A stretch of DNA of 64,000 nucleotides from NCBI GenBank assembly GCA_018818125.1, contig JAHISQ010000101.1, positions 14,977 to 78,976 on the forward strand, read 5' to 3'. Both the position numbers and the translations under genes were made by a program. This DNA is from Candidatus Rifleibacteriota bacterium (GTDB lineage: Bacteria > Muiribacteriota > Ozemobacteria > Ozemobacterales > Ozemobacteraceae). The notes beneath the pieces were generated by a model that was given only the letters and a program-made list of their open reading frames with translations, made no database searches and was not told where the DNA came from. How positions within the stretch are numbered: the first letter of the stretch is position 1; the number at the start of each line of letters is the position of its first letter. Below are positions 1 through 64,000 of the stretch, one piece after another.

Positions 1-533
1 ATCAAGACCAGATAGTCAACACCTGTTACGGCTTTCTTCATAACCGTTCGGATGCCGAAGATGCTTCTCAGGAAGTCTTTCTCAAGGCCTGGAAAGCCAT
101 ACCCACATTCCGGGGTGAATGCAAGCTATCGACCTGGTTGTATCGGATCGCTACTCGCACCTCATTGGATATCCTGCGTAAGCGAAAGCGAGATCAACGC
201 TGGAATTGGGTTCTCGGGTTGGTAGGATTAAACAAATTACCGGCCGTCACACCCAGCGAAAAAGACCCTCTCGTCGTCATCGAACAACGCGAACGGGCAA
301 AAATTTTGATGAAAGCAATCGACAATCTCCCTGAGACACAGCGCACAGCCTACACCTTGGCAAACTTTGAAAATCTGCAGGGAAAAGAAATTGCAGAGAT
401 TATGGAAACATCAGTTACCGCAGTCGAGTCGTTGCTATTCAGATCTCGAAAAGGTCTGCGAGAGCATTTGCAGAGCTATTATCAGAAAGACACCACCCCC
501 GGATGCCCGGAAGAAAATACTAAGAAGGAGTAA
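1..533 (+). CDS. ECF-type sigma-70 family RNA polymerase sigma factor (5-prime truncated at window edge, reading frame 3)
   Basis: Translation from nt 3: ...FLKAWKAIPTFRGECKLSTWLYRIATRTSLDILRKRKRD (sigma-70 region 2) and LPETQRTAYTLANFENLQGKEIAEIMETSVTAVESLLFRSRKGL (region 4 HTH); stop at 533. Confidence 0.8.
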   Translation, partial: QDQIVNTCYGFLHNRSDAEDASQEVFLKAWKAIPTFRGECKLSTWLYRIATRTSLDILRKRKRDQRWNWVLGLVGLNKLPAVTPSEKDPLVVIEQRERAKILMKAIDNLPETQRTAYTLANFENLQGKEIAEIMETSVTAVESLLFRSRKGLREHLQSYYQKDTTPGCPEENTKKE

Positions 534-540
534 GGCAATC

Positions 541-876
541 ATGGATGTAAAACAAATGAATAAAGAAGTTGACGCGACCTTGGCCAGTCTGGATAAAGTT
601 CGCCCTTGCCAGGCCTCCGAATCTTTTGCGCAACGGGTTCTGACTTCGGCCACCATCTCCGCTAAGGAAAAAAGCCAGACGGGCTGGCAACCCAACCTTG
701 CGATTGCCATGGCCGTCATGCTCATTTTTCTTAACGGAGCGGCTCTGACCTGGACCTGGAAAAATCAGACAACTAAGACCCGAAGCAAAATTCTTCGAGA
801 AATAGCCCTTGAAGGGCATGAGACAACACTATCCTTTTTTCCGGCCAAAGCGGATGAAAGATCTGGAGGTTTTTAA
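541..876 (+). CDS. putative anti-sigma factor (single-pass membrane protein)
   Basis: ATG at 541 is 8 nt after AGGAG (529-533); 111 aa with one hydrophobic TM segment (LAIAMAVMLIFLNGAALTW); sits immediately downstream of the ECF sigma gene, the usual sigma/anti-sigma arrangement. Confidence 0.5.
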   Translation: MDVKQMNKEVDATLASLDKVRPCQASESFAQRVLTSATISAKEKSQTGWQPNLAIAMAVMLIFLNGAALTWTWKNQTTKTRSKILREIALEGHETTLSFFPAKADERSGGF

Positions 877-878
877 TC

Positions 879-1358
879 ATGGAAAAAACGAAAAAACTGA
901 GCTTGGTGATGATAATCCTTGGCCTCATGAATATTGCTCTGCTAAGTATTCTGATGTGGCCACACATGCTCCCTTTCATCTCAAACCCACGAGATCAGAA
1001 CATTACACGTGAGGCAGATTTTTACATAGAGAAACAGCTTAAGATGTCACCAGATCAGATTGCCCTATTTGAGGAAGCCCGTCATAACGTCCGGATCGGC
1101 ACGAATAAACTTCGCGATCAAACTCGGCAAGTCCGGAAAAGCTTGATCATGAGTATTTTCGATGATCCTGTCGATCCAGCTAAGGTCAGTCGAATGCTTG
1201 ACGAACTGGCTTCCTGCTCGCGGGTTCTGGAAGAAATTTCTTATAAACACCTTTTGGAAGTCCGCGGATTCTGCAATCAAGAACAAAAAGTTCGATTAAA
1301 AGCTTTAATGGTGGATGTATTCAAGGAGTCCGAAAATTGTTCGCCCGAAGATTCTTAA
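879..1358 (+). CDS. Spy/CpxP-like periplasmic LTXXQ-motif protein (periplasmic stress/metal sensor family)
   Basis: Starts 2 nt after the anti-sigma stop; N-terminal signal anchor; two LTXXQ-like motifs (MSPDQIALF and CNQEQKVRL) as in Spy/CpxP/CnrX; third gene of the ECF triad. Confidence 0.5.
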   Translation: MEKTKKLSLVMIILGLMNIALLSILMWPHMLPFISNPRDQNITREADFYIEKQLKMSPDQIALFEEARHNVRIGTNKLRDQTRQVRKSLIMSIFDDPVDPAKVSRMLDELASCSRVLEEISYKHLLEVRGFCNQEQKVRLKALMVDVFKESENCSPEDS

Positions 1359-1375
1359 TTTGATTGTCACCTGCG

Positions 1376-1577
1376 CCTATAGCATTTCAAAGTAAAGCAT
1401 ACCCACAATCTTTATGGCTATTTGATCTGTCATTGCGAGGAGCAAAGCAATTTGCCCAAGGATGGGCTTATGCAGTTGCGCCACAGGATAGTCGCGCAAC
1501 CTGCCTTGGCAATCTCAGCTAATGGGTTATTACAAGTGCCTCTTTTAGACATGTTTCAATTTTGAAATGCTATAGAA
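1376..1577. repeat. about 200-bp element bounded by a perfect 15-bp terminal inverted repeat (MITE-like element or structured RNA)
   Basis: CTATAGCATTTCAAA at 1378-1392 and its exact reverse complement TTTGAAATGCTATAG at 1561-1575; arms extend imperfectly to about 25 bp; interior holds further hairpins (GTTGCGC..GCGCAAC at about 1477-1502); lies in the intergenic gap before the efflux operon. Confidence 0.35.
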
Positions 1578-1623
1578 CTATCACCGCAAGGCTTCTTTAT
1601 CGAAACAATTCACACTTGGAGTT

Positions 1624-3012
1624 ATGACTATGAAAACAAATTTGAAGATACTCTTTATTTTTCTGATTATTGCCGGAGTTGGAATTTCCTTTGCACAGTT
1701 TCAGAAAGTCGCAGAGAAAGATAAGTCTGACTCTGCACAAACAGAAAGCAAACTGGTTACGCTAGGATCTCTCCAAACAACGGTTACTGGCACGGGGCAG
1801 GTCATACCAAATCTATCCGTGGAAGTGAAATGCAAAGCCAGTGGTACGATCCTGAAACTTCCGTTTGAAGAAAGCGATGCAGTAAAAAAAGGCGATCTGC
1901 TTATGGAGCTGGATCCAAGAGACGAAGAAAACAACGTCAGACAGGCAGAAGTAAGTCTGGATGCCACAGTTAGTCGTCTGGCCCAGGCTGAGCAGAGTCT
2001 CGCAATCGCCATTCGCAACATTGTAATCATAAGCAACCGCGCCCAGACAGAATTAAAAAAAGCCAAGGAACAAGCTCAAAATTCGAGCAAAAAAGCAGCT
2101 CGCCTGAAAACGCTCCTGGGGAAAAAAATCATCAGTCAGGAAGACTATGATGATGCACAAACGCTTGCGATCATAGCTGAATGCAGTGAGGAGGATGCCC
2201 GGCTCGAATTGGCTAATATTGAGCTCGAAAAATTGAGCCTGGAGCAGAAACGCCAGGATGTCCAAATTTCGAAAACTGAAGTTGAATCACGAAAAATAGA
2301 TCTTTCAATTGCTCGTCGGAGGCTACAGGAAACCAGCATCACAGCTCCTATGGACGGCATAGTTTCGACACGCGACGTGCAGATAGGACAAATCGTTTCC
2401 TCAGGAATCAGCAACGTGGGTGGCGGCACAACAATCCTCACCCTGATAGATCTTTCACGGATTTTTGTGTATGCCTATATCGACGAGAGCTCGATCGGCC
2501 AACTTCGCAATGGTCAGAATGCCAAGATTAGCGTGGATGCCTTTCCGGGCCAGGAGTTTGACGGCAAAGTGGTTCGCATTTCGCCAGAAGGGCGCAATTC
2601 CTCGAATGTGGTCACTTTCGAAACCAAGATAGAAGTAACAGATACCCGTAAAAGCATACTCAAACCACAGATGACCGCCAGTGTTGATATTCTGGTGGAG
2701 GAACGGGAAAAATGTCTGTCCTTACCCTCTGAGGCACTTTTCCGCAAAGGGGCTCAACTCTTCGTTCGGTTGATAAACAAAGACGGCACGACCTCTGAAA
2801 AACTGGTCGAGACAGGAATCAGCGATGGATTGGTAACCGAGATCAAAAGCGGTCTGCAAGAGGGCGACCGGGTTGAAATTAATCAGCAGACGGCATTGAG
2901 CAAATGGAAACAGACCAGCACGCAGGAATCTACCCAAGATACCCAGGGCCCCCAAGGGCCCCAAGGGCCCCAAGCTCCCCAAGCTTCGGCAATGCCCATG
3001 AAAGGCAGATAA
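1624..3012 (+). CDS. HlyD/MacA-family efflux periplasmic adaptor (membrane fusion protein)
   Basis: N-terminal TM anchor, long coiled-coil region, beta-barrel/MP domain motifs (ITAPMDGIVS, AKISVDAFPGQEFDGKVVRISP); alternative in-frame ATG at 1630 has better RBS spacing; C-terminus carries a QGPQGPQGPQAPQA repeat. Confidence 0.85.
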   Translation: MTMKTNLKILFIFLIIAGVGISFAQFQKVAEKDKSDSAQTESKLVTLGSLQTTVTGTGQVIPNLSVEVKCKASGTILKLPFEESDAVKKGDLLMELDPRDEENNVRQAEVSLDATVSRLAQAEQSLAIAIRNIVIISNRAQTELKKAKEQAQNSSKKAARLKTLLGKKIISQEDYDDAQTLAIIAECSEEDARLELANIELEKLSLEQKRQDVQISKTEVESRKIDLSIARRRLQETSITAPMDGIVSTRDVQIGQIVSSGISNVGGGTTILTLIDLSRIFVYAYIDESSIGQLRNGQNAKISVDAFPGQEFDGKVVRISPEGRNSSNVVTFETKIEVTDTRKSILKPQMTASVDILVEEREKCLSLPSEALFRKGAQLFVRLINKDGTTSEKLVETGISDGLVTEIKSGLQEGDRVEINQQTALSKWKQTSTQESTQDTQGPQGPQGPQAPQASAMPMKGR

Positions 3013-3013
3013 C

Positions 3014-3694
3014 ATGGTACAGCTAGAAGAAATTCGCAAAACGTTTCCCATGGAAGCAGGCCCTGTTTATGCTCTGCGAGGCGTTAATCTCCACATTAAG
3101 CGTGGCGAGATGGTTGCTATCACAGGTTCCTCCGGCAGCGGCAAGACGACTCTGATGAATATTCTTGGCTGTCTTTCAAGTCCGGATTCAGGAACTTACC
3201 GCCTGGCAGGAGAAGAAGTGTCAAACCTTTCGCAGCAGCAGCTGGCAACAATTCGTAGTCGCCGCATCGGTTTCGTCTTCCAGACCTTCAATCTTCTTCC
3301 TCGACTTAATGCCTTGCAGAATGTCGAATTGCCGCTGCTATATGCGCGGGCAACCGCAGGGGCCATAGACCGAGCTCGGCATGCTCTGGAGCGCGTCGGG
3401 TTGGCAGATCGGGTAGAACATTTTCCGAATCAGCTTTCTGGCGGCCAATGCCAGCGAGTTGCCATCGCCCGAGCCCTGGTAAACGAGCCAAGTATAATTC
3501 TCGCCGACGAACCTACAGGTGCCGTCGATAGTGTAACCAGCCAGGATATCATGAAGCTTTTTCACAGTCTGCATGCCGAGGGGCGAACTATCATAATCGT
3601 CACGCACGACCAGGGGGTTGCCGCACAATGTGAGCGACAGATTGTTCTAAAAGACGGCACTGTAACAATTCCTGGCAAAGGAGGAAATTCCTGA
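3014..3694 (+). CDS. ABC transporter ATP-binding protein (MacB/LolD-type)
   Basis: Walker [11 protein letters not shown]-loop, ABC signature [15 protein letters not shown], Walker [13 protein letters not shown]-loop VTHD. Confidence 0.9.
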
Positions 3695-4899
3695 TGTTAT
3701 TTTGGACTACAGTTCGAGTGGCACTTCAAAGCTTATATTCCAGTGGACTTCGGTCCTTTTTGGCCATGCTCGGTATTATTATCGGGGTGGGAGCCGTCAT
3801 TTCAATGTTGGCAGTGGGAGCGGGAGCCCAGATGGAAGTCACTCAAAAAGTATCGAATATGGGCACAAATCTGTTGAGCGTTCGGCCAACCAGATCACGC
3901 AGTCAAGGTGCGGCAGGTGCAGCAAGACAAAATTTGACTCTGGAAGATGCTCAGTCTCTTCTCGCAATTCCCCAAATCGCCGAAGTAGCACCAATAGTTA
4001 GAGATCAGGGCCAGATAAAATACTATGAACAGAATGCGCCAGCCAGCATTATCGGCACTGCCGTGACCTATTTCTCAACTCGCAGTCTGCAGACAGAACG
4101 CGGCCGCATTTTCACTGAGTTTGAAACAGAAAAATCAATGCGAGTGGTTGTTATCGGCTCTACCCTCGCAACAGAACTTTTCGACACAACCGACCCTCTG
4201 GGAGAAAATATTCGAATCAACGGCGAAGATTTCCGAGTCATCGGAATTCTGAAAGCCAAGGGCGACCGGGATCGAGATAACCCGGACCAGGCTGTGATCG
4301 TTCCCTATACGGTGGCTATGAAGAAAATGATGGGAGCTACCCGCATTCAGGACATTGATGTTCGAGGGGCAGAAAACTGTGACATGACCGCGATTCAGAA
4401 TGATATAACACTAATGCTCCGCAAGCAACATAACTTGTTACCTGATACCGACAATGACTTTCAGGTATTTAACCAGGCTGAGCTCCTTGAGACTGCCTCC
4501 GAAGTTTCTCGAACGTTCACCGTGCTTCTCGGTAGTATCGCAGGAATTTCCATGGTGGTTGGGGGAATCGGTATCATGAACATGATGCTATTGACCGTCT
4601 CCGAGCGAACCCGGGAAATCGGCGTAAGAAAAGCAATTGGCGGACAGAACAAGGATATTCTCTTACAATTTTTGCTTGAGTCAATTTTAATCAGCTGTCT
4701 TGGAGGTGTGCTTGGAATTGTCTTCGGGTGCGGTGTAGCCGTTGCCATTGAGAATTTTGCCGGCTATCCTACTGTTCTCGAAATGAATAGTATCCTGTTC
4801 GCTCTGATAATTTCCACAGCAGTCGGCATATTTTTTGGTTTCTACCCCGCCTGGCGTGCCGCCCAGCTCGATCCGATAGAAGCTCTGCGCTGGGAATAG
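3694..4899 (+). CDS. ABC transporter permease, FtsX/MacB family
   Basis: N-terminal TM helix, large periplasmic domain, then three C-terminal TM helices (FtsX fold); ATGA overlap with the upstream ATPase gene. Confidence 0.85.
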   Translation: MLFWTTVRVALQSLYSSGLRSFLAMLGIIIGVGAVISMLAVGAGAQMEVTQKVSNMGTNLLSVRPTRSRSQGAAGAARQNLTLEDAQSLLAIPQIAEVAPIVRDQGQIKYYEQNAPASIIGTAVTYFSTRSLQTERGRIFTEFETEKSMRVVVIGSTLATELFDTTDPLGENIRINGEDFRVIGILKAKGDRDRDNPDQAVIVPYTVAMKKMMGATRIQDIDVRGAENCDMTAIQNDITLMLRKQHNLLPDTDNDFQVFNQAELLETASEVSRTFTVLLGSIAGISMVVGGIGIMNMMLLTVSERTREIGVRKAIGGQNKDILLQFLLESILISCLGGVLGIVFGCGVAVAIENFAGYPTVLEMNSILFALIISTAVGIFFGFYPAWRAAQLDPIEALRWE

Positions 4900-5017
4900 C
4901 AATTTTCCAATACCACAACTCAGTTAGCCGCTGGTAGCAAACTTGCCTACTGGTTCATTGAAGCACTCTTCCATCTGGGAAGATGACAATGACTATTCTA
5001 TATACCCGGAGAAAAAA

Positions 5018-6355
5018 ATGAAACTTGTAAAACTTTGTATTGTTCTAATCTTGCTTTTCAACAGCATCGCTATTTTGGGGTCTGAGGAAACTCAGATAAA
5101 AAAGTGGAGTCTTTCCGAGTGTCTCCAATACGGGCTTGAGAATCATCCCTTGATTCGAATTTCTGAAAGTTCCATAACTTCTGAAAATGCCCTTCTTAAT
5201 CAAACTCGAGCCTATTGGGATCCTAAAGTGGATCTGCACGCGAATTGGAATCACCGAAAAACTTATACAAGCGGAGTAATTGATGATGTTGTGGACAGCA
5301 CATCCGAATCAGTTGGAGTAAACAAGGTATTGTATGATTCCGGTCAGAATCGTTTTGACGTATCTTCCGTAAAAAGTTTGATTAAATCAGCAGAATCCCG
5401 GCGCGAAAATACTCTGCTCGAAGTAGCTGCTGGAATTAAAAAAGCCTTTTATGCGGTGCAACAAGCACAGGCGCTGATTCTTGTCCAAGAGGAAACTCTG
5501 GATGGATATCAGAAGCACCTCGCAAAAGTTGAGACCTATGTTGAAGTTGGAACCAAAACCCCTTACGATATCACCAGAGCAAAAGTTGACATTGCCAATT
5601 CACAGGTTGAGCTTATTTCCGCCAAAAGCCAGCTTAAAGTGGCCAAAGCCAACCTTGCCAAAGCCATCGGGCTCGAAGCAGAACTTGATATTGCTGATTT
5701 TGAGCTTGCCGAATTGCCGCAATTTGAAGCTGTCAGAGAAGATCTGAAACAGGAAGCATTCAGTAGACCCGAATTGAAATCTGCGGGCTTTGAAATAGAT
5801 TCAGCTGATGCAAAAATCATGAGCTTAAAAAGAAGCCTCAAGCCAACTATTGCCGCTTCAGCTGATTATTCATGGAGCGGAACCAATACTCCTTTGGACA
5901 GACAATGGACTGCCGGAGTCAGCCTTAACTGGTCTCTTTTTGATGGCGCTCTTACCAGATCAAAAGTTGATGGGGCGAAAAGCCAGCTTGTCAGCGCCAG
6001 AGAGAATCTAAGAAATTTGCGATTGGCAGTTAACACTGAACTCGAGAATGCACTGACAAGCCTTAAAGACGCGCTTGAAAGACATAACGCCACCGGGGTC
6101 CTTGTTCAGCAGGCCAGCGAAAGTTTGAGTCTGGCCGAAGGCAGATATGATGCCGGTGTAGGAAACCCCATCGAAATTAATGATGCAAGAGTTGAATATG
6201 CACGAGCACGCGGTAATTTTGTGGTCGCGCATTTTGATAGCCTGATAGCTTCAGCAGAAGTTGAAAGAGTTGCAGGAAGGTTGCCTGACGAATATAAGAT
6301 TCAAGCTATGGAGCCACTTAAACCAGCCCCTGAATTGTCTTCGGGTGTAAAATAG
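5018..6355 (+). CDS. TolC-family outer membrane efflux protein
   Basis: ATG at 5018 preceded by GGAG; signal peptide MKLVKLCIVLILLFNSIAIL; two repeated alpha-helical/beta-barrel halves typical of the OEP family (TolC-like sequences such as LSECLQYGLENHP, RYDAGVGNPIEINDAR). Confidence 0.8.
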   Translation: MKLVKLCIVLILLFNSIAILGSEETQIKKWSLSECLQYGLENHPLIRISESSITSENALLNQTRAYWDPKVDLHANWNHRKTYTSGVIDDVVDSTSESVGVNKVLYDSGQNRFDVSSVKSLIKSAESRRENTLLEVAAGIKKAFYAVQQAQALILVQEETLDGYQKHLAKVETYVEVGTKTPYDITRAKVDIANSQVELISAKSQLKVAKANLAKAIGLEAELDIADFELAELPQFEAVREDLKQEAFSRPELKSAGFEIDSADAKIMSLKRSLKPTIAASADYSWSGTNTPLDRQWTAGVSLNWSLFDGALTRSKVDGAKSQLVSARENLRNLRLAVNTELENALTSLKDALERHNATGVLVQQASESLSLAEGRYDAGVGNPIEINDARVEYARARGNFVVAHFDSLIASAEVERVAGRLPDEYKIQAMEPLKPAPELSSGVK

Positions 6356-6430
6356 CCGCTGTCATTGGGCATTTTGCCGGCTATTCTACTGTTCTCGAAA
6401 TGAATAGTATCCTGGCGCGCCGCCCAGCTC
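6355..6430 (+). repeat. degenerate duplicate of the 3-prime end of the FtsX permease gene
   Basis: 6355-6414 matches 4738-4797 at about 54/60 nt (GCCG.TG.CATTG.G.ATTTTGCCGGCTAT.CTACTGTTCTCGAAATGAATAGTATCCTG); 6415-6430 matches 4852-4867 (GCGCCGCCCAGCTC) with the intervening about 55 nt deleted. Confidence 0.6.
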
Positions 6431-6459
6431 AAAACAGATTTTCGAAAAGGAGCCTCATT

Positions 6460-7080
6460 ATGAAAAAAATCGCTCTATATATCTTTTTCAGCCTTGTAGT
6501 CGCAGTCCTGGCCATAGGGGCTCAGACTCTGCTGGAAAAACCGGTTCGACAGGCGCTCTCCCCGCTGGAAGAGCAATCTGTCTCGTCGCCAGCTTCCGGA
6601 AAAGCATTCGTCCTTCTCAGTCCGGAAGTTTCGAACGGGGGACAACTTCCCAAGGATTTCACTGGTGACGGAACCGGTTCCACCCTCCCGCTCGAATGGA
6701 GCGGAGCCCCGGAAGGAACCAGAAGCTTCGCGGTCATCATGCATCATGTGGCGCCTGATAAGACCAAATGGTATTGGACTATCTACAATATTCCGGCGGA
6801 CTCAAAAGGTCTTCCTAAAAATGTCAAAGGGATCGGCATCCTGGGCAATAACAGTGTGAACGATCGGACGGAATACGCCCCACCACACTCGAAGGGTCCC
6901 GGCGACAAAACCTACATCTATACCGTCTACGCCCTGTCCGCGCCCCCAACAATCACCGTTCCTCCCCGGGAGGTTAATCGGGATGTCCTGCTCACCGCCA
7001 TGAAGAATCTCATTCTTGACACCGCCGAAATGCGCGTTGTCTACTCACGCCCGGGGGACACTCCTCCGCCGCGGCATTAA
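6460..7080 (+). CDS. YbhB/YbcL-family phosphatidylethanolamine-binding (PEBP/Raf kinase inhibitor-like) protein, secreted
   Basis: ATG 6460 about 9 nt after AAAGGAG; signal peptide; motifs FAVIMHHVAPDK, WYWTIYNIPA, YIYTVYAL typical of the bacterial PEBP family. Confidence 0.75.
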   Translation: MKKIALYIFFSLVVAVLAIGAQTLLEKPVRQALSPLEEQSVSSPASGKAFVLLSPEVSNGGQLPKDFTGDGTGSTLPLEWSGAPEGTRSFAVIMHHVAPDKTKWYWTIYNIPADSKGLPKNVKGIGILGNNSVNDRTEYAPPHSKGPGDKTYIYTVYALSAPPTITVPPREVNRDVLLTAMKNLILDTAEMRVVYSRPGDTPPPRH

Positions 7081-7393
7081 AGGTATTCCATGTGAGCTTT
7101 ACTTTTCTTAAAATTGTCTTATCGTCATTTAAATGAAAGTTTCCAGCAGGGAATCAAAAGGACTGTTTTTTTAAATTTAACTTTGAGTCTCTGTGGTCTG
7201 CTACAGCATCTGCTCAAGATCTGACTTTTGCAGCTTAGCTTTTTCCGCCTGAAATTGCTGCATCTGAGCCCATGTAAAACTTCAGTTTCTCTGAAAAGTC
7301 AGGCCAATTCAAATATCAATAATGAATGCAAAAGCGATAACGCGTAAGGATAGACGCGGAAAATGAGGCCGTTCATGGGTCTTATTGTAATAA

Positions 7394-7458
7394 GGCTGCC
7401 TTACCGGCCCATAACTCTTATTATATCAATAATAAGAATTCGGGCAGGTAAGACAGCC
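7394..7458 (-). terminator. long imperfect hairpin downstream of the lipoprotein gene (candidate terminator)
   Basis: GGCTGCCTTACCGGCCC (7394-7410) pairs with GGGCAGGTAAGACAGCC (7442-7458), about 14/17; the loop holds the palindrome CTTATTATATCAATAATAAG; sits between convergent genes (PEBP + and lipoprotein -). Confidence 0.35.
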
Positions 7459-7480
7459 GGTTACTTGTGGACGCTATTTT

Positions 7481-10213
7481 CTAGAAGGTAGGAGCGCCTG
7501 GTGGGGGAAGCATAGTGCCGTCATCAGGAGCGCCTGTAGGAGGAAGCATGCCACCGCCGCCGGGGGGAATGGGCATGGCGTCGGCTGTGCCAACTACTGT
7601 AGCAATAGAGGTCATAGCAGCAGTTGTATATAACGTTCCATTAGAGTATGTGCCGCCTGAATACACGCCATCCTTGTTGATTCCGCTATGAGAGCCACCT
7701 ATAAAGATTGAATAGGTTTCGCCTACGGTAAGTTTGCTGCTGCCAAAAACCAGAGAATTAGAGTCCTGGTTTCCAAAGCAGGTAAGTATTTCATCCTGCG
7801 TTGAATCCATGATATGAATAAGCTGCCCTTTGGGAACGCTTACTGAGAAGTTTACGTTCAAAGATGGTACCGAAGAATAGCTAGCGCCCGGAGCATGAGC
7901 CATTGAGGATGGCCCTAATCCCACAAAGGTTCCTCCAGTAAACTTGAAATTTCCCTGATCGGTGTCAATTGCAGCATTTGCAATACCAAGAGGGTTTGCG
8001 TTAGAAACTAGAAAACCACCGGAAATAGATAGATCACTATTGGTATCCACTCCGTCGCCATTGGATTCAACATAAATGTAGCCACCACTGATGCTGATCA
8101 GATGAGTAGTTCCGTCGCCAGCGGTACCTCCCGCATTAATGCCATCAGAATCATCAAGAGGAGTGGATATTCTTATATCGCCGCCCTCAATTGAAAGAAT
8201 GGCTTTACTTTCAATGCCTTCTTCGCCATTGAATACGTAAATTTTGGGATCGCTGTCTTTACCAATCGTGACATTAGAAGTTCCAGAAATGCCTTTACCC
8301 AATGACGGGTAAGCCCTGATGGCCGGGGAACCTGTTATATCGACAGTTCCTTTGCTTTTAACAGCATGGTCAGTGGTGTTAAAAGTAAAATCGCCACCAT
8401 TAATAACAATGCTACCATTTCTTGTATCTGTGCCAGTTTTTATACCCTTGCTGCTTTCATCCTGAGCTTCAAAAGCTGTATTGGTGGTGGTAACATTGAA
8501 TGTTCCGCCACAGATTACCAGTTCGTCTGTAGCCTGAATACCGTCTCCAAAAGCGTTTATGTTAAAATTGCCTCCAGCAATGTAAACATCTCCATCAGGA
8601 GTTATTGTAGTGTCATCTTCCCAGTCGTTTTCGGCCTTAATAACATCACCGCCTCGACTTGTAAGGTTGAACGTTCCTTTAACAATATAAACGTAGGTTT
8701 CTGAGCTTTCGATGCATTCACCATCACCGGCAACTGTGACATTAAAGGTTCCGTCGTTGATTGCGACCATTTTTCCCTTAATACCGTTGCCGCCAGCAGT
8801 GACATTAATAGTTCCCCCGGTTATAACCAGGCCTTTTGTTTCACCTTTTGACTGAATACCGTTTTCTGAAGACTTTCCGTTGATAGTCAGAGTGCCACTG
8901 CCTTTTATCAGCAGGTCACCTTTTATGAACAGACATGCCCCAGGTTCGTCATCGTCAGCGTATGTATAAGTAGTAGCATCGCTAAGAGTGTTAGTTTTAC
9001 CCGCGGGAAGAATAATTGTGATCGGAGTTGATTTTTTCTCACTGTATATTGCTGCATGGGTCTGGCCAGCTATAGTAACACCGTTTAGAACGAGAGTTAC
9101 ACCGTCAGTCAGTTTGCCTGAGACAAAAATATGGCCATCGAGAGTTCCAGACAACACGTAAGTCCCTGCAATATCAATAGTTACAACGCCGTTAGAATAT
9201 GTTGCACCTGCGCCGTTTATGACAGTTTCGCTATTATTAAGCGTGATGGAAGTGGCGCCGGCAGTATTGTAGGTCGATTCTGAATCAGCATCTAAAAAGG
9301 TGTACGGCGCAACCTTTCCCGCATCCGCAAGGGTTGAAGAAGTTCCTGAAATTGCTGGCCAGCTTGAGGTAGTAGAAGTAAAGACTGAGTTCGTGCCTGT
9401 AGTGGTGCCAGGCGGTACATTGGTGCCTCCAGGATTAGCGCCGGGGATTATGGCTGTACTGGTTGCTGTACCGGCTAATGGGTTGGCTGAACTGAAGTCT
9501 CGATTGGTGGTAGTAATTTCCGTCGCAATTTGCTCCAATTGGCTAACAGCTGCGCTGTAAGTTGCCGAAAACACGTTTCCGTTAGCCCATTCATTTAGAA
9601 AAGGTACAAATACTGCGGTTGTCGCACCTGACAAATATGCAGTGTAAGACGAGATATTGGCTGCAAAATTATTTGCAACAGAACCTATCACTTCGATCTG
9701 ATGTTGATCGAGATTCTGAACAAAATTGTTGTAGGTTCTAATTGTTGGATTGGTGCTGGTTTTCCATTTTTCAAAAGCAATTCGCCGGGCAGTTGACAAC
9801 GAGGTTGCTTCTATTGTTGTTGTGTTGCTGGCAGCTTCGAGATTTTGCATAGCAGAAAGAATTGATGTTCCAGAGGCATCAAGCAACTCTACCAGAAACT
9901 CTGTATAAGCTTCTGCAAAGCTTATTGTTCCACCAAGCGTTCCATCAGAATTGGCAGATGCTGTAACCTCGCTCCAACTTCCAATCGGTTCGCCGGACGA
10001 CATTGCCTTAACACGAAATCTGAAGAGATTGGAGCTCAGAGTTGCAGCCCGTAAACTGCTGAATGTTGTTCCGGTGCCAAGATCCGCTTTCAATGTTAAA
10101 CCAGTGGTTGTATCAGTATTGGCAACAGTTGTGGAAGAAGAACCGCCGCCTCCACAGCCCACGGCGCAAAGCGCCACAACAATTAAACAAAGAGATAATA
10201 ATGTTCTTTTCAT
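7481..10213 (-). CDS. large surface lipoprotein with right-handed parallel beta-helix repeats (carbohydrate-binding/pectate-lyase-like fold)
   Basis: Lipobox MKRTLLSLCLIVVALCAVGCGG; many G-G-x-F/I-N-V/I-T turn repeats (GGTINVTAGGNG, GGNFNINAFGDG, GGDFTFNTTD) typical of a beta-helix; Thr/Ser-rich linker; C-terminal Pro/Gly-rich MLPP repeats. Confidence 0.6.
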   Translation of the reverse strand: MKRTLLSLCLIVVALCAVGCGGGGSSSTTVANTDTTTGLTLKADLGTGTTFSSLRAATLSSNLFRFRVKAMSSGEPIGSWSEVTASANSDGTLGGTISFAEAYTEFLVELLDASGTSILSAMQNLEAASNTTTIEATSLSTARRIAFEKWKTSTNPTIRTYNNFVQNLDQHQIEVIGSVANNFAANISSYTAYLSGATTAVFVPFLNEWANGNVFSATYSAAVSQLEQIATEITTTNRDFSSANPLAGTATSTAIIPGANPGGTNVPPGTTTGTNSVFTSTTSSWPAISGTSSTLADAGKVAPYTFLDADSESTYNTAGATSITLNNSETVINGAGATYSNGVVTIDIAGTYVLSGTLDGHIFVSGKLTDGVTLVLNGVTIAGQTHAAIYSEKKSTPITIILPAGKTNTLSDATTYTYADDDEPGACLFIKGDLLIKGSGTLTINGKSSENGIQSKGETKGLVITGGTINVTAGGNGIKGKMVAINDGTFNVTVAGDGECIESSETYVYIVKGTFNLTSRGGDVIKAENDWEDDTTITPDGDVYIAGGNFNINAFGDGIQATDELVICGGTFNVTTTNTAFEAQDESSKGIKTGTDTRNGSIVINGGDFTFNTTDHAVKSKGTVDITGSPAIRAYPSLGKGISGTSNVTIGKDSDPKIYVFNGEEGIESKAILSIEGGDIRISTPLDDSDGINAGGTAGDGTTHLISISGGYIYVESNGDGVDTNSDLSISGGFLVSNANPLGIANAAIDTDQGNFKFTGGTFVGLGPSSMAHAPGASYSSVPSLNVNFSVSVPKGQLIHIMDSTQDEILTCFGNQDSNSLVFGSSKLTVGETYSIFIGGSHSGINKDGVYSGGTYSNGTLYTTAAMTSIATVVGTADAMPIPPGGGGMLPPTGAPDDGTMLPPPGAPTF

Positions 10214-10362
10214 ATTGTCCTTTTCATCAAAGTATTTGTCAGCCTTTTTGGGGAAAGCTTAAGGATTTGCTAAGACACAACAAAGTTGGGTGCACAAACG
10301 CATGGAAATCATGAGTCTACGACTGAGGGTGCGCCAATCATTGCGCCCGCCATTTTTTTGTA

Positions 10363-10875
10363 TTATGCAGAAAGATTGATCATCAAGCCGCTTTGAAGAA
10401 TTCCTTTTGCCTGAAGCTGCTCAATAATGCTTTGCTGATCATCTTCTGAAAGATTGTTTAAATCAAAATTTTGCAGAATCTCAGACAAAGGCTGTAGTAA
10501 GTCTACATTTAAGCTGTTGCCAGAAATAGCGGAACTGGTTCCTTCGCTCTCGCCTGATTTAGGTGGAGGAGGCGGTCTATTGCCACCTTTACCCTTTGGT
10601 GCGCCTGTTTGTTGTGTCCCTGATTCATCTTCAGGTCTCAGCTGGCCAGGATCAAACCCAGCGCTTTTTATAGCGTCTCCAAGGGCTTTGGTTGGGGTGA
10701 AATTTGCGCTTTTGAGTTCAGATTTTAGTTCGGCAAGAGAACTTTCGTCCATGTTTTCAGCGTCATAATTGCTGAGTATTTCCTGTAGTTTCTTTGAGTC
10801 AGTGCTGCTTAACTGGCTACTAGATTGAGATGGCGAAAAAGAGCCTACGTTACCATTGATACTACTAATTGACAT
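10363..10875 (-). CDS. hypothetical Ser/Gln-rich protein with two internal repeats (paralog A)
   Basis: ATG at 10875 six nt after GGAGGA; 170 aa, no signal peptide; internal repeat KKLQEILSNYDAENMDESSLAELK / LQPLSEILQNFDLNNLSEDDQQSI; about 85% nt identity to the copy at 14097-14600. Confidence 0.6.
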   Translation of the reverse strand: MSISSINGNVGSFSPSQSSSQLSSTDSKKLQEILSNYDAENMDESSLAELKSELKSANFTPTKALGDAIKSAGFDPGQLRPEDESGTQQTGAPKGKGGNRPPPPPKSGESEGTSSAISGNSLNVDLLQPLSEILQNFDLNNLSEDDQQSIIEQLQAKGILQSGLMINLSA

Positions 10876-10942
10876 TTTATTCCTCCAGATAGAATTTGAT
10901 TTAATCAATATCACCTGTATGATATTCTTTTGAGAAGTCTAC

Positions 10943-10964
10943 GTCTGTTAAATGAATGTAAAAT
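10943..10964 (-). promoter_or_regulatory. conserved 22-nt motif GTCTGTTAAATGAATGTAAAAT (copy 1 of 3), candidate OmpR-family operator
   Basis: Near-identical copies at 14671-14692 and 16940-16961, all 70-180 nt upstream of minus-strand start codons; contains the direct repeat TGTTAAAT..TGTAAAAT with 11-bp periodicity. Confidence 0.35.
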
Positions 10965-10999
10965 CGAGTAAGAGCAGACGGTGCATAAAAAATCTGATT

Positions 11000-11587
11000 T
11001 TACTGTTTTCTATTTTTATAAAAAATCATAACATCTGCGCTGTCTTTTAAAAAATCAATATCTCCGATTTCAAACCTGACAATGTTTTGTATTCCGGTTC
11101 TTTCTTTGAGATCTTTCAAAAACAGTTCATGATTTTCCGGTTTTATCATTTCTATTTTTTCATATCTAATATTTTTTTTTGTTTCATAGCTGAAACCCCA
11201 GCCGTTTTCAAGCACCCAGGCAACAGTAACAATACAAAAATTTGCTACAGCAAATTGTGTGTACAAATGGTTATTCAACATTACGGCATTCATTACTGAA
11301 GAAGACATGATAATAAACAGATAAGTCATGTCTCTTATCGGAAGAGTATCGGTACGATAACGTAGCACAGAGAACAATGCAAACAGGCCAAAACCAACCC
11401 CAACACCCAGTTTAACATTTGTCACCAGCCCAATAACGAAGAAAATTACCGTACTGAAAGAAATGAACGTGAAAATGTTATTCTTGTCATGACTCAAAGA
11501 GCAGTAAATAAATCTGGTAATAATAAAAACAATCGCCAAATTCAATAAAAAACCAGATAAATACAATGAAAACGCATCCATTAACAA
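11000..11587 (-). CDS. DUF4956-family integral membrane protein
   Basis: Five predicted TM helices; LFSVLRYRTDTLPIRDMTYLF resembles the DUF4956 signature; DUF4956 proteins typically pair with VTC-domain proteins, as here. Confidence 0.55.
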   Translation of the reverse strand: MLMDAFSLYLSGFLLNLAIVFIITRFIYCSLSHDKNNIFTFISFSTVIFFVIGLVTNVKLGVGVGFGLFALFSVLRYRTDTLPIRDMTYLFIIMSSSVMNAVMLNNHLYTQFAVANFCIVTVAWVLENGWGFSYETKKNIRYEKIEMIKPENHELFLKDLKERTGIQNIVRFEIGDIDFLKDSADVMIFYKNRKQ

Positions 11588-12378
11588 ATTCTCCCAGCCA
11601 GCTTATTTACGAGCAAAACTTTTTCTTTAAAATTATTTTTTTTAACATTGTTATAAAGCACTGAAACACCGATGCAATACTTACTGAAGCCTTCTTCTCT
11701 AACGGACTTTTCTGACATCAGTCTCACAAAATCAGATTTGTGCACCAGTCCATCTTTTTTAACTTCTGCGATAACAATTCCCTGCAGATCTACAACTTTA
11801 TCCTGATTTGAATTTGCAAATTCCAGGTTCAAATCAATTGTTACCCTTTCAATACTTGTCTTGCTGACCAGAGTAATACGCGTATACCTGTTCCACAAAA
11901 CTGGTTGCAAATCTTCTGCGCGAAATTTGCTAATTTCTGAAATGAATTTTTCAGCATCATTGTCGAAATAAGCCCTGATAGCAGGAACTTTTATTCGGTT
12001 TTTTTGGGTTACACCTTTGTTGTTCTTGAATTTGACTTCCATGAATGATTCGGCGGAATCCATATACTCTCTGATGCGAACCTTGTATCTGTTCATTACT
12101 CCGTTATGATGGCTTCTATACATTTCCAGATCAGAAGTATCGAAATAGAGCGTTTGATAGTTGTTTTCTCTTTTGTCTTTTATCTCAAGAACCTTGTAAT
12201 ACTTTGTCAGATTCTCAAGCACCTCAGTAAGCATGCTGACGTTCATCACATATTTTATGTCAGACCTCTTCATGAGCGCGACAGATTTCATTTCATCAAG
12301 CGTAACAGTTTCAAATTCACTAAGTATAGGGCTTAATTTGTTTTCTGCCAAAAGCGACTGATTTCCTGAATTGTGCAT
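11581..12378 (-). CDS. VTC-domain (polyphosphate polymerase-like, CYTH superfamily) protein
   Basis: DIKYVM...YQTLYFDTSDLEMYRSHHNGVMNRYKVRIREYMDSAESFMEVKFKNNKGVTQKNRI matches the bacterial VTC-domain pattern (E-Y-K-Y..YFDT..Y....G...R.K.R.R.Y....FLE.K.K); 7-nt overlap with the downstream DUF4956 gene. Confidence 0.65.
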   Translation of the reverse strand: MHNSGNQSLLAENKLSPILSEFETVTLDEMKSVALMKRSDIKYVMNVSMLTEVLENLTKYYKVLEIKDKRENNYQTLYFDTSDLEMYRSHHNGVMNRYKVRIREYMDSAESFMEVKFKNNKGVTQKNRIKVPAIRAYFDNDAEKFISEISKFRAEDLQPVLWNRYTRITLVSKTSIERVTIDLNLEFANSNQDKVVDLQGIVIAEVKKDGLVHKSDFVRLMSEKSVREEGFSKYCIGVSVLYNNVKKNNFKEKVLLVNKLAGRIC

Positions 12379-12562
12379 TTTGAATACCGCCTTGATTGTT
12401 TCTCTTTAATCAGCTGTCTACATTATAATATCGGGAAATCTACGCTGCTCTGTCATTAAGAAATGTTAAGCAATGTTAATCTGTAAGATGTAATTGCTTG
12501 GCTGACAGGTTTTGAACGCTTGAGACCAGAGTCAAACAACAGTTCGAATCGCAAGCAAGCAG

Positions 12563-13879
12563 TTAATCAATCATCATTTGCAACGAAACGAGATACTTTT
12601 TCTCGGAAGACTTGTCGTCATCGCTGTCTTTACTATTTGTTCTGCTATACTCGATCTCACCAGAACATTTTTTAGAAATATCGAACTTAAATCCGGTCTT
12701 GAACTTATTTTCATAAGCATCTTGCCCGTATCTGCTGATATCAAGAGAATTGCCAGTTGTATAAGTTTCAGTTCTCCGACTGAATTCCATAAACAGCAAA
12801 GTGTCGCGTGATAACTTCCAGGAAGGGGCGATTTCTATTGTCTTACGTTTAGAGGATCGATCGACCATACTGATGACAGGCGCATTTTCTTTTAATTTGC
12901 CGTCACCGTTTGCGTCAATCTTCGAAATAGTTTCATCATAAAGAAACAGCTCCTGATTGGTTTTTGAATCAACCTCTCCATATTGATACTGAATTCGAAG
13001 TCCAAATCTGGAGTAGAATTGTAAAGCCAACTCCAATCCGCCGTAAGGTAGTTTGTAGCTACGATTGCTGAAAGTGGAATTGTAATTTCGCCAACGATAT
13101 CCGACAAACGGCACGAGATTTAAATCAGAAAGTTTTTTATGTTTGTTTTTAATCAGAGCATATTTGTAAGCAAACTTGCCTTCAAAGTCATCATAAATAG
13201 CCGATGAATAAATTCGCTCTTCCCTGGTAATGTTACCGTTTGAATTCGCATCCTGTACACCTGAAAGATAATTCTTTTTGAACTTTCCAAAAGACAATTT
13301 TCCATCAAACTCCAGTTTGGCGTTTTCTCCAGCATCCCTTTCAAGTTTTATACGCCCTTCAGGAAAACTCCCTTTGGCATTCTTTGTGTAATAATTGTAG
13401 CGCAAAATACTGGTCATACTCAGATTGCCGGTCGCAGGATTTTTAGATTGAAACTTGGCGCCAATAGCAGGTGCAATGATTTGCTCAGAGATAGAATTCA
13501 TATCTGAATATCTATTTGTGGCTTGATCCGTTGCATCGTTTGTTGTCAGCCTGGTCTCTTGAGAATCGGAAAGATTGAAAATATTGTCAGAATACTCAAA
13601 ACCAATTTCAGAAAACAAACGTATCTTCTTCTGCTCAGTTATCTTATCTTTTTTCTTCTTTTTTTTAGAATCCTTAGCGCCAGGATCTGTGATTTCATCA
13701 GCAACGGCTACAAGTATAGCTGACTGATTTAAATTTTTAACAATATTTTCAGCTTCCAATGCTGTTTGGCTCTCATCGGGATGAATCTGAGCCATGCAAG
13801 GGAAAGGAAAATGTAGCAGCACCAAAAAAACACATGTTACCTGCAACAAAAAACAACAGGATTTTTTTCTATTCTTCAT
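12563..13879 (-). CDS. putative outer-membrane beta-barrel protein, Lys-rich N-terminal region
   Basis: Signal peptide MKNRKKSCCFLLQVTCVFLVLLHFPFPCMA; KKKKKKDK tract; alternating amphipathic beta-strand patterns ending in an aromatic residue; follows the VTC/DUF4956 pair on the same strand. Confidence 0.45.
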   Translation of the reverse strand: MKNRKKSCCFLLQVTCVFLVLLHFPFPCMAQIHPDESQTALEAENIVKNLNQSAILVAVADEITDPGAKDSKKKKKKDKITEQKKIRLFSEIGFEYSDNIFNLSDSQETRLTTNDATDQATNRYSDMNSISEQIIAPAIGAKFQSKNPATGNLSMTSILRYNYYTKNAKGSFPEGRIKLERDAGENAKLEFDGKLSFGKFKKNYLSGVQDANSNGNITREERIYSSAIYDDFEGKFAYKYALIKNKHKKLSDLNLVPFVGYRWRNYNSTFSNRSYKLPYGGLELALQFYSRFGLRIQYQYGEVDSKTNQELFLYDETISKIDANGDGKLKENAPVISMVDRSSKRKTIEIAPSWKLSRDTLLFMEFSRRTETYTTGNSLDISRYGQDAYENKFKTGFKFDISKKCSGEIEYSRTNSKDSDDDKSSEKKYLVSLQMMID

Positions 13880-14096
13880 TTATTTTCTCCATGGAGCGCC
13901 TATCTATAAGCTTTTCAAAAATTGCAATATCTTGCATCACCGAACACTATGGTAAGAGTCTGAATAAACACATCAATAATGATGGTGCTGAAATTCGTGA
14001 TCAATCTACGTAAATAATGATTGATGCTTGTTGTTAATTGAGCCAGACATCGTCGCGTTGAGATGCGACAATCTTTCGCCGGCATGGTTATTGGTA

Positions 14097-14600
14097 TTAT
14101 GCAGAAAGATTGATCATCAAGCCGCTTTGAAGAATTCCTTTTGCCTGAAGCTGCTCAATAATGCTTTGCTGGTCATCTTCAGAAAGATTGTTTAAATCAA
14201 AATTTTGCAGAATCTCAGACAAAGGTTGTAGTAAGCTTTCATTTAAAGTGTTACCAGAAGCGCTGACACTATTTCCTTCAGCTTCTCCAGACTTAGGCGG
14301 AGGAGGAGGTCTATTGCCCTTTGGTGCGCCCGTTTGCTGTGTCCCTGATTCATCTTCAGGTCTCAGCGCTCCAGGATCAAATCCGGCGCTTTTTATGACA
14401 TCTCCAAGGGATTTGCTCGGAGTAAAATTTGCGCTTTTCAGTTCAGATTTCAGTTTGGCAAGTGAACTTTCATCCATATTTTCAGAGTCATAATTGCTGA
14501 GTATTTCCTGTAGCTTCTTTGCGTCACTGATGCTTAGCTGACTACCAGATTGAGTTGACGAAAAAGAGGCGGTGTTGCTAGTGATACTACTAATTGACAT
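14097..14600 (-). CDS. hypothetical Ser/Gln-rich protein with two internal repeats (paralog B)
   Basis: ATG at 14600 after GGAGGA; 167 aa, collinear with paralog A; main difference is the absence of the GKGG insert in the PPPPPK region. Confidence 0.6.
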   Translation of the reverse strand: MSISSITSNTASFSSTQSGSQLSISDAKKLQEILSNYDSENMDESSLAKLKSELKSANFTPSKSLGDVIKSAGFDPGALRPEDESGTQQTGAPKGNRPPPPPKSGEAEGNSVSASGNTLNESLLQPLSEILQNFDLNNLSEDDQQSIIEQLQAKGILQSGLMINLSA

Positions 14601-14670
14601 TTTATTCCTCCAGATAGAGTTTGATTTAATCAACATCACTACCCGTAGAGTATTCTTTTGAGCAATCTAA

Positions 14671-14692
14671 GTCTGTTAAATGAATGTAAAAT
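14671..14692 (-). promoter_or_regulatory. conserved motif GTCTGTTAAATGAATGTAAAAT (copy 2)
   Basis: Identical to copy 1; about 70 nt upstream of the paralog B start and just after the histidine kinase stop. Confidence 0.35.
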
Positions 14693-14710
14693 TGAGTAAG
14701 CGAGTGTAAG

Positions 14711-16048
14711 CTACTGGCTAAAATACAACTCAATCTGAAACCCTTTTGGATCGGCATTTCTCAGGCTTACACTTCCATTGAGTTTCCTTACAATTCGGTT
14801 AACAATTGATAAGCCAAGTCCAGGGCTTTCACTGCCAAATTCCACTGAGCCACTGGAAAAAGGCACTAGCAATTCGGCAATCTTATCTTCAGGCACTCCT
14901 GGTCGCTGATCTTTGAAAACAATCCAAAACTTGGATATGCCATCTACTTGCTGGAGACTCAAAGAGATATTGATTTCTGAGTTTTGTGGCGAATACTTGA
15001 TACTATTTCTAAGAACGCTTTCACAGGCTCGCCGAAAAAGGAGAGGGTGAGAAACACACTGTAAGCTGGTTCTGTTCTTGAAAACAAGGTTGATCCTCTT
15101 ATTGTCAGCTTCTATTTGCAAATCTGCTAATAGATCATTAAGCAAATGATCTATTCTGAAAGACTCTTTTGGGCCCATTAGACCGGCATCAATTTTTGCT
15201 ACTGCAAGAATCTGATCAACCAGGCTTTTTATTCGGTGGCACTCCAGTTTTATCCTGCTAATTTCCTCTGAATATTTCTCTGGATCAGTCATTTCAATGG
15301 ATTCAATGCTTAACTGCAGGCGGGTCAAAGGCGATTTGAATTCATGAGAAATCTCATGAAAAAGCTTTTTCTGGCTGGAAACAAGGATTTCGAGATTTTC
15401 AGCCATTCGATTAAAACCTCGTGCCAGATCGCCGATTTCGTCTTCTCTGACAGTTAGTTGTTCACTTGTTCTGGCTGACAAATCATTGGTACCTAGTCGA
15501 AAAGACGTGTCTCGAAGATTTATCAATGGATTAATGATTGTTCGAGAGAGTCTGTAACAAAGAAAAAGCGCTACAGACAAAACGATTAGCAACCTGAAAA
15601 AAAACAACTTGTCTGCCAAGAATGATTCAATGAGACCCACAATAACAGGCCCTTCAAACATTAAAAAACCTGATTTGCCTTGTGAATAGTAAAACTTTTG
15701 AATAATTGTAACCCTGTCTCTTCCACGTTCTTTGTAAATATCCTTAGCACACAAAGACTCCATAGCCGGTTGAAAAGCTTTTGGAAGCTCTTTTTCAGCG
15801 TAAAACCTCCATACTTCAGGGCCATGACTTATCGCCAGAAGCTTCTTATTAAAATCTACCTCTCCATCTTTTTCAAGAATAGGAATACCTAACAGAAGAA
15901 TCATGTCGGCTCGATGGTTATATGCATCATCAATTGGCGGCGGGGGCCTGAAATCAGAAGTTAACGCAACAGTTAAAAATATTATGCCAAAGAAAAGAAT
16001 ACTAAAAAACGTAAAGCCCCAAAAAATCTGCCAGAAAATTGATTTCAT
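14711..16048 (-). CDS. sensor histidine kinase (two TM segments, HAMP, HisKA, HATPase_c)
   Basis: Periplasmic loop between two TM helices; H-box EISHEFKSPLTRLQLS; N-box and G-boxes (GFQIELYF, SPGLGLSIV); 4-nt overlap with the upstream response regulator gene. Confidence 0.85.
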   Translation of the reverse strand: MKSIFWQIFWGFTFFSILFFGIIFLTVALTSDFRPPPPIDDAYNHRADMILLLGIPILEKDGEVDFNKKLLAISHGPEVWRFYAEKELPKAFQPAMESLCAKDIYKERGRDRVTIIQKFYYSQGKSGFLMFEGPVIVGLIESFLADKLFFFRLLIVLSVALFLCYRLSRTIINPLINLRDTSFRLGTNDLSARTSEQLTVREDEIGDLARGFNRMAENLEILVSSQKKLFHEISHEFKSPLTRLQLSIESIEMTDPEKYSEEISRIKLECHRIKSLVDQILAVAKIDAGLMGPKESFRIDHLLNDLLADLQIEADNKRINLVFKNRTSLQCVSHPLLFRRACESVLRNSIKYSPQNSEINISLSLQQVDGISKFWIVFKDQRPGVPEDKIAELLVPFSSGSVEFGSESPGLGLSIVNRIVRKLNGSVSLRNADPKGFQIELYFSQ

Positions 16049-16761
16049 TTCTTTTCCTCTGGAGAAACAAAAATGACTCCAGCGTTTCTAATGGTTAAAA
16101 TTCGCTCTTCACCATTTGGCCTGCAACCAATTTTTTTCCTGACTCTGCTTAAATGCACATCAATTCTTCTGTCGATGGAGTGAAATCCTTCATCCAAAAG
16201 AGACTTGGAAAGATCTTCTTTGCTGACAACTTTGCCGCAATTCTGCATAAGCAGCTTCAACAGCTCGAATTCTTTGGTTCTCAATTCTATGGTCTGTCCT
16301 GTTTTTTTGAGCGACATTGATTCTAAGTTTAGCTCCAGGTCTTCAATACAAATGGTTGGTTTGTTTTCAGCATTTTCAGGCAACGAGCCAGCTTTGTTAA
16401 ATCTTCGTAAAACAGCGCTGATTCTTGCGCATAGCTCGCGAAAATAGAATGGTTTTGACAGATAATCGTCAGCACCTAATTCAAGCCCTAAAACTCTATC
16501 GAGCTCCTCACCACGCGCTGTCAACATAATGACCGGAATCTCAGATTCTCTTCTGAGAAGTTTAAGGATTTCGAATCCGTTGGTATCTGGAAAATTTACA
16601 TCCAGCAAGATTAAATCAGAGTTCAGACTGTTGCAAATTCCAAGATCTTTAACCGGGTCAGTGCTGTAGTGAAAGTCGTAACCCTGACTTGAAAAGTATT
16701 TTTTCAAGATCTCACAGAGCTCAAGATCATCATCAAACATTATAATTCTTGGCGAGACCAT
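16045..16761 (-). CDS. OmpR/PhoB-family response regulator (REC + winged-helix)
   Basis: REC motifs (DDD...DLILLDVNFPDTNGFEIL, K at SKPF); C-terminal trans_reg_C wing (ELRTKEFELLKLLMQNCGKVVSKEDL...RRIDVHLSRVRKKI). Confidence 0.85.
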   Translation of the reverse strand: MVSPRIIMFDDDLELCEILKKYFSSQGYDFHYSTDPVKDLGICNSLNSDLILLDVNFPDTNGFEILKLLRRESEIPVIMLTARGEELDRVLGLELGADDYLSKPFYFRELCARISAVLRRFNKAGSLPENAENKPTICIEDLELNLESMSLKKTGQTIELRTKEFELLKLLMQNCGKVVSKEDLSKSLLDEGFHSIDRRIDVHLSRVRKKIGCRPNGEERILTIRNAGVIFVSPEEKK

Positions 16762-16939
16762 ATTTATGCGTTTACCAACTCTAGAAAAGTATAAATCGTC
16801 TTAGCGTTATTGCAAAGCTTTCTTTCAAAGCTTTGTTACAGGAAAAGTCACCTGTACATCAGAACTAAGTCGATGACTTGGAAGATAACTTTTTGTAAAT
16901 ATTTTGTACTAGTTTATCATAATGATACAAACTTTGATT

Positions 16940-16961
16940 GTCTGTTAAATGAACGTAAAAT
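16940..16961 (-). promoter_or_regulatory. conserved motif GTCTGTTAAATGAACGTAAAAT (copy 3) upstream of the response regulator gene
   Basis: 21/22 identity to copies 1 and 2; lies between the regulator start codon (16761) and the IS3 remnant. Confidence 0.35.
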
Positions 16962-16987
16962 ATTGAAAATAGCCGTGTAGAGCAAAA

Positions 16988-17225
16988 GACCAGGTCCGGG
17001 TTTGATTCTTCACTCTGATCGTGAAAGCGGTATTGCTGCAACGAATTTCGTGCGCTGCTGGCCTTTCATGGGATGAAAAGCAGCATAGCAGAAAAGGAAA
17101 CTGCTGGGACAATGCTGCGGCAGAAAGCTTCTTTGCTTCACTGAAAAAAAGAACAGACCCTGTCTTTTCAGCGCTTTGACCATATCCAGGTAAAGCTTGT
17201 CGAGTTTCTGCTGTTCCTGTGGTAA
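16988..17225 (+). pseudogene. IS3-family transposase (OrfB integrase core) C-terminal remnant, frameshifted and 5-prime truncated
   Basis: Translations give RPGPGLILHSDRESGIAATNFV then, after a frameshift, KGNCWDNAAAESFFASLKKEQTLSF, i.e. the hallmark IS3 motifs HSDRGSQY...SMSRKGNCWDNA.AESFF..LK.E; no upstream catalytic domain and no intact ORF. Confidence 0.6.
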
Positions 17226-17502
17226 CATAGAATTATCTTATCAATCGTGATGTATCCGGGCCTAAATCCCGGTGGCAGAGGAGTTTTACAACGGGCATCA
17301 TCAGGAGTGGAGAATGAGAAACAGTTTTTGTCCTGTTCCGACTGTTTCCTTACGCAGAGTATCTGTGTGCCCGGTACAGCCCATATGCATAAGGCTAAGG
17401 ACTGCTCCCTATTCGGCTTTCCGACCTCTATGCAATGTGATTATGGGAAACATTTGAATACAATGATATTTGCATTTCTCTCATGCGAGGTATATTAAAA
17501 AT

Positions 17503-18534
17503 ATGAATAGATCAAATCCTTTTGAGTTGGGCCCGATAAGACCGGTTGATGAAGCCGGTAGTCTTTTAATTCGTACAACACGGGGCTGTCCATGGAACAA
17601 GTGTGATTTCTGCGTTAACTACAAGGGTATGCCTTTTTCTATCCGAAAAATGGAAGAGATAAGAGCTGATATTGAAGCCGCTGCACAATATTACAACGGG
17701 CGGGCATTTGACTCATGTTTTCTTCAGGATGGTGACAGCTTTATCATGAAGACATCTGATCTTCTGGAGGTTTTAAAGCTTCTCAAGCAGCATTTCCCTA
17801 CACTTACAAGAATTTCCAGCTATGGGCGCGCGCAAACAATGACAACAAAAAGCCTCGAGGAAATGAAAGAAATCTGTAATGCAGGCCTTAATACATTATA
17901 TTGCGGAATGGAATCGGGTTCTGATATCGTCTTGAAAAATATACACAAAGGCACAACCGCAAAAGAGCTTATACACTCTGGCTCTATGGCAAAAGACTCG
18001 GGAATGGTCATCTCCGAGTTTATTATTCTTGGATTGGGAGGGCAGAAACTGTGGAAGGAACATGCACTTGAAACTGCACGCGTACTCAACGAGATAAACC
18101 CGGATTTTATCAGGATCCTTACGATAGGTGTCAAGAAAGGATCTGGATTAGAGAAGCAGTTAGCGGAAGGAAGCTACACGCTTCAGACCGAGACGAATCT
18201 TATTGAAGAGCAGCGACTTCTCATTGAGCATTTGGATGGTATTACAAGCTATTATAAGAATCATCACGGAGTAGACTTGCTCATGGAGGCTCGTGGCCAA
18301 CTGCCTGAAGATAAGGAAAAACTGTTGGCAATAATGGATCGCTATCTCAATTTATCGAAAGAAGAAAGAAATATCTATACTCTGGGAAAGCGAACAGGAC
18401 TGTACAATTGCCTTGACGATATGGACAATAAGGATTTAAGAGTACAGGTAGAGGAAAAGTTAGCAGAAATTCAGAAATTATATCCTGGGCAGCTTGATGA
18501 AGTCTTCCACTATCTACGCGAACAGGTCGTATAG
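17503..18534 (+). CDS. radical SAM superfamily protein with non-canonical C-x4-C-x2-C cluster motif
   Basis: ATG at 17503 (the ORF in the supplied track starts earlier at 17470 without an RBS); TRGCPWNKCDFC in the N-terminal region, then GGDSF (SAM-binding glycine-rich motif) and a TIM-barrel-like pattern; 344 aa, no C-terminal Cys-rich SPASM/twitch domain. Confidence 0.65.
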   Translation: MNRSNPFELGPIRPVDEAGSLLIRTTRGCPWNKCDFCVNYKGMPFSIRKMEEIRADIEAAAQYYNGRAFDSCFLQDGDSFIMKTSDLLEVLKLLKQHFPTLTRISSYGRAQTMTTKSLEEMKEICNAGLNTLYCGMESGSDIVLKNIHKGTTAKELIHSGSMAKDSGMVISEFIILGLGGQKLWKEHALETARVLNEINPDFIRILTIGVKKGSGLEKQLAEGSYTLQTETNLIEEQRLLIEHLDGITSYYKNHHGVDLLMEARGQLPEDKEKLLAIMDRYLNLSKEERNIYTLGKRTGLYNCLDDMDNKDLRVQVEEKLAEIQKLYPGQLDEVFHYLREQVV

Positions 18535-18590
18535 AGGAACTGGTGATAAGGAAACGCTTATGACTCTGGTTTGTTTTGCGAAACAGTGCT

Positions 18591-18731
18591 AAGACACAAG
18601 ACAAGCTTCTCGTCCCTGGCGCCTTGGCTGACACAAATTTGTTCATTTCATTCACTTTCAGAAAGAGATTAATCAGGGTTATCTCTGCAAGGGTCATGAT
18701 CAAAGGTGAATTTAGGGAGTATGAAAAATGA
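18591..18731 (+). pseudogene. BrnT-like (DUF497) type II toxin C-terminal remnant
   Basis: Translation LLVPGALADTNLFISFTFRKRLIRVISARVMIKGEFREYEK* resembles the BrnT C-terminus (..LLVVVYTERGD.IRIISARKATKKER..YE); N-terminal half missing (in-frame stop at 18588); TGA overlaps the ATG of the next ORF (ATGA). Confidence 0.4.
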
Positions 18732-18907
18732 AGAAAATAATTCCAAAATTTAATAACGAACAGGAAGAAAGAGAATTTTGGCTGGCTCATGACTCCTGCG
18801 ATTATGTAGACTGGGCTGACGCTGAAAGAATTGTTTTCCCAAACTTAAAACCCACATCAAAAACAATTTCAATTCGTCTGCCAGAAAGCAAAAATAGAGC
18901 CTCGTAA
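18728..18907 (+). pseudogene. BrnA-like antitoxin, C-terminally truncated (lacks the RHH DNA-binding part)
   Basis: MKKIIPKFNNEQEEREFWLAHDSCDYVDWADAERIVFPNLKPTSKTISIRLPESKNRAS* matches the BrnA N-terminal region (..EAEE.EFWE.HDS.DY.D.S.A....FPNLKPSTKTISLRLPESLL...); ends 5 residues after RLPES where full-length proteins continue about 30 aa. Confidence 0.55.
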
Positions 18908-18949
18908 CAAAAGCGTAAAGAAGGAAATGAAAAAGGATAATAAGAAATT

Positions 18950-19807
18950 TTGAGAAAAAAATATTTAGTGATTTTCTTGATCTTGTTTGTTCTTGTAACA
19001 CAGCACTGTTTCTGTCTGGTTCGTTGTATCACCCAGGAGGAAATATTTCTAGATCGCGGGAATTTAGCCTTATTCATTAACAAATCTCAACCAGAGAATA
19101 TTGTTGTGGGGCCAATTTATGGAAAATATTTTGAGAGTAATGATTTTGGGATAGCTTTCAAAATAATTTCAAGTTTTACACCCACACTTTTTGATAATTT
19201 TATAGATAGCAGCTTTAAGCAGCTTTACCAGCTTGAATTTGCCACCGACAGCCTTGTTTTAAATTTTAAAAAGACTGATGAAGCTGATTGGACTCCGACA
19301 AGTTTATCAGAATTTGTTGGCATGCTCGAATGGTCAAATTATTTAACAGGATGCAGTTATGGAAAAGTTCGGTTCTTTGAAAACTATGAATTAAACTCAA
19401 AGGTATCCGCACTTTTCTGTGTTTTACTGACTATTTTTGCTTCTATCTCTTTGAACAGATGCGTAGCGAAGGAAAAAAGAAATTATTTGTTTTGGCCTAC
19501 TGTTCTTTATTTTTCTTTTTTCTACTATTTGTTCCTCCTTGTTTTGCCGCAGTTTTGCGAAATTTTCCAAGGAATGTCGTTAAATAGATTACCTAACTCC
19601 ACGATTTGCTTATTGACTTCTTTTGATAGTTATTATGGGATGTTTCTTAATTCGATCGTATTTACCCTATTTTCGCCAACAATCTTTTTCCAACTTCGCC
19701 ATATTTTAACGGAACAAAAAGCAAAGTTCCTCCAGGGAGCATGGGTTCTACTTTTTCTTTCCTTCATGGCACTTATGGTTTTTTGTATCTTTATGCCAAT
19801 GCTTTAG
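18950..19807 (+). CDS. hypothetical polytopic membrane protein
   Basis: 285 aa; N-terminal signal/TM; a soluble domain of about 130 aa then four or more TM helices; ends 3 nt before the DDAH-like gene. Confidence 0.45.
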   Translation: MRKKYLVIFLILFVLVTQHCFCLVRCITQEEIFLDRGNLALFINKSQPENIVVGPIYGKYFESNDFGIAFKIISSFTPTLFDNFIDSSFKQLYQLEFATDSLVLNFKKTDEADWTPTSLSEFVGMLEWSNYLTGCSYGKVRFFENYELNSKVSALFCVLLTIFASISLNRCVAKEKRNYLFWPTVLYFSFFYYLFLLVLPQFCEIFQGMSLNRLPNSTICLLTSFDSYYGMFLNSIVFTLFSPTIFFQLRHILTEQKAKFLQGAWVLLFLSFMALMVFCIFMPML

Positions 19808-19837
19808 GTTGTGCGCAGCGTGACATCGCTAAAAAAC

Positions 19838-20650
19838 ATGAAAATTGCTATTGTTAATAGACCTAATTTCGCGCTCAAACAGTGCGAATTGACTTTTCTA
19901 AATCGAGTATCAATAGATCTGGCAACAGCACAAAAACAGCACTCAAACTATATTGAAGCTCTAAGAAATACTGGTGCCCAGGTAGAAGTGCTGGAGGTGA
20001 ATCAGACGTCTCCAGACTCTGCATTCGTTGAAGACGTAGCAGTCATTCTCGATGAGTTAGCTGTAATTACATCTATGGGAATTGCGGCTCGCCGGGAAGA
20101 GGTTATCCTCATGGCAGATCTGATCGCAGGCTTCCGCCAAGAAGTCCGGCATATTCCGCTTCCCGCAACCATTGAAGGCGGCGATGTCTTGAGGGTAGGA
20201 AAAACACTCTTCGTCGGTGAAAGTTCACGCACCAACCGGGCTGGAATCGCAACGCTTGGGGAGATCGTCAGGCCTTTCGGATACAACGTTGTGTCGGTGA
20301 GAGTTCATGGTTGCCTTCATTTAAAAACCGGCGTTACTGCTTTAAATGACGAAACATTTATTCTCAATCCCGACTGGATCGACCCATCGCCTTTTGAAAA
20401 TTTCAAACTAATTCATGTAGCTTCCGACGAACCATGGGGAGCCAATGTGTTACGAATTGAGAATTGTCTAATCGTTAATGCTTCTTATCCACGAACCGCT
20501 GACCGGATCGATGCATTAGGACTTCGGAGTGATAGAGTTTACATATCTGAGTTCGGAAAAGCCGAGGCCGGGCTAACTTGCATGAGTCTGGTTTTCGAAA
20601 AAACGATAACAAGTGCGATAGCCACGTTGCCCAAATCAGGCAAGAATTGA
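19838..20650 (+). CDS. dimethylarginine dimethylaminohydrolase (DDAH)/amidinotransferase-superfamily hydrolase
   Basis: ATG at 19838 (the supplied ORF starts at GTG 19811); motifs GGDVL, VRVHGCLHLKTG and C-terminal EFGKAEAGLTCMSLVF with the catalytic Cys, as in DDAH / arginine deiminase-like enzymes. Confidence 0.65.
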   Translation: MKIAIVNRPNFALKQCELTFLNRVSIDLATAQKQHSNYIEALRNTGAQVEVLEVNQTSPDSAFVEDVAVILDELAVITSMGIAARREEVILMADLIAGFRQEVRHIPLPATIEGGDVLRVGKTLFVGESSRTNRAGIATLGEIVRPFGYNVVSVRVHGCLHLKTGVTALNDETFILNPDWIDPSPFENFKLIHVASDEPWGANVLRIENCLIVNASYPRTADRIDALGLRSDRVYISEFGKAEAGLTCMSLVFEKTITSAIATLPKSGKN

Positions 20651-21676
20651 GTTTCGCACCAAATCGACATTGGCGAGCAACGAATCAATCCAGAAATTTA
20701 CCTGTTCGGCATTTGTCAGATCATTCCAGTGCGAGAAGATCGGAAAATACGGTCCGAGTGGTGTTCGCCCAGGCTGCGGGTGAACTTCGATCATAAAGGA
20801 AAGCTCCTTGGGGTTCTTCCGTTCAAGAGCTCTTTTTAAAAGCATTTTCAGTCCATTCACTCCGAAAATTCCCGGAAGAAGATGAGAACCCTTAAAGGGA
20901 AAAGGAATCCGTATTTTTTGCAGAAAACTAAGGTGATCGCTGACATGCCATCGGCTCAGAGTCGAGCATGGATGCCCATCGTGCAGATGAAAGTGAAGAG
21001 GGCCTTCAAGCCTGGCAAGACGATCGAGAATCTCCATGGTCAGCTCAAAAGCTTCAAGACACGAAAGCTGAATGTCCGCAATAAAACTCGGAAGTTCTGG
21101 CGAATCTGGCGTGAACTCAAACACATTTCGGGTCGGATGCCTGCTTGCAAATTGTTGACGGCAAAAGGTGAGAGCCAGATGGCAGATATCAAGACAGGGA
21201 AAAACCCTTTGACGACCTGGTGTCACCTCGAACAGAGTCAGGAAAAAATCCGGATCGAGCATAGCGGCATATTCGACAAAAACGAATGGAGATTGCTCAA
21301 AAGACCGGAGGCGATGATCTAACTCAAGTAGAGCTTTAAATGTCTTTTCCGGACAGCGTGAAAAATCCTTTTGATCATGAACGATCAATCCGAATATCTT
21401 TCCGGGAGCTGTATCGACGTAGGATATGATTTCTGAAACATCTTCCGGCACAAGAACGTTCAGGTTTCTTAAAAGATGGAGCGAGCATTCATGATTTTCA
21501 GGAAGGAATTTGACAAGCTCCCTGGCTTCTTCAAAGGATTCTGGATACATCTCAACCCCAATTCCGGCTTCGGTCAGTCTTGTCCGGAAAAGTCCGTAGA
21601 GGGAATCATCGCCATCAATTCCCTGTTTTCCGCACATCGCCAGAATTTTTGGAAATGCGTTTTCTTTTTTCATCAT
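20636..21676 (-). CDS. sugar phosphate isomerase/epimerase (xylose isomerase-like TIM barrel) family protein
   Basis: LHFHLHDGH metal-binding motif and MIEVHPQ, N-terminal TIM-barrel pattern; convergent with and overlapping the 3-prime end of the DDAH-like gene by 15 nt. Confidence 0.45.
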   Translation of the reverse strand: MMKKENAFPKILAMCGKQGIDGDDSLYGLFRTRLTEAGIGVEMYPESFEEARELVKFLPENHECSLHLLRNLNVLVPEDVSEIISYVDTAPGKIFGLIVHDQKDFSRCPEKTFKALLELDHRLRSFEQSPFVFVEYAAMLDPDFFLTLFEVTPGRQRVFPCLDICHLALTFCRQQFASRHPTRNVFEFTPDSPELPSFIADIQLSCLEAFELTMEILDRLARLEGPLHFHLHDGHPCSTLSRWHVSDHLSFLQKIRIPFPFKGSHLLPGIFGVNGLKMLLKRALERKNPKELSFMIEVHPQPGRTPLGPYFPIFSHWNDLTNAEQVNFWIDSLLANVDLVRNSILA

Positions 21677-21677
21677 G

Positions 21678-22886
21678 TTACCGCTTCGCTATACTGGTTG
21701 GGGCCATCGGCACCAGGCCAGGAATATTGCCACCGATCTGCGAGAACATTATTGCATACATTGGCGCCTCAAGCTTTCGCGCGGCATTCAACAGACCATC
21801 GTTCGCGCTGCGGGGAAACATCGAGTCCTTTGACAAAAGTGCGTTTACAATTTTTTCGATTGCTGATGGTTTTCTTGTGCCAAGAATATCGTCATAGGCT
21901 CTGCGCCAGCCGAAAAGATGGCAGACGATTCCTTTCTCACCAACCTTCCATAGAGGGGCCGCTTGTTGCGGGGATATCGCGGTTTTGCCAGAATTAAGGT
22001 GGTAAACTCTTGAGAGATCAGGCGTGAGCGCCGCAAAATTCTGTCGGTCAATAAACCTCTTCACCTCGGCGCTTCCAGAGATAACTGTTGCCGGTCTTAT
22101 TCGCAGCAACGCGCGCGGTTCTAGAGTTTCTACATGGAATACACCATCAATGCGTTTGCCGTAAACATACCAGCCCTGACCATTGCTTGTGGCGCTTTCT
22201 ATCTTATCCGTAGAGGTAACAGGTATGCTGTCAGCCGGAAAATCTGGCATGCACATCCGCACAACCTCTCTTTTGCCCGACTGAAAGCTTCTGGTAGCCG
22301 AGTCAAAATGCTCGACCAATCTCAAGCCGCTTTCTTCTGCGCCGACAAATCGCACCAGTCCGTATTCATCACCCGCGATTTGAATTGGCATGTCTGAGAT
22401 AACCAGGGAGTTGCCCTGTCTAACAGGATTTATCAACATAACTTCAATGTCGTCGACCATGTGAGCACCAGCAATTGACTCAAGAGGACTAACCGATTTC
22501 CAGCCGTTAAGCCGCCTTGGCAGCAAAGATTTGAATTTACCTTCGGATTTTGCAGCAGCTTCTTCGTCGATGGCAACATCAACAGTCAGATCTTTGAACC
22601 AGCCGTTTTCTGGTTTACTGAAATCCCAGCAAAGCCTGAGAATCTTACCGCACAGCTCTTTGTCTGGACTGGAGTCCAATTGTATCCACACAGAGCCGTC
22701 ACTTTCTCGTTGATCTTTCTCGGGAAGAATCAGGCAGCCCGACCATGCAGAAATCTCACGATAATTTGCTGCGAATTCAGCAGATTTCTGGTTTGTAAGC
22801 AGTTCCCGAAGGTCATCAGCCAGCAACAGTTGCGGTAACAGCGCACAAATAATCGCCAGAATAAAACATTTCACTGTGTACCTCAT
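21678..22886 (-). CDS. hypothetical secreted protein
   Basis: Signal peptide MRYTVKCFILAIICALLPQLLLADD; 402 aa; start of the two-gene minus-strand unit with the TIM-barrel gene (1-nt gap). Confidence 0.5.
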   Translation of the reverse strand: MRYTVKCFILAIICALLPQLLLADDLRELLTNQKSAEFAANYREISAWSGCLILPEKDQRESDGSVWIQLDSSPDKELCGKILRLCWDFSKPENGWFKDLTVDVAIDEEAAAKSEGKFKSLLPRRLNGWKSVSPLESIAGAHMVDDIEVMLINPVRQGNSLVISDMPIQIAGDEYGLVRFVGAEESGLRLVEHFDSATRSFQSGKREVVRMCMPDFPADSIPVTSTDKIESATSNGQGWYVYGKRIDGVFHVETLEPRALLRIRPATVISGSAEVKRFIDRQNFAALTPDLSRVYHLNSGKTAISPQQAAPLWKVGEKGIVCHLFGWRRAYDDILGTRKPSAIEKIVNALLSKDSMFPRSANDGLLNAARKLEAPMYAIMFSQIGGNIPGLVPMAPTSIAKR

Positions 22887-23000
22887 TTTAACCCCTCAGA
22901 ATTACTGCTTTGTCATCAAATCAAATCTTATTCAAAATTATACTATAGTAAGTTGATTCTCTCGCCAACACCTGGTAAAAAATCACACGCCGATCGGCAA

Positions 23001-23030
23001 GAAAACAACTATTGGCTTGCCAGTTCTACT
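23001..23030. repeat. direct repeat copy 1 (GAAAACAACTATTGGCTTGCCAGTTCTACT), duplicate of the 3-prime end of the VOC gene
   Basis: 23/24 identical to 26416-26439; reverse complement encodes V-E-L-A-S-Q-stop, the C-terminus of the VOC protein at 26418. Confidence 0.6.
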
Positions 23031-23174
23031 CCTATCACTCATTTTGCTCAACTCTCTGATAACAGTATTATTAAAAAACAACCATGTGAATTTGTAAGCA
23101 TATTATATTTGAAACAATCACTACGAAAGAATATAATCAACTCGACAAATAATACACATAACTCCTAGAGGTAA

Positions 23175-23723
23175 ATGATGCTGAAAAGAATATTTGTTTT
23201 TTTCATATTTGCTCTTTCGTTTTTTCCTGTTTCTGCTGAAAAAATCGATGTTAACGAACTCCTTGATCAGGCTGACATACTTCTAAAAAAAGCCTGGGAA
23301 GCAGATGATAATGCCCAATTTGACAAGAGCAAAAAGCTTTACGAACAATATCTCCAATTCCTTACGCAGGCTGCTGATGCCGGTTCTGCTAACACATGCT
23401 TCAAGTTAGCACGGCACTACAGTATAACCCATTCACCCGAAAGCATTAAATGGGCTAAAGAAGGCGCTGAAAGGGGCGATCCAGAAGCAATGGAATTGCT
23501 CGGGCAAAAATATTTCGTAGGCAAAGAGATAGAACAAAATTGGCTTAAAACTCATTATTATTACATGCTTGCCATAAAAATTGGTGGCGAAAAACATATG
23601 AGAGGAACTGTAGAACGTGTCAGACGGCTTGAAAGGCGTTTAACCGCCGAGCAGATAGCAAACACAAAAAAACTGCTGGAAGAGTTTAAACCCAAAACAA
23701 TCTCGTTCGGCCAAAAGGAATAA
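23175..23723 (+). CDS. Sel1-like repeat protein, secreted
   Basis: Signal peptide MMLKRIFVFFIFALSFFPVSA; Sel1-type repeats (AADAGSANTCFKLARHY..., KWAKEGAERGDPEAMELLGQKYFVGKEIEQNWLKT). Confidence 0.6.
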   Translation: MMLKRIFVFFIFALSFFPVSAEKIDVNELLDQADILLKKAWEADDNAQFDKSKKLYEQYLQFLTQAADAGSANTCFKLARHYSITHSPESIKWAKEGAERGDPEAMELLGQKYFVGKEIEQNWLKTHYYYMLAIKIGGEKHMRGTVERVRRLERRLTAEQIANTKKLLEEFKPKTISFGQKE

Positions 23724-23726
23724 ACA

Positions 23727-26321
23727 ATGAGATCAATGAATAAATCAGTATGTTTAAAATTATTCGTATGCTGCTGCATCTTCTTTTCAGATGATCTTCA
23801 TGCGCAGACAAATTCACACACTAATGAAATAAAACCACAACACAATTTGTCGAAAGATAGATATTTATCAAATGATAAGAAGGCAAGCGGAAGTGAAAAC
23901 ACCAGCCTCCAAAAACACCACCAACACTTAAATATATCGCAAGAATTAGCTCAAACAACAGCAATGAATGAGGCAATCGCAAATCATGCCCCTGCATCGG
24001 ATATAGTAAGAATGATAGAAAACGGTGCCAATGTTTTTCATAGAGAGCGAATGTCTAACAAAACTCCTCTTCATGAAGCAGCAAAGCATGAAGACTATCT
24101 TGATGTCGTAAAAGCTTTGATAAAACGAGGTGCTGATGTTAACGCAAAAACGCAATCAGGATACAGCCCTTTGTATTATGCCGACAGCAGCAATATAGAA
24201 ATAGCAAGAACCCTTATCGAAAACGGTGCCAATGTAAATGAAACAACAGCGCGCAACGGGGAAACTCCGCTGATGCACCTCGCAAGTGTTTCTCCGAATC
24301 CAGATATTGTAAATCTTCTGATAGAAAACAAGGCTGATATAAATGCCGTTGCAAAGAACGGTAGCCCTGTCCTGGCATTTGTTTCAGACTATCGCAGTTC
24401 TTCGCCAAAATCAATTGACAGCAGAAACCCTGAAAATATAAAAAGACTGCTAAAATTTGGATGCAATCCAGATTCTGCCAACACAAAAGATGGAACAACT
24501 GCATTAATGTATGCCATCAACAGTGAAAATAAGGAGATAATATCTATTCTTCTAGATGCAGGAGCAGACAGAGTTATTGCCGACAAAGATGGCAACATAC
24601 CTTTAAGCTATGGATTGTTGTGCGCAAACAGTCTGGAAATAACCAGACTGCTGCTGCAAAAAGAGTGCGACATCAATGCCCAAAACAACGAAGGAAATAC
24701 CGCATTACTGCTTGCCGCATATACGACAGACAATCCCGAACTGATAGATTTGCTCATAGAACATGGTGCTGACATCAGTATTACTGATAAATGGAAGAAT
24801 TCCGCCCTGATCTGTGCGGCCGAGAAAAATACGAACCCACTGATCATTGCCGCACTTATTGACAAGGGACTTCCAATTGACCGGGGAAATGGCATAGATA
24901 CAACTCCTCTGATGAACGCTGTCAGTTACAATCCGAACTCTGAAATTGCCGAACTCTTACTGGAAAAAGGTGCCAGCGTTAATAAAAAAACAAAATATGG
25001 AAAAACAGCATTGATGAATGCCGCTCAATTCAGTCACCCGGAAAGAGTCAGTATGCTGCTTAAAAGGGGTGCCTTGATTAATGCGAAAGATAATCAGGGA
25101 AACAATGCACTCATATGTGCGGTAAAATTTAGCAAATCAATTCAGCCCCCTAAACCAGATAGAACAAAACCCGGATTGCTGGATGATGACAAGACCAGCA
25201 GTAATTCACAGAAAAGAAGCCCCAGTTACAAAATCATCCAGATTCTACTAGATAATGGCGCTGATATTAAAGTCACAGACAGTAAAAAGAACAATCTTCT
25301 TTGCGCTCTGTTTGAATTCCCCTCCCCGACCGACCCTGATGTATTGAAACTTCTCATAGAAAAAGGCGTTGATGTAAATGAAGCGAACAATTTAGGCCGC
25401 ACCCCACTGTATAAAGCTCTTGTATGGTCAGCAGACGTAAGCATCATTTCGATACTTCTGGCAAATGGCGCGAAAATTGATCACAAGGACGAATTTGACG
25501 AGTCAATAACTGATGTTGCCTTAAAAGCCAAAAATGCGAAAGAACTAATCCCTTTGCTTCAGAAACATGGTAAACCTGAAGCAAACAGTGAAGTGATGAT
25601 TATTGAGGCAGCCAGAAATTGTAAAAACCCGGAAATATTACAATCTATTGTAAGTAGCGGAGCAGATATAAAGGCTTTCAACCAGCATGGCGAAAACCTT
25701 GTTACCGTAGCCGCAAAAAATAACAATCCCGAAGTTCTAAAATACGTCCTGAGTCTTGCCCTGGATGCTAATATGGCAAACAAAGATGGTTTTACTCCGC
25801 TGATGATATCTGCAGACAACTGCAACCTGATTAATGCAGCAATATTATTAGAATATGGCGCCAAAATAAGTTCACCAGGACAACAAGTGGACTACTCCGA
25901 AATATCTCTTGCGGCCAATTCCGGCAAAAAAACTGAGAATAGGATCGCCATGCTTGATTTCCTTTTCCAAAATGGAGCAAAGCTTTCAACAGCAAAGGAT
26001 GCATACGGCAAACTACTTTCTGAACTGGCAGAACGCGACGAAAGTGCCGAAGTCATTTTATCTCTTGTTAAACACGGAGCAGATATAAATTCGCGTAATC
26101 CCCAAGAGAAAACCCCGTTAATATCTGCAGCAATAAACACCAGATACGGAAAAACAGTTATTGCCGAGTTGCTTGATGCCGGTGCAGATGCAACACTTAT
26201 GGACGACAATTGCAGCCGCGCTTATGACTATGCAGAAATATTCCAGGGAAAGCAAATCAGCGATCCTGTGTTTTTACGACTTGAAAAAGAATGCGCCAAG
26301 CTCGACAACAACTTGAAGTAA
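23727..26321 (+). CDS. ankyrin-repeat protein, 864 aa, secreted
   Basis: Signal peptide; about 20 ANK repeats with the canonical TPLH.AA..G..dvvklLl..GAdvNa pattern (e.g. TPLHEAAKHEDYLDVVKALIKRGADVNAKTQSGYSPLYYA). Confidence 0.85.
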   Translation: MRSMNKSVCLKLFVCCCIFFSDDLHAQTNSHTNEIKPQHNLSKDRYLSNDKKASGSENTSLQKHHQHLNISQELAQTTAMNEAIANHAPASDIVRMIENGANVFHRERMSNKTPLHEAAKHEDYLDVVKALIKRGADVNAKTQSGYSPLYYADSSNIEIARTLIENGANVNETTARNGETPLMHLASVSPNPDIVNLLIENKADINAVAKNGSPVLAFVSDYRSSSPKSIDSRNPENIKRLLKFGCNPDSANTKDGTTALMYAINSENKEIISILLDAGADRVIADKDGNIPLSYGLLCANSLEITRLLLQKECDINAQNNEGNTALLLAAYTTDNPELIDLLIEHGADISITDKWKNSALICAAEKNTNPLIIAALIDKGLPIDRGNGIDTTPLMNAVSYNPNSEIAELLLEKGASVNKKTKYGKTALMNAAQFSHPERVSMLLKRGALINAKDNQGNNALICAVKFSKSIQPPKPDRTKPGLLDDDKTSSNSQKRSPSYKIIQILLDNGADIKVTDSKKNNLLCALFEFPSPTDPDVLKLLIEKGVDVNEANNLGRTPLYKALVWSADVSIISILLANGAKIDHKDEFDESITDVALKAKNAKELIPLLQKHGKPEANSEVMIIEAARNCKNPEILQSIVSSGADIKAFNQHGENLVTVAAKNNNPEVLKYVLSLALDANMANKDGFTPLMISADNCNLINAAILLEYGAKISSPGQQVDYSEISLAANSGKKTENRIAMLDFLFQNGAKLSTAKDAYGKLLSELAERDESAEVILSLVKHGADINSRNPQEKTPLISAAINTRYGKTVIAELLDAGADATLMDDNCSRAYDYAEIFQGKQISDPVFLRLEKECAKLDNNLK

Positions 26322-26415
26322 GCGCATGTATCCAAGAGGATAATGTTAAATCCATTTTTCCTCGACTGCGCTGCAAGCGGCCGAATTCAGCATAAGCGTC
26401 GAGACGAAAAAAAAA

Positions 26416-26439
26416 AACTATTGGCTTGCCAGTTCCACT
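26416..26439. repeat. direct repeat copy 2 (AACTATTGGCTTGCCAGTTCCACT) overlapping the VOC gene stop codon
   Basis: See copy 1; preceded by an A11 homopolymer (26407-26417). Confidence 0.6.
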
Positions 26440-27119
26440 TTGAGGCGCTCAGGATCTTCAAAAAAAACGGCATAAAATTCGGGCCCAGCAGCATGAGGAT
26501 GACGGTCTTCATATAAAATTACAGCGCCGCGTTCACGCAGTTGCGACGAGATTTCGTCTACTTGTTGGCGACTCGTCGCATGAAAAGCCAGATGATTCAA
26601 GCCGGGTCGACAGCGATGAAAAGGCGTTGCGAGATGCCTGCCTTCAGCCTGCACAAACACCAGATAAGTGTCGGATAGTTTGAAACTTACACCGTCCGGC
26701 CATTTCTGATACTGTTTATAACCAAGAACCGAGAGAAACCAGGCCCAGAATTCTTCTGTTTTTTTGAGATCCGAGCAGTAAATCTCAACATGATGCAGCT
26801 TGCCAGCAGAAGAAAGCGCTTCACTCACACAGGTTTCTTCAGTTATTTCAGAATTCTGCGGATCGAGAATTTCGCCTTTAAACACCGTGAAAAGCTTTTG
26901 AATCGCCGGATCAGAATCAATGCGCTGAATGTTGGAACTGGCATCGGCACCCGAGAACCTGACCACCTCGGTGCGCTGCGTCGAGTCTTTGGCGTCGCGC
27001 AAAAGAAGCACTTCAACCTCTGCGTGCGACCGATAGAGAACCAGCACGTCTTCCTGAAGCTGGAGATAGCGTTTTTCAGACCCTTCGCGAATCTTATATC
27101 GATAAATACGTGTCAGCAT
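26418..27119 (-). CDS. VOC-family (glyoxalase/bleomycin resistance/dioxygenase fold) protein with extra N-terminal domain
   Basis: C-terminal half HHVEIYCSDLKKTEEFWAWFLSVLGY...GLNHLAFHA...AVFFEDPERLKVEL is a typical VOC fold; likely start MLTRIYRYK at 27119. Confidence 0.65.
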   Translation of the reverse strand: MLTRIYRYKIREGSEKRYLQLQEDVLVLYRSHAEVEVLLLRDAKDSTQRTEVVRFSGADASSNIQRIDSDPAIQKLFTVFKGEILDPQNSEITEETCVSEALSSAGKLHHVEIYCSDLKKTEEFWAWFLSVLGYKQYQKWPDGVSFKLSDTYLVFVQAEGRHLATPFHRCRPGLNHLAFHATSRQQVDEISSQLRERGAVILYEDRHPHAAGPEFYAVFFEDPERLKVELASQ

Positions 27120-27361
27120 AATTGCCCAACCTTTTATTTTGCAGATCGACAAAAACATAGAATCCAGCTCATTTAACCACAGGCTCACCCCACGGGGCAA
27201 AGGTAATTAAACCTTCCACACCTGCGAGGCCTTTTAGATTCCTTTATGTTGAATGAACGATTTATCGGTATTAATGCAAAGTCAGTCGAATTTCTGGTAA
27301 AATGAGCGAAGTAGATCTGTATGTCATATCGTATACATTCGTTAGTCAGGAGATGCTTGGC

Positions 27362-28216
27362 ATGAATCGAAAAATGTTTCGCAGCTTAATCTGGATTCTC
27401 ATTCTACAGCTCATAATTGGCCCGGCCATGCTATTGGCACAGACCGATGCTGCGCCGAAAACAAACAGTGCCCTCGAAACCATGCTGAACTACGACTATA
27501 AAACCTACGCCGGCAAGGTTCTCGTCCAACAGATCCGTGAAGATCTTGCCGCCGGCCGGCCAATAGATATGAATAAAGTCAGCAAAGAATTGACCGGCAA
27601 GCCTTATCTGACTCAGGTCGCCATCGGAGGCGGTTCAGAAGTTGCCGCAAATGTTCTCCAGTATGGCATGACCGGAGTTTGCCCTCCTTACGGTATGATT
27701 GCCGGGGCAATCATCGCATCGACCATGCAGGCTTTCGGTGGCGCCGTTGGGTATGAGTCAAGCGAGGCAATGAAGTCAGGCAAAACGCAGACGTCAAAAC
27801 AGATTCTGGGCAAAGCACTTTCAAGCATCGACATGCCTGAATTTATTGGCCAGACTACTGGTGGAGTGATTGGCTCAATGGTAGGGCAGGCATTGATTCC
27901 CATACCCATCGTCGGGATGATGATCGGAAGTATTGTCGGCAGTCTGGTTGGCAGCGCCGCAGTAAACCTGCTGCGCAAAATTCCAGCCTTTGCCTCTGCC
28001 TTCGACGCCATGCAGAAGAAGTGGGAGAAGATTGGCAAATCAATGATGGAAAATGAAGAGCCAGAGCCAGCAACAGACTCACCACAAGTGACCGTGACCG
28101 CAACCGCAGACACAACCAGCCAATCGACAACAACTCAACCAGAGACAAACCCGGGCAGTCTCATGCATGTCGCTCCAACAGCAGCAGACAGCCTGGCAAG
28201 CGAAAACGGCCAATAA
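27362..28216 (+). CDS. hypothetical membrane/secreted protein with glycine-zipper segments
   Basis: ATG 27362 ten nt after AGGAG; signal peptide; GxxxGxxxG zippers (GMIAGAIIASTMQAFGGAVG, GGVIGSMVGQALIPIPIVGMMIGSIVGSLVGSAAV); Thr/Ser/Gln-rich tail. Confidence 0.45.
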   Translation: MNRKMFRSLIWILILQLIIGPAMLLAQTDAAPKTNSALETMLNYDYKTYAGKVLVQQIREDLAAGRPIDMNKVSKELTGKPYLTQVAIGGGSEVAANVLQYGMTGVCPPYGMIAGAIIASTMQAFGGAVGYESSEAMKSGKTQTSKQILGKALSSIDMPEFIGQTTGGVIGSMVGQALIPIPIVGMMIGSIVGSLVGSAAVNLLRKIPAFASAFDAMQKKWEKIGKSMMENEEPEPATDSPQVTVTATADTTSQSTTTQPETNPGSLMHVAPTAADSLASENGQ

Positions 28217-28232
28217 TTTCAGTCAGGAAAAC

Positions 28233-28898
28233 TCAGAATTCACCGGTTACTCCGATAATTGGGCCGCTGAATTCCTGTTTTTTGGCACGGCTTTCCTCAT
28301 CAGAATTATTCAGTGAAGTCAGTAAACCCGGTTTAGTCTGTTCTGGTGCTGTGTTATCAGTTCTGCTCATCTGCGAATCGCGGCCGCCTTTTTTAAAGCC
28401 AAAACCAAGCATCCAGCTTGGCTGAGATCTTTCAGTCGGCCGGTTCAGGCGATATCCGATCAGATATCGTTCCGACTGGCTGTCACGCTTGTCGTCATCA
28501 GCGTTACTACGAGGCAAATCGCTGCTACTATAACGTGGTTGCTGCATTCTTTCGCGCTTCTCGGCGCTGAAAATCGGTATAATCCATCGTTTGTCGCTGC
28601 TTCCCTCTTTAAGATCAAAGCGCTCAAGAATATTTTCGCCCGTTTCCCGCAGAGATTGAAACAAAGGATTTTTCTCGAGCAGCTGGAGCGGCCCGCGCTT
28701 TTCTGGTGGGTCATTCTGGTCATTCAGCAGCAAAGAATTCTGATAGCTTTCTCTGGACTGAAATTCGAATTGCGTGTCATTTACCCAGGCCCCCAGAGAC
28801 GCATTTTTGTTGTCAACGGCAGTAAACCCGGAACTGCACACACCCAAACACAAAGCAAAAACTCCGCATATTTTCTGAACAGTCCTGGTCGGGCGCAT
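28233..28898 (-). CDS. hypothetical secreted protein
   Basis: Signal peptide MRPTRTVQKICGVFALCLGVCSSGFTA; 221 aa, charged low-complexity regions. Confidence 0.4.
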   Translation of the reverse strand: MRPTRTVQKICGVFALCLGVCSSGFTAVDNKNASLGAWVNDTQFEFQSRESYQNSLLLNDQNDPPEKRGPLQLLEKNPLFQSLRETGENILERFDLKEGSSDKRWIIPIFSAEKRERMQQPRYSSSDLPRSNADDDKRDSQSERYLIGYRLNRPTERSQPSWMLGFGFKKGGRDSQMSRTDNTAPEQTKPGLLTSLNNSDEESRAKKQEFSGPIIGVTGEF

Positions 28899-29017
28899 AA
28901 TTGTTTTCTCCGCAGAATCTAATCATTATCCAAGTACACTATCGACTAGACTTGAAGATTTATCATGCGAAAAGGTCGCGCGACTGCCCGGCAAGTGTAA
29001 AGTTTTATTAAGCTTGA

Positions 29018-29422
29018 TCAGCGAAAATCTGCGTATTTTACACCACTGATGCTGAGTTCTTCGCTGGCAGAATGAAACAGTGGCCGGCCCTGGGCGTCCT
29101 GGGCAAGAACCCAGTCAAACTGGCCGGTAAATGGGTCTGAATAAGCCTGACGCAGGAAGCGATTGCCGACGCTGTCGCGCAGCAGTTCTTCGGTTCCGGT
29201 CGGGGGGCGGTCGTGGCAGCGCTCGAACTTGTTAACGGCGCGCTTAAATTCGCCGAGAATAAAGCGCAACTGGTCTTCTTTGCCACGGCGGACTTCGAGA
29301 TCTACACGCGGAATCACAACGGCAAGACTTATTGCCAGAAGCACCACCGAGATGCTTATTATCAGGAGAGAGACGCCACGGCGGGCATTAGCAGGTGCTG
29401 TGATCGCCTCAAAACTCGGCAT
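29018..29422 (-). CDS. pseudopilin-like protein with degenerate prepilin leader
   Basis: N-terminus RRGVSLLIISISVVLLAISLAVVIP resembles a class III signal but lacks the +5 Glu; C-terminal DPFTGQFDW...SGVKYADF parallels the neighbouring GspG-like protein; 14-nt overlap with it. Confidence 0.5.
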   Translation of the reverse strand: MPSFEAITAPANARRGVSLLIISISVVLLAISLAVVIPRVDLEVRRGKEDQLRFILGEFKRAVNKFERCHDRPPTGTEELLRDSVGNRFLRQAYSDPFTGQFDWVLAQDAQGRPLFHSASEELSISGVKYADFR

Positions 29423-29792
29423 AGCTTATTCCATCAAGACTGAGGCCGTCAGCGCCAGATTTAACGTCATAAACATCATTACCCTGCTGCGAAGGCACGG
29501 TGACCCAGGTATCATTCTTTTCGGTAAAAGGATCGGGCGGAATGCTGCGAATATAGCCTTGTTTTACCAGTGTTTCGAGGGTTTCTGGCCACTGTTCGTG
29601 ATCTTTAAAGTAATCGTTGAGAGTATTGCGAAAAACGTAGAGGTCTTTTTTCAGCGCAGTCTCTTTGGTGCGTTTAATGGTGCGGCCATACATCGGCACA
29701 ACGGTGACGTAAAGCAATCCGATAATGGCAACGACAACACTCATTTCGACAAGTGTAAAGGCCACTCGGTTCTTTTGCAAATTCACGAACAT
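29409..29792 (-). CDS. GspG/PulG-like major pseudopilin (prepilin-type N-terminal cleavage/methylation domain)
   Basis: AFTLVEMSVVVAIIGLL prepilin motif (G-F-T-L-V-E); 127 aa; C-terminal DPF/W/YDV..SGADG pattern as in GspG. Confidence 0.75.
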   Translation of the reverse strand: MFVNLQKNRVAFTLVEMSVVVAIIGLLYVTVVPMYGRTIKRTKETALKKDLYVFRNTLNDYFKDHEQWPETLETLVKQGYIRSIPPDPFTEKNDTWVTVPSQQGNDVYDVKSGADGLSLDGISYAEF

Positions 29793-29795
29793 AGT

Positions 29796-30836
29796 TTACC
29801 CCCTGGTACCCCGGTAAAAATCCAGAAAGTTTTCGCCGGCAACGCGATCAAGTTCATTCTTAAGATACAGCTTTTGAACCGATTGTGCAAACAACTGACT
29901 GCCCTGACCGGCACTCGCGATATTGGGTTCGATCTGTGTGATTTTGCCCTTCTGAATGATGCTCGTTACGGTACTGTTCATGACCAGAGTCTCGTGAACC
30001 GGTATAATGCGCTTGCCAACCTGATCGGCAATCAGAGCCTGCGAAACAACGCCCTGCAGATTGTCGGCAAGAACCTGGCAGACGAATTCACGATCGCTCT
30101 CGGGGAAAGAAAAAATGAATTTTTCGAGCGTGTTCACTATGCCAAGCGTCTGCATGCTCAATATTACAAAATGGCCGCCGGCAACGTATTCAATGATGCT
30201 CTTGAATGGTATCTCGCGCTTAAGATCGCCAATTACCAACACATCAACATCCATACGTTTCGCGAAGTTGATACCCTGATCAATTACAAAAATATCTTTC
30301 CGAAACTGGCGCTGCGAAATGCGACAGCGCTTCGGCTCGAAATTGAATTCAATCGGATCTTCGATTATCAGAATATGCCTGGAATGGCGCTGGTTCATGC
30401 GCTCAACAATGCTCGCCAGAGAAGTCGAAATACCTGAGCGGGCCGGACCGGCAATGATAAAAACACCTTTTTTGGCGTCGAGAAATGGCACCAGCGTATC
30501 AGGGAACTTGATTTCTTCGAGCGTAGGAATCTTGCTGTCGATGATTTTTATCAGCGCAACCGGCTTCTGCTGTGAATGAAACAGGGTAAGACGATAGTTA
30601 CATGGCGGCTTACCAAAAAAATTAGCTTCAAAGGAGCTGTTTTTATTGAATTTTTCAATATCTTCCGGGCTCAGCAAGGCTGCTAACAGGTCGTTCATGT
30701 CGGCTTCCTGGACTGGTGGGGAGTCCATGTGGCGGAGAAATTTGTTTTTGCGAATAAGCGGACGAGCTGAGATCTTGAGGTGAAGCTCAGTACCACCTGA
30801 TTTCTTTACGTTTTCGATGAGTTTTTTGATATCCAT
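29796..30836 (-). CDS. PilT-family ATPase paralog with degenerate catalytic motifs (pseudo-ATPase)
   Basis: PilT N-domain (ELHLKISARPLIR) and core architecture, but Walker A is GPARSGISTSL (catalytic Lys replaced by Ile), Walker B/Asp box is DVLVIGDLKR (Glu to Asp) and His box TLHT is replaced by SMQT. Confidence 0.75.
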   Translation of the reverse strand: MDIKKLIENVKKSGGTELHLKISARPLIRKNKFLRHMDSPPVQEADMNDLLAALLSPEDIEKFNKNSSFEANFFGKPPCNYRLTLFHSQQKPVALIKIIDSKIPTLEEIKFPDTLVPFLDAKKGVFIIAGPARSGISTSLASIVERMNQRHSRHILIIEDPIEFNFEPKRCRISQRQFRKDIFVIDQGINFAKRMDVDVLVIGDLKREIPFKSIIEYVAGGHFVILSMQTLGIVNTLEKFIFSFPESDREFVCQVLADNLQGVVSQALIADQVGKRIIPVHETLVMNSTVTSIIQKGKITQIEPNIASAGQGSQLFAQSVQKLYLKNELDRVAGENFLDFYRGTRG

Positions 30837-30848
30837 GCGCTGCCCCTC

Positions 30849-31901
30849 TTACGCTTTGCCCGAAATGCGCGACTTGTCGATCGCGTATTCAGCGGCAGTT
30901 TTCTGAGTTATAACCCGTTTGCGCGCCAGTGCGGCGAGCTGCGAATCAAAAGTTTTCATTCCGACAGTATCACCCTGACCCTGCAAGGCCCGGAACATGC
31001 TCATATTGTTGTTGCGCACCAGCGCCTTCATCTGCGGGGTGTTGACCAATATATCAAAGATGGCAACACGACCACTTTGGTCATCTCTTGGCACCAGACG
31101 CTGGCTTACGATCAACTTGAGCTGCGAAGCAATACGCGCCCGCAAAGCTTCGCGATCGGCATGTTCACGACAGCTGATAAGGCGGTCAAGAACCTGCTGA
31201 CAATCGCCACCTTCGGTTGAGGCGATAACCATACAACCTGATTCACAGAGGGTCAACGCCTGATCCATGGCATCGGAGTAGTTGATCGAATCAGACACTA
31301 CCACATCAGGATCAACGCGATAGGCTTCGCACAGCCCATTATAAAAATTTGAAATATCGACTGGAATACTGCGCTGAATAAAGGCGCTCTTGTCATCTTT
31401 AAAAACGTATTCAACCGGGTTTTCGATCGTGAAGATACTCTTTTCAAAATGACGGTTGATAAAGTTGAGCATGGCCGCGATGGTCGAGGTTTTACCCTCC
31501 CCAGATGGGCTGCCAACCATAATCAGGCCGGATGGCTGAGAAATAACCTTGCGCACGCCTTCGCCAAAACCAAGATCTTCGAGCTCAAAAAATTTCTCGC
31601 TGATAAAACGAATTGCGATGGCAAATTTGCTCTTGTCGAGAAACACCGAAAACCTGAGGCGACCAACGGTAGGAACATCTTCAGCATAAGTCACCTGACG
31701 CTGCCGGCCAAGAATTTCGCGAGCCTTTGGCGTGCTGGTTTCGATAATTATCTTTTTGATCTGATCTTCGTTGAGAATTATGCCTTCGAGTTTTTCGATG
31801 GCTCCATTCAATCGGTAAAATATCGGCTGATCAGGAAAAAGATGCAGGTCAGAAGCACCTTTAACCTTAACCATCTGACAAATCTTCATTAATTCCGTCA
31901 T
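30849..31901 (-). CDS. PilT-family ATPase paralog with degenerate Walker B and His box
   Basis: Walker A GSPSGEGKTST (Lys kept, one-residue insertion); Asp box DVVVSDSINYSD instead of DIILVGEMRD; His box region ASTEGGD instead of GTLHT. Confidence 0.75.
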   Translation of the reverse strand: MTELMKICQMVKVKGASDLHLFPDQPIFYRLNGAIEKLEGIILNEDQIKKIIIETSTPKAREILGRQRQVTYAEDVPTVGRLRFSVFLDKSKFAIAIRFISEKFFELEDLGFGEGVRKVISQPSGLIMVGSPSGEGKTSTIAAMLNFINRHFEKSIFTIENPVEYVFKDDKSAFIQRSIPVDISNFYNGLCEAYRVDPDVVVSDSINYSDAMDQALTLCESGCMVIASTEGGDCQQVLDRLISCREHADREALRARIASQLKLIVSQRLVPRDDQSGRVAIFDILVNTPQMKALVRNNNMSMFRALQGQGDTVGMKTFDSQLAALARKRVITQKTAAEYAIDKSRISGKA

Positions 31902-31978
31902 TTTCAGACCTCTATAAAGTTTATTTGCTGTTTAATCGGCAAGCTCGCAGTTTTTATTCACCCGCCCGGGCAAATTAC

Positions 31979-34126
31979 TCAAATGCGCTGCAGAAGTTCG
32001 ACTACATTTTTAAGAACCTGACTGTCGGGTGGAAGCGTTTTGCGCAGCCCCTCAAGAATAACTCTGGCCTTTTCACTCTCTTCAATAGCGTAGTAGCAAA
32101 GAGCCAGATGATACGAAGAAGACAGGTCGCGCGGGTTAGCCTGCAGTCCCCGACTAAGCGCCGATATTGCCTGTGCATATTTCTTCTGATGAAAATAGGC
32201 CAGGCCAAGTGCACCATAAATGCGAATGAGATTTTTCTTGTCGTCGGCATTTACGTATTGCTGCACCCGTTCATAGCATGAAGCGAGCTGTTCCCATTCT
32301 TTTTTGCGAAAATAGATCTGCCCCAGCAGCACTGCCGCGTTTATATGTGACGGTTCATCGTCAACTATGCCAGCAAGCATGGCGGAGGCCTTTTTCATTT
32401 CGCCGAGACTATAAAAAGTGTGCCCAAGATAGTAACGTGCCTCAATATTATCTGGCTGAGCCGAAACCAGCTTCTCAAGCAGTTCCCGGGCTTTGGCAAA
32501 ATCGCCGCCGGTGAACAGCTCGATGCTCTGAGACAAAAGATCAGACTCAGGTATTTCGGCACTCGTGGTACCAAGAGTAGTAAGACCTTCCATGTCGCGG
32601 CCGACTTCTTCCGCAAGCCCTTTGAGCAGAATATTAGAAAATTTCTCGGGCAGCTGCACATAAGAGCCAATGTTTCCGGCAATTCGCACCCAGCTTAACA
32701 ACTCATTCTCACGCTTCTTTTCATTTAATGCCGTGGCGACCTCATCAAAAACGGCAAGTTCGCCGTTAAGCAAAAGCGCCTTATAGTATTCAGAAAAGAC
32801 TTCGGCGCGAACCGTGCCAAGAAATTTCTTGATCTTAAGCAGTTCTTCGCGGGCACCAAGATGACCAAGAGCCGCAATCAGCCAGGGCATCTCTTCTTCT
32901 GGTTCTTTTTTGATGCGGTCAAAAAGGTTCGCAATCGCCTCTTTGATGTTGCGCGAAACTACGTAATCGAGAGCACAGCTTATCACCGGTGCACTGTCTT
33001 CCTTTTTAAGGAGATCGAGAATATCCTGATCGGGAAAATCTTCAATCCTGATTGCGCACTCAACCGCCTCTTTGCGCACCCACTGGCTCTCATCACTGAG
33101 CAAAGGCCTTATTTCACGAACTCCCACTCCGGCTTCTAATGACAAAGCCGCTTTTAATGCCATTTTTCGGACACCGAAATTCTCGTCTCTGAGCAGCTGA
33201 TGCACATATTCTTCACGTTTGTCGTTAGCGATACGGGCAAGAACATAGGCTGCCGAGCGCCGGGTTGAAGCATCAGAGCTCTTCATCATGGTTTGAAGCT
33301 CTTCGGTAACCGCCTCTGAATCCGCAGTTGCCAGGGCAATACAAACATTGGCGCGAACACGGTTATTCGAATGACCGTAGAATTTTTTTAGCTTTCGTTT
33401 CATTTCGAGCGCTGGAATCTTGAGATACGAAATAGCTTCAACAGAATTCGCCTGTATTCTCGGATCGAAAGAGTCCAAACCGCTCTCGAAAGTCTTGAGC
33501 AGGCGAGCTTCGGCAAAGGTTGCCAGCGATGAAACTATGATCGCCTTGAGTCGCGAATCTCTTGCAATCTCGAACTGGCCAACCAAGGCAGGGACAGCTT
33601 CGGGATCTTTAAGTTTTGACAGAATTTCAAGAACATTTATCACGATCCATTCGTCCGGATCGTTAAGCAGGCCGCACAAACTCTGCACAACATCACGACC
33701 ACCCATTTTATACAAAGCTCGTGCCGAATAATATCGCACCATGCGGTCTTCGTCGTGCAGTAGCTCCATCAGGGGGCGAGCCGCCTGAGGGTCGCCGATT
33801 TCGCCCAGCACCCTTACTATCTCTTCTTTATGTAGTGCATCAGGGTTCTGTAAGCGCTCGATCAGCCGGGCAACCGGCGTGCTGCTTTTAAAATAGCCAA
33901 GAGCTGTAATTGGCTCGATGTAATCGGCATACTCGTCAAATGCCTTGGTAAGAGTAGGCAATGACTGGTTGTCACCAATTTTACCAAGGCTGAGCAGAGT
34001 CTCAAATCTTAACTCGTCAGAGATATCGTTCTGCAATAATTCCTCAAGACGCGTGGTGGCCGGGCGCAAAAGTCTTCTCGCCGCCTTAACATATCTGAAG
34101 GATTCAATCTGATGCAGGTCACTCAT
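31979..34126 (-). CDS. HEAT-repeat (PBS-lyase type) plus TPR-repeat protein
   Basis: Many about 30-aa HEAT-like units (VR..A..ALG.IGD..A...L) across the first 480 aa; C-terminal TPR units (ARYYLGHTFYSLGEMKKA..., LGLAYFHQKKYAQAISAL...); 4-nt overlap with the downstream PilT gene. Confidence 0.7.
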   Translation of the reverse strand: MSDLHQIESFRYVKAARRLLRPATTRLEELLQNDISDELRFETLLSLGKIGDNQSLPTLTKAFDEYADYIEPITALGYFKSSTPVARLIERLQNPDALHKEEIVRVLGEIGDPQAARPLMELLHDEDRMVRYYSARALYKMGGRDVVQSLCGLLNDPDEWIVINVLEILSKLKDPEAVPALVGQFEIARDSRLKAIIVSSLATFAEARLLKTFESGLDSFDPRIQANSVEAISYLKIPALEMKRKLKKFYGHSNNRVRANVCIALATADSEAVTEELQTMMKSSDASTRRSAAYVLARIANDKREEYVHQLLRDENFGVRKMALKAALSLEAGVGVREIRPLLSDESQWVRKEAVECAIRIEDFPDQDILDLLKKEDSAPVISCALDYVVSRNIKEAIANLFDRIKKEPEEEMPWLIAALGHLGAREELLKIKKFLGTVRAEVFSEYYKALLLNGELAVFDEVATALNEKKRENELLSWVRIAGNIGSYVQLPEKFSNILLKGLAEEVGRDMEGLTTLGTTSAEIPESDLLSQSIELFTGGDFAKARELLEKLVSAQPDNIEARYYLGHTFYSLGEMKKASAMLAGIVDDEPSHINAAVLLGQIYFRKKEWEQLASCYERVQQYVNADDKKNLIRIYGALGLAYFHQKKYAQAISALSRGLQANPRDLSSSYHLALCYYAIEESEKARVILEGLRKTLPPDSQVLKNVVELLQRI

Positions 34127-35160
34127 TCAATAATCTCCTTCATGATAGTTGCTACCAGCTTGCCGTCTACTCGTTCATCTTTAAGAATTTCGTTAAGAGA
34201 ATCCTTTAGCGTTTTGCACCCATCTTTGCGCGCCAGCATCAATGCTGATTTAAGCTGATTTGTCTTCTTTTCTCTGATCAGATTGCGCATGGCCGAGTTC
34301 ATAATCATCAGTTCATAGGCCATTACACGCTCACGCTTATGCAGGCTGGGTAACAGAATCTGGGAAATAATGCCAATCAGCGACATCGAGAGCTGGGTGC
34401 GTATCTCTTCGTGCCGGTGTCCCGGAAATACATTGATGATACGATCTATGGTCTGCACAGCACCGACCGTGTGCAGCGTCGAAAATACCAGATGCCCGGT
34501 CTCAGCTGCGGTAAGAACCATTTCCATTGTATCGGTATCGCGCATTTCACCAACCAGAATCACATCGGGATCTTCTCTTAAAGCACTCATCAGAGCACCA
34601 TGATAATTGCCGGCGGTAACTCCGATTTCACGTTGCGTAAAAATAGATTTGCGCTCACGGTAGACAAACTCAATCGGGTCTTCGATCGTAATTACATGTC
34701 GGTGCGAGGTGCGATTTATTTCGTTAACGATAGCGGCCAGCGTATGGGTCTTGCCTGAGTTGGCAGGCCCGGTAACCAGGAACAGCCCGCGCGGTCGCGC
34801 CGCGATTTCCTTGAGCATCATTGGCAGGTTCAGCGAGTCGATAGACGGGACATGCATCGGAATAAAACGAAATGCACCCGATAAACACCCACGCTGTCTG
34901 AAAATACAGACGCGAACCCGCCAGCGATTTTTGTAGCGAATCATAAAGTTAGTTTCGTGCATGGCACGTAAGTCACTTTGCGCCTTAACATCCATTAAGG
35001 GAAGAAAAAGGTTTGGCATTTCCTGATACGCCAGCGGTTCATGCGGCAAAGGGATCAGACGTCCACCAACTCTTATCAGCGGCGGCGCGCCAGTCTTTAA
35101 ATGCAGGTCAGAAGCCTGACGCTCAATAGCGGTTTCGAAAAAATCGTGTATTCTCAGCAT
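34123..35160 (-). CDS. PilT-family twitching-motility (retraction-type) ATPase, canonical motifs
   Basis: Walker A GPANSGKTHT, Asp box DVILVGEMRD, His box TLHT, PilT N-domain DLHLKTGAPPLIRV. Confidence 0.85.
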   Translation of the reverse strand: MLRIHDFFETAIERQASDLHLKTGAPPLIRVGGRLIPLPHEPLAYQEMPNLFLPLMDVKAQSDLRAMHETNFMIRYKNRWRVRVCIFRQRGCLSGAFRFIPMHVPSIDSLNLPMMLKEIAARPRGLFLVTGPANSGKTHTLAAIVNEINRTSHRHVITIEDPIEFVYRERKSIFTQREIGVTAGNYHGALMSALREDPDVILVGEMRDTDTMEMVLTAAETGHLVFSTLHTVGAVQTIDRIINVFPGHRHEEIRTQLSMSLIGIISQILLPSLHKRERVMAYELMIMNSAMRNLIREKKTNQLKSALMLARKDGCKTLKDSLNEILKDERVDGKLVATIMKEIIE

Positions 35161-35180
35161 CTGGGCCTCATCTTTGCTTC

Positions 35181-36290
35181 TTACATCGGTGGTTCGTTCA
35201 GAATTTTTCTCAGTGCAGCTGGATTTGGAGCTGCCGCCAAGGCGTCTTCTTTTTTAACCACCCGGTCTTTTACCAGCTGCGCCAGTGACATTTCCATGGT
35301 CATCATACCGTATTCGGCGCCGGTCTCAAGATATGACGGCAACATGTGTATCTTGCCATCAGCAATCAGGGAACGCACAGCCGATGAGTTTATAAGCACT
35401 TCAAATGCTGCAACACGCCCACCGTCAGGTTTGGGGAGCAGTGTTTGCGAAACAACTCCGCGCAAAACCATCGAAAGTTGAAGTAAAATCTGATGATGCC
35501 GCGATTCCGGAAAAACGTTAACAATACGTTCGGCCGTGCTCACTGCCGAACTGGTGTGTAGTGTAGCAATTACCAGTTTGCCAGTTTCGGCGGCGTTAAG
35601 CGTCAGTGAAATAGTTTCAGGTTCCCGCATTTCGCCGACAACTATGATATCTGGATCCTGACGCAATACGGTCAAAAGCCCCTCATAGAAACTCAAACAG
35701 TCAACACCAACCTGGCGCTGATTAAAAAAACTCATGTTATCTTCAAACTGAAATTCAATAGGATCTTCGAGCGTAACCACGTGGCGTCGAGCCATTCGGT
35801 TAACGTAGCTCAGATAACTCGCCATGGTCGAAGTTTTGCCGGCACCAGTCGGGCCGGTAATCAGAATCAGACCGTTGGGTTGCTCGATCAGACGGCGGGC
35901 GGCCAGCGGCAAACCAATTTCGTCAAACTCCATCACACGATAGGGTATGACGCGAAAAACCGCGCCAAAACCATTGATATCATTGTAGAGGTTTACCCTG
36001 AAACGACAAACACCTTCAAGGGTGTAGGCAAAGTCGATTTCGTGGCTTTTTCTGAACAGGTCTTCCTGTTCAGGGGCCAGCAATACTTCGATAATACGAT
36101 CAAAGTCTTTTTTGCTGAACTTGAAACCATCGACGTGCCGAATATGCCCATCTACACGAATCGCAGGCGCCTTACCTACTTTCAGATGCAGGTCAGATGC
36201 GCCCTCGTCAAAAGTGAGTTTAAGTAATCGGTGTAAGCTTCTTTCGTCTGCCATGAACGGTATTATACTCATCAGGCTCCTTCTTAACAA
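35181..36290 (-). CDS. PilT/PilU-family ATPase, canonical motifs
   Basis: Walker A GPTGAGKTST, Asp box DIIVVGEMRE, His box TLHTSSA, N-domain DLHLKVGKAPAIRV. Confidence 0.85.
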   Translation of the reverse strand: MLRRSLMSIIPFMADERSLHRLLKLTFDEGASDLHLKVGKAPAIRVDGHIRHVDGFKFSKKDFDRIIEVLLAPEQEDLFRKSHEIDFAYTLEGVCRFRVNLYNDINGFGAVFRVIPYRVMEFDEIGLPLAARRLIEQPNGLILITGPTGAGKTSTMASYLSYVNRMARRHVVTLEDPIEFQFEDNMSFFNQRQVGVDCLSFYEGLLTVLRQDPDIIVVGEMREPETISLTLNAAETGKLVIATLHTSSAVSTAERIVNVFPESRHHQILLQLSMVLRGVVSQTLLPKPDGGRVAAFEVLINSSAVRSLIADGKIHMLPSYLETGAEYGMMTMEMSLAQLVKDRVVKKEDALAAAPNPAALRKILNEPPM

Positions 36291-36369
36291 TCGAATTTAA
36301 TTGCTTATTTAAAAAAAATAAATTTTCTGGTAATATGCAAAAGGATTAAAAGTTGAGTCGGGGAGTCAA

Positions 36370-38835
36370 ATGCCAGCATACGAAGCAGTTATTAGTAATA
36401 TCAAACCGCTGATTGCACGTCTTTTACACTTTTTTCTTACAGGTGAATACGAACAGCGACGCGAATCAGCAATTGCACTGTCAAAATTCAAGGGCGAAAA
36501 AGCAACAGATTTTCTGCTCGAAACCTACGAAAGCGACAACATCCAGGACTTCATGGCCCTGGCGCTCGGTAACATCGACAACCTCAAGGCAGTAAACCTG
36601 CTGATACATGCCCTCAACGATTCCCAGCAGGAAGTCAGATTTCATGCCGCCCAGGCGCTGGGCATGCTCGAAAACCCTGAAGCTCTCGACATATTGATGG
36701 ATGCTCTGCACGTTTATGCTGAGGCCAGCGTTGGTGTTACTCCCGAACCACCTCTCGAGGAAGCGGCGAGTCAGATCTTCTTCGAAGAAGACGCAATCAT
36801 CAGCGCGATTCTTGCTGTCGGCAAAATTAAGAACTGGCGGGCAATTTCGCTGCTCAAAAAGCTTCTAGCCCAGGAAAAAAGCGCACGTATCCGCGCCTCG
36901 ATCATCATGTCGCTAGGATTGATGGCTTCAGACAAGCTGATGCCGGTTTTTCAGGCGGCACTGCGTGATGAGGATCCCAGAGTCAGAGCGAACGCAATTG
37001 AAGCTATTGAAACGATCAAATCAGGATCAATCGTCGGAATTATCCAACCCTATCTGGAAGACCCCAGTAACCGCGTGCGCGCCAACGTAGCCAAGGCAAT
37101 CTGGAAATACGGCGATTTCGATGTATCAGACACTCTGAGGCAAATGCTGGAGCACCCGGATAAGTGGTATCGCGCTTCAGCAGCCTACGCCATCGGCGAG
37201 ATTAAAGACGCCCGCTTCGTTCGCGAGCTTGCAAAAGCTCTCAAAGACGAAGACCCTGACGTCAGACGCAACGCAACCAACGCCATGCGCAAGGTTGAAG
37301 CAAAAGACGCCCTGCAGCACGTAAAACCGCTGCTCGACGACCCGAATTTTGATGTACGCGTCGAAGCGGTATTGGCCGTCAGCAGATGCGCCCCGGAAAT
37401 CGCGAATGAGCTGTTGAAAGAAAAACTTCAGCACGAAGAAAACTTTATCGTTCAGGCAACACTGATTTCCTGCATCGGTCAGTCTGGCAAACCAGCAATG
37501 ATCCCTGTTATTCGCAGTTACCTCGATAGCGAAGATCCTCGCGTCGTCTCAAACACAATCGACGCCCTCGTAAAGCTCTCGCCTAAGTCTGACCCTGCAC
37601 TGATATCAATGTTAAAAACCCTGTTGAAGCATGAGGATAACCGTGTAAAAAGCACAGCGATCCGGACCCTCTGGGTTTGGGGAGAATACGAAGTTCTCGA
37701 CAAACTGCGGGAGCTGTTCAGCAGCCCCGACAAGCGTCTAATCCAGTCGGCGACATTTGTTCTCGGCGAAATCGGCAAAGAAATCAGCAAAGTAGAGGTT
37801 CTCTCCGCAAGGGTTAATCTGATCGTAACCGAACTCATTGACAATCCTGAGACAATAAACGATCTGATCAGGTCTGAATCTGCTTCTGCTGAATCCACTG
37901 CGCCAGCACAGACAGCTGAAGAGTCAACGCCTCAGGCAGAACCTGAGTTAACCGCTGACAAAGAAACATCAGGCGAACCAGAACGAGAACTCCCCCCCCC
38001 AATGGAACCGGAGTTCGAAATACTGCAGCCTTCTGCTGATCCAGCCAGCAAAGAGCCGGAGCAGCCAGCTGCAGCGCTGCCGCAGCCAATCAGCGCTCAG
38101 ATTCTTCCAGACAACAGTTTCAATGAAGAAATCGAGATAGCCAATCGCTTTGTAACGGCACGCAATTACCCCGCTGCCGAAAAGGTTTTTGCACAGATTC
38201 TGCACAAGTCGCCTTCGCATCTCAAAGCGATCCTGGGCATAGCCAACCTTTGTTTCCTGCAGAAGAAAAATGCCGAAGCGGTTAAATACTATCAGTCCGC
38301 GCTTAAAATCAATCCAAATCTGGTCAAGGCACATTTCAATCTTGGCACAATTTTCTATTATGCACGCAAATATGACGATGCGGTCAAGCATCTGGCCAAG
38401 GCTCTCAAGCTGTATCCCAAAATTCTCGGCGCCTATCTGATTCTCGGGCAGATTTATCAAATTGCCGGCAAATTCAGCGAAAGCGTGCGACTGATGACTC
38501 ATGCCGCGGCGCTGTCTCCGCGCAATCCAGTTATTTACCAAAAGCTGGCAACCCTGCATATTCAGCTTGGCAAATACGACGATGCAATTGAAGTGCTGCT
38601 CAAAGCAGTCGACATTTCTCCGGCCGACGTTGAGTCTAACCTGCTGCTTGCCTATTGCTTCAATTTGACCGGGCAGTCCCAAAAAGCGTTCAGCGCTATG
38701 GATCTCACATTAAGGGCCTGCGCCCAGTCTCCGCAACAGGATCTGGCGCTGCGCCAGATGCTCAAGGCGTATCTATACCTTAGCTCTATCCAGAAAGAAC
38801 CCACACCTGCACAGGAGAACAATAATGCCTCTTGA
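36370..38835 (+). CDS. HEAT-repeat plus TPR-repeat protein (paralogous architecture to 31979-34126)
   Basis: N-terminal PBS-lyase HEAT-like repeats (DPRVRANAIEAI, NRVRANVAKAI, DPDVRRNATNAM), acidic Pro/Glu-rich linker, C-terminal TPR units; divergent from the PilT operon. Confidence 0.7.
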   Translation: MPAYEAVISNIKPLIARLLHFFLTGEYEQRRESAIALSKFKGEKATDFLLETYESDNIQDFMALALGNIDNLKAVNLLIHALNDSQQEVRFHAAQALGMLENPEALDILMDALHVYAEASVGVTPEPPLEEAASQIFFEEDAIISAILAVGKIKNWRAISLLKKLLAQEKSARIRASIIMSLGLMASDKLMPVFQAALRDEDPRVRANAIEAIETIKSGSIVGIIQPYLEDPSNRVRANVAKAIWKYGDFDVSDTLRQMLEHPDKWYRASAAYAIGEIKDARFVRELAKALKDEDPDVRRNATNAMRKVEAKDALQHVKPLLDDPNFDVRVEAVLAVSRCAPEIANELLKEKLQHEENFIVQATLISCIGQSGKPAMIPVIRSYLDSEDPRVVSNTIDALVKLSPKSDPALISMLKTLLKHEDNRVKSTAIRTLWVWGEYEVLDKLRELFSSPDKRLIQSATFVLGEIGKEISKVEVLSARVNLIVTELIDNPETINDLIRSESASAESTAPAQTAEESTPQAEPELTADKETSGEPERELPPPMEPEFEILQPSADPASKEPEQPAAALPQPISAQILPDNSFNEEIEIANRFVTARNYPAAEKVFAQILHKSPSHLKAILGIANLCFLQKKNAEAVKYYQSALKINPNLVKAHFNLGTIFYYARKYDDAVKHLAKALKLYPKILGAYLILGQIYQIAGKFSESVRLMTHAAALSPRNPVIYQKLATLHIQLGKYDDAIEVLLKAVDISPADVESNLLLAYCFNLTGQSQKAFSAMDLTLRACAQSPQQDLALRQMLKAYLYLSSIQKEPTPAQENNNAS

Positions 38836-39010
38836 AAAATCGCCACAACGCTGGAACTACAAAACTCTTGATCTTACCGGACTCAGAGGCGATGATTTTC
38901 TGGAAAGACTTGGTTATCTTCTTGACGAAGCGGGGCGTAACGGCTGGGATCTCGCCTATATGTGCGAAGACTACATGATCATGAAACAGCTTTATTTTGC
39001 CAAAGAGTGA
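38825..39010 (+). CDS. DUF4177-like small protein
   Basis: 61 aa; RWNYKTLDLTGLRGDDFLERLGYLLDEAGRNGWDL matches the DUF4177 pattern (W-E/N-Y-K-T...G...G..D...LE..LNE.G.EGWEL); 11-nt overlap with the upstream HEAT-TPR gene. Confidence 0.45.
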   Translation: MPLEKSPQRWNYKTLDLTGLRGDDFLERLGYLLDEAGRNGWDLAYMCEDYMIMKQLYFAKE

Positions 39011-39019
39011 TAATGCGAA

Positions 39020-41104
39020 TTGTTGACGACCAGCAGACTAACTCTTGACGATTCGTTAAGCAAAGTAAAGGGAATCGGCCCCAAAAAATCAGAAGCGCTC
39101 AGGCAGAACGGAATAGCGCAGATTGTTGATTTGCTGCGCCTTTATCCTGCCAGATACCAGGATCGCCGCAGTTCCATAGCAATTTCCCAGTTGTCAGCAG
39201 GCGTCGATTGCCTGATCTGCGCGCGTCTCGAATCAGTTAAGTCGTATCACGCACGGCGCGGACTTACCGTGATCAACGCCGAATTTTCTGACACTACCGG
39301 CAAAATTTCGGCAAAGTGGTTCAACCGTGTATATCTTACCCGGCAACTCATAACCGGCAAGCATTACTGGCTGTATGGGCAGGTAACAGAGATAAAAAAC
39401 AAACTCTGCCTGTCAAACCCTGAAATTGAGCCTGTTGACGACAAGCAGACATTGACCGGCACAGGTGATCGACTTACGCCGGTTTATTCTTCGAATACTC
39501 GCCTTTCTCAGGCGGGCATTTCAGCGCTATCACTGCGTCGACTGATTGCCGGAATCATCCCGCGCATAGACTGGGATACCTCGCTGCCACCAGGCATAAG
39601 GAACTCATCATTCAATGCGATCAGCGAAGCACTGGAGCAAGCACATCGGCCATCATCATTAGAAGCCGCCAACAAGGCGCGGCACACTCTGGCATTTTTC
39701 GACCAGGTGCTTTTTCAAATCGGTGTATTAAAGCGACGCGAAGCATTGACCGGCGTTTTGAGCCTGCCAGATGCCAATCGCGCCAAAGCCGTCGATTCAG
39801 ATTATCCCCTGCCCTTTTCGCTGACATCAGCACAAAAACAAAGTCTCGGCGAGATTCTTTCTGATATCCAGGCGCATAGCAAAGACAACCCGCCGATGAA
39901 CAGGCTGGTACAGGGTGACGTTGGCTCTGGCAAAACCCTGGTAGCCTTTCTGGCAATACTGCATTTCAACCAGAAAACCAGCCCCGGCAGTCAATGTGCC
40001 TTTATGGCGCCAACCGAGATTCTCGCGCGCCAGCATCTGCAAAGTTTTATCAATTTTTTCCCCCAGTTTGCCGATCGCGCCTGCATACTTACCGGCAGCT
40101 GCAAAAGCGCAGAACGAAAAAAAATCAACGCAGCAATAGGCAGCGGCGCAATCAGCTTTGTTTTTGGCACCCACGCCCTTTTCCAGGAAAGCCTGGAGTT
40201 TGCTGACCTCGGCCTGTGTGTTATCGATGAACAACAGCGTTTTGGCGTCAATCACCGCCGGCAGTTCGTGCGTAAAGGCCGAAATCCCCACCAGTTATTG
40301 CTCTCGGCCACTCCTATACCGCGCACGCTTTCACTCACTATTTTTGGCGACATGGACACCAGCACTATCCAAGAATTGCCACCCGGGCGGCAACCGGTCA
40401 AAACCACACTTGCTACGAGCTTTGCTCAGACAGTTGAGCACATTGAAGCTGCCCTGCACAACCGGCAACAGATCTACCTGGTCTGCCCACTGATTGAACT
40501 GTCTGACAAGAAAGACTGGACCTCTGTCGAAGAAGCGGCCGAGCGAACTGCCGAACTGCTGCCACAAATAAAATTTGCCTGTCTCACCGGCCAGCAAAGC
40601 TGGGAAGAAAAATCAGCCATCATGCAGGCTTTCAAACAGGGGCTGCTCGACATGGTTATCGCGACCACTGTTGTTGAAGTTGGCGTCGATAACCCGAATG
40701 CAACACTGATGATAATAGAGAACGCAGACTGCTTTGGTCTTTCGCAACTGCATCAGTTGCGAGGTCGTGTTGGCAGAGGAATGCATGCCTCTTTATGTAT
40801 TCTGGTATCACATGTGGCCGAAGAATCTGAGCGGCTGAAGGTGCTGGCATCAACTAACGATGGGTTTGAGCTTTCGCTCGAAGATTTGCGTCTGCGCGGC
40901 CCCGGCGATCTCGTTGGCACACGTCAGAGTGGCCTCTCCCACCCCTGCTTTTCTCACCGTATTGGGCAAAAACTGATCGAAAATGCACGAACCAGAGCTT
41001 TTTCGATTCTCACCGAAGAAACCGGCGAAGTAAAAGACTGGTTCATGGCGCAAATGATTAAATCTTTTGGCGACAGTTACAAAACATTTATGGAAGGCGG
41101 CTAA
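39020..41104 (+). CDS. recG: ATP-dependent DNA helicase RecG
   Basis: TTG start at 39020 in the supplied track; wedge domain, helicase motifs GDVGSGKT and VIDEQQRFG, C-terminal helicase domain; 694 aa. Confidence 0.85.
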   Translation: MLTTSRLTLDDSLSKVKGIGPKKSEALRQNGIAQIVDLLRLYPARYQDRRSSIAISQLSAGVDCLICARLESVKSYHARRGLTVINAEFSDTTGKISAKWFNRVYLTRQLITGKHYWLYGQVTEIKNKLCLSNPEIEPVDDKQTLTGTGDRLTPVYSSNTRLSQAGISALSLRRLIAGIIPRIDWDTSLPPGIRNSSFNAISEALEQAHRPSSLEAANKARHTLAFFDQVLFQIGVLKRREALTGVLSLPDANRAKAVDSDYPLPFSLTSAQKQSLGEILSDIQAHSKDNPPMNRLVQGDVGSGKTLVAFLAILHFNQKTSPGSQCAFMAPTEILARQHLQSFINFFPQFADRACILTGSCKSAERKKINAAIGSGAISFVFGTHALFQESLEFADLGLCVIDEQQRFGVNHRRQFVRKGRNPHQLLLSATPIPRTLSLTIFGDMDTSTIQELPPGRQPVKTTLATSFAQTVEHIEAALHNRQQIYLVCPLIELSDKKDWTSVEEAAERTAELLPQIKFACLTGQQSWEEKSAIMQAFKQGLLDMVIATTVVEVGVDNPNATLMIIENADCFGLSQLHQLRGRVGRGMHASLCILVSHVAEESERLKVLASTNDGFELSLEDLRLRGPGDLVGTRQSGLSHPCFSHRIGQKLIENARTRAFSILTEETGEVKDWFMAQMIKSFGDSYKTFMEGG

Positions 41105-41105
41105 A

Positions 41106-41675
41106 ATGCGGGTTATCACCGGAAGTGCAAAAGGCAGAAAACTTAAAATGCCGGGGGGCGGCAAAACAAGACCAGCAATGGATATTGTTAAGGGCTCAAC
41201 TTTTAATATGATTGCAGAGTTTGTTCCTGACGCACGTTTTCTTGATCTCTTTGCCGGCTCGGGAAATCTTGGCATCGAAGCGCTCAGTCGAGGCGGCAGT
41301 TATGCTGCTTTTGTTGATAGCTCACGCGAATGCACTGTCACGATCAAAGAAAACCTGACCCTCACCAAACTTGAAGATCGGGCAGAAATCTTCACCATGG
41401 ACTGCATGAAGTTTCTGCAGCGCCACAATATGCCGCGCTTTGATGTGGTCTTTATTGATCCGCCATATCTCAAAGGGCTGCTTGAACCTATTCTGAAATA
41501 CATACCTGATTGTTCGATGTTCAGCCCAGACACCCTTTTTATCATAGAACGCCAGAAAAGAGATCTGCTCGGACTCGAAGATATGCCTGAATACAGGCTG
41601 CTCGACGAAAGAGTATTCGGCGACACCGTAATAACGTTCTTTCGACTCAAAAATCCTGACACAACTACCAGCTGA
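41106..41675 (+). CDS. rsmD: 16S rRNA (guanine966-N2)-methyltransferase RsmD
   Basis: MRVITGSAKGRKLKMPGGGKTRPAMDIVKGSTFNMI, DLFAGSGNLGIEALSRG, FIDPPY motif; ATG at 41106 two nt after the recG stop. Confidence 0.85.
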   Translation: MRVITGSAKGRKLKMPGGGKTRPAMDIVKGSTFNMIAEFVPDARFLDLFAGSGNLGIEALSRGGSYAAFVDSSRECTVTIKENLTLTKLEDRAEIFTMDCMKFLQRHNMPRFDVVFIDPPYLKGLLEPILKYIPDCSMFSPDTLFIIERQKRDLLGLEDMPEYRLLDERVFGDTVITFFRLKNPDTTTS

Positions 41676-41697
41676 AGCAGATGGCAGAAGAGGTATA

Positions 41698-43782
41698 TTA
41701 ATTGGCCTCTGTATCATCCAAAACATTGCGCACCTTTGTCACCAGATCACGTAACGAAAAGGGTTTCTGAATGAAATTTACTCCGTCTTCCAGCACTCCG
41801 TGATGAGCAATCACATCAGATGTATAGCCTGACATAAAAACACACTTGAGTGACGGATGGATGGAAATTATATCGTTAGCCAGAGCCCTGCCATTCATTT
41901 CAGGCATAATCACGTCGGTCATAAGCAGATGAATATGGGAGTATTCCTTGGCAAGTTGAATACCCTCAGTAGGTGTCTTCGCCTTAAGTACGGTATAGCC
42001 CTGACTGGTGAGAAATCTCGAAACCATGTTCAGTATGGCTGCTTCATCCTCAACCAGCAGAATAGTCTCTGCTCCACGCGGTGCCGGTGCGAAGTCCCTT
42101 TCGGTGGACAAATTCTCAATCCTCCCTGCATACCTGGGTAAATAGATCGTGAACTTTGTTCCGATACCAGGTTCACTGACAAGAGCAACAAAGCCATTGT
42201 TCTGTTTGACTGCACCAAATACTGTGGCCAGTCCAAGACCAGTGCCCTCACCAACTTCTTTAGTAGTAAAGAAAGGCTCAAAAATATGAGACATAGTCTC
42301 TTCATTCATGCCGCAGCCATCATCGCTTATTGTTATGGTCACATATTCTCCGGGTAATGAGTCTATATTCTTTGTAATGTAATTCTTGTCGATGGTGATG
42401 TTCCCTGTAGCAATCATTACCCTGCCGACGTTAGAAATAGAATCCCTGGCATTAACACATAGATTGGCCAGGATTTGATCTATTTGAGAAGGATCCACTT
42501 TGATCGGCCAAAGATCATCAGCAGGATTCCAGATAAGATTGATATCCTCGCCGATGAGCCGTTGTAGCATTTTTAGCATCCCGGAAATGGTCGCGTTCAG
42601 ATCCAGAACTTTGGGAGCAACTGTCTGCTTGCGGGCAAAGGCCAGCAACTGTCGCGTCAAATCGGCAGAACGTTCTGCAGACTTTCTTATTTCTTCAAGG
42701 TATTGATAGAGCGGCTGAGCTGGATCTGCCTCCATTTCTGCCAGATTTACATAGCCGAGAATGACACTCAGCATGTTGTTGAAATCATGAGCTACACCAC
42801 CGGCCAGACGTCCTACAGATTCCATCTTATACATCTGTCGAAGTTGGCTTTCGAGTTTAATTTTCTCTTCCTCGCTATTTTTGCGGTCAGTAATATCCTC
42901 GTAAACCCCTAACACACCAATGATTGAACCGGAGGCATCCAAAAGAGGTATCTTAGTGGTATCGGCCCAGACGACCTTGCCATCGGCCTGACGCTGGGTT
43001 TCAACAATATGAATTTTGGATTTTGCACTGTCCATGACCTCACGGTCATCAGCACGGTATCCTTCTGACTCTTCACGACTCCAAGGCAAGTCAAAATCAC
43101 TTTTACCGATAATATCATCCGGACTGGCTAGTCCAGCCCGACTCGAAAACACACGGTTACAACCAAGATAAACTGATTTTAGATCTTTCCAGAAAATAGA
43201 CTGGGGAATGGAATTCATGATATGAGAAAGCATATTACTATTCCGGAGAAGTCTCTCATTTGATGCCAACAACTCCATTCTGGCAAGTCCCATCTCCCCA
43301 ATCAACTTAGCCAGGCGGGTAAAAAAAGTCATCATTGCTTTGATGGTATCTTCCGAAAAAATGGGAACACGCTTCAACGCAGCAAGATAGGCTTCTTTTT
43401 CAAACCCGAACTCCTCTGCCTGACGAATAAAATATTCCAGATTCGGCTCCTCGGAGAGGAACTGACCAGTAAAAAAATTTGCCACATGCTCGCCACGAAT
43501 AATTATCGGCACGGCAACATCTATTAATCCGTTTTTGCATTTATAAATGTTGTAAGATTCCCCATCCCTCAACGTTCCCGCAAGGTCGGTGTCACTCTCG
43601 CGACAACGACAGGCTGTAGCAGCATTGACCCTGTGAAAATGAGTGCAAATATCTTGCCATCCGGTGTCTAGAAGGATATTACCGTCCAGTTCAAGAAGAG
43701 CGGTTACGGCACCGGTTACGGCAGTATAGCTTTCGCAAAGCCTTCGCAGTTCGTCAACATTCACAAGCTCAGAGAATTTCAT
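41698..43782 (-). CDS. hybrid sensor histidine kinase/response regulator with N-terminal PocR-like sensory domain and PAS domain
   Basis: N-terminal Cys/His-rich PocR-like region (ICTHFHRVNAATACRCRESD), PAS, H-box HDFNNMLSVILGYVNLA, HATPase_c G-boxes, C-terminal REC domain (ILLVEDEAAIL...LLMTDVIMPEMNG). Confidence 0.8.
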   Translation of the reverse strand: MKFSELVNVDELRRLCESYTAVTGAVTALLELDGNILLDTGWQDICTHFHRVNAATACRCRESDTDLAGTLRDGESYNIYKCKNGLIDVAVPIIIRGEHVANFFTGQFLSEEPNLEYFIRQAEEFGFEKEAYLAALKRVPIFSEDTIKAMMTFFTRLAKLIGEMGLARMELLASNERLLRNSNMLSHIMNSIPQSIFWKDLKSVYLGCNRVFSSRAGLASPDDIIGKSDFDLPWSREESEGYRADDREVMDSAKSKIHIVETQRQADGKVVWADTTKIPLLDASGSIIGVLGVYEDITDRKNSEEEKIKLESQLRQMYKMESVGRLAGGVAHDFNNMLSVILGYVNLAEMEADPAQPLYQYLEEIRKSAERSADLTRQLLAFARKQTVAPKVLDLNATISGMLKMLQRLIGEDINLIWNPADDLWPIKVDPSQIDQILANLCVNARDSISNVGRVMIATGNITIDKNYITKNIDSLPGEYVTITISDDGCGMNEETMSHIFEPFFTTKEVGEGTGLGLATVFGAVKQNNGFVALVSEPGIGTKFTIYLPRYAGRIENLSTERDFAPAPRGAETILLVEDEAAILNMVSRFLTSQGYTVLKAKTPTEGIQLAKEYSHIHLLMTDVIMPEMNGRALANDIISIHPSLKCVFMSGYTSDVIAHHGVLEDGVNFIQKPFSLRDLVTKVRNVLDDTEAN

Positions 43783-43949
43783 GCTATTCCTTTTAAAGAA
43801 GCGAGCTTTTTAGAATACCGTATTTGACTATCTGATCACAAGTTGTGTCGAAAAATCACGATTGGAACCGAAGACCTGTCGCATCAGGAATTATTTGTAG
43901 ATCAAAAGAACAGTCAGATCATAAAAGGAATTCTTCTGGAAGTTTACAC

Positions 43950-43982
43950 AAAAAAGCCACCCTTACGGGTGGCTTTTTTTAT
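43950..43982. terminator. bidirectional rho-independent terminator
   Basis: AAAAAA-GCCACCC-TTAC-GGGTGGC-TTTTTTT: perfect 7-bp GC-rich stem, 4-nt loop, A-run upstream and T-run downstream; lies 19 nt past the 3-prime end of the minus-strand gene 44001-44879. Confidence 0.6.
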
Positions 43983-44000
43983 TGCTTTTAAACCAGGGGG

Positions 44001-44879
44001 CTATTTACTACCTGAGGAAGCCTTGATGTTCTGATAGTCATTGTAAGCTGCACGATATTCAGCCAGTGCGCGCTGTATTTCAGCAGGATCGGCACCGCCA
44101 CTGTTGGTAACCAGAGTAGTGTATGTCTGGTAAGATGAAATGTATCTGTCGTGAGCCGCTTTGAGACTATCGCTGCCGGTAGGAACACCAGTAACAGCAG
44201 CTTCAGTAACTGTAGTAGTCGGAGCCTGAGCAGCAACAGCAATACTTGGCGGCTCATTGCCGATTGTAACTGAATCGCCAGGACCAATACTGATAACAGC
44301 ACTTTCACCAACACTTACCGGAGCAGCAGCATCACCAGATGGAATAACACCGCTCATTTCATAGTCACCAGGCGTCACATATATTTCATCGCTGCCGGGG
44401 AAGACTTGCTGATCTGCACCAGAAGCCGTATTACCCTGTTTTTTGTTTTTAAAATGCTTGTAGATGAAATAGCCTGCTACAGCAGCACCAACTATTATCA
44501 AAGCTGGAATAAAGAGCGGGCTGGCAAAGATACTGGCGATAAAGCCACCCACAGCACCAAGAGCAGAGGCTATGGCACCACCGAACGCAGCCAATGCGCC
44601 CACAACACCGCCAGCAGTGGCAGCGACACCACCCACAACGGCCGCACCTACGCCACCAGCAGCAGCTACCGCGCCACCAATTGCAGGAGCAGCAAGAACA
44701 ATACCGGCACCAGCAGCCACACCTACGCCTGCCCCGACCAGAACACTTTTAGTATCAAGTGCAAGAGCTGGAGCTGGATTGAAGACTGTGAAGTCAACCA
44801 GCATAAGAAGAGATAGAACAATGCAGAGTGTTACTCTTAGTTCATATCGGCGAATCATATCAAACCCCCTGTTTATCAT
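44001..44879 (-). CDS. hypothetical membrane protein with Gly/Ala-rich glycine-zipper TM region
   Basis: Signal anchor then about 90 aa of GAGVGVAAGAGIVLAAPAIGGAVAAAGGVGAAVVGG...; extracytoplasmic Ser/Thr/Pro-rich domain. Confidence 0.45.
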   Translation of the reverse strand: MINRGFDMIRRYELRVTLCIVLSLLMLVDFTVFNPAPALALDTKSVLVGAGVGVAAGAGIVLAAPAIGGAVAAAGGVGAAVVGGVAATAGGVVGALAAFGGAIASALGAVGGFIASIFASPLFIPALIIVGAAVAGYFIYKHFKNKKQGNTASGADQQVFPGSDEIYVTPGDYEMSGVIPSGDAAAPVSVGESAVISIGPGDSVTIGNEPPSIAVAAQAPTTTVTEAAVTGVPTGSDSLKAAHDRYISSYQTYTTLVTNSGGADPAEIQRALAEYRAAYNDYQNIKASSGSK

Positions 44880-44998
44880 CAGAGATTATGTACCTCGAAA
44901 GATTAATTTAAGTCTAATGACGGCGAGGCAAAGCGTCAAGGCAATCACACACTTTTTTTTTAATATGTGCCATTATTTTTTTGGTCTGACGCTCATAA

Positions 44999-47179
44999 TC
45001 ATTCTGGCATGTTCTGAAGAAGCACAGAGAGAACCGTATTGCGCATCTTTTGCCGATTATTTTTTACTGCAAGACCAATCGCTTTGCGACTGCCCAGAAA
45101 TACCATAGTTTGCCGCGCACGAGTGAGACCTGTATACAATAGATTGCGCTGAAGCATAATGAAGTGCTGAGTAGAAGCAATCATGACTACAGCAGGATAC
45201 TCACTGCCTTGTGCTTTATGTACGGTTATAGCGTATGCATGTGCCAGATCAAGAAAATCAGAACTCTGAAAGGTAACAGCGCCCTGCGGAAACTCTATCA
45301 GCGCCTCCTGATCTTCTGACTGAATGTCTGTTATCAGACCAATATCGCCATTGAAAACTTCCAGATCATAGTTGTTGCGCAGCTGAATAACCTTGTCGCC
45401 AACCCTGAATACGCGGTCAAGATGCTCAAACTCATCTTTCTCGGACGATGGCGGATTAAGCGCTTCCTGAAGAACGATGTTGAGATTCATAGAGCCGAGC
45501 TTACCCCGATTCATTGGGGTGAGAACCTGAATATCGATCACCGGATTATAGCCAAAGCGACCTGGCAGGCTTTTTTGCACTACATTTTTAAGCAATCCTA
45601 TCAGCTTTTCGGGATCTTCAGCCGGAACAAGATAACAGTCAGACTGACTCTGTCCATCGGGAACCGTCAGGATCGGCATCTGTCCATGATTGATCAGATG
45701 CGCATTCTTAATGATATTTGAAGTTTCAGCCTGCCTAAAAATAGCATCTAGCCTTACCACAGGCACCTTTTCAGACTTGATCAGCTCATTTAGCACCAGT
45801 CCAGCTCCAACCGAAGGCAGCTGATCAGCATCGCCAACCAGAATAAGAGAAGCGTGCGGCGGCACGGCCTGCAGCAAACTGTAGAACAACTGCATGTCAA
45901 TCATCGAAGCCTCATCGACAACCAGCGTGTCACAATCAAGCGGCTGCTTCTGGTTGCGCTTAAAGCCTTTTTCCTGTGGGGAAAACTCGAGCAGGCGATG
46001 GATTGTTTGAGCACTGAAGCCAGAAACCTCTGCAAGCCGTTTGGCAGCACGACCAGTTGGGCTGGCAAGCTGCACTCGCCGTCCCAGAGCTTTATTGGCG
46101 CTGACAACCGCTTTCAGGGTAGTAGTCTTGCCGGTACCGGGGCCACCAGTAATGATCATAAATCCGTGAGTGAGGGAACTCTCTACCGCCATCTGCTGAA
46201 TATCACTAAGCTTCAGACCATGCGAACCCAACGCCTGATCAAGAGCCTCGATTATTTTTTGCCGCGGTATTTCGCGACGCATAGCAGCCAACTGCTTTAT
46301 AAGGGTAGCACTGCCGTCTTCGGCACGAAAATTGGCCGGCATATAGTAAAGATTCTGCTGTCTGAATTCCCGCGCCATCAATCTCTTCTCAGTAACAAGC
46401 ACAGAAAGGGCCTTCTCAAGATCGCTCCGCTCATCAACGGCCAAGGCCTCCATAGATACCTTGAGCAACTCTTCTTCCTGCAAAAACAAATGCCCGTCGT
46501 TGGAGGCGTTGGTCAGTATATAGAGTATACCAGCCTTCAGACGCCGAATATCGTTACCGGTGATACCAAATTCTGCCGCAATGGCGTCGGCCTTCTTAAA
46601 GCCCATACCTGAAACTTCGTGAGCCAGAATATATGGGTTTTCAGAAATTTTTCGCACTGCTTCGCGATCATATTTTTTGAAAATACGAATAGCGTAGGCC
46701 GGCGAAATGCCGTGTCCCTGCAAAAAAATCATTACATCTTGAATTGAGCGTTGCAAAAACCAGCCACTGCATATTTTGTCTGCCTTAGAAGGCCCGATGC
46801 CAGGACACTGCGCCAGTTTATCCGGCTCCTTTTCAATAATCTCAAGCGTGTCAAGGCCAAAAGTCTCGACCAGCCGACGGGCGGTCGCCGGACCAATTCC
46901 TTTGATCAAACCTGAGCCAAGATACTTTTCGATTCCTTTGAGAGTAGCCGGCTTGAGCAGCGTATATTTTATTGCCTGAAACTGCATGCCGAAATTCGGA
47001 TGGCAGGCCCAGGTGCCATAAACTCGGACTTCTTCGCCCGGCTGTATGTAGCAAAAATTGCCAACTACCGTCACCCCCTGCGGATGCTGGCGCGAAGACG
47101 CTTTTAGCACATAATAGCCGCTCTGCTCGTTACAGAAGGTGATACGATCAATGGTTACCGTGATGCATTCGTTTTCCAC
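44999..47179 (-). CDS. recD2: ATP-dependent RecD-like DNA helicase (RecD2 family)
   Basis: N-terminal RecD2-type domain, HhH region, Walker A ITGGPGTGKTTT, Walker B DTLVVDEASMID, C-terminal SH3-like domain; 726 aa. Confidence 0.85.
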   Translation of the reverse strand: MENECITVTIDRITFCNEQSGYYVLKASSRQHPQGVTVVGNFCYIQPGEEVRVYGTWACHPNFGMQFQAIKYTLLKPATLKGIEKYLGSGLIKGIGPATARRLVETFGLDTLEIIEKEPDKLAQCPGIGPSKADKICSGWFLQRSIQDVMIFLQGHGISPAYAIRIFKKYDREAVRKISENPYILAHEVSGMGFKKADAIAAEFGITGNDIRRLKAGILYILTNASNDGHLFLQEEELLKVSMEALAVDERSDLEKALSVLVTEKRLMAREFRQQNLYYMPANFRAEDGSATLIKQLAAMRREIPRQKIIEALDQALGSHGLKLSDIQQMAVESSLTHGFMIITGGPGTGKTTTLKAVVSANKALGRRVQLASPTGRAAKRLAEVSGFSAQTIHRLLEFSPQEKGFKRNQKQPLDCDTLVVDEASMIDMQLFYSLLQAVPPHASLILVGDADQLPSVGAGLVLNELIKSEKVPVVRLDAIFRQAETSNIIKNAHLINHGQMPILTVPDGQSQSDCYLVPAEDPEKLIGLLKNVVQKSLPGRFGYNPVIDIQVLTPMNRGKLGSMNLNIVLQEALNPPSSEKDEFEHLDRVFRVGDKVIQLRNNYDLEVFNGDIGLITDIQSEDQEALIEFPQGAVTFQSSDFLDLAHAYAITVHKAQGSEYPAVVMIASTQHFIMLQRNLLYTGLTRARQTMVFLGSRKAIGLAVKNNRQKMRNTVLSVLLQNMPE

Positions 47180-47434
47180 AAGCTATTTATAACATGGTTT
47201 GTGCAAACAATAAATAGCGTAAAGTCTTGTAACGAATTAACCTTGTGATTTCACATTTCGTCACCGACATTTTCCGCTGAGCACTGCAAGATACCTGACT
47301 CTATTGTCTAAGGCTATTAGAGCCACCTAACAGCTTCTCTCAGGAAACAACTGAAACAATCAGGTTTTTTCTGACAGGCCATAAAGTTTTCAGTTAAATT
47401 GACAAGTTGCTCTGGTAATGCTAAGTTTCGACAC

Positions 47435-49444
47435 ATGCACAAAATCTTTCAGACAGCTCTGGTTCTGCTGCTTATTGCTGGCTTTACACTTCTTTTAAAG
47501 CCCGGGCAAAAACCGGAAGACGTTGATAAATCCAGTTTTGTTGCGGTCTCGGCTGACAGCGCTATAATCGCCGGCAACAGACAAGATTTTGTCATCTATG
47601 TATTGAATCCGGCGGGCAAAGCGCCTTCTCCCGAAAATGCAAAAAAACTTACCGCCCGACTGAATTTGCCCTCTGCGAATACCCAACAACCTGTAATTCT
47701 ACAGTCTGAAGCAAAAAGACTCTCTGACGGTGCCTACGTAGCGAGCTTCGAGATTCCCGAGCAGATATCGCAGCAACCGGCAACGCTAGAAATCAACTGT
47801 CAGGAAAGTCGCAAACTGATCTTTCGCGACGAGGCGAAGACTGGTCGAAGCGTCGCATTACTGGTTTTGCCGCCTCCCGCTATTGTTTACGCCGGAGATT
47901 GGCTGAACATAAGAATAGCTGCGGTCTGCCGTAAAACCGGCCAGGGAATTTTCAAAATTCCTGTCAGAGTTAAATTTACCATACCTGGCGGTCATCAAAC
48001 CGTTAATCGAGTTATACACACTGACATTGACGGTACAGCAATTTTTTCAACTCACATTAACAGCAGCGCTGCAGGTGGGCACTACAGCTGTGAGTTTTTT
48101 TGTGGCATGGAAACAGTCCGTGTGAATTTAAACATCAAAGGCATAACTGCGAAGCACCAGCAGCGTGTAAAATTACTGCAGAATAGAAACTTGAGCCCGA
48201 TCTCAACAATGCTTAAGTCGGGTAAAAATCCGGCTGAAGCCCAGCAATATTATTTCGCATCTCCTCTCTCGCAACAAACAAACAGTGAGGGCCTTAACGC
48301 GGTAACTCTTGAGAAGGGGCAAATCTTTCTCAATTATAACTGCCCAGACTCTGTCTGGCGACAAATTGAAGTCTGGCAGAATGGAAGAATTCATTATTCT
48401 TCAGATCTACAGCTCGCCTCGGGACGCATCTCTGTCAGCTTCAGAACGCCATTGCAATCGAACATGCCAGTAAAACTTAAACTCTGGTATCTTAACGACA
48501 ACGGTATAAAGATATACGAGCAAACTTTTTACCAGGCAGGCGAGCATCAAACGCCGATCAGCATGTTCTTCAAAGAAGCAGACAGTCTGATTGCAGAAAA
48601 CGGCAGCACAATACTGGCTCGACAAGCGCTCGTTACAAAAGGACTACTGACAAGTAACCAAGGCAGCAGAATTCGCATAAATCAGGCTGATCGGCTTCCC
48701 GAACAGATTATTGAATCAGTCCCTCAGCCCGTAACTGAATTCATCGTGATTCAGGAAACTCCGGCGCGACTGCTTGAATCAGATGTTCGGCGAATGGCAG
48801 ACAAACGTTTTTTTCTTGTCGATACTGAACTGCAGCTAAGCCGCTACAAGTTTTCGAATATCAGAATATGGCATAATCCCAGGAGGTTTTTTGGCAGCCT
48901 CGTTGGGTCGCTGATGGCAGAGCGCTCAAACATTGCCTTTTTGATCGGCGAAGCAGAGGCAAGAACCCTGAGACTACCGTATATGAGCCTGGCGGCACGA
49001 TCTGTCGAACTTGAAAAGCTCGAAGGCCTGCTTGCTCCACTTTGTGAGTTTTTCGAATTCTGTCAGGATAAGCCTGAACTTCTAGATGCATGGCAACCGG
49101 GAATTTTACGTGCAACAAGTCGTCTGGCAGAATGCATCTTTATTCCCGATAAACTCGCAAAGGCAGTAAAAGCCCACAAAATCGACACAACCAGAATCGG
49201 GCCGTTCACGCCTGTTCTGCCCTTCGAGTTACCGCTCGCAGAACTATTACCGGCTCTCAAATCTGGTGGTAAGGTTATATTGGTCAGCGGAGATCGACAG
49301 ATGCCAATCAATCTTGCCGGAGATGTCAGCATTTTCAGCAGTAAAAGCTTTTCTGGCAAAAAAGAGCGCTTTGAAAAATTGCTGAACACGAGAGCGATCC
49401 CGGTCGTGGTAGAGCTTGACTTTTCCGGATCGCGAGACAATTAA
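47435..49444 (+). CDS. hypothetical large secreted/membrane-anchored protein
   Basis: ATG 47435 (MHKIFQTALVLLLIAGFTLLL signal anchor); 669 aa; beta-rich N-terminal half (possible Ig/MG-like domains); no motif I can name. Confidence 0.45.
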   Translation: MHKIFQTALVLLLIAGFTLLLKPGQKPEDVDKSSFVAVSADSAIIAGNRQDFVIYVLNPAGKAPSPENAKKLTARLNLPSANTQQPVILQSEAKRLSDGAYVASFEIPEQISQQPATLEINCQESRKLIFRDEAKTGRSVALLVLPPPAIVYAGDWLNIRIAAVCRKTGQGIFKIPVRVKFTIPGGHQTVNRVIHTDIDGTAIFSTHINSSAAGGHYSCEFFCGMETVRVNLNIKGITAKHQQRVKLLQNRNLSPISTMLKSGKNPAEAQQYYFASPLSQQTNSEGLNAVTLEKGQIFLNYNCPDSVWRQIEVWQNGRIHYSSDLQLASGRISVSFRTPLQSNMPVKLKLWYLNDNGIKIYEQTFYQAGEHQTPISMFFKEADSLIAENGSTILARQALVTKGLLTSNQGSRIRINQADRLPEQIIESVPQPVTEFIVIQETPARLLESDVRRMADKRFFLVDTELQLSRYKFSNIRIWHNPRRFFGSLVGSLMAERSNIAFLIGEAEARTLRLPYMSLAARSVELEKLEGLLAPLCEFFEFCQDKPELLDAWQPGILRATSRLAECIFIPDKLAKAVKAHKIDTTRIGPFTPVLPFELPLAELLPALKSGGKVILVSGDRQMPINLAGDVSIFSSKSFSGKKERFEKLLNTRAIPVVVELDFSGSRDN

Positions 49445-49523
49445 CTACTGCTTAGAGCCCTGGTGAAATGTGTAATCATAAGTTAGCTTACTGCAGTGCC
49501 TTACAACTCACTTCTACCAAACA

Positions 49524-49553
49524 CTTGGATTAGCAGCTGAAACTGTGGTAAAA
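49524..49553 (+). promoter_or_regulatory. candidate sigma-70 promoter for moeA
   Basis: TTGGAT - 18 nt - TAAAAT ending 7 nt before the ATG at 49561 (short or leaderless 5-prime UTR). Confidence 0.3.
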
Positions 49554-49560
49554 TCGAAGC

Positions 49561-50799
49561 ATGAAAACAGTGCCAAACATACATCCGGTTTCTTTTGATC
49601 TGGCTCTGGAGCTGATACTGAAATATGATCAGAACCAGAAAAAGGCAACCGAGACAATCGAGCTCAAAGATTCAGCGGGAAGAACTCTGGCCAGCGATGT
49701 TTTCGCCGACATTGACTTTCCAGGTGCTGATATCTCGGCGATGGATGGCTATTGCCTCTCGACTGTGAACCTGGCTGGCGCGGGCATCAACAATCTAATC
49801 GGCCTGCCGATTCTGGCTGGAATAGATGCCGGCCATAAAATCGACAAAATCACCCCGGGAAGCTGCGCCTACATAGCAACTGGCGGCATGTTGCCATCAG
49901 GAGCCGACAGTGTGGTTAAAATTGAAGATGTAGAAATAAGTCCTGATGGCAACAATGCAATATTTTCTGCACCAGCAAAGGTCGGCAATTTTATCCGGCC
50001 ACGCGCAACAGAGCTTAGGACTGGCGACATAATGGTAGCTGCCGGCACCCAGATAACACCTTTCGTAATTGGACAACTGGCAACCGCCGGGCAGACTGTG
50101 GTACAAACAATAAAAAAACCCAAAGTCGCTATTATCACATCTGGCGATGAAGTTTTAATGCCCTGGGAAAAGCCCCAGCCATGGCAGGTGCGCAACGGCA
50201 ACTGCCCGATGCTGCGGGCTCAGGTCGAAGAAGCTGGCGCGATTGCTTTCGAAATCGGAATCGCACGTGATGTTGGCGATCACGCGCTTGAGCTCTTTTT
50301 AAAAGCAGCAGAATGTGCCGACATAATAGTCACCAGCGGAGGCATTTCGATGGGGCGCAAAGACCCTTTTAAACAGGTCTTTGCCCGACTGGAGATCGAA
50401 CCGGTATTTTATGGAATTAAAATGAAGCCGGGCAAACCGGTCTTTTTTGGTTCGTATAAAAACAAACCAGTGTTTGGACTGCCGGGCAACCAGACCTCGA
50501 CCGCTGTAACCTTTGAATTACTGGTTCGGCCTTATATCCGTAAGATCCTTGGTTTGCCCAACAGATTAACAATGCATCTGAAGCTTTCAAAAGAGAGCAT
50601 CAATGATTCCAGACGCGATTTTTTCAAACGTGGGCACCTGATTGAGCAGGACAACATAACGCTCGTGCAGCCGCTCGAATCCCAGGAGTCACACATGCTG
50701 TCCAGCCTGGCCGGAGCAGAAATACTGTTTCTGCATCCTGCTAACGATGAAAAGATTGCAGCTGGCAGCAGCGTCAAATGCTGGCTGTTGAAGGGCTGA
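49561..50799 (+). CDS. moeA: molybdopterin molybdotransferase MoeA
   Basis: ISAMDGYCL motif, MoeA N, MoCF-binding (GGISMG) and C-terminal domains; 412 aa. Confidence 0.85.
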   Translation: MKTVPNIHPVSFDLALELILKYDQNQKKATETIELKDSAGRTLASDVFADIDFPGADISAMDGYCLSTVNLAGAGINNLIGLPILAGIDAGHKIDKITPGSCAYIATGGMLPSGADSVVKIEDVEISPDGNNAIFSAPAKVGNFIRPRATELRTGDIMVAAGTQITPFVIGQLATAGQTVVQTIKKPKVAIITSGDEVLMPWEKPQPWQVRNGNCPMLRAQVEEAGAIAFEIGIARDVGDHALELFLKAAECADIIVTSGGISMGRKDPFKQVFARLEIEPVFYGIKMKPGKPVFFGSYKNKPVFGLPGNQTSTAVTFELLVRPYIRKILGLPNRLTMHLKLSKESINDSRRDFFKRGHLIEQDNITLVQPLESQESHMLSSLAGAEILFLHPANDEKIAAGSSVKCWLLKG

Positions 50800-50801
50800 A
50801 A

Positions 50802-51566
50802 ATGAGAAAACTCGTTAAGAACTCTCTGCTCATGCTCTTAATCACCCTGATTTGTCATAGTGTGCCTGTGACTGCCTGCGATGACACTCTTGTAATGTTA
50901 CTGACCGCGCAAAATCCGGGCAGCGAATTTTCAAAGGTAATTCGCAGCTTTTCCACTGATCTCACTGCTCTCGGGCTCGCTCTAAAAGGCATGGAAAAAG
51001 CCAGTTACGATTCAGAGATGAATAAGGTTATGGAATCCTGGCTGGAATTTTCAAAAAAATATATGACCAATCCACCAACAGAAGCTCGCAACGATTTGCG
51101 CTGGGCGGCAAAAACCAGCGAAACGGCTCGCAGTATTGGCGAAATTCGTCGGCTGGTAAACGAGAAACGCTTTATGGACGCCCATGATCGCATTCTCGAT
51201 TTGAACAGCAAAATTGGCCTGTTCTTCGAAGCCTTTGGCGTAAGCGACGAAAAACAGCTTTTCATTACAACCTCAGCTAATTTAACCAGCCTTGAGCGTG
51301 CTCTGCTGAACAATGATAAAGTGAGCGCCGCCAGCTTAACAAAAGAAATCGAAAATAACCTGAAAGACTTTACTCCTCTGTTAGAAGGCAAGGCCGACAA
51401 CAGAGGAGAAAATGCCAAAAAATTGCTGCTGGAACTCGCTGCAGAAATTGGGCAGAGCCAAAGCCTTGTCGCACTTGATGCAAAACTGCAACAACTTAAA
51501 ACAATTTTTGAAGAAATGCGTGCGCAGATACTTCTGCACGAGTGGTTTCCCAGTCTAAAGAATTGA
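50802..51566 (+). CDS. hypothetical secreted all-alpha protein
   Basis: ATG 3 nt after the moeA stop; signal peptide MRKLVKNSLLMLLITLICHSVPVTA; helical-bundle-like heptad patterns. Confidence 0.45.
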   Translation: MRKLVKNSLLMLLITLICHSVPVTACDDTLVMLLTAQNPGSEFSKVIRSFSTDLTALGLALKGMEKASYDSEMNKVMESWLEFSKKYMTNPPTEARNDLRWAAKTSETARSIGEIRRLVNEKRFMDAHDRILDLNSKIGLFFEAFGVSDEKQLFITTSANLTSLERALLNNDKVSAASLTKEIENNLKDFTPLLEGKADNRGENAKKLLLELAAEIGQSQSLVALDAKLQQLKTIFEEMRAQILLHEWFPSLKN

Positions 51567-51578
51567 AAGGAGAAAACA

Positions 51579-51848
51579 ATGCTCAAAGTAACTGTTATTA
51601 AAAGCTCCAGCAATTGCACTACCTGCAGCGAGACCGAACAACTGGTCAGCGAAATTGCTAAAAATTACAAGGATCGCGTTGAATTCAGAGTAATCACCAA
51701 TGGCACCTCCGAAGCTGGAAAATTTGGCATTGTAACAACTCCGGTTGTTGTTATTGAAAACAAGATTTACTCAATGGGCAAGCCCGTTATCAAAGAAAAG
51801 GTAGAAGGCTGGATCAAAAAAGAACTTGCTACTGAATCGACCCAGTAA
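51579..51848 (+). CDS. small thioredoxin-fold protein (redox-active disulfide protein 2-like)
   Basis: 89 aa; CTTC-SE redox motif (SSNCTTCSET) near the N-terminus and a cis-Pro region TTPVVVIE; commonly paired with DUF318 permeases. Confidence 0.6.
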   Translation: MLKVTVIKSSSNCTTCSETEQLVSEIAKNYKDRVEFRVITNGTSEAGKFGIVTTPVVVIENKIYSMGKPVIKEKVEGWIKKELATESTQ

Positions 51849-51859
51849 GAAGAAATAAA

Positions 51860-52990
51860 ATGCTGCAGTATTTAACCACATCATTTATTGCGCTATTCTC
51901 ACCACTTGAGAAGACCTGGATCTGGCCGGGGCTTGTTGAAGTTGGCAAGTTTCTCGGCACTCACCTTATCTCGGGCATGGTTCCTGCGTTCTTCATCGCC
52001 GGAGCAATTGCAATCTTTCTAGATAAACAGCAAATTACCAAGCTTATGGGAGCTAAAGCCAACCCTCTGATCGCCTATCCGGTTGCCGCGTTTTCTGGCG
52101 GACTGCTAACTGTCTGTTCATGCGGAGTTATCCCTATATTCACCGGCATTCTTCAGCAGGGAGCAGGCATCGGACCGGCATTCACCTTTTTGATGGCATC
52201 GCCAGCTGTTAACCTGATCGCCCTTTCTTACACTTATACGCTGCTCGGCACCAAATTCATGGTCTGGCGAGGACTGCTGGTAATGGCCAGCGCAATCTCT
52301 ATTGGTGCCGGCATGAAAGTTCTCTGCGGAGAGACCGAGCAGCCAGCTGAAACCTCATCAGTGATAATCGTCGAAGAAGAATCGGAAAGGACTGGCTCTC
52401 AGCTCTTGATTTTTTTCATGTTGTTGGTCCTGGTCATGGTTACAGCGACCGGAGTGCTTGACCCGATCATTTTTACAGGCGCTGAAAAGATTGGTATCAC
52501 CAGCCAGCTTCTGCCCAGACTACTCACTATTCTGGCTGAAATTCTATTGCTGGCGGCAATATCGCTAAAATGGTTTGAGAAGCAGGAAATCATTCTCTGG
52601 CTGCGCAAGTCGAAAAGCTTGTTCTGGCTTATTTTTCCAAAGGTCGTTGGTGGAATCTTCTTGTGTGGGCTTATAGCCGCTGCATTTCCGTTGAGTGATT
52701 TTATGAAATTTTTTGACAGCAACGATTTTTCAGGAAATTTTGTTGCATCAATACTGGGAAGTATGATGTACTTTGGTACAATAGTTGGGGTCACAATCGT
52801 TTCGATACTCACAGACTACGGGATGCACCCAGGGCCAGCCATGACTCTGCTGCTTTCAGCTCCGGCAGTGAGTCTGCCGAGCATACTGGCCCTGGTTCCA
52901 ATTGCCGGAGCAAAAAAATCGGCAGTCTTTCTGGCTCTGGTTATTGTATTCAGTGCGCTAAGCGGTTATATTTTCGGTATGACGTTTTAA
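51860..52990 (+). CDS. DUF318-family permease (ArsP-like, conserved CSC motif)
   Basis: Polytopic; LTVCSCGVIPIF matches the T-x-C-S-C-G-x-x-P signature of the ArsP/DUF318 permease family. Confidence 0.65.
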   Translation: MLQYLTTSFIALFSPLEKTWIWPGLVEVGKFLGTHLISGMVPAFFIAGAIAIFLDKQQITKLMGAKANPLIAYPVAAFSGGLLTVCSCGVIPIFTGILQQGAGIGPAFTFLMASPAVNLIALSYTYTLLGTKFMVWRGLLVMASAISIGAGMKVLCGETEQPAETSSVIIVEEESERTGSQLLIFFMLLVLVMVTATGVLDPIIFTGAEKIGITSQLLPRLLTILAEILLLAAISLKWFEKQEIILWLRKSKSLFWLIFPKVVGGIFLCGLIAAAFPLSDFMKFFDSNDFSGNFVASILGSMMYFGTIVGVTIVSILTDYGMHPGPAMTLLLSAPAVSLPSILALVPIAGAKKSAVFLALVIVFSALSGYIFGMTF

Positions 52991-53024
52991 CAGCCTAATG
53001 TAAATTACCTGGAAAGGATAATAT

Positions 53025-53723
53025 ATGGGAGAAGTAACACAAGACCTGGGCCGAATCCAGAAAATCATGGAAAACGGCAATTATGAAGAGGCACGACCCT
53101 TGCTAAAGGAATATCTGGCAGCCTCACCCAATGACCCTCTTGCAATAAGACTCTATGGAAATACCTATGCTTACACAGGCTATCTGGGCAAAGCAAAAAA
53201 GATCTGGCACGACGGGCTTCGCAAGTTCCCGGAAAATATCGACCTGATCTACAACTACGCACTGGCTCACTATCTTCAGGGCAACCTCTTCTACGCCCGG
53301 CGTTACTGGAAAAAGGCTCTCAAATTAGCTCCCGAAGACTCAGAAATCTACTTTAACCTCGGGCAGATAGCCCGCGATGAAGGTCGATTGCGGCTTGCCA
53401 TAAATTACTGGCGAAAAGCACTTCAATTCAAGGCTGACAATGTTGAGGTCATGAATAATATTGGAGTTGCTTTTGCAAGTCTACGCAGCTTTGGCAAAGC
53501 TGCGATCTGGTACAAAAAGGCTGTAAAAACAGACAAAAACTACGCTTTGGCCCACTTTAACCTGGCAAATGCCCTCTTTGAAACCGGTGAACTCGTAGCC
53601 GCCCAGAAACACGCCGAAGCAGCGGCCAAACTTGACCCTGCATCGCACATGGAAACAGTAAGTCTGCTGAACCACAAAATCAAAGAAAAACTCGCTGGCG
53701 AAAAAGCTCCGAAACAGGGTTAA
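53025..53723 (+). CDS. TPR-repeat protein
   Basis: Six TPR units with the W-LG-Y-A-F-P pattern (AIRLYGNTYAYTGYLGKAKKIWHDGLRKFPEN...). Confidence 0.7.
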   Translation: MGEVTQDLGRIQKIMENGNYEEARPLLKEYLAASPNDPLAIRLYGNTYAYTGYLGKAKKIWHDGLRKFPENIDLIYNYALAHYLQGNLFYARRYWKKALKLAPEDSEIYFNLGQIARDEGRLRLAINYWRKALQFKADNVEVMNNIGVAFASLRSFGKAAIWYKKAVKTDKNYALAHFNLANALFETGELVAAQKHAEAAAKLDPASHMETVSLLNHKIKEKLAGEKAPKQG

Positions 53724-54256
53724 TTCATCAGCTGATCATCAAGGTCTTCCTCGGCAATGTTCTCGGCACTCTGCCTGAGATGGCTCATCAGAGCCAGTTC
53801 TCGATTGCGCAGAGTGCTGAGTTCTTTTTCCAGTGTCATATTCTTTGCCTGAGAAATATTGAGTTCTTTGATCAAATGGTCATACTTAAGCATTAAAGCC
53901 CGCAACTGCACCTGCAGCGTTTCGGCCTCAGTTGATACCGCCTCAAATGCGCCAACAAGACGCACATATGCGTCGGCAGGTTTTTCCTGGGATGTCTCAT
54001 CATATAGATCCGGCGTCTTGATCAGCTCACACACTGCTTCGGCACTTATAGCGCTGCCCTTTTTTTCAAGCTGACTGATAAAGAGAAGCCGGCGAAATGA
54101 AAGCTCATCGAGAAAAACCTCTTTCTTACCGCTGCCGCTATCTTCTCTGGCAACATTCAAATACTGACTATTTTTCTTTATCAGTTTTTGGATCTCTGTG
54201 GGGCTGATATCAATAATTCTCTGGATATGATCAATCGAATACTTCTTTTCTTTCAT
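53720..54256 (-). CDS. hypothetical protein, possible N-terminal HTH plus C-terminal coiled coil
   Basis: 178 aa, last gene of the minus-strand pseudopilin operon; 4-nt overlap with the convergent TPR gene. Confidence 0.4.
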   Translation of the reverse strand: MKEKKYSIDHIQRIIDISPTEIQKLIKKNSQYLNVAREDSGSGKKEVFLDELSFRRLLFISQLEKKGSAISAEAVCELIKTPDLYDETSQEKPADAYVRLVGAFEAVSTEAETLQVQLRALMLKYDHLIKELNISQAKNMTLEKELSTLRNRELALMSHLRQSAENIAEEDLDDQLMN

Positions 54257-54340
54257 GGCTACCCCTGCAAAAGTGATTTTGCACTAACTATCGTAAGCAG
54301 GGATGATTTTTATAAGCTTTTTTTCGTAAGAAACGCTATA

Positions 54341-55453
54341 TTATTTGACGGGCTTAACCAGTAGGCGCTCTACATCTGAGTCCGTTGCTTTCAATCCAAT
54401 TGACTCGTTTTTAGAATCGCTATTAATTGAGCTGACTTTATAAGTCCCAACCATACCGCCAACTGAAACAGTCAGCTCACTGTTGTTATATTTAACTTTT
54501 GCCGAGCCGGAAGGACCTGCCGAAAACACCTGCAAAAGCTCAAGATACTCTGTGCCGGCCAATGTTACGAGTTCAACATTGTTGATAACTGAACACTGAT
54601 CGCTCAACCAGATTTTGCCATCCTTTGGATGGCTACATGAGACATTTATCGAGACAAGAATTCTCTTGGTTGTAACTTCGTTTTTCTGACCACTCTGGGT
54701 AACAAAAACACCGCGCAACTCGTCGATGGCATATGAGTCGACTTCGATCCCATTTACGTCATTTATTATTTCGCGCTCACGGCTTACCGGAATTGCGCGA
54801 TCAAATTCATTGGTCAGTCCGAAAGCTCTTCGATAAGGATCTGATTTAGTATTGTAAGTTTCGTTGCGTTCAACAAGGATTAAACTAGCAAGGCCACTGG
54901 TTGAATAATGACGTTCAGGTCGAAGCAACAGCTCAACCCAGGTTATATTGCCAGCTGTATAACCATCTTCAAAATCCTTTTCCGGCTCACAGATCGGAAA
55001 ATACATGATCGTCTGGTCCTTAAAGCTTGGTCTGATAATACCAGAACCAGTAATCACCGAGTGCATGTCAAAAGCGTCGCTGGAATTGAGTTCGAGATCG
55101 CGCAAACGCCCGCTGCCCTTTTTATCCGCTAAATTGCCAAAAGCATCTTCACCATCGTATGTGCGCTTTTCTTTAAATGAAATAACCTTCTCGTTTCTAG
55201 CAGCTCCAGAACCAGTTCTGATGATAGTAGAAGGGTAAGAAGTCTTTTTGAGCATGTCGGTTATTGCGCGCGTTCCATTACGCAACTGAGAAATCGCCTG
55301 CTGAATCCAGAAGCCCTTTTCGGTCTCGCGCCGAGAATAGCTCAAAACACTATTAGCGGCACCAAATAACAAACTGAGAAGAGTTACCGCCAGCATTGTT
55401 TCGACAAGCGTCACACCACGGGCATTGCGACTGATATGTGACGTTGCAATCAT
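54341..55453 (-). CDS. large pseudopilin/minor pilin-like protein (prepilin-type N-terminal domain)
   Basis: N-terminus ARGVTLVETMLAVTLLSLLFG fits the prepilin cleavage/methylation motif (G-x-T-L-V-E); 370 aa. Confidence 0.65.
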   Translation of the reverse strand: MIATSHISRNARGVTLVETMLAVTLLSLLFGAANSVLSYSRRETEKGFWIQQAISQLRNGTRAITDMLKKTSYPSTIIRTGSGAARNEKVISFKEKRTYDGEDAFGNLADKKGSGRLRDLELNSSDAFDMHSVITGSGIIRPSFKDQTIMYFPICEPEKDFEDGYTAGNITWVELLLRPERHYSTSGLASLILVERNETYNTKSDPYRRAFGLTNEFDRAIPVSREREIINDVNGIEVDSYAIDELRGVFVTQSGQKNEVTTKRILVSINVSCSHPKDGKIWLSDQCSVINNVELVTLAGTEYLELLQVFSAGPSGSAKVKYNNSELTVSVGGMVGTYKVSSINSDSKNESIGLKATDSDVERLLVKPVK

Positions 55454-55992
55454 TTGATGCCTCCGGTGAATCTTGAGACAATAATCTCCTCGACCAGTTC
55501 AGTTTCAAATTTTTTACTTGGGCCGCTGTCAACCTCTGATTTGACAACTAATTTATAGCCATCCTGTATCATTTTCATGCGGTTATGTGAGCCAGTCAGC
55601 CCAAGACTTTCAACATAGTATTTACCGCCGTATGGAAACATATTGTCTGGCGACTTGGCTTCGCTAAAGAGATCATAACTAGCCTGTTCGCTTTTGAATA
55701 CGCCCATGGCGGTCGGAACATGCCTCGACGAATCGATATCGTCAAGTGCGTTGCCAGAACCATTTTTATCGAAAAAATCGAATGTCTCTTTAGGTAAAAG
55801 TCGCAACTGCAGCTTGGCATGCTGCATACCGGAATGCGCCAGGTAGTAGGCCTGCATCTGATAGACGGTCTGTTTGTTCTGGAAAGCAAGGTTTGTATTT
55901 GAATGCGCCATGAAAAAGAATATGGTTGAGATCGAAAAAGCAAAAAACAGCACAACAACAACCGCAATTCCTGATTTTTTATGCATTTTCAA
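55450..55992 (-). CDS. PilX/GspK-like minor pseudopilin (N-terminal signal anchor)
   Basis: KKSGIAVVVVLFFAFSISTIFFFMA resembles the PilX N-terminal domain; 4-nt overlaps with both neighbours. Confidence 0.45.
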   Translation of the reverse strand: MKMHKKSGIAVVVVLFFAFSISTIFFFMAHSNTNLAFQNKQTVYQMQAYYLAHSGMQHAKLQLRLLPKETFDFFDKNGSGNALDDIDSSRHVPTAMGVFKSEQASYDLFSEAKSPDNMFPYGGKYYVESLGLTGSHNRMKMIQDGYKLVVKSEVDSGPSKKFETELVEEIIVSRFTGGIK

Positions 55993-56621
55993 CCTTCCAG
56001 ATCAGACTTGAAACCGACCAGAAAAACACTTTTTGCGTGCGGATCAGAGTTCGGATCAAGATTTTTGATGTTCGACCATTTAACCTGCACTATAATCTTT
56101 TTGATAAGATTAAATTTATCGTAGTCATCCTTGGGCACCAGGTCACTGATTTGAAAATACTGCTTCAGCTTACCAGGCACCTCAATAGTAAACTGAATTG
56201 GCGCCGTGCTTGAATCCTGATCAAGATCTACAACCTTGACCCGGGCTCTGAACAGAAAGCCTTTTCGACACTGATACAAGCCATCACCCTGAAATACTTT
56301 TGGCTTGACCGTCTCACAGCCGGTGCCAAACATTCGTGGGACTGCTCTGCTGATAAAACTCTCAACCCCCACGACTGCTTTTCGATCTTCAAATATACAA
56401 GGATTGCCCTCGCCAATAGCACGCCATGGCATCTGAAACATAAGCGAATCCATAATAAACTTGGCACGAGAAATTGCAATAGTTTCGGTATAAAAGCGCT
56501 CGGTTTCTTTTACTGCGCCAGTCAGGAATTGAAAAACCGGCAACGCAACAAGGCCGAGGATTAGAAATGCTAAACAAACCTCGACAAACGTGATACCGCT
56601 TTTTTTTGCGTTGCTTCTCAT
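55989..56621 (-). CDS. pseudopilin (prepilin-type N-terminal cleavage/methylation domain)
   Basis: KKSGITFVEVCLAFLILGLVALPVF (G-I-T-F-V-E); 210 aa. Confidence 0.65.
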   Translation of the reverse strand: MRSNAKKSGITFVEVCLAFLILGLVALPVFQFLTGAVKETERFYTETIAISRAKFIMDSLMFQMPWRAIGEGNPCIFEDRKAVVGVESFISRAVPRMFGTGCETVKPKVFQGDGLYQCRKGFLFRARVKVVDLDQDSSTAPIQFTIEVPGKLKQYFQISDLVPKDDYDKFNLIKKIIVQVKWSNIKNLDPNSDPHAKSVFLVGFKSDLEG

Positions 56622-56724
56622 TGATTAATTGGCTCTCTTATAAAGATAACACAAACCACAACCACATGCCAAAAAAAAAGTCGCCAGAGAATTTCCTCTC
56701 TGGCGACTCTTTGTCATTCAGTGC

Positions 56725-57738
56725 CTATTTGACAACGTTGAGAGGAACAAACAGAACCTGCCGATTTCCGGTAGTATCGGCTGCATCAATGTATATATAA
56801 GCATTTTCGGGTATAGTGATCTTCGACAGATCCAGGGTCTCTTCGTTAATCGGACCAACTGGAGACGGCTCACCGCCGGCTCCGTTGCAGATACCGAATT
56901 TCACCTTCGCGTTGTCGAGCTTGTAATTGTCTCCACCAATAACCCTTATGGTGAGCTGATCTGTGGCTGCAACACCAATAGTAACCTGTTCCGGGTTAAT
57001 AATCATGCTATCACCCAAAGTCAGTCCTTCGACCACAATCTCTTTATCTACAGCGCCAAACAGCTGACCGCCGAAATAAACATTGGCCGTTTTCGGCAAA
57101 GGATATTTGTCAGCAGGATACTCTACCGGCCAGAAAGAACCTGATTTCCCGTCTTTTACAGTAATTTCAAGACCACAAAGCGGCGGAGTAATATCAAGCA
57201 CTCTCACATCTCTGCCTCCACTGGAGTTCGCGTAAGATACGATACTTCGGCCTGGTTCCGGTGCATCATAACGCATTCTTCGCGCCATGTGGCAGGTAAC
57301 GGCACCCTTCCCGGTAGGGGTAGTGGGCATTACTACCATCTGGTTAGCGGCAAGACCAGGAGTGGCAGATGCATTAAAGTTTTTGTTCTTTTCCCAGTCG
57401 ATGAAATACCACGAAACTGCGGTTGAGGCGTCCCAGCGCGGATTCGGAATTTCCTGATCGTTAGCCTTGCTGGGCGCGTCAGAATCAAAAATGGCAGTAT
57501 CGGCAACCACAACTATGGGCACATCTTCGGTCAAGGTTGCCGGTATCGCTTCACCATTTTCAAGATAAATCGCCAGCGGCAGAGTTGGGGTCAGGTTAGT
57601 CGGATATGGACTCAGCTCAACCCCCTTCAGCCACGGCGTTTTTTCGAGGTTAACAGGAGCCCCGGAGGGCTCCTGTGCCATTACCATCGAACCAAACATC
57701 ACAACTGCTGAAATTGCTACTATTCTAATTGTTTTCAT
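56725..57738 (-). CDS. hypothetical secreted protein
   Basis: Signal peptide MKTIRIVAISAVVMFGSMVMAQEPS; beta-rich; second gene of the pseudopilin operon. Confidence 0.5.
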   Translation of the reverse strand: MKTIRIVAISAVVMFGSMVMAQEPSGAPVNLEKTPWLKGVELSPYPTNLTPTLPLAIYLENGEAIPATLTEDVPIVVVADTAIFDSDAPSKANDQEIPNPRWDASTAVSWYFIDWEKNKNFNASATPGLAANQMVVMPTTPTGKGAVTCHMARRMRYDAPEPGRSIVSYANSSGGRDVRVLDITPPLCGLEITVKDGKSGSFWPVEYPADKYPLPKTANVYFGGQLFGAVDKEIVVEGLTLGDSMIINPEQVTIGVAATDQLTIRVIGGDNYKLDNAKVKFGICNGAGGEPSPVGPINEETLDLSKITIPENAYIYIDAADTTGNRQVLFVPLNVVK

Positions 57739-57758
57739 GTTTCTACAACTACCCCTGG

Positions 57759-59114
57759 TTACTTATTTCTGCCACCTTCAAAGGCTGCCTGGATGTTAAC
57801 AATGTGAAGAGGCATTCTGACGGTGGTCAGGTTACCTGATTTATCCAAGGCCTTGGAGACGAAGAAATATTCGGGCTGTTCTTTGTACTCTTCGCGGGGG
57901 AAGTTAGGAATGCGGAACATATAGGCTTTGCCATCTTTTTCGACTTCATTGCCATCAGCGGTTTCGATGCGGCATGCAACTTCTGCGGGTTTGCCACGAT
58001 TGTCACCGTTATCAACTGACATGGCTGCGAAAATAAAAGGTACGTTGCGTCTTACAAACACACCTTTAAGAGCGCTTTTTTCGCCACCGGCAATGTGAAT
58101 CTGTGAAGTCATCTCTTCCTGGTCAAGGGGCTTGGATTCAACAACTTTTGTTTCAAATTTGGGAGCGCCAGCTGCATTGAAAAGCGTGCCAGCCACAGAA
58201 AGACGTGCTGTCTTCTTCCAGGGTTCGAGATCTCTTTCATCAGCAGCACCTTCATCAACGAATACATAACTTGCGTCTTCATAGTCTTCAGCTTTTGAAG
58301 AGAATGGTCGTCCGAGATTTGAGACGATCTTTTCGAGCATCTTGTCCTTGAGTTCCTGCTCGGTTGTAGCCATATCGATATTACCAGCGCCTTCCTGGAA
58401 GGCAATCCACATATCGGGTGAAGTTACGTCATGGACAAGAACGCCCATAGCCTGGTTAGCAGTAACAGTTTTGGCGCCGCCCGCTGCGGTCTCACCATTT
58501 TCGCCGACCAGAGAACCGTCAACGGTTTCGCTGCCACCGGCAGAAGGATTGCCCTCTGCACCAGGAGTGGCGCCTTCTACAGTGTTTTCTCCACCAGCAG
58601 TCCCAGGGGTTCCATCTTCGTTACCAGTTGTAACATCTTCAGCACCTTCAGCGCCGCCGACCTGTCTTGCGCCGCCGTTGCCGATCTGATACTCGCCAGG
58701 AGCGAAAAATTTACCACCGTTACCAGCCATATTGGTATTAACTGAAGAGACGGTCTGAAAATTACCATCAGCATCTTTCACCTTGGTATCCCAGGTGATG
58801 TTGGGGTCGCCTTCAAATTTTGCACCATCGGCAACTTCAGCAGCATCTTCTTTGTAAAGAATTGAATGTTCATGCTGCTCATAGAAAACATCTTCTACTG
58901 CATTAACCAGACCACGGTCAGGGTCACCACCACGAAAGTTAGCTGGCATGACGAATTTATCGGGTTTCATTTCGAGAGTCATGTCCACGCTTGCTGGCAC
59001 TTCAGCTGCTGCAGCTACTTCTTCAGTTGCCGCTTCCTCTTGTTGAGCCGAAATCACCATAGCAAAAGAAAATAAGACCGCGACAATAAACAAAAATCCA
59101 CCAAGTTTTTTCAT
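57759..59114 (-). CDS. hypothetical secreted protein with Gly/Ala/Thr-rich low-complexity region
   Basis: Signal peptide MKKLGGFLFIVAVLFSFAMVISAQQ; first gene of the minus-strand operon. Confidence 0.5.
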   Translation of the reverse strand: MKKLGGFLFIVAVLFSFAMVISAQQEEAATEEVAAAAEVPASVDMTLEMKPDKFVMPANFRGGDPDRGLVNAVEDVFYEQHEHSILYKEDAAEVADGAKFEGDPNITWDTKVKDADGNFQTVSSVNTNMAGNGGKFFAPGEYQIGNGGARQVGGAEGAEDVTTGNEDGTPGTAGGENTVEGATPGAEGNPSAGGSETVDGSLVGENGETAAGGAKTVTANQAMGVLVHDVTSPDMWIAFQEGAGNIDMATTEQELKDKMLEKIVSNLGRPFSSKAEDYEDASYVFVDEGAADERDLEPWKKTARLSVAGTLFNAAGAPKFETKVVESKPLDQEEMTSQIHIAGGEKSALKGVFVRRNVPFIFAAMSVDNGDNRGKPAEVACRIETADGNEVEKDGKAYMFRIPNFPREEYKEQPEYFFVSKALDKSGNLTTVRMPLHIVNIQAAFEGGRNK

Positions 59115-59586
59115 AGTTCCCTCCAGTTTTTAATTCCTCTTGATCATTTCCGGGCGATTGTTAAAAAAATAGTCCCAAACGTCCTTCAATGATTAATACG
59201 CAGTAAGACACACAAACGTTTCAGAAAAACTTTTACCAGATTTTAGAGCTTCGCAATGACCGCATACTGACGCTGCTTTGCGACCTGGCATTCCTCCTCT
59301 GAGCATTCCACTTTGTACACTATATCTTTTCCGTTCGGTCACATGTTTCATTATAAAACTACTCTCATGAATAGTCCAACTTCTTTTTTAATGCAAAACA
59401 AGCGCTTGTTATCTTCCTGGAACAACGGAATACGCAAGCATTTTGAAACATTTCAGACTTTTCAAACTCTTTAATCTTGCATCAGTAATAATCCATTTGC
59501 CTATCCATGAGGCTTTTGCGAGACATTTCGTTTGAAATACTGCTCAGACAAGCTAGTCATAGGAAGTCTGCAGGTTCTTTAGGATA

Positions 59587-59690
59587 ATTATCCGCAGATT
59601 AAAGGATTAGCGCAGATTATTAAGAAGTTTTTTATATGTTTTTTCCTTTTCCGAAAAACTATCTGCGCAATCTGCGCAAATCTGTGGAAA
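59587..59690. repeat. dyad-symmetric 9-mer repeat array flanking an AT-rich spacer, with DnaA-box-like 9-mers
   Basis: TTATCCGCAGATTA (59587-59601) and GCGCAGATTA (59610-59619) on the left; ATCTGCGCA at 59661-59669 and 59670-59678 plus ATCTGTGGAAAA at 59680-59691 on the right, the reverse complements of the left arms; about 40-bp AT-rich spacer; TTATCCGCA and TTTTCCACA (reverse strand) are each 8/9 matches to TTATCCACA. Confidence 0.4.
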
Positions 59691-59718
59691 AATGCATAAA
59701 GAAGTAAAACAAAATATC

Positions 59719-59961
59719 TCTAGAACCCGCTTCCGGAATCAAATGGATTACAACTGAATCGAGAATCAGGCATTTGATGTTCTGAAAAACCACGGCTATA
59801 ATCTTGAACACAATTTTGGCCATGGCGAAAAAATGGGAACCAAACATAAGATTTGGGATGAAATTCGGGTTCTGCTGAATCACTTCGTTTGGGGGAGTTG
59901 GGAGGCCTTATTAGAGCATATGCTAGATTATCGAGACGACACTGGCTTCAATAGCGGTTAA
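59719..59961 (+). pseudogene. DDE transposase (IS4/IS982/IS701-like) C-terminal remnant with in-frame stop
   Basis: ..RTRFRNQMDYN*IENQAFDVLKNHGYNLEHNFGHG.. fits the generic C-terminal pattern R-W-x-I-E-x-x-F-x-x-L-K-x-x-(F/G)-x-L-(E/D) of DDE_Tnp_1-type transposases, but with a stop codon in place of the Trp; family cannot be assigned from memory. Confidence 0.3.
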
Positions 59962-60099
59962 AACGAGACTCTATGACTAATTCTTTGTGGAGACCCGTGC
60001 CAAATCATAAATGGATTATTACTGGACCAATTACCTGATACTTGACTTGGCCAATATGATAAAGTACTATTCTGCTGAATTAACACTTTAAGGAGTCAC

Positions 60100-61113
60100 A
60101 TGAAAGCGTTAAGAAAAGCCGTTATTTCTGGCACTGGAATCAGCCTCCCCGAGAAGATTGTAACAAATCAGGATCTCGAGAAAGTCGTCGACACAACCGA
60201 TGAATGGATCGTTACGCGAACCGGAATCAAGCAAAGACACCAGATAGCAGATGATCAGACTCTGCTGCAGCTTTCGATCCCGGCCGCACAACAGGCAATA
60301 GCCAATGCCGGCCTGACCCCCGATGATATAGATCTGATTATTTTTGCAACTTATACCCCTGACTACCAGATCCCGGCGACCGCCTGCCTGCTTCAGGATA
60401 AACTTGGCTGCAGCAAAGCAGGTGCTTTTGATTTGCAGGCTGCCTGTACCGGCTTTGTTTATTCATCTTCAATCGCTGTACAGTTCATAGCAACTTCAAC
60501 CTATGATCATGTTCTGGTAGTTGGAGGAGACCTAACTACCAGAGTACTTGACTTTACCGATCGCAACTCATGCGTACTCTTCGGCGACGGCGTTGGAGCC
60601 GCGGTATATTCGCCAGCCAAAGGCGATCAGGGCGTCTTCGACACCCTGCTTGGCTCTATTGGCAGCGGAGGCGAACACATTATAGTCGAAGTCGGTGGCT
60701 CGGCTAAACGCCCCACCGAAGAAATGATCAGAAACCGCGAACATTTTCTCAAAATCAATGGCAAAGAGGTCTTTAAGTTCTCGACCAGAATCGTTCCCGA
60801 GATCATCGAAGAGACACTCAAACGCAACAACCTGACCCTTGATGACGTTGCTCTTATCATACCCCATCAGGCTAATATCCGCATTCTTGAGTCGGCAGCG
60901 AAGAGATTTGAGTGCCCAATCGAAAAATTCTATGTAAATATAGACCGCTACGGCAATACCGTTGCGGCTTCAATCCCGCTGGCACTGCACGACGCTCTTG
61001 TCGAGGGACGCATCAAAGAAAACGACATAATATTGCTCGTCGGCTTTGGCGGCGGCCTGACCTACGGCACCATTCTCATCAAATGGGGCAGCTACACCAC
61101 CCCCAAAAGCTGA
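60100..61113 (+). CDS. fabH: beta-ketoacyl-ACP synthase III (FabH)
   Basis: AGGAG 5 nt upstream; active-site Cys context FDLQAACTGFVYS, His in IPHQANIRI, Asn in GNTVAASIP; 337 aa. Confidence 0.9.
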   Translation: MKALRKAVISGTGISLPEKIVTNQDLEKVVDTTDEWIVTRTGIKQRHQIADDQTLLQLSIPAAQQAIANAGLTPDDIDLIIFATYTPDYQIPATACLLQDKLGCSKAGAFDLQAACTGFVYSSSIAVQFIATSTYDHVLVVGGDLTTRVLDFTDRNSCVLFGDGVGAAVYSPAKGDQGVFDTLLGSIGSGGEHIIVEVGGSAKRPTEEMIRNREHFLKINGKEVFKFSTRIVPEIIEETLKRNNLTLDDVALIIPHQANIRILESAAKRFECPIEKFYVNIDRYGNTVAASIPLALHDALVEGRIKENDIILLVGFGGGLTYGTILIKWGSYTTPKS

Positions 61114-61130
61114 TCAAAAACTCTCAAATG

Positions 61131-61168
61131 ACGGCAGCGAAACAGGCTAAAACCCGCTTCGCTGCCGT
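61131..61168 (+). terminator. possible terminator/attenuator hairpin after fabH
   Basis: ACGGCAGCGAA..16 nt..TTCGCTGCCGT, 11-bp perfect stem; downstream U-tract is weak (TGTGCAATT). Confidence 0.3.
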
Positions 61169-61244
61169 TGTGCAATTCCCTGCACATTAAATCCACGCAG
61201 AAATCTGGTTCTGTTTACTCCAAAACTGCTGTATAATCAGGAAA

Positions 61245-61835
61245 ATGAGCAAAAACACCGGTAAAATTGGCAGGGCAGATTTTTTAAAAAGCTACCTTTT
61301 CGAACTGCTTGAAAGCGCATATTCAGCATTTCCGGATGAGCTGACGGAGTTTGCCGAAAAATTTCCAGAGTTGATTCGGCCACCAGGGGCCATCGCCGAG
61401 CAGGAATTTCTCGAAAAATGCCAGCGTTGTGGCGCATGCATCAAAGCCTGTCAGTTCCACGCACTGCGACCAGTCATGCAAAGCAATGAATTCGATCTCG
61501 GCACTCCAGCATTACGCGTGAGCGAATCCTATTGTCGTTTCTGCAGCGACTTGCCCTGTGTCAATGCTTGTCCCAGTGGAGCTCTCAGCCTGAAAAACAA
61601 GGCGGCACTGCAGAAAATTGCAGTCGCCAATATAGTTAAAGCCAGTTGTCTGCGCAGTCGCGGCGAATCGTGCCTGACCTGCCTTGAAAAATGTGCCAAC
61701 ATTGCCGCAGCTGTTATTCATCCGGAACCAGCAAAACCGCCACGGATTGACGCCAGAAAATGCAGCGGATGCGGAGCCTGTGCGGTATTCTGCCCGGCCT
61801 ACCCCGATAATGCCATAAAACTGGTCAGGATATGA
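61245..61835 (+). CDS. 4Fe-4S ferredoxin-type protein with four cluster motifs (NapF-like)
   Basis: CQRCGACIKAC, CRFCSDLPCVNACP, CLTCLEKC, CSGCGACAVFCP; TATAAT at 61232-61237 just upstream. Confidence 0.75.
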   Translation: MSKNTGKIGRADFLKSYLFELLESAYSAFPDELTEFAEKFPELIRPPGAIAEQEFLEKCQRCGACIKACQFHALRPVMQSNEFDLGTPALRVSESYCRFCSDLPCVNACPSGALSLKNKAALQKIAVANIVKASCLRSRGESCLTCLEKCANIAAAVIHPEPAKPPRIDARKCSGCGACAVFCPAYPDNAIKLVRI

Positions 61836-62358
61836 GCGTCTTATGTTGTTGCCCAAGCCCGACATAACGCTGTGCAGACAAAAGAATCCGGTCTCGCCAC
61901 TCGGCAGCAACCGTCCCCTTTATCTTAGCCGGCAAACCAGCTACCAGCGAGCCGGCCGGGATCTTTTCGTTTTCCTTTATGACGCTGCCGGCAGCCACAA
62001 TACAACCATCACCAATTTCAGCACCTGAGAGCACGATTGCTCCCATACCGATAAGACAGTTGTCGCCAATCCGGCAGGCATGCAAGAGCGCCTTGTGCCC
62101 AACCGTAACATTTTTTCCAATGAACACATCGCCTTCACCAGAGGCAGATTTCGCATAATCGCCATGAATCACGCTGCCATCCTGGATATTAGTGTTAGAG
62201 CCTATCTCTATCCGGCTTATGTCGCCGCGGATAACTGTTCCATACCAGATGCTCACATTCTCTCCAAGCCTCACATCTCCGATAAGCTCGACTCCATCAG
62301 CAATAAAACACGAATCCGGGAACACCGGCATCATTTCACCAAATTTTCGAATCATCAT
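61825..62358 (-). CDS. gamma-class carbonic anhydrase/left-handed beta-helix hexapeptide-repeat protein (PaaY/YrdA-like)
   Basis: ATG 62358 after AGGAG; hexapeptide repeats and metal-binding His pattern (GDVRLGENVSIWYGTVIRGD...VIHGD...GHKALLHAC). Confidence 0.8.
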   Translation of the reverse strand: MMIRKFGEMMPVFPDSCFIADGVELIGDVRLGENVSIWYGTVIRGDISRIEIGSNTNIQDGSVIHGDYAKSASGEGDVFIGKNVTVGHKALLHACRIGDNCLIGMGAIVLSGAEIGDGCIVAAGSVIKENEKIPAGSLVAGLPAKIKGTVAAEWRDRILLSAQRYVGLGQQHKTLIS

Positions 62359-62527
62359 ACGACTCCTGCAAAAAAAGTTCATGGGGCATTAGAGCTTAAT
62401 TTGCAATCTTTTTCAAGTGTCAGGCGCATTTTTTCGGAGATTCCAGGGTCTTCAAAAGATAGCAAAATTGTGTTACACTGCACCAGGTTGTAATGCAAAG
62501 TAATCTTTTTGCCGATATATTTTCAGT

Positions 62528-62860
62528 ATGCAAAGTGAAAAATTCTGGGCAAAAAATCAAGCGCAAAAGTTGTTTGAGCAAGCATTGCAGCTGGAACTAG
62601 AAGGCAAGACCGGCGAAGCAGTCGCTGCCTATCAGCGTTCCCTGGCATGCTGGCCTAACAACAGTCAGGCTCAGTATAACCTTGGAGTCGCTCTGGCAAC
62701 GGATGGGCTGATCGACCAGGCCGTAAGAGCCTGGACCCGTGCAATCTGGCTTGACCCGGCTCTTAAATATGAGCTGGTCAGGGCATTTGATCTCGATGAC
62801 GATGCACGAGAAGAACTACTGGCTTGTCTAACTTATGAAAATATGGCCAAAGCGGCCTGA
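62528..62860 (+). CDS. small TPR-repeat protein
   Basis: Two or three TPR units (AQYNLGVALATDGLIDQAVRAWTRAIWLDP). Confidence 0.55.
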   Translation: MQSEKFWAKNQAQKLFEQALQLELEGKTGEAVAAYQRSLACWPNNSQAQYNLGVALATDGLIDQAVRAWTRAIWLDPALKYELVRAFDLDDDAREELLACLTYENMAKAA

Positions 62861-62877
62861 TTATAGGAGTTATACCA

Positions 62878-63006
62878 TGACATACTGCTGGGAAGTCTAC
62901 AACAATTCAAAATGTGAAACCTGCAAGCACTTCGTTGCTTTTCAGGACGGCACCCTCAACGTTGACGAGGTAAAAGACGTCATTGTTGTCGATGACGAAA
63001 ACTGAG
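62878..63006 (+). CDS. candidate 42-aa Cys-containing small protein
   Basis: AGGAG 7 nt upstream of ATG; MTYCWEVYNNSKCETCKHFVAFQDGTLNVDEVKDVIVVDDEN; C-x7-C-x2-C spacing, acidic tail; below the 60-aa cutoff of the supplied track. Confidence 0.3.
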
Positions 63007-63087
63007 CAAAACTTAGACTACAAATTGCTGTAATGCAGAAAGCTGCATGACAGACGTTCAGCTCTATGACCGGAGCGCTGAACAGTG

Positions 63088-63462
63088 TCAGTTATTCTTA
63101 CGCCGCATCAACCATGGCCTGAATAGCTTATCTAGCAGGGAAAATCTGGCAAAGTAACGAGTGTTAAGCTCCTCGCGGCCGCTGGCAGGTTCCCAAGGCT
63201 TTACTTCGCGCGCAGGCGCTGAGAGCATTAAAACTGCTTTGCGGTCAGCCGCCAGCAAATTCGCCTGATTGTTAAATGCACTTTCCATGCCAGTAAGCTT
63301 GGTTTCAAGCTGTTCCATTCGGCGCGCCATGTTTTTCAACAAAGCCTGATTCGCCGCAAGAATCTGACCAACGTCTATGGACACATCGCAGGTAGGCAGA
63401 TGGGCAGCCTGCAGCTGACTGTTGCTGGCAACAGATTCCTGGTTTTTATTTTCATCACTCAT
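63088..63462 (-). CDS. hypothetical protein
   Basis: 124 aa ORF with plausible RBS context; no recognisable motif. Confidence 0.35.
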   Translation of the reverse strand: MSDENKNQESVASNSQLQAAHLPTCDVSIDVGQILAANQALLKNMARRMEQLETKLTGMESAFNNQANLLAADRKAVLMLSAPAREVKPWEPASGREELNTRYFARFSLLDKLFRPWLMRRKNN

Positions 63463-63567
63463 GTTCAGGCTCCTGAATTTTCTTCTTCAATCACTAATCG
63501 ACAATAGCTGCAAATAATTTTAGCCTTCACGTTGTTTGCCTCAGAGGTAGTATGATATAGTTATTGA

Positions 63568-64000
63568 CATGGACGGAATAAAATTACCAATAATTCTTCT
63601 CGTTGTCGTGTTGTTACTCGGGTTATACCTTTTTAATCCATTGGCGAAACCAGATCCGGGCACCATACCGAAACCTGTTTCAACGCGAATAGAAACACCA
63701 GTTAAAACAGCAGAAGAAACTGTTGCAGCAGCAAAAACTGCCTTTGAAAATGTCGATTATGCAAAAGTAGTCGAACTGCTTGAGCCCCACAGAAACAGCG
63801 AAGAATTTGACGTTCAGCGTCTTCTTGGCTACTCCTATGCTGGTATCAAGCGCTTCGACCCGGCAATTGTCGCCTTCGAGAATGCTCTGAAAAGCAGGAA
63901 AATACCGGAAATAGGCTATTCCCTGGCATACCTCTACGAAATTACCGGTCGCGTTACCGTGGCACGCATGCTTTATGATGATCTGCGGCAGGCAAAACTA
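63568..64000 (+). CDS. TPR-like membrane-anchored protein (3-prime partial, runs off the window)
   Basis: ATG 63568; N-terminal TM (IILLVVVLLLGLYLF) then TPR-like helices; no stop before the window end. Confidence 0.4.

Follow-up and report, generated by a model that had tools for sequence, protein, structure and literature searches.

A candidate operator of a CpxR-like response regulator in the promoters of its own operon and of two small-protein genes of Candidatus Riflebacteria

The Cpx envelope-stress system of Enterobacteria autoregulates its own operon. Its small accessory target gene, cpxP, is divergent from this operon and shares a box with it, and the cpxP–cpxR spacer of Escherichia coli, read toward cpxP, is TTTACgttgtTTTAC. 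In pho promoters, the PhoB site takes the place of a weak −35 element or overlaps it, with a constant distance to the −10 element, and the half-sites are of the CTGTCAT type. PhoB-type activators sit at about −52 to −31, overlapping a weak −35 element. The PhoB arrangement is a 22-base site composed of two 11-base direct repeats (PMC3978041). For CpxR, a relaxed consensus is GTAAA-N4-8-GTAAA, and the CpxR site in the mexA promoter of Pseudomonas aeruginosa, GTAAACCTAATGTAAA, has the form GTAAA-N6-GTAAA (PMC5063474).

The DNA examined here is a metagenome contig of Candidatus Riflebacteria, an organism known from metagenomes only. Within the stretch that was analyzed (64 kb, hereafter the window), the sequence GTCTGTTAAATGAAYGTAAAAT occurs exactly three times on the plus strand, at 10943-10964, 14671-14692, and 16940-16961. 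As a sequence-only reading of this DNA had stated, all three copies precede minus-strand start codons. The genes downstream encode two paralogous small proteins (ATG at 10875 for paralog A and 14600 for paralog B) and a response regulator (ATG at 16761); the motif ends 67, 70, and 178 bases, respectively, before the ATG. The features of the locus are as follows.

16940..16961, minus strand: site C, ATTTTACGTTCATTTAACAGAC, predicted regulator-binding site in the promoter of the regulator–kinase operon, at about −52 to −31
16939-16944: weak −35 hexamer CAGACA of promoter C, overlapping the motif end
16916..16921, minus strand: predicted −10 hexamer TATGAT of promoter C, transcription start predicted near 16909
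16045..16761, minus strand: response regulator of the OmpR/PhoB family, CpxR-like (Pfam Response_reg and Trans_reg_C)
14711..16048, minus strand: sensor histidine kinase, two transmembrane segments followed by HAMP, HisKA, and HATPase domains
14696-14699: extra half-site core TTAC of copy B, the same element as at copy A
14671..14692, minus strand: site B, ATTTTACATTCATTTAACAGAC, promoter of paralog B, beginning 19 bases past the kinase stop codon
14647..14652, minus strand: predicted −10 hexamer TACTCT of promoter B, transcription start predicted near 14640
14097..14600, minus strand: paralog B, 167 residues, no Pfam family, in a conserved slot after the kinase gene
10968..10971, minus strand: additional half-site core TTAC, located 10 bases before the first half-site of copy A
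10943..10964, minus strand: site A, ATTTTACATTCATTTAACAGAC, promoter of paralog A
10919..10924, minus strand: predicted −10 hexamer TATCAT of promoter A, transcription start predicted near 10912, giving a leader of ∼37 bases
10363..10875, minus strand: paralog A, 170 residues, with an ATG start preceded by GGAGG rather than the upstream GTG of the mechanical open reading frame
10354-10972: duplicated promoter-plus-gene module A, 87% identical to module B at 14088-14700

Read on the minus strand, the 22-mer is ATTTTAC(A/G)TTCATTTAACAGAC. Its two halves, ATTTTACATTC and ATTTAACAGAC, are 11-base direct repeats with a period of 11 and the same base at 8 of 11 positions; the two direct half-sites proposed earlier are indeed present at that spacing. 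Direct-repeat half-sites about one helical turn (10–11 bases) apart are the arrangement expected of an OmpR/PhoB-family operator. Searching the window with up to three mismatches returned the same three copies and no other, and 100 shuffles produced no match. A weight matrix derived from the sites scores its own sites at 25–36 bits, and the next best match in the 64-kb window reaches 9 bits.

The neighboring regulator carries both the receiver and the winged-helix domain, which agrees with the earlier statement that an OmpR-type regulator adjoins the motif genes. Its best match among 78 NCBIfam families is CpxR (NF008199), although the score of 197 bits is below the cut-off of 341 and the protein does not qualify as a CpxR equivalog; PhoB models give 160–167 bits. 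To E. coli CpxR, a distant relative, its identity amounts to 45% over 229 residues; the two proteins align in the phospho-acceptor context LLDV, and the recognition helix region is DRRIDVHLSRVRKKI versus DRAIDMHISNLRRKL in E. coli CpxR. The start of the kinase gene overlaps the stop codon of the regulator gene. The best NCBIfam matches of the kinase are CpxA models, covering residues 151–441 only (172 and 140 bits versus cut-offs of 800 and 486), and its core (residues 212–443) is 28% identical to E. coli CpxA. It does not qualify as a CpxA equivalog either, and its sensor domain has no match to that of CpxA.

Copies A and B lie inside the duplication. Copy C matches them in the 22-mer only, which bears out the claim that the third copy lies outside the duplicated DNA. 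The paralogs differ at 31% of synonymous sites (dS 0.40, dN/dS 0.21), whereas their 22-mers are identical at 22 of 22 positions. The chance that 22 neutral sites would all remain unchanged is ∼3 × 10−4 (0.69^22).

Six related Riflebacteria-type contigs (L004, L005, L014, L015, L016, and L017) were used for phylogenetic footprinting; their kinases are 38%–54% and their small proteins 55%–59% identical to those of the window. These contigs hold nine further sites, all gene-oriented and all upstream of either a regulator gene or a small-protein gene, and the DNA flanking the motif is unalignable among them. The motif precedes the regulator gene in L014 (9152), L016 (9146), and L017 (9200), at the same relative position as site C, and in L014 this site reads GTAAA-N6-GTAAA without a mismatch. 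It precedes the small-protein gene in all six contigs. In L005 and L014–L017 a site lies just past the kinase stop codon, as does site B, and in L014–L017 the small-protein orthologs follow the kinase gene. The motif accompanies the regulator–kinase pair in each of the five related loci with a kinase gene (only its 3′ end in L005). This footprint at both gene types strongly supports, on comparative grounds, the earlier proposal that the kinase and regulator pair autoregulates and controls both paralogs. More distant homologs (L002 and L003, 40% identical) lack the motif. Two members of the wider small-protein family from other lineages have no linked two-component system, and the linkage therefore looks clade-specific.

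The half-site cores TTTAC and TTAAC are kept in all 11 nonduplicate sites. Columns TTTAC, TT, TTAACAG, and C are conserved across sites, followed by T−12, A−11, and T−7. All 12 sites have a TAnnnT hexamer exactly 18 bases downstream from the motif (offset +19); among the remaining offsets between 1 and 49, none has it in more than two of the 12. With this spacing, the motif would span about −52 to −31 of a σ70-type promoter, in fixed phase with the predicted −10 element. The −35 region is weak (cAGACn, with three to four of six positions matching TTGACA) and overlaps the motif. A consensus promoter scanner independently lists CAGACA-17-TATGAT at 16944..16916, and the −10 hexamers of A and B differ by three changes, all at the nnn positions. 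At the columns of the extra upstream half-site, TT is present in 10 of 11 sites, and the complete TTAC occurs mainly in small-protein promoters. Reading TTTACA or TTAACA as the −35 hexamer was rejected, since the spacer to TAnnnT would be 32 or 21 bases, or else no conserved −10 would exist at a 17-base spacer. An RNA element was likewise rejected, because an Rfam search of the window gave no match and because the predicted −10 comes after the motif.

These patterns are best explained if the 22-mer serves the adjacent CpxR-like regulator as its operator within three activator-dependent σ70-type promoters, a reading that we consider very probable. From the position of the sites and from family logic, we infer that the regulator is the protein that binds them. 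The same regulator might instead cover the −35 position as a repressor, keeping its own operon and the small-protein genes off until release. Overlap of the site with the −35 position would allow this, and E. coli CpxR is annotated as a dual regulator. However, the poor −35 and imperfect −10 hexamers are typical of activator-dependent promoters rather than of strong promoters that need repression, the center at −41.5 is the classical activating position, and the in-phase upstream half-sites at small-protein promoters fit cooperative activation; repression is unlikely. That the motif is a true promoter element serving a transcription factor encoded elsewhere in the genome seems quite improbable. 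Bacteria do have many OmpR-family regulators with similar tandem-repeat sites, and binding by the neighboring protein is a prediction. However, the motif travels with the regulator–kinase pair in the window and five related loci and is also found directly upstream of the regulator gene itself, and its half-site resembles that of CpxR, the closest characterized relative of the regulator.

The presence of TTAAC in the motif, with the AAC of ECF −35 elements, and of an ECF-type sigma gene at the window start could suggest the −35 part of an alternative sigma promoter. ECF promoters have ∼16–17 bases between the −35 core and a CGTC-like −10. Here, the hexamer that lies 22 bases after AAC is a housekeeping-type TAnnnT, which is the wrong spacing, and a sigma −35 would leave the tandem repeat and its further in-phase upstream copies unexplained. 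Since the expected ECF −10 position is unconserved, this highly improbable reading was rejected. A functionless residue of the duplication or a mobile-element end might be suspected because two copies lie within the duplication and a weak integrase-core (IS3-like) fragment starts ∼25 bases upstream of copy C. The comparative data effectively refute this view: The motif persists at orthologous positions in six other contigs despite diverged flanks, is unchanged between duplicates despite their dS, and has no copies elsewhere in the window. Moreover, a search for near-exact copies in 596 Gb of genomes and JGI metagenomes gave only eight matches, all in unrelated organisms and close to a back-of-envelope chance expectation. 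Three of these are near-identical contigs, one titled Bathyarchaeota, and others fall within open frames; TAnnnT at +19 is missing from all eight. No Riflebacteria-type locus was among them. These scans are uninformative about further regulon members, because even the related loci described above were not returned. The sequence sampled for such members amounts to ∼150 kb, and a matrix scan of the related loci found nothing above 11 bits beyond the known sites.

Under the preferred reading, in which the adjacent regulator activates from the motif, the membrane kinase would phosphorylate the regulator, which would then bind the two 11-base repeats (core TTTAC-N6-TTAAC) as a head-to-tail dimer. 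Centered near −41.5 over a poor −35, it would recruit RNA polymerase to the −10 located 18 bases downstream. Copy C would drive the regulator–kinase operon, creating positive autoregulation, and copies B and A would drive the paralogous small-protein genes as the main local outputs, comparable to cpxP in the Cpx system. In the gene direction, a consensus scan for terminators gave no convincing candidate in the interval from the kinase gene to paralog B or beyond the paralogs. Read-through could extend from B into genes for outer-membrane-like, VTC, and DUF4956 proteins and from A into a Cthe_2159 lipoprotein gene. We infer activation, the transcription starts, and read-through from this promoter layout.

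The locus shares several features with Cpx. An OmpR-family regulator and a HAMP/HisKA/HATPase membrane kinase are encoded together beside a small accessory gene that is a prime predicted target, and among curated families the regulator matches CpxR best and the kinase CpxA, though below equivalog cut-offs. The putative box precedes the regulator in the window, L014, L016, and L017. Its TTTAC/GTAAA half-sites repeat directly in tandem and run toward the small gene, which is also the case in the E. coli cpxP spacer. The reverse complement of the motif, GTTAA-N6-GTAAA, has one mismatch to the relaxed CpxR consensus and does not have the canonical GTAAA-N5-GTAAA spacer. At 11 bases, the repeat period exceeds the canonical 10 of E. 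coli by one, and TTAAC stands in place of TTTAC as the proximal half-site. In contrast to the divergent cpxP, the small gene is downstream from the kinase gene, co-directional, and equipped with its own box. In addition, the periplasmic domain of the kinase cannot be aligned with that of CpxA, and the phylum is Riflebacteria rather than Proteobacteria. An 11-base period is common to the mexA site and the motif (PMC5063474). That site serves an efflux operon under a recognized proteobacterial CpxR ortholog (47% identical to E. coli CpxR), whereas the predicted targets here are the system's own operon and an uncharacterized small protein. As with the pho box, the motif has 22 bases made up of a pair of direct repeats of 11 bases each (PMC3978041). 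It also shares with pho promoters the overlap with a weak −35 and the constant distance to the −10, and further in-phase repeats join it upstream in some promoters. However, its half-sites are TTTAC/TTAAC and not of the pho type, and no phosphate-related genes were seen among the neighboring genes.

The small proteins, ∼170 residues long, had been described as Ser/Gln-rich repeat proteins. They do have a disordered Ser/Gln-rich N terminus, but the earlier label is not really apt: The remainder comprises two helical modules and a poly-proline linker. Unlike CpxP, the protein has no signal peptide, transmembrane segment, or hydrophobic N terminus. It matches no Pfam or NCBIfam family and thus no Spy/CpxP-type family, and the predicted adjacent target is not a CpxP/Spy-family periplasmic protein. 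Its AlphaFold model is moderate (pLDDT 65), and a Foldseek search against the PDB gave no match at E ≤ 0.001. The unannotated family comprises at least 764 sequence clusters. As a speculative and rather doubtful extension, this small Ser/Gln- and Pro-rich protein could be a new kind of accessory or feedback protein of two-component systems that fills, in Riflebacteria, the role of periplasmic CpxP but works in the cytoplasm, perhaps with the kinase core or the regulator as its partner; the duplication of gene and promoter would then tune circuit gain.

Judged from sequence, the locus is very probably an autoregulated Cpx-like circuit with predicted binding, which is an ordinary and well-known design with no new mechanism. 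A literature search restricted to the phylum name showed, among the titles listed, no earlier description of a regulator–operator pair for the uncultivated phylum Riflebacteria. The promoter architecture is clean and testable, with an operator at −52 to −31 and a fixed-distance −10, and suits heterologous reporters. An otherwise blank small-protein family gains a regulatory context. Both the CpxR-type recognition code of TTTAC/GTAAA tandem repeats and the design of an autoregulated two-component system with an adjacent small target gene appear to reach far beyond Proteobacteria.

The window belongs to an ENA metagenome contig, and NCBI lists its kinase among the proteins of a Candidatus Riflebacteria MAG. 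The 22-mer GTCTGTTAAATGAAYGTAAAAT starts at 10943, 14671 and 16940 on the plus strand, and a scan of the window permitting up to three mismatches recovered nothing beyond these three copies (100 shuffles gave 0). Every relevant gene is carried by the minus strand. Read in gene direction, the motif is ATTTTAC(A/G)TTCATTTAACAGAC, which comprises two 11-base direct repeats. The sequence-only reading is borne out on all of these points: it had proposed three copies upstream of both small-protein paralogs and the response regulator, and two direct half-sites with an 11-base period.

Copies of the 22-mer and minus-strand genes around the two-component system
Copy A, 10943: upstream of paralog A; ATG at 10875, preceded by GGAGG; motif end to ATG, 67 bases
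Copy B, 14671: upstream of paralog B; ATG at 14600; motif end to ATG, 70 bases
Copy C, 16940: upstream of the response regulator; ATG at 16761; motif end to ATG, 178 bases
16761-16045, minus strand: regulator, with Response_reg and Trans_reg_C domains
16048-14711, minus strand: kinase, with two transmembrane segments, HAMP, HisKA and HATPase
After paralog B, minus strand: signal-peptide protein with weak beta-barrel and EF-hand matches
After paralog A, minus strand: Cthe_2159-domain lipoprotein, 910 residues

The minus-strand order is regulator, kinase, paralog B, signal-peptide protein, VTC-domain protein, DUF4956 protein, paralog A and Cthe_2159-domain lipoprotein. Copies A and B lie within a duplicated promoter-plus-gene module (10354-10972 and 14088-14700, 87% identical). 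In contrast, copy C shares nothing with them except the 22-mer, which agrees with the earlier claim that the third copy falls outside the duplication. The 22-mer is identical at 22 of 22 positions between modules A and B, while 31% of synonymous sites differ. With a dS of 0.40 and a dN/dS of 0.21, both paralogs are maintained by selection.

G+C content is 0.38-0.41 across positions 10000-20000, where the two-component system, both paralogs and the VTC/DUF4956 genes lie, versus 0.45-0.50 in the flanks; this block may be an island that was acquired or that differs in composition. At 16985-17180 on the plus strand, a short frameshifted stretch similar to the integrase core of an IS3-family transposase (…LILHSDRESG…, …RKGNCWDNAAAESFFASLKK…) starts ∼25 bases upstream of copy C. 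Its Pfam rve_3 match is weak (E 0.004-0.01, below the cut-off), and an old insertion seems to have halted just before the regulator promoter. Elsewhere, window positions 1-6355 (14521-20513 of contig L001) hold an ECF sigma gene and two small ORFs, one having a weak Metal_resist match. An ABC efflux system of the MacAB type, including the adaptor and the OEP outer-membrane factor, is encoded there as well. The 22-mer is absent from this region, which may represent a second, separate envelope-stress module.

Comparison across related contigs provides what we consider the decisive sequence evidence. Kinase homologs with 38-54% identity are present in four further contigs (L014 to L017), and in all four the genes are arranged as regulator, kinase, small protein. 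In a related contig, L005, the 3′ end of a kinase gene is followed by a small-protein gene. The related loci were scanned twice, with the window motif at up to five mismatches and then with a weight matrix.

Motif sites in related contigs
Upstream of the regulator gene: L014 9152, L016 9146, L017 9200
Upstream of the small-protein gene: L004 822, L005 317, L014 11344, L015 1923, L016 11342, L017 11380

Sites in these loci are confined to the two kinds of place listed. They score 25-36 bits with the weight matrix; after these, the best score in the 64-kb window is 9 bits, and the related loci reach 10.7 bits. The sequences flanking the related-contig sites do not align.

Logan contigs L004 (822-1436) and L005 (317-905) come from the sister runs SRR28714108 and SRR28714107, and their small-protein genes are 48% identical to each other. 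One gene stands alone and the other follows the kinase gene, with the motif at both. Two copies may be present in a related species as well, having arisen independently of the 87% duplication in the window. Scans of sequence collections for the motif returned unrelated matches only. Three contigs (L006 1108, L009 742, L011 3793), the first from a Candidatus Bathyarchaeota MAG, share a ∼75-base near-identical stretch with ATTTAACGTTCATTTAACAGAC that lies outside long open frames and lacks TAnnnT at +19. This stretch is a conserved noncoding element unrelated to the promoter studied here.

All 12 motif-anchored sites carry a TAnnnT hexamer at offset +19 to +24; among the remaining offsets between 1 and 49, none has it in more than two of the 12. 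The conserved columns are TTTAC, TT, TTAACAG and C in the motif, followed by the T, A and T of the hexamer. The three substitutions that separate the hexamers of paralogs A and B all fall on nnn positions. If the hexamer is the −10 element (−12 to −7), then the motif spans −52 to −31, is centered at −41.5, and its 3′ end (cAGACn) serves as a weak −35 element with a 17-base spacer. A consensus scanner independently gives CAGACA-17-TATGAT for copy C. Transcription is predicted to begin near 10912, 14640 and 16909 for copies A, B and C. An extra TTAC core 10 bases upstream is usual in small-protein promoters, with several in L014 and L015, whereas regulator promoters mostly have two repeats only. 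Downstream from the motif promoter, ∼27 bases upstream of the regulator ATG, is a second promoter-like match, TTTGCA-17-TATACT (16788-16816, minus strand), which could be a basal, regulator-independent promoter of the regulator-kinase operon.

We infer that the neighboring CpxR-like regulator binds the 22-mer, since the regulator-kinase pair is accompanied by the motif both in the window and in five of five related kinase-gene loci, and since the motif precedes the regulator gene. A tandem direct repeat with a period of one helical turn is characteristic of OmpR/PhoB-family dimers. The PhoB site, too, is made up of two 11-base repeats, 22 bases in all (PMC3978041). The assignment is also favored by the reverse complement of the motif, GTTAA-N6-GTAAA, which fits the CpxR consensus GTAAA-N4-8-GTAAA and in L014 is a perfect GTAAA-N6-GTAAA. 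The CpxR site of Pseudomonas aeruginosa mexA, GTAAACCTAATGTAAA, likewise has N6 spacing (PMC5063474). Further support comes from the Escherichia coli cpxP-cpxR spacer, which toward cpxP contains TTTACgttgtTTTAC, and from CpxR being the best curated family match of the regulator (197 bits). Over 229 residues, recognition helix included, the regulator shares 45% identity with CpxR of E. coli. The resemblance of the kinase to CpxA is confined to the cytoplasmic core.

In the proposed circuit, an envelope-facing signal would activate the kinase, and the phosphorylated regulator would dock head-to-tail at −52 to −31, switching on three promoters. Activation of the regulator's own operon would create positive feedback, and the two small-protein genes would be the main local outputs. 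Activation is favored over repression because the −35 is poor, the −10 hexamers are imperfect, and the motif is centered at −41.5. The earlier proposal that the regulator and kinase autoregulate and control both paralogs is supported at the sequence level by sites kept before regulator and small-protein genes.

Genes downstream from the motif promoters are possibly co-transcribed. In three relatives, the small-protein gene is followed by a gene for a sulfatase-family-domain protein with ∼5 transmembrane helices.

Sulfatase-family-domain genes in related contigs
L014 12037-13725
L016 11988-13637
L017 12045-13751

This gene begins within 1 base after the small-protein gene in L016 and L017 and 75 bases after it in L014, and the two are probably transcribed together from the motif promoter. 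The architecture is presumably like that of LtaS/EptA-type envelope-modifying enzymes and would accord with a role in envelope stress. No homolog was found in the window, where other genes fill that slot. In gene direction, a consensus scan of the window gave no convincing terminator, neither between the kinase gene and paralog B nor behind either paralog. A G+C-rich hairpin (10327-10348) is located directly 3′ of the paralog A stop codon. Only the plus strand offers a T-run, and therefore an A-run precedes the hairpin on the paralog A strand.

The small protein yielded no Pfam or NCBIfam family, signal peptide or transmembrane segment, and its structural model found no match; it is therefore not CpxP. 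In the predicted structure (mean pLDDT 65), a disordered poly-proline linker connects two helical modules, at residues 24-79 and 124-156. A single-sequence search of 5.8 billion proteins gave a close family of eight, and a profile search gave at least 764 clusters, the named ones being from Anaerolineae and other Chloroflexi. The two wider-family members checked have no two-component-system linkage. Distant homologs (40% identical) directly follow an HSP20 gene, without the motif, in L002 (9320-10570) and L003 (2497-3782), and L017 (5751-9029) has three HSP20 genes just upstream of its regulator gene. This recurrent small-heat-shock-protein neighborhood hints at a role in protein stress.

The window circuit resembles the Cpx system in pairing an autoregulated two-component system with an adjacent, strongly targeted small gene through GTAAA/TTTAC tandem boxes, and its small protein would hold a position comparable to that of CpxP. 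Its operator-promoter geometry is like that of PhoB. Strict membership tests did not place its components in CpxR, CpxA or CpxP. The most fitting description of the circuit is a CpxR-like system of the OmpR family, from an uncultivated phylum.

Follow-up and report, generated by a model that had tools for sequence, protein, structure and literature searches.

Near the 3′ end of a gene for a VOC/glyoxalase-family protein, an uncultured member of the Candidatus Rifleibacteriota carries two genes for eukaryote-like repeat proteins between two copies of a short direct repeat. This arrangement raises the question of how the pair came to be placed there. An initial annotation had read it as the footprint of site-specific integration of a cassette whose integrase is now absent. 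We addressed the question in a window of 64,000 nucleotides (GenBank assembly GCA_018818125.1, contig JAHISQ010000101.1, positions 14,977 to 78,976 of the forward strand); all positions given below are those of the window.

A direct repeat duplicates the 3′ end of the VOC gene

The VOC gene (26418-27119, minus strand) encodes a protein of 233 aa that matches Pfam Glyoxalase/VOC, and it is a resident of its neighbourhood. Two relatives carry it in this orientation as well, at 9-18 kb downstream of the PilT/pseudopilin genes that also occur here, and homologues at 72-73% occur in other Riflebacteria. The genes downstream of it differ in every relative examined.

A search of the window allowing at most three mismatches placed the 24-mer AACTATTGGCTTGCCAGTTC(T/C)ACT at two sites, 23007-23030 and 26416-26439, which are identical at 23 of 24 positions. 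Such a match was found in none of 100 shuffles, with 0 expected by chance. The repeat reported in the initial annotation is confirmed and is unique in the window. The right copy holds the last seven codons and the stop codon of the VOC gene (...KVELASQ*). The left copy spells the same terminus on the minus strand (core 23007-23030, VELASQ*, stop codon at 23009-23011) and is an orphan, because stop codons lie just upstream in that frame; no minus-strand open reading frame (ORF) continues upstream of it. The earlier assignment of a gene end and an orphan duplicate is thus borne out by the ORF at 26418-27119 and by these in-frame stops. The sole difference between the copies falls on the third base of a Val codon (GTA/GTG) and is therefore synonymous, and the plus-strand reading frames of the two copies differ. 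From the left copy to the ATG at 23175 there are 144 nt.

On its left side the repeat continues to a total of 43 nt (22988-23030 and 26397-26439, both on the minus strand as VOC termini; 35/43). The extra 19 nt, which follow the stop codon, match at 12 of 19 positions, a score equalled by 0.1% of the 19-mers of the window; in the right copy they include a run of 11 A at 26407-26417, as had been annotated. To the right, beyond 23030, no similarity was found and the edge is sharp. The repeat is thus graded, with 23/24 matches in the coding part against 12/19 in the post-stop part (Fisher test for heterogeneity, p = 0.014). Both junctions lie within Logan contigs of run SRR6514274 (L104, covering 19671-24233, and L002, covering 24801-30774) that are 100% identical to the window, and since these were assembled independently, an assembly artefact is unlikely.

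A 9-mer within the 24-mer, CTGGCAAGC, occurs five times in the window, against about one occurrence expected. It is common to the ends of the VOC gene and of a 284-aa gene. As a recombination motif this sharing was rejected and treated as coincidence, since the end of the 284-aa gene is native (homologous in five relatives) and the 9-mer is only slightly in excess.

The repeat brackets a foreign-looking gene pair

The DNA between the two copies opens with an AT-rich leader (23031-23174, plus strand, GC 0.35), in which a promoter-like site, TTGAAA-17-TATAAT at 23109-23137, agrees with 11 of 12 consensus positions. It is followed on the same strand by a gene for a protein of 182 aa (23175-23723) and, starting 3 nt after it, by a gene for a protein of 864 aa (23727-26321); the two probably form an operon. 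The larger product contains multiple ankyrin repeats above the curated Pfam cut-off (Ank_2, 279 bits, 1.3e-84; Ank, 249 bits, 1.2e-76). The smaller one gave no direct Pfam match even at E values up to 10. With phmmer it returned 13,081 multi-stretch matches, and all six of those sampled are strong PF08238 Sel1 proteins, which indirectly supports its assignment as a divergent Sel1-like repeat protein. Of the Sel1 and ankyrin pair first proposed, the ankyrin half therefore stands on Pfam and the Sel1 half through relatives. Signal peptides had also been proposed for both proteins; their N-termini are charged and then hydrophobic (hydropathy 2.9 in the 182-aa protein), and from this character, rather than from a dedicated predictor, we judge that both proteins are probably secreted.

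No orthologue of either gene turned up when about 20 related loci and the protein database were examined. The 182-aa protein retrieved only itself from 5.8 billion clustered proteins, and the ankyrin protein was found only in the source contig. Two candidate orthologues of the 182-aa protein were rejected: a 183-aa gene adjoining VOC in relative L003 (E = 0.57) and, close to VOC in L005, a Sel1 gene whose similarity is only the generic 28% of such repeats. Against viral contigs, the two proteins gave only generic repeat matches or none, those of the ankyrin protein being generic ankyrin matches of 22-32%. A literature search on Riflebacteria and ankyrin found no paper. The pair has a GC3 of 0.37, against 0.47-0.49 in the flanks, and its GC is also lower; this is a modest departure in composition (z about -1.3), shared by other blocks of the window.

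Between the convergent ankyrin and VOC genes, the spacer (26322-26396) contains part of an imperfect inverted repeat, CTCGAC...GTCGAG (26361-26404), which is not a canonical terminator; fold z-scores were -0.5 to -0.6 and no terminator-like site was called.

The left flank is host DNA

The segment at 22887-23008, host intergenic DNA upstream of a 402-aa gene, is presumed to be the original downstream region of VOC. In a global alignment it is collinear with the intergenic region of the nearest relative, L006, up to the stop codon of the orphan. The alignment is significant when taken to 23006-23012 (z 3.7-3.9; 0-1 of 2000 shuffles) and falls to z 1.5 once the 24-mer is included; strong blastn homology stops at 22930. 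Homology to L006 resumes at 27169-27361, in the region upstream of the 284-aa gene (score 23 against a null of 8.5 ± 1.4; 0/500 shuffles). The block missing from L006 is therefore about 23009-27168, from the stop codon of the orphan to a point 47 nt before the VOC start.

L006 is the only syntenic relative and lacks both the insert and VOC, so that no true empty site, for which the initial annotation had proposed to look, was found. No genome turned up in which VOC directly abuts 23008. The VOC homologues at 72-73% sit in other contexts, and for the 402-aa flank protein the protein database yielded only four relatives, the genome collection none. Look-ups of the exact proteins returned only the source strain. 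As the missing block includes VOC, this gene may have come in along with the Sel1-like/ankyrin pair; alternatively, all three genes may have been lost from L006.

Together, the collinearity of the left flank with L006, the low GC3 of the pair, its own promoter-like site and its lack of orthologues suggest that the orphan is the displaced original end of VOC and that the pair is an insertion. The horizontal acquisition first proposed is supported as far as the insertion goes, with the compositional part of that argument resting on a modest deviation.

No mobility gene was found near the insert

Among the main ORFs of the window, Pfam found no integrase, recombinase or transposase family. Transposons and insertion sequences of the DDE type are marked by a transposase, terminal inverted repeats and a target-site duplication of 2-15 bp. 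Here there is no transposase, none of the inverted-repeat pairs listed lies at the ends of the insert, and the duplication is imperfect and 24-43 nt long. IMEX are Xer-dependent elements that integrate at the chromosomal dif, a 28-bp XerC/XerD site; the repeat here lies within a coding end and contains only an inverted motif of 4-5 bp with a 2-nt spacer. The 43-mer contains no RYYYAAC/GTTRRRY boxes of attC architecture. DNA folds of the junction regions were no better than those of shuffles (z -0.6 to +0.2), and neither a hairpin or other attC-like fold nor a terminator was found at the junctions; the repeat matched no Rfam family.

The insert DNA had no match in phage and plasmid records. An 18-mer core of the repeat matched viral contigs twice, neither match extending past the 18-mer, as expected by chance for a collection of that size. 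Neither a further copy of the repeat nor a second copy of the cassette was found elsewhere in the window or in viral, phage and plasmid collections, and the searches returned no donor and no circular form.

A second gene end is duplicated in the window

A second and larger case occurs in the window at the junction of MacB and an outer-membrane efflux gene (4715-6432). Here a 3′-terminal remnant of the MacB permease gene (6332-6432, 88%) stands as an orphan on the far side of the efflux gene, which has a low GC3 and whose last eight codons are read out of the remnant; this indicates an illegitimate join. The remnant carries an internal deletion of 56 nt, and its differences fall on the three codon positions as 5:4:3, a distribution that is uninformative as to a homeologous origin or neutral decay. 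Since this comparable orphan duplication surrounds an ordinary, non-mobile gene of an efflux operon, it points to general recombination rather than to a dedicated att system.

A model for the origin of the islet

The reading that we favour, with moderate confidence, is that horizontal transfer brought in the pair as an islet of 3.4 kb and that duplicative recombination placed it at the 3′ end of the resident VOC gene. We infer the direction of this event and its route from the present arrangement. Beside the ankyrin gene, the incoming DNA would have borne a VOC terminus of about 43 nt: the last seven codons, the stop codon and some 19 nt beyond it. It could have been a circularised fragment that recombined with the chromosomal VOC end in a Campbell-type single crossover. 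It could also have been a linear fragment from a close relative with the gene order VOC-ankyrin-Sel1-like, anchored through homology within VOC, with an illegitimate joint 21 nt ahead of the recipient's stop codon (homology-facilitated illegitimate recombination). The incoming copy would now complete VOC, and the recipient's own VOC terminus would have been displaced by 3.4 kb, still on its original downstream DNA before the 402-aa gene. The islet is probably immobile now.

The graded similarity of the repeat would fit homologous ends of a gene contributed by two sources that had diverged slightly. The terminal ELASQ is found in none of 17 VOC homologues (0/17), which suggests that the incoming copy came from the same or a very close lineage and is not a conserved motif. 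Homology-facilitated illegitimate recombination and Campbell-type insertion have been described in naturally transformable Acinetobacter, Pseudomonas stutzeri and Streptococcus pneumoniae. As in those cases, the islet would need no dedicated recombinase, and one homologous anchor with one arbitrary joint can duplicate the anchor segment; the graded similarity fits this, as does the MacB example with its joint inside a coding sequence. Unlike in them, the mechanism here is deduced from the arrangement, the searches returned no donor, and 24-43 nt of homology is at the lower limit. Such a length is short for RecA-dependent recombination, which counts against the recombination reading. A further resemblance is that genes for type IV pilus ATPases and pseudopilins occur in the window.

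Alternative explanations

Site-specific integration, in which a tyrosine or serine recombinase, since lost or acting in trans, joined an attP carrying the VOC terminus to an attB at the VOC 3′ end, is in our view unlikely, and we regard integrase-mediated integration as possible but unsupported. Genomic islands, prophages and integrative elements at gene 3′ ends rebuild the gene end from attP, as do islands in tRNA genes and SXT in prfC. The islet resembles them in its flanking direct repeats, in the gene-side copy that completes the ORF, in the displaced end that stays with its original downstream DNA, and in cargo of different composition with its own promoter-like site. One sharp and one imperfect edge of identity would also be expected of a core-plus-arm att site. 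It differs from them in that no recombinase, excisionase or other mobility gene, inside or adjoining the insert, was found among the main ORFs of the 64-kb window, and in its small size of only 3.4 kb for two cargo genes. Its target would be very narrow, since it is a lineage-specific protein C-terminus and not a conserved tRNA or housekeeping end. Five other VOC homologues examined have no adjoining orphan duplicate of the VOC end, and neither element nor site recurs in the related loci and the viral, phage and plasmid collections searched beyond the chance 18-mers. The MacB-end duplication around a non-mobile gene further argues against this explanation, which the initial annotation had preferred.

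It is also improbable that the structure arose in two steps, with a second VOC copy gained together with the pair or by duplication and the original then deleted, so that its 24 terminal nt and the DNA downstream of it were all that remained. The final structure and its graded similarity would be the same as under duplicative insertion, and deletions within orphans do occur here, as the 56-nt loss in the MacB remnant illustrates. Two events are invoked where one suffices, however, and the leader at 23031-23174 holds no VOC-like trace.

A cassette array built by a site-specific system is very unlikely. It would consist of one cassette with VOC and another with the Sel1-like/ankyrin pair, bounded by boxes of about 20 nt at 22989, 26398 and 27141, each a GC-rich palindrome followed by an A-rich tract, and L006 would represent the single empty site. 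L006 indeed lacks exactly 23009-27168, and at the right edge of this block a possible degenerate third copy of the post-stop box (27141-27164; GCAGATCGACAAAAACATA against GCCGATCGGCAAGAAAACA) matches the box at 22989 at 14 of 19 positions, a score of at least 14/19 being reached at 5.5e-5 of positions. The L006 site aligns weakly with both boxes, and the leftward extension of its alignment at the 27141 box has p of about 0.01-0.03. These position-specific tests are marginal, and a generic local alignment of 22930-23174 with 27120-27229 is not significant; the third copy was thus set aside as a weak lead. The box was moreover defined post hoc and is low in information, and no recombinase or folded structure was found. 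Integron cassettes and CALINs likewise consist of small gene units with short repeated sites, one boundary at a stop codon and no nearby integrase. They differ from the islet in having attC boxes and a hairpin, whereas the repeat here copies the coding end of a neighbouring gene, and integron cassettes are usually promoterless, whereas the pair has its own promoter-like site. There is only a slim chance of a wider system in Riflebacteria, in which an integrase acting in trans inserts genes or pairs successively at a box of about 20 nt right after stop codons. If it were true, VOC and the pair would have been added in turn as cassettes, with the empty site preserved in L006, and the other repeat-bracketed genes of the window would stem from the same process.

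Finally, it is hardly credible that the repeat matches by chance, results from misassembly or serves as a functional motif that has nothing to do with insertion: the fivefold occurrence of CTGGCAAGC would suit such a reading, which is opposed by the shuffles (0/100 at up to three mismatches), the identical junctions in independent contigs, the lack of any Rfam family, stable fold or terminator, and the different plus-strand frames of the two copies.

Implications

The scar at the VOC gene is real but records a fairly ordinary gene gain; it introduces no new mechanism and settles no long-standing question. Its value lies in being a clean, independently assembled case in which two eukaryote-like repeat proteins, both probably secreted, were acquired by an uncultured lineage and in which the scar allows the direction of the event to be read. 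It also counsels caution before short flanking repeats are taken as evidence for site-specific mobile elements. Together with the MacB example, it suggests that integrase-free gene gain at gene ends may recur in this genome.

A duplicated VOC gene end flanks the Sel1-like and ankyrin genes

The 24-mer AACTATTGGCTTGCCAGTTC(T/C)ACT occurs at 23007-23030 and 26416-26439, with no third site in the 64-kb window when up to three mismatches are allowed. The right copy is the terminus of a minus-strand ORF (26418-27119, ...KVELASQ*) encoding a VOC/glyoxalase-family protein. The left copy, an orphan, is joined to no ORF, has same-frame stop codons immediately upstream and is separated by 144 nt from the ATG at 23175. 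The sole difference between the copies lies in the third base of a Val codon (GTA/GTG) and is thus synonymous. The positions and identities of the two copies in the initial annotation are therefore borne out, as is the A11 run by the right-hand repeat (26407-26417). The 24-mer is only a core, however, and the full repeat is longer than first described, since leftward extension brings it to 43 nt (22988-23030 versus 26397-26439, 35/43). The added 19 nt are identical at 12 positions, a score that only 0.1% of window 19-mers attain, and there is no similarity at all between the copies rightward of the 24-mer. Mismatches amount to 7/19 in the extension versus 1/24 in the 24-mer (Fisher p = 0.014). 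The 24-mer was matched in none of 100 shuffles. Two Logan contigs of run SRR6514274 are 100% identical to window positions 19671-24233 and 24801-30774, which confirms both junctions by independent assembly.

The insert encodes two repeat proteins

Judging by the name on the identical VOC protein, the source is a Candidatus Riflebacteria MAG. Between the repeats lie a 182-aa Sel1-like gene (23175-23723) and, 3 nt further on, an 864-aa ankyrin-repeat gene (23727-26321; Ank_2, 1.3e-84), with a promoter-like site, TTGAAA-17-TATAAT, at 23109-23137. The 182-aa protein has no Pfam match, permissive thresholds included, and a word-indexed search returned no relative except itself. Exhaustive searching with phmmer produced 13,081 multi-stretch hits; all six relatives sampled are strong PF08238 Sel1-repeat proteins, so that the protein is predicted to be a Sel1-like repeat protein, albeit a divergent one for which no orthologue was found. 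In both N-termini charged residues precede a strongly hydrophobic segment, a pattern consistent with putative signal peptides. Of the two signal peptide-bearing repeat proteins first described, the ankyrin protein is thus upheld by Pfam, the Sel1 assignment comes through phmmer relatives only, and the signal peptides agree in pattern.

The compositional contrast with the flanks that the initial annotation proposed to test was found in part. GC is 0.40-0.41 and GC3 0.37 in the pair, against 0.49 and 0.47 in the VOC gene and 0.49 and 0.49 in the 402-aa gene left of the orphan (21678-22886). However, the pair deviates from all window genes by only z ~ -1.3, its synonymous codon choice is not atypical, and composition is equally low in blocks 10363-16761 and 18950-19807. 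Composition thus weakly backs a separate origin.

The VOC gene borders a variable region

VOC homologues in other Riflebacteria are 72-73% identical. Their C-termini beyond KVEL all differ, none ending in ELASQ, and their neighbouring genes differ as well; no orphan copy of the gene's own end was found near the homologues examined. A genome scan with the window PilT gene gathered ~20 Riflebacteria loci, across which the order PilT-PilT-pseudopilin-pseudopilin is kept. The 284-aa gene right of VOC is found in five of them, and in none do VOC, ankyrin, Sel1-like or 402-aa genes adjoin the PilT, pseudopilin or 284-aa genes. Because loci L012 and L005 overlap at 100% identity, VOC in HGW-Riflebacteria-1 can be placed ~16 kb past the 284-aa gene, with order and orientation preserved; in locus L098 it lies 9 kb past the pseudopilins. 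VOC is thus resident in the PilT/pseudopilin neighbourhood, bordering a variable region.

Between the pseudopilin and 284-aa genes, and upstream of the latter, gene content differs in every relative compared (L006/L009, L010-L012 and L016, with window 27120-29017): HD and CorA genes in L006, nothing in L011/L012 and ~3.6 kb in L016. Gene turnover thus has a local hot spot here, beside the type IV pilus genes.

Only L006/L009 is truly syntenic (77-84% nucleotide identity), and there 379 bp separate the 284-aa gene from the 402-aa gene homologue. An empty site had been sought, and this relative does lack the pair; but the missing block includes VOC, so it is not an empty VOC site. Window 22887-23008 aligns collinearly with the L006 spacer, significantly up to 23006-23012 (z 3.7-3.9) and more weakly with the 24-mer included, and homology restarts sharply at 27169. 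Left of the orphan, host DNA thus runs as far as its stop codon, in keeping with an orphan that is the native VOC terminus in its native setting.

Several further features were observed here. A 6-bp inverted repeat, GGCAAG/CTTGCC across a 14-nt spacer (22995-23021), is confined to the left copy; it is centred near the end of L006 homology (23008/23009) and does not reach significance as a fold. Compared with its 600-aa homologue (L006 6115-7917), the 402-aa protein is missing ~198 aa from its interior, L006 7103-7685 having no counterpart in the window. The protein database contains only four members of its family, and a distant homologue is labelled by its source as a predicted Abi/CAAX-family protease.

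Other repeat-bracketed genes in the window

A second direct repeat (83 nt, 4715-4797 versus 6332-6414, 88% identity) resumes after a 56-nt gap, extending in full over 4715-4899 and 6332-6432 at 88% identity with a 56-nt internal deletion in the orphan. Copy 1 is the 3' end of an intact MacB/FtsX permease gene, and copy 2 is an orphan remnant directly beyond an outer-membrane efflux gene (4943-6355), whose final eight codons are read from the MacB orphan in a different frame and whose GC3 is 0.38 versus 0.48 and 0.59 in its neighbours. The architecture is that of the VOC case: a duplicated gene end, an orphan displaced past a downstream insertion and no recombinase. It differs from the VOC case in carrying an ordinary operon partner as cargo and in having its joint inside coding sequence. 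The mechanical ORF start of the following gene (6400) falls within the MacB orphan; translation of that gene probably begins at the ATG near 6460 (MKKIALY...).

A weak repeat (28187-28206 / 28981-29000, 16/20 nt, p ~0.008), part of which is formed by the final codons of the 284-aa gene, brackets a 221-aa gene (28233-28898) absent from L011 and L012. A ~620-bp direct repeat (10354-10972 / 14088-14700, 87% identity) comprises paralogous 183-aa and 180-aa genes with their upstream regions and brackets a low-GC block (0.33-0.38) encoding DUF4956, a VTC-domain protein and a 438-aa protein. The 22-nt motif GTCTGTTAAATGAA(T/C)GTAAAAT, at 10943-10964, 14671-14692 and 16940-16961, lies upstream of these paralogues and of a response-regulator/histidine-kinase operon (16761-14711, minus strand), and could serve that two-component system as an operator.

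Duplicative insertion as the favoured mechanism

The structure is best explained, in our view with modest confidence, by duplicative insertion through recombination. Incoming DNA would have carried the ankyrin/Sel1-like operon adjoining a copy of the VOC terminus. After recombination, VOC would be completed by the incoming terminus, and the recipient's own terminus would be left as the orphan, still on its original downstream DNA. Similarity between the copies is graded: the coding part is near-identical (one synonymous change), identity falls to 63% after the stop, and similarity then ends abruptly. Such a gradient would be expected of homologous gene ends whose sources had diverged slightly, and agrees with homology-facilitated illegitimate recombination or with a single crossover of the Campbell type.

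The gradient also fits an attP mimicking the VOC gene end, and the initial annotation had proposed site-specific integration. We regard this as unlikely, because no integrase was found in the window, the target is lineage-specific, neither element nor site recurred in the searches made, and the parallel MacB/efflux case carries non-mobile cargo. No main ORF of the 64-kb window matches integrase, recombinase or transposase families, and the window contains no tRNA genes or Rfam matches. Neither junction has an attC-like structure, stable fold or terminator, and no terminal inverted repeats mark the insert ends among the pairs listed. The insert DNA matches no phage or plasmid record; viral contigs contain two exact matches to an 18-mer, neither continuing past it, as expected by chance, and neither protein has a close relative in viral contigs.

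A two-step origin, in which a second VOC copy arrived and the first was then deleted, accounts for the same data and is inseparable from duplicative insertion, but we consider it improbable. A cassette array is less probable still: the L006 boundary coincides exactly with a stop codon, and a degenerate third box (27141-27164), matching the post-stop box of the left repeat at 14/19 positions, lies exactly where L006 homology restarts, but its significance is marginal (p ~0.01-0.03) and it was not significant in a generic alignment test. The shuffles and the Logan contigs make chance, an assembly artefact or a functional motif unconnected with insertion very unlikely.

The VOC case adds an example to a known class of scars, small genomic islets that sit at the 3' end of a gene and are flanked by a second copy of it. 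With at least two integrase-free gene-end duplications within 64 kb, this one included, caution is warranted in taking such repeats for att sites. The case is worth recording because it occurs in an uncultured phylum and because the insertion brought two probably secreted proteins, one ankyrin and one Sel1-like.

Follow-up and report, generated by a model that had tools for sequence, protein, structure and literature searches.

A candidate accessory motor and regulatory module for type IV filaments in Riflebacteria

The gene cluster at positions 29018-38835 of the 64 kb window (the whole stretch of DNA analysed, which comes from a member of the uncultured phylum Riflebacteria) raises the question of what four PilT-family ATPases, two of them degenerate, would do beside two HEAT/TPR proteins and two pseudopilins where the genes for the rest of a filament machine are missing. 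The answer favoured here, at a probability of roughly 0.55, is that the cluster is an accessory module peculiar to Riflebacteria, supplying motors and regulation to a type IV filament machine (a type IV pilus or pseudopilus) encoded elsewhere. All eight ORFs were found at the coordinates claimed for them, with T1, T2, HT1, T3, T4, pp1 and pp2 on the minus strand and HT2 divergent on the plus strand. Overlaps of 4 to 14 nt across the seven minus-strand genes, as described in the original prediction, had to be corrected: only T2/HT1 (4 nt) and pp1/pp2 (14 nt) overlap, and the remaining junctions are gaps of 3, 12, 20 and 77 nt, the widest lying between HT1 and T3. The AT-rich region that separates T1 from HT2 (36273-36369) presumably holds promoters; within it, consensus promoter matches scored no higher than shuffled expectation and no Rfam family was matched. 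T1-T4, HT1 and HT2 have no transmembrane segment and no signal peptide, and pp1 and pp2 bear one transmembrane segment each, that of pp2 being N-terminal. A second pseudopilin operon also sits in the window.

All four ATPases are assigned by Pfam and NCBIfam models to T2SSE and to the PilT/PilU family TIGR01420, and the PilB and GspE models score far below TIGR01420 on each of them. Comparisons with solved structures agree, T2 matching PilT at an E-value of 3e-87 vs 5e-28 for PilB, and the T4 family profile matching PilT (3JVU) over its full length at 8e-63 vs 1e-11 for GspE, so that the original assignment to PilT rather than PilB/GspE holds for all four. T1 (35181-36272, minus strand; 363 aa) and T2 (34123-35160, minus strand; 345 aa) score 404 and 390 bits, respectively, against the curated TIGR01420 cut-off of 319 bits, and both present a canonical Walker A, Asp box, Walker B GE and His box. 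The T1 motifs GPTGAGKT, EDPIE, GEMRE, TLHT and A[VI]RSLI are retained across 33 orthologues, and those of T2, including AMRNLIRE, across 34. Estimates of dN/dS are 0.024-0.035 for T1 and 0.02-0.04 for the two together, and T1 does not group with PilU sequences in the tree. Translation of T1 most likely begins at ATG 36272, which is preceded by an AAGGAG Shine-Dalgarno sequence, rather than at TTG 36290, the limit of the ORF and the start first proposed.

The other two paralogues, T3 (30849-31901, minus strand; 350 aa) and T4 (29796-30836, minus strand; 346 aa), fall under the same cut-off at 271 and 223 bits. T3 has its P-loop Lys, but the Asp-box Asp is lost (ENPVE), xDS replaces the Walker B GE and the His-box His is gone; the motifs GSPSGxGK[TS], ENPVE and [ST]DS and the absence of the His are common to 44 of 44 orthologues. 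In T4, the Walker A Lys is replaced by Ile, GE by GD and the His by Gln, with I135 and G202-D203 invariant in 27 orthologues (identity down to 45%) and the same state in 45 loci. Both genes are intact in all 44-45 genomes, at dN/dS values (0.04-0.07 for T3 and 0.04-0.06 for T4) near those of T1/T2. Because the degenerate motifs are fixed and dN/dS is this low, T3 and T4 are, as far as their sequences tell, conserved pseudo-ATPases rather than decaying genes. The degeneracy originally noted in two of the PilTs thus proves to be a conserved trait, and the accompanying claim that neither hydrolyses ATP is inferred from the motifs; nucleotide binding probably persists in T3 but not in T4. Each ATPase paralogue forms a clade with 100% bootstrap support that is older than the radiation of the phylum. 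The T4 clade is confined to Riflebacteria, an exhaustive search for T3-type sequences gave only three representatives, and no full-length relatives of either protein were found outside Riflebacteria.

HT1 (31979-34126, minus strand; 715 aa) is a predicted cytoplasmic scaffold, translationally coupled to T2, in which a HEAT solenoid precedes a TPR module (HEAT_2, 1.5e-44; TPR_19, 7e-22). Its AF2 model (pLDDT 90.5) comprises a solenoid at residues 1-511, a disordered linker at 515-524 and the TPR region at 526-713, and Foldseek returned only generic protein-binding scaffolds as matches. Full-length orthologues of HT1 occur only in Riflebacteria, and the 4-nt ATGA overlap of T2 and HT1 recurs in the related loci L001, L003 and L085. 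The cytoplasmic HT2 (36370-38835, plus strand; 821 aa) contains HEAT_2 (4e-66), several TPR families and an acidic, Pro-rich linker, and is a paralogue of HT1 with 23.5% identity over approximately 690 aa (E 5e-30).

Neighbourhood conservation was proposed at the outset as a means of checking the prediction, and the arrangement is indeed conserved. The order HT2|T1 T2 HT1 T3 T4 pp1 pp2 recurs across the phylum in nearly all of approximately 45 Riflebacteria species genomes, with no pilB-type ATPase near, and the cluster is a conserved unit under selection in these genomes. It also consists of two sub-modules, T1-T2-HT1 and T3-T4-pp1, since it is split in this way in some genomes: the two lie on separate contigs in GCA_015232575.1, T1-T2-HT1 stands without the rest in GCA_015233565.1, and T3-T4 stands without the other half in L044, T3 and T4 being side by side in every locus. 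These divisions, together with the position of the 77-nt gap, lend some weight to a real but unlikely alternative in which the halves are functionally separate neighbours, T1-T2-HT1 serving a type IVa pilus and T3-T4-pp1-pp2 acting as a brake or regulatory unit of a T2SS- or MSHA-like pseudopilus. The occurrence of pp1 relatives in operons with an MshEN-type ATPase also fits, as does the second pseudopilin operon of the window, which suggests more than one filament type. Nevertheless, the T1-HT1 and T3-pp halves adjoin each other on one strand in almost all of the approximately 40 other genomes despite deep divergence (T4 identity down to 45%), an arrangement unusual for unrelated units, and the genome with the halves on separate contigs retains both.

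The flank of HT2 invites a further alternative, that the motors and pseudopilins serve a competence pilus for DNA uptake and are co-organized with recombination genes. HT2 is followed by a conserved 61-aa ORF (38825-39010, plus strand) that overlaps its stop by 11 nt and is possibly co-transcribed with it, and then by RecG, an order shared by the window, L001, L003 and L087. RecD2 is encoded at 44999-47179 of the window, other genera carry a RecN-like SMC_N/AAA_23 gene and HU after pp2 or T4, and in L003 a TfoX_N gene precedes T1 by approximately 4 kb. Against this, RecG, RecN, RecD2 and HU are housekeeping proteins whose adjacency may be coincidental, ComEA, ComEC and DprA were seen at no locus, and flanks other than RecG differ among genera. 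A dedicated competence module is quite improbable, and a part in competence would be a physiological function that the accessory-module reading can accommodate rather than a separate mechanism. As for HT2 itself, its paralogy to HT1 and its adjacency to the cluster (divergent beside T1 in 23 loci, and moved yet close by in L003 and L024) suggest membership in the module, but it may belong to another unit because its adjacency to RecG is conserved to the same degree as that to T1.

Whether the cluster could suffice by itself turns on the pseudopilins and on what accompanies them. The minor pseudopilin pp1 (29409-29792, minus strand; 127 aa) matches N_methyl and scores 42 bits with the GspG model, well below the equivalog cut-off of 88.85. 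Its class III leader (A|FTLVE) is canonical, 26 homologues share F11, T12 and E15 without exception, and its AF2 model adopts a pilin fold with pilins in filaments as the top PDB matches; as a canonical prepilin, it therefore needs a peptidase. Its paralogue pp2 (29018-29422, minus strand; 134 aa; 28% identity, E 6e-15) has the leader G|VSLLI, which lacks Glu5, and no Pfam match; the best match of its profile is the gene after a pp1-like gene in L089 (E 8e-20), with an identical 14-nt overlap. Outside Riflebacteria, the nearest relatives of both are minor pseudopilins encoded at the end of complete type IV filament operons, which comprise genes for a pilin, a platform, an MshEN-type assembly ATPase, PilM and a secretin, and pp1 and pp2 consequently appear to need a machine absent from the cluster. 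Indeed, PilB/GspE, PilC/GspF, PilD, PilM-Q and secretin genes are found nowhere in the 64 kb window, which extends the absence originally reported for the immediate surroundings; in approximately 45 related genomes, the 10 kb on either side of the cluster hold no further T2SSE-type ATPase, and the Pfam-annotated neighbour loci contain no platform, peptidase or secretin gene. Given also a phylum-specific, strongly selected composition and the ability of PilT to promote the extension of the MSHA pilus and not just its retraction (PMC9815625), one could envisage an undescribed, self-contained machine in which PilT-family rings, partly non-catalytic and organized by HEAT/TPR proteins, extend and retract a pseudopilus of pp1 and pp2 with no need of PilB, PilC or a secretin. 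The original prediction took the cluster for such a system, a claim that we consider very improbable. All type IV filament machines known to date depend on a polytopic platform protein and on a prepilin peptidase; the cluster encodes neither, and its only membrane proteins are the two single-pass pseudopilins. Homologues of these two serve complete systems as minor subunits, and pp1 carries the canonical site for cleavage and methylation. Moreover, the cluster is splittable, and a gut and rumen clade has T1-T4, HT1 and HT2 but has lost both pp1 and pp2, so the ATPase and scaffold part is not strictly dependent on them.

An ordinary, redundant pilT/pilU array with T3/T4 as decaying duplicates and the HEAT/TPR genes as unrelated neighbours is scarcely credible, for although PilT paralogues distant from pilB/pilC are common (Myxococcus xanthus has four PilT-like proteins; PMC13584747) and PilT/PilU pairs occupy the outgroup loci, it is contradicted by the antiquity, integrity, fixed substitutions and low dN/dS of T3 and T4, by the phylum-wide retention of the T2/HT1 overlap and of the position of HT1, and by the lack of HEAT/TPR or degenerate partners at any outgroup PilT locus.

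In the favoured reading of an accessory module, for which we infer a partner machine and physical complexes among the components, T1 and T2 would be catalytically competent hexamers powering filament retraction. HT1, made together with them, would most likely bind, position or gate them at the machine, with HT2 as a second scaffold of its kind. T3 and T4, retaining the PilT fold without ATP hydrolysis, would most likely form adaptor rings or enter rings as non-catalytic subunits; docked on T1/T2 or at the base of the machine, they would set the moment at which the active motors engage. The pseudopilins of this second sub-module (T3-T4-pp1-pp2) would be inserted into the filament on which the module acts, pp2 resembling tip or initiator subunits in its lack of Glu5. 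That no partner machine came to light in the window or in the neighbour loci counts against this reading, as does the retention of ATPases and scaffolds in the clade that has lost pp1 and pp2.

No description of such a cluster was found in the searchable literature, in keeping with the original view that its composition matches no described system, and the nearest known systems resemble it in part. Minor pseudopilin tip or initiation complexes, namely GspH/I/J/K of the T2SS and the minor pilins of type IVa and MSHA pili, are comparable with pp1, a GspG-like prepilin with Glu5, and pp2, which is without it like GspK-type tip subunits; the pair in Riflebacteria differs in being detached from assembly genes and joined to a PilT operon. 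A non-catalytic nucleotide-binding partner modulates a hexameric motor in the archaellum (FlaH with FlaI) and in F1-ATPase (alpha with beta), and T3, which retains the P-loop Lys and Thr, may be likened to these in concept; FlaH is RecA/KaiC-like rather than PilT-derived, and its likeness to T3 is conceptual only. Also comparable are fused tandem PilT-PilT proteins of 660-1024 aa, one of them from a Verrucomicrobiota MAG, in which two PilT-type domains are obligatorily joined and some pair a degenerate with a canonical half (P0338), so mixed rings of such domains would occur naturally. These are single polypeptides, unlike T3 and T4, and show no specific kinship to them (28-31% identity per domain).

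Among pilus regulators, the TPR protein SgmX of M. xanthus stimulates pilus formation (PMC7519303, PMC7668184) and, with MglA and FrzS (PMC9811614), represents large cytoplasmic TPR proteins of a kind that sets where and when the pilus motor acts. HT1 and HT2 would share this character; the sequence homology established between them and SgmX extends no further than the TPR repeats. SgmX acts on pilus formation and extension. HT1 and HT2 carry a HEAT solenoid of approximately 500 residues before the TPR module, and their genes sit within the ATPase operon or next to it, with translational coupling to a PilT. The PilT/PilU pair of Vibrio cholerae, Acinetobacter baylyi and Pseudomonas aeruginosa (PMC6821130, PMC6762196) likewise consists of tandem PilT-family paralogues away from pilB/pilC, and T1 and T2 meet its family model with all catalytic motifs present. 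The Riflebacteria cluster is distinguished by four paralogues, two of them naturally non-catalytic and below the family cut-off, and by the coupling of its ATPases to HEAT/TPR genes and minor pseudopilins. PilT and PilU are reported as separate homohexamers rather than mixed rings, so a heterohexamer would be without direct precedent among unfused proteins (PMC6821130). Within that pair, one ring works through or with another, in that an ATPase-dead PilT still allows PilU-driven retraction whereas deletion of pilT does not (PMC6821130), and it is this role that a natural pseudo-PilT such as T3 or T4 could copy.

The PilT cluster of this Riflebacteria contig is best supported as an accessory module, with motor and regulatory parts, for a filament machine that would be encoded elsewhere in the genome. 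The ORF list and translations contain the predicted run of seven minus-strand genes in succession, plus a divergent one. Two canonical PilT-family ATPases, T1 (35181-36290 as the longest ORF) and T2 (34123-35160), are followed on the minus strand by the HEAT/TPR protein HT1 (31979-34126), the degenerate PilT paralogues T3 (30849-31901) and T4 (29796-30836), and the GspG-like pseudopilins pp1 (29409-29792) and pp2 (29018-29422), and the paralogue of HT1, HT2, occupies 36370-38835 on the plus strand. The true start of T1 is probably the ATG at 36272, with an AAGGAG 5' of the start codon. The 4- to 14-nt overlaps of the original prediction are partly right: genes overlap only at T2/HT1 (4 nt) and at pp1/pp2 (14 nt), and gaps of 3, 12, 20 and 77 nt lie at the remaining junctions. 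Counts from a promoter and terminator scan did not rise above those of shuffled controls and are therefore uninformative on operon boundaries, and an Rfam scan of 28.0-39.5 kb at E-values up to 1 returned no match, thus offering no riboswitch clue. Two nearby genes, u221 (28233-28898) and u304 (27302-28216), were rejected as extra components, since they are conserved only in the closest genomes.

All four ATPases are of the PilT type, as had been claimed, each matching T2SSE in Pfam and having TIGR01420 as its best NCBIfam model. T1 and T2 score 404.4 and 390.4 bits with this model, above the curated cut-off of 319.1, and T3 and T4 score 271.4 and 222.7 bits, which is under the cut-off, yet it is by far their best model. 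The alternative of PilB or GspE gives way to PilT in the same comparison, as these models reach 25-128 bits where their cut-offs are 617-850, and the TfpB and ComGA models also fall far below TIGR01420. The four proteins measure 345-369 aa, compared with the ~500-600 aa and N-terminal extension of PilB/GspE. Among solved structures, T2 matches PilT chains with E-values of ~1e-87 to 1e-78, PilU with 1e-64 and PilB with 1e-28. A T4 family profile built from 27 sequences matches P. aeruginosa PilT (3JVU) end to end at 8e-63 and GspE at 1e-11, and PilT is the best PDB match for both T3 and T4. T1 and T2 belong to the PilT/PilU family; T3 and T4 are PilT-derived, yet outside ordinary membership by both the score cut-off and the catalytic motifs.

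The best matches of T4 come from Candidatus Riflebacteria, Rifleibacterium and Ozemobacteraceae, with 88 Riflebacteria-type matches at 45-92% identity (a few of them partial) and then a sharp fall to generic PilT at 27% or less. Full-length orthologues of HT1 range from 41 to 100% identity, the identical one being an entry on an NCBI Riflebacteria contig, and beyond them lie only generic HEAT proteins that cover no more than 61% of the query and in most cases less than 50%. For T3, phmmer run exhaustively against 1.84 billion representatives returned only three T3-type sequences, the next single-domain matches being canonical PilTs at 34% identity or less. A locus scan using one genome per species yielded about 45 Riflebacteria loci, and nearly every locus with enough flank displays HT2 on the opposite strand followed by T1, T2, HT1, T3, T4, pp1 and pp2, so that the proposed check of neighbourhood conservation turned out in favour of the cluster; the same order is found in the complete 5.2 Mb chromosome OZ223236.1 and in Ca. 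Ozemobacter sibiricus. The most constant features are the adjacency of T3 and T4 and the ATGA overlap of T2 with HT1.

Some loci depart from this order. A gut/rumen clade has lost pp1 and pp2 and carries unrelated genes 3' of T4, and pp1 is kept without pp2 in loci L030 and L033. T1-T2-HT1 and T3-T4-pp1 lie on separate contigs in GCA_015232575.1, T1-T2-HT1 stands alone in GCA_015233565.1, and T3-T4 stands alone in L044. The cluster is therefore made up of two sub-modules, T1-T2-HT1 and T3-T4-pp1-pp2. That these are independent modules that merely lie side by side would fit the split genomes, and deserves some weight as an unlikely alternative, but in about 40 genomes the two halves are contiguous, which points to a functional link. 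The gut-clade loci L024-L029, L034 and L035, from goat, reindeer, rumen and bird-gut MAGs, retain T1, T2, HT1, T3, T4 and usually HT2. Riflebacteria-type clusters with 56-76% identity also occur in records named for other phyla, namely L021 (Ca. Methylomirabilis), L025 and L027 (Ca. Avigastranaerophilus), L046 (Erysipelotrichia) and the protein record P0254 (Clostridiales), names that likely reflect mis-binning or mis-labelling. The T2 orthologue of L049 (5624-6689) is broken into two ORFs of 213 and 140 aa, either through a frameshift or pseudogene formation or through an assembly error.

In a neighbour-joining tree, T1, T2, T3 and T4 each form a clade with 100% bootstrap support. T1 and T2 are sisters in 0 of 100 replicates, each having its sister in a divergent MAG from groundwater, and T3 and T4 are long branches that this tree does not place, their joint grouping (53 of 100) being unsupported. 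The four paralogues are older than the radiation of the phylum. Outgroup PilT loci contained no HEAT/TPR or degenerate partners. The groundwater MAG, NC_groundwater_727 (JACPTH01; L054 8919-12442 and L048 1-995), encodes the T1 and T2 sister sequences with a 7-nt overlap, and at the position of HT1 a 464-aa protein read by eye as GAF, nucleotidyl-cyclase and Zn-ribbon; it also has a T4-like gene, followed by a small polytopic membrane protein where a pseudopilin would be expected.

The immediate flanks of the cluster are unrelated to it: a glyoxalase and an ankyrin protein lie to one side, and to the other lie RecG, a PocR histidine kinase and RecD2. The ankyrin protein (864 aa; 23727-26321, plus strand) consists almost entirely of ankyrin repeats (Ank_2, 1e-84), a make-up unusual for a free-living bacterium; the 182-aa ORF before it matches no family. 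Further out, positions 10001-20000 have a GC content of 0.38-0.41 against 0.42-0.50 in the remaining window and hold VTC and DUF4956 genes, several family-less ORFs, a two-component system and a radical SAM gene; this stretch may be an acquired island. On the RecG side, a conserved 61-aa ORF (38825-39010, plus strand) overlaps the stop codon of HT2 by 11 nt and is followed by RecG (39020-41104) and an RsmD-like Cons_hypoth95 methyltransferase (41067-41675). The order of HT2, small ORF and RecG recurs in L001, L003 and L087; in L003 it has moved downstream as a block, and in L024 HT2 and RecG also travel together, upstream and on the same strand. In other genera, HU and a RecN-like SMC_N/AAA_23 gene lie beyond the far side of the cluster, and HU, RecN-like or TfoX_N genes are located at 11835-13791 in L001, 11876-13603 in L024, 11359-13029 in L027, and 49-390 and 12219-12500 in L003, where the TfoX_N gene lies about 4 kb upstream of T1. 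Counting RecG and RecD2 of the window, the cluster tends toward neighbours of the recombination and competence type. These neighbours (RecG, the RecN-like protein, HU, RecD2 and TfoX_N) would suit a role related to competence, a reading to which we give a low probability and which would supply a physiological context for the module rather than a different mechanism. Partner-switching and ECF-type regulators are found near the cluster in two distant genomes, with a SpoIIE/HAMP phosphatase, STAS, a sigma-70 r2/r4 gene and FecR at 12410-17615 and 18047-21100 of L085, and STAS and FecR at 18440-19854 of L003.

As predicted for the surroundings of the cluster, genes for PilB/GspE, PilC/GspF, a prepilin peptidase, PilMNOP and a secretin are absent near it, and they are absent from the whole 64 kb window as well. 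Across about 45 genomes there is no extra T2SSE-type ATPase within ±10 kb of the cluster, and the Pfam-annotated neighbour loci, comprising tables of seven neighbourhoods including a 7.8 kb contig sought past the window ends, contain no T2SSF, Peptidase_A24 or Secretin. These searches cover the window and the cluster surroundings, within genomes such as the 5.2 Mb OZ223236.1, and no statement on assembly genes elsewhere in Riflebacteria genomes was found in the searchable papers. Judged as a complete type IV filament system (T4aP, T2SS, MSHA or Tad), for which an assembly ATPase, a polytopic platform, a prepilin peptidase and, in diderms, a secretin should be encoded in the locus, the cluster fails. 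The second pseudopilin operon (53720-59114, minus strand) also lacks an ATPase, a platform and a secretin, as had been noted. It has two secreted proteins of 451 and 337 aa bearing signal peptides, then pseudopilin-like genes of 210 aa (G/ITFVE), 180 aa (GspK-like, without Glu5) and 370 aa (G/VTLVE), and after these a 178-aa coiled-coil-like protein, which implies that prepilin-type proteins beyond pp1 and pp2 are in use in this genome.

Hydropathy gives pp1 and pp2 a single N-terminal transmembrane helix each. The class III signal peptide of pp1 (RVA/FTLVEM) matches TIGR02532 and N_methyl, and its family motif, [G/A]/F-T-L-[IV]-E, has F11 (Phe1), T12 (Thr2) and E15 (Glu5) invariant in 26 homologues and mostly Gly at -1. 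Since this motif is retained, pp1 should be a substrate of a prepilin peptidase. An AF2 model (pLDDT 86.9) has the pilin fold, with a 52-residue N-terminal helix (13-64) followed by strands in a small head, and the PDB entries that match it best, at weak E-values (7e-3 or higher), are TcpA, PilA4 and PilE in filaments. With 42 bits against the GspG equivalog TIGR01710, under the 88.85 cut-off, pp1 is best described as a GspG-like pseudopilin and not as GspG. The signal peptide region of pp2 (RRG/VSLLI) is without Phe1 or Glu5 and does not conform to class III; despite the lack of any Pfam or NCBIfam match, pp2 is a paralogue of pp1 (28% identity, E 6e-15).

Second-tier homologues of pp1 in other bacteria, with 40-54% identity over nearly the full length, sit at the 3' end of complete compact operons (L089 1-10904; L090 1061-10411; and the contig of P0297, JGI 3300047160) in the order T2SSG pilin, T2SSF, MshEN-T2SSE, PilM or an unannotated gene, three small proteins, secretin, pseudopilin and pp1-like gene. 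In L089 the pp1-like gene is followed, with a 14-nt overlap, by the gene of a 173-aa protein that is without Glu5 and is the best match of the Riflebacteria pp2 profile (E 8e-20). Given these operon-end homologues, pp1-pp2 are homologous to a terminal minor-pseudopilin pair of complete machines, a pair that has been re-housed in a PilT operon in Riflebacteria, making the cluster an example of transfer from an assembly operon to a retraction operon. The compact operons may carry an SLT gene after T2SSG, a secretin with STN, and two to three pseudopilins last; faint TPR matches fall on the secretin of L090 and of the P0297 contig, one pp1-like match bears the name Burkholderiales, and an LPMO_10/GbpA gene directly upstream of the L089 operon encodes a possible secreted substrate.

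The homologues of pp1 and pp2 also bear on the most far-reaching alternative, that of a self-contained new machine. Riflebacteria would then do without conventional PilB/PilC for this filament, and scaffolded, mixed rings of catalytic and non-catalytic PilTs would both extend and retract a pp1/pp2 pseudopilus; if true, the type IV filament motor would be of a new kind, built from retraction-type ATPases only. The locus has no platform, peptidase or secretin, the homologues of pp1/pp2 are part of complete systems and the gut clade manages without pp1 and pp2, all of which makes this very unlikely, and on present evidence the cluster is not a new category of machine.

The two ATPase pairs differ in their catalytic motifs. 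Motifs were read from the window sequence and checked in orthologue alignments of 33-45 species for the catalytic features of PilT/PilU, namely Walker A (GxxGxGK[ST]), the Asp box (EDPIE), Walker B (GE) and the His box. T1 (GPTGAGKT, EDPIE, GEMRE, TLHT) and T2 (GPANSGK[TS], EDPIEF, GEMRD, TLHT) have all four, kept in 33-34 orthologues. In T3, Walker A (GSPS[GC]xGK[TS]) keeps its Lys and Thr/Ser, the Asp box reads ENPVE, Walker B (DPDVVV[ST]DS) has no Glu and the His box ([ST][ED]GG) has no His. In T4, Walker A (GPxRSG-I-[ST]) has exchanged Lys for Ile, EDPIE is mostly kept, GD replaces GE and the His is lost, mostly to Gln. These degenerate states are constant across 44-45 orthologues, with SD rather than GD in two T4 orthologues, and the Ile and GD of T4 are invariant in a 27-sequence alignment reaching down to 45% identity. 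The C-terminal AIRNLIRE motif marks PilT proper as opposed to PilU; T2 carries it (AMRNLIRE; AMRN[LQM][IV]RE among orthologues), T1 has it in part (A[VI]RSLI[AG][DE]GK) and T3 and T4 are without it.

Pairwise dN/dS between the window and three related genomes is 0.02-0.04 for T1 and T2, 0.04-0.07 for T3 and T4, about 0.05 for HT1 and HT2 and 0.09-0.17 for pp1 and pp2, ratios that are approximate because dS (0.8-2.4) is near saturation, with every one far below 1. Given this constraint and the fixation of their motifs, T3 and T4 are conserved pseudo-ATPases and their reading as decaying pseudogenes was rejected; that the cluster holds ordinary redundant or decaying copies is most improbable, being contradicted by motif fixation, dN/dS and conserved coupling alike. 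The original description of the two as catalytically dead stands for the motif losses, fixed in 44-45 orthologues, and their inability to hydrolyse ATP is what we infer from the established roles of these motifs in the family. An anti-phage defence system was rejected, as PADLOC gave only generic HEAT-repeat and weak P-loop matches and no system, and the conserved, stable chromosomal context also counters it.

Degenerate and canonical PilT domains also meet in fused double-PilT proteins. Such polypeptides of 660-1024 aa (P0331, P0333-P0340, P0343, P0357 and P0367, the last from a Verrucomicrobiota MAG) include some with both halves canonical and some that pair a degenerate with a canonical half, such as P0338, whose N-terminal half reads GSGRS, LQDRIRF and IDEVYG and has no His; we know of no description of these proteins. 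Special kinship of the fusions to T3 was dismissed, as their high rank in the T3 search is an artefact that arises because two domain scores add up.

T1-T4, HT1 and HT2 are predicted to be cytoplasmic, because hydropathy reveals no transmembrane segments or signal peptides. HT1 and HT2 are mutual paralogues with HEAT_2 and TPR domains (Pfam). The AlphaFold model of HT1 (pLDDT 90.5) comprises a solenoid (1-511), a disordered linker (515-524) and a ten-helix TPR module (526-713). Its Foldseek matches in the PDB are alphaRep designs, Integrator-PP2A, karyopherins/importins and IFT-A, with no specific functional analogue among them; because these are all generic protein-binding scaffolds, a scaffold role is plausible for HT1, although unspecific. 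A 787-aa protein with faint HEAT repeats may be the HT2 counterpart in L085.

As an accessory module, then, the cluster joins two competent PilT motors to two fixed pseudo-PilTs, all under selection throughout the phylum. T1 and T2 would retract the filament, with HT1, together with HT2, binding or positioning the ATPase rings. T3, probably nucleotide-binding, and T4, probably not, could gate the engagement of the active motors, either as non-catalytic subunits of the rings or as adaptor rings, and pp1 and pp2 would be placed in the filament, where pp2, without Glu5, may serve as the tip or initiator subunit.

In the searchable literature we found neither a described PilT cluster in which conserved dead paralogues accompany HEAT/TPR proteins nor a natural, conserved pseudo-PilT. 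The cluster bears on the question of how a single pilus machine is shared among several PilT-family motors. It supplies two natural pseudo-PilTs, fixed in a phylum under purifying selection, next to a coupled scaffold and their likely catalytic partners, and amounts to a clean natural experiment across the phylum on the cooperation of catalytic and non-catalytic PilT rings. Since they are encoded with their likely partners, the adaptor or gate hypothesis is testable heterologously, without culturing Riflebacteria. Several phylum-specific genes hereby gain a probable role, in a lineage for which a wealth of unknown gene families has been reported (PMC10849945).

Precedents exist for parts of this proposal. 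In V. cholerae, PilU-powered retraction survives mutation of the PilT Walker A/B motifs but not deletion of pilT, and the two proteins form separate homohexamers that interact with each other (PMC6821130; PMC6762196). The PilT of the MSHA pilus promotes both extension and retraction (PMC9815625), and pilus formation in M. xanthus is stimulated by the TPR protein SgmX with MglA (PMC7519303; PMC7668184). Functionally, the closest known systems to the cluster are thus the PilT/PilU accessory-motor arrangements combined with TPR-type regulators.
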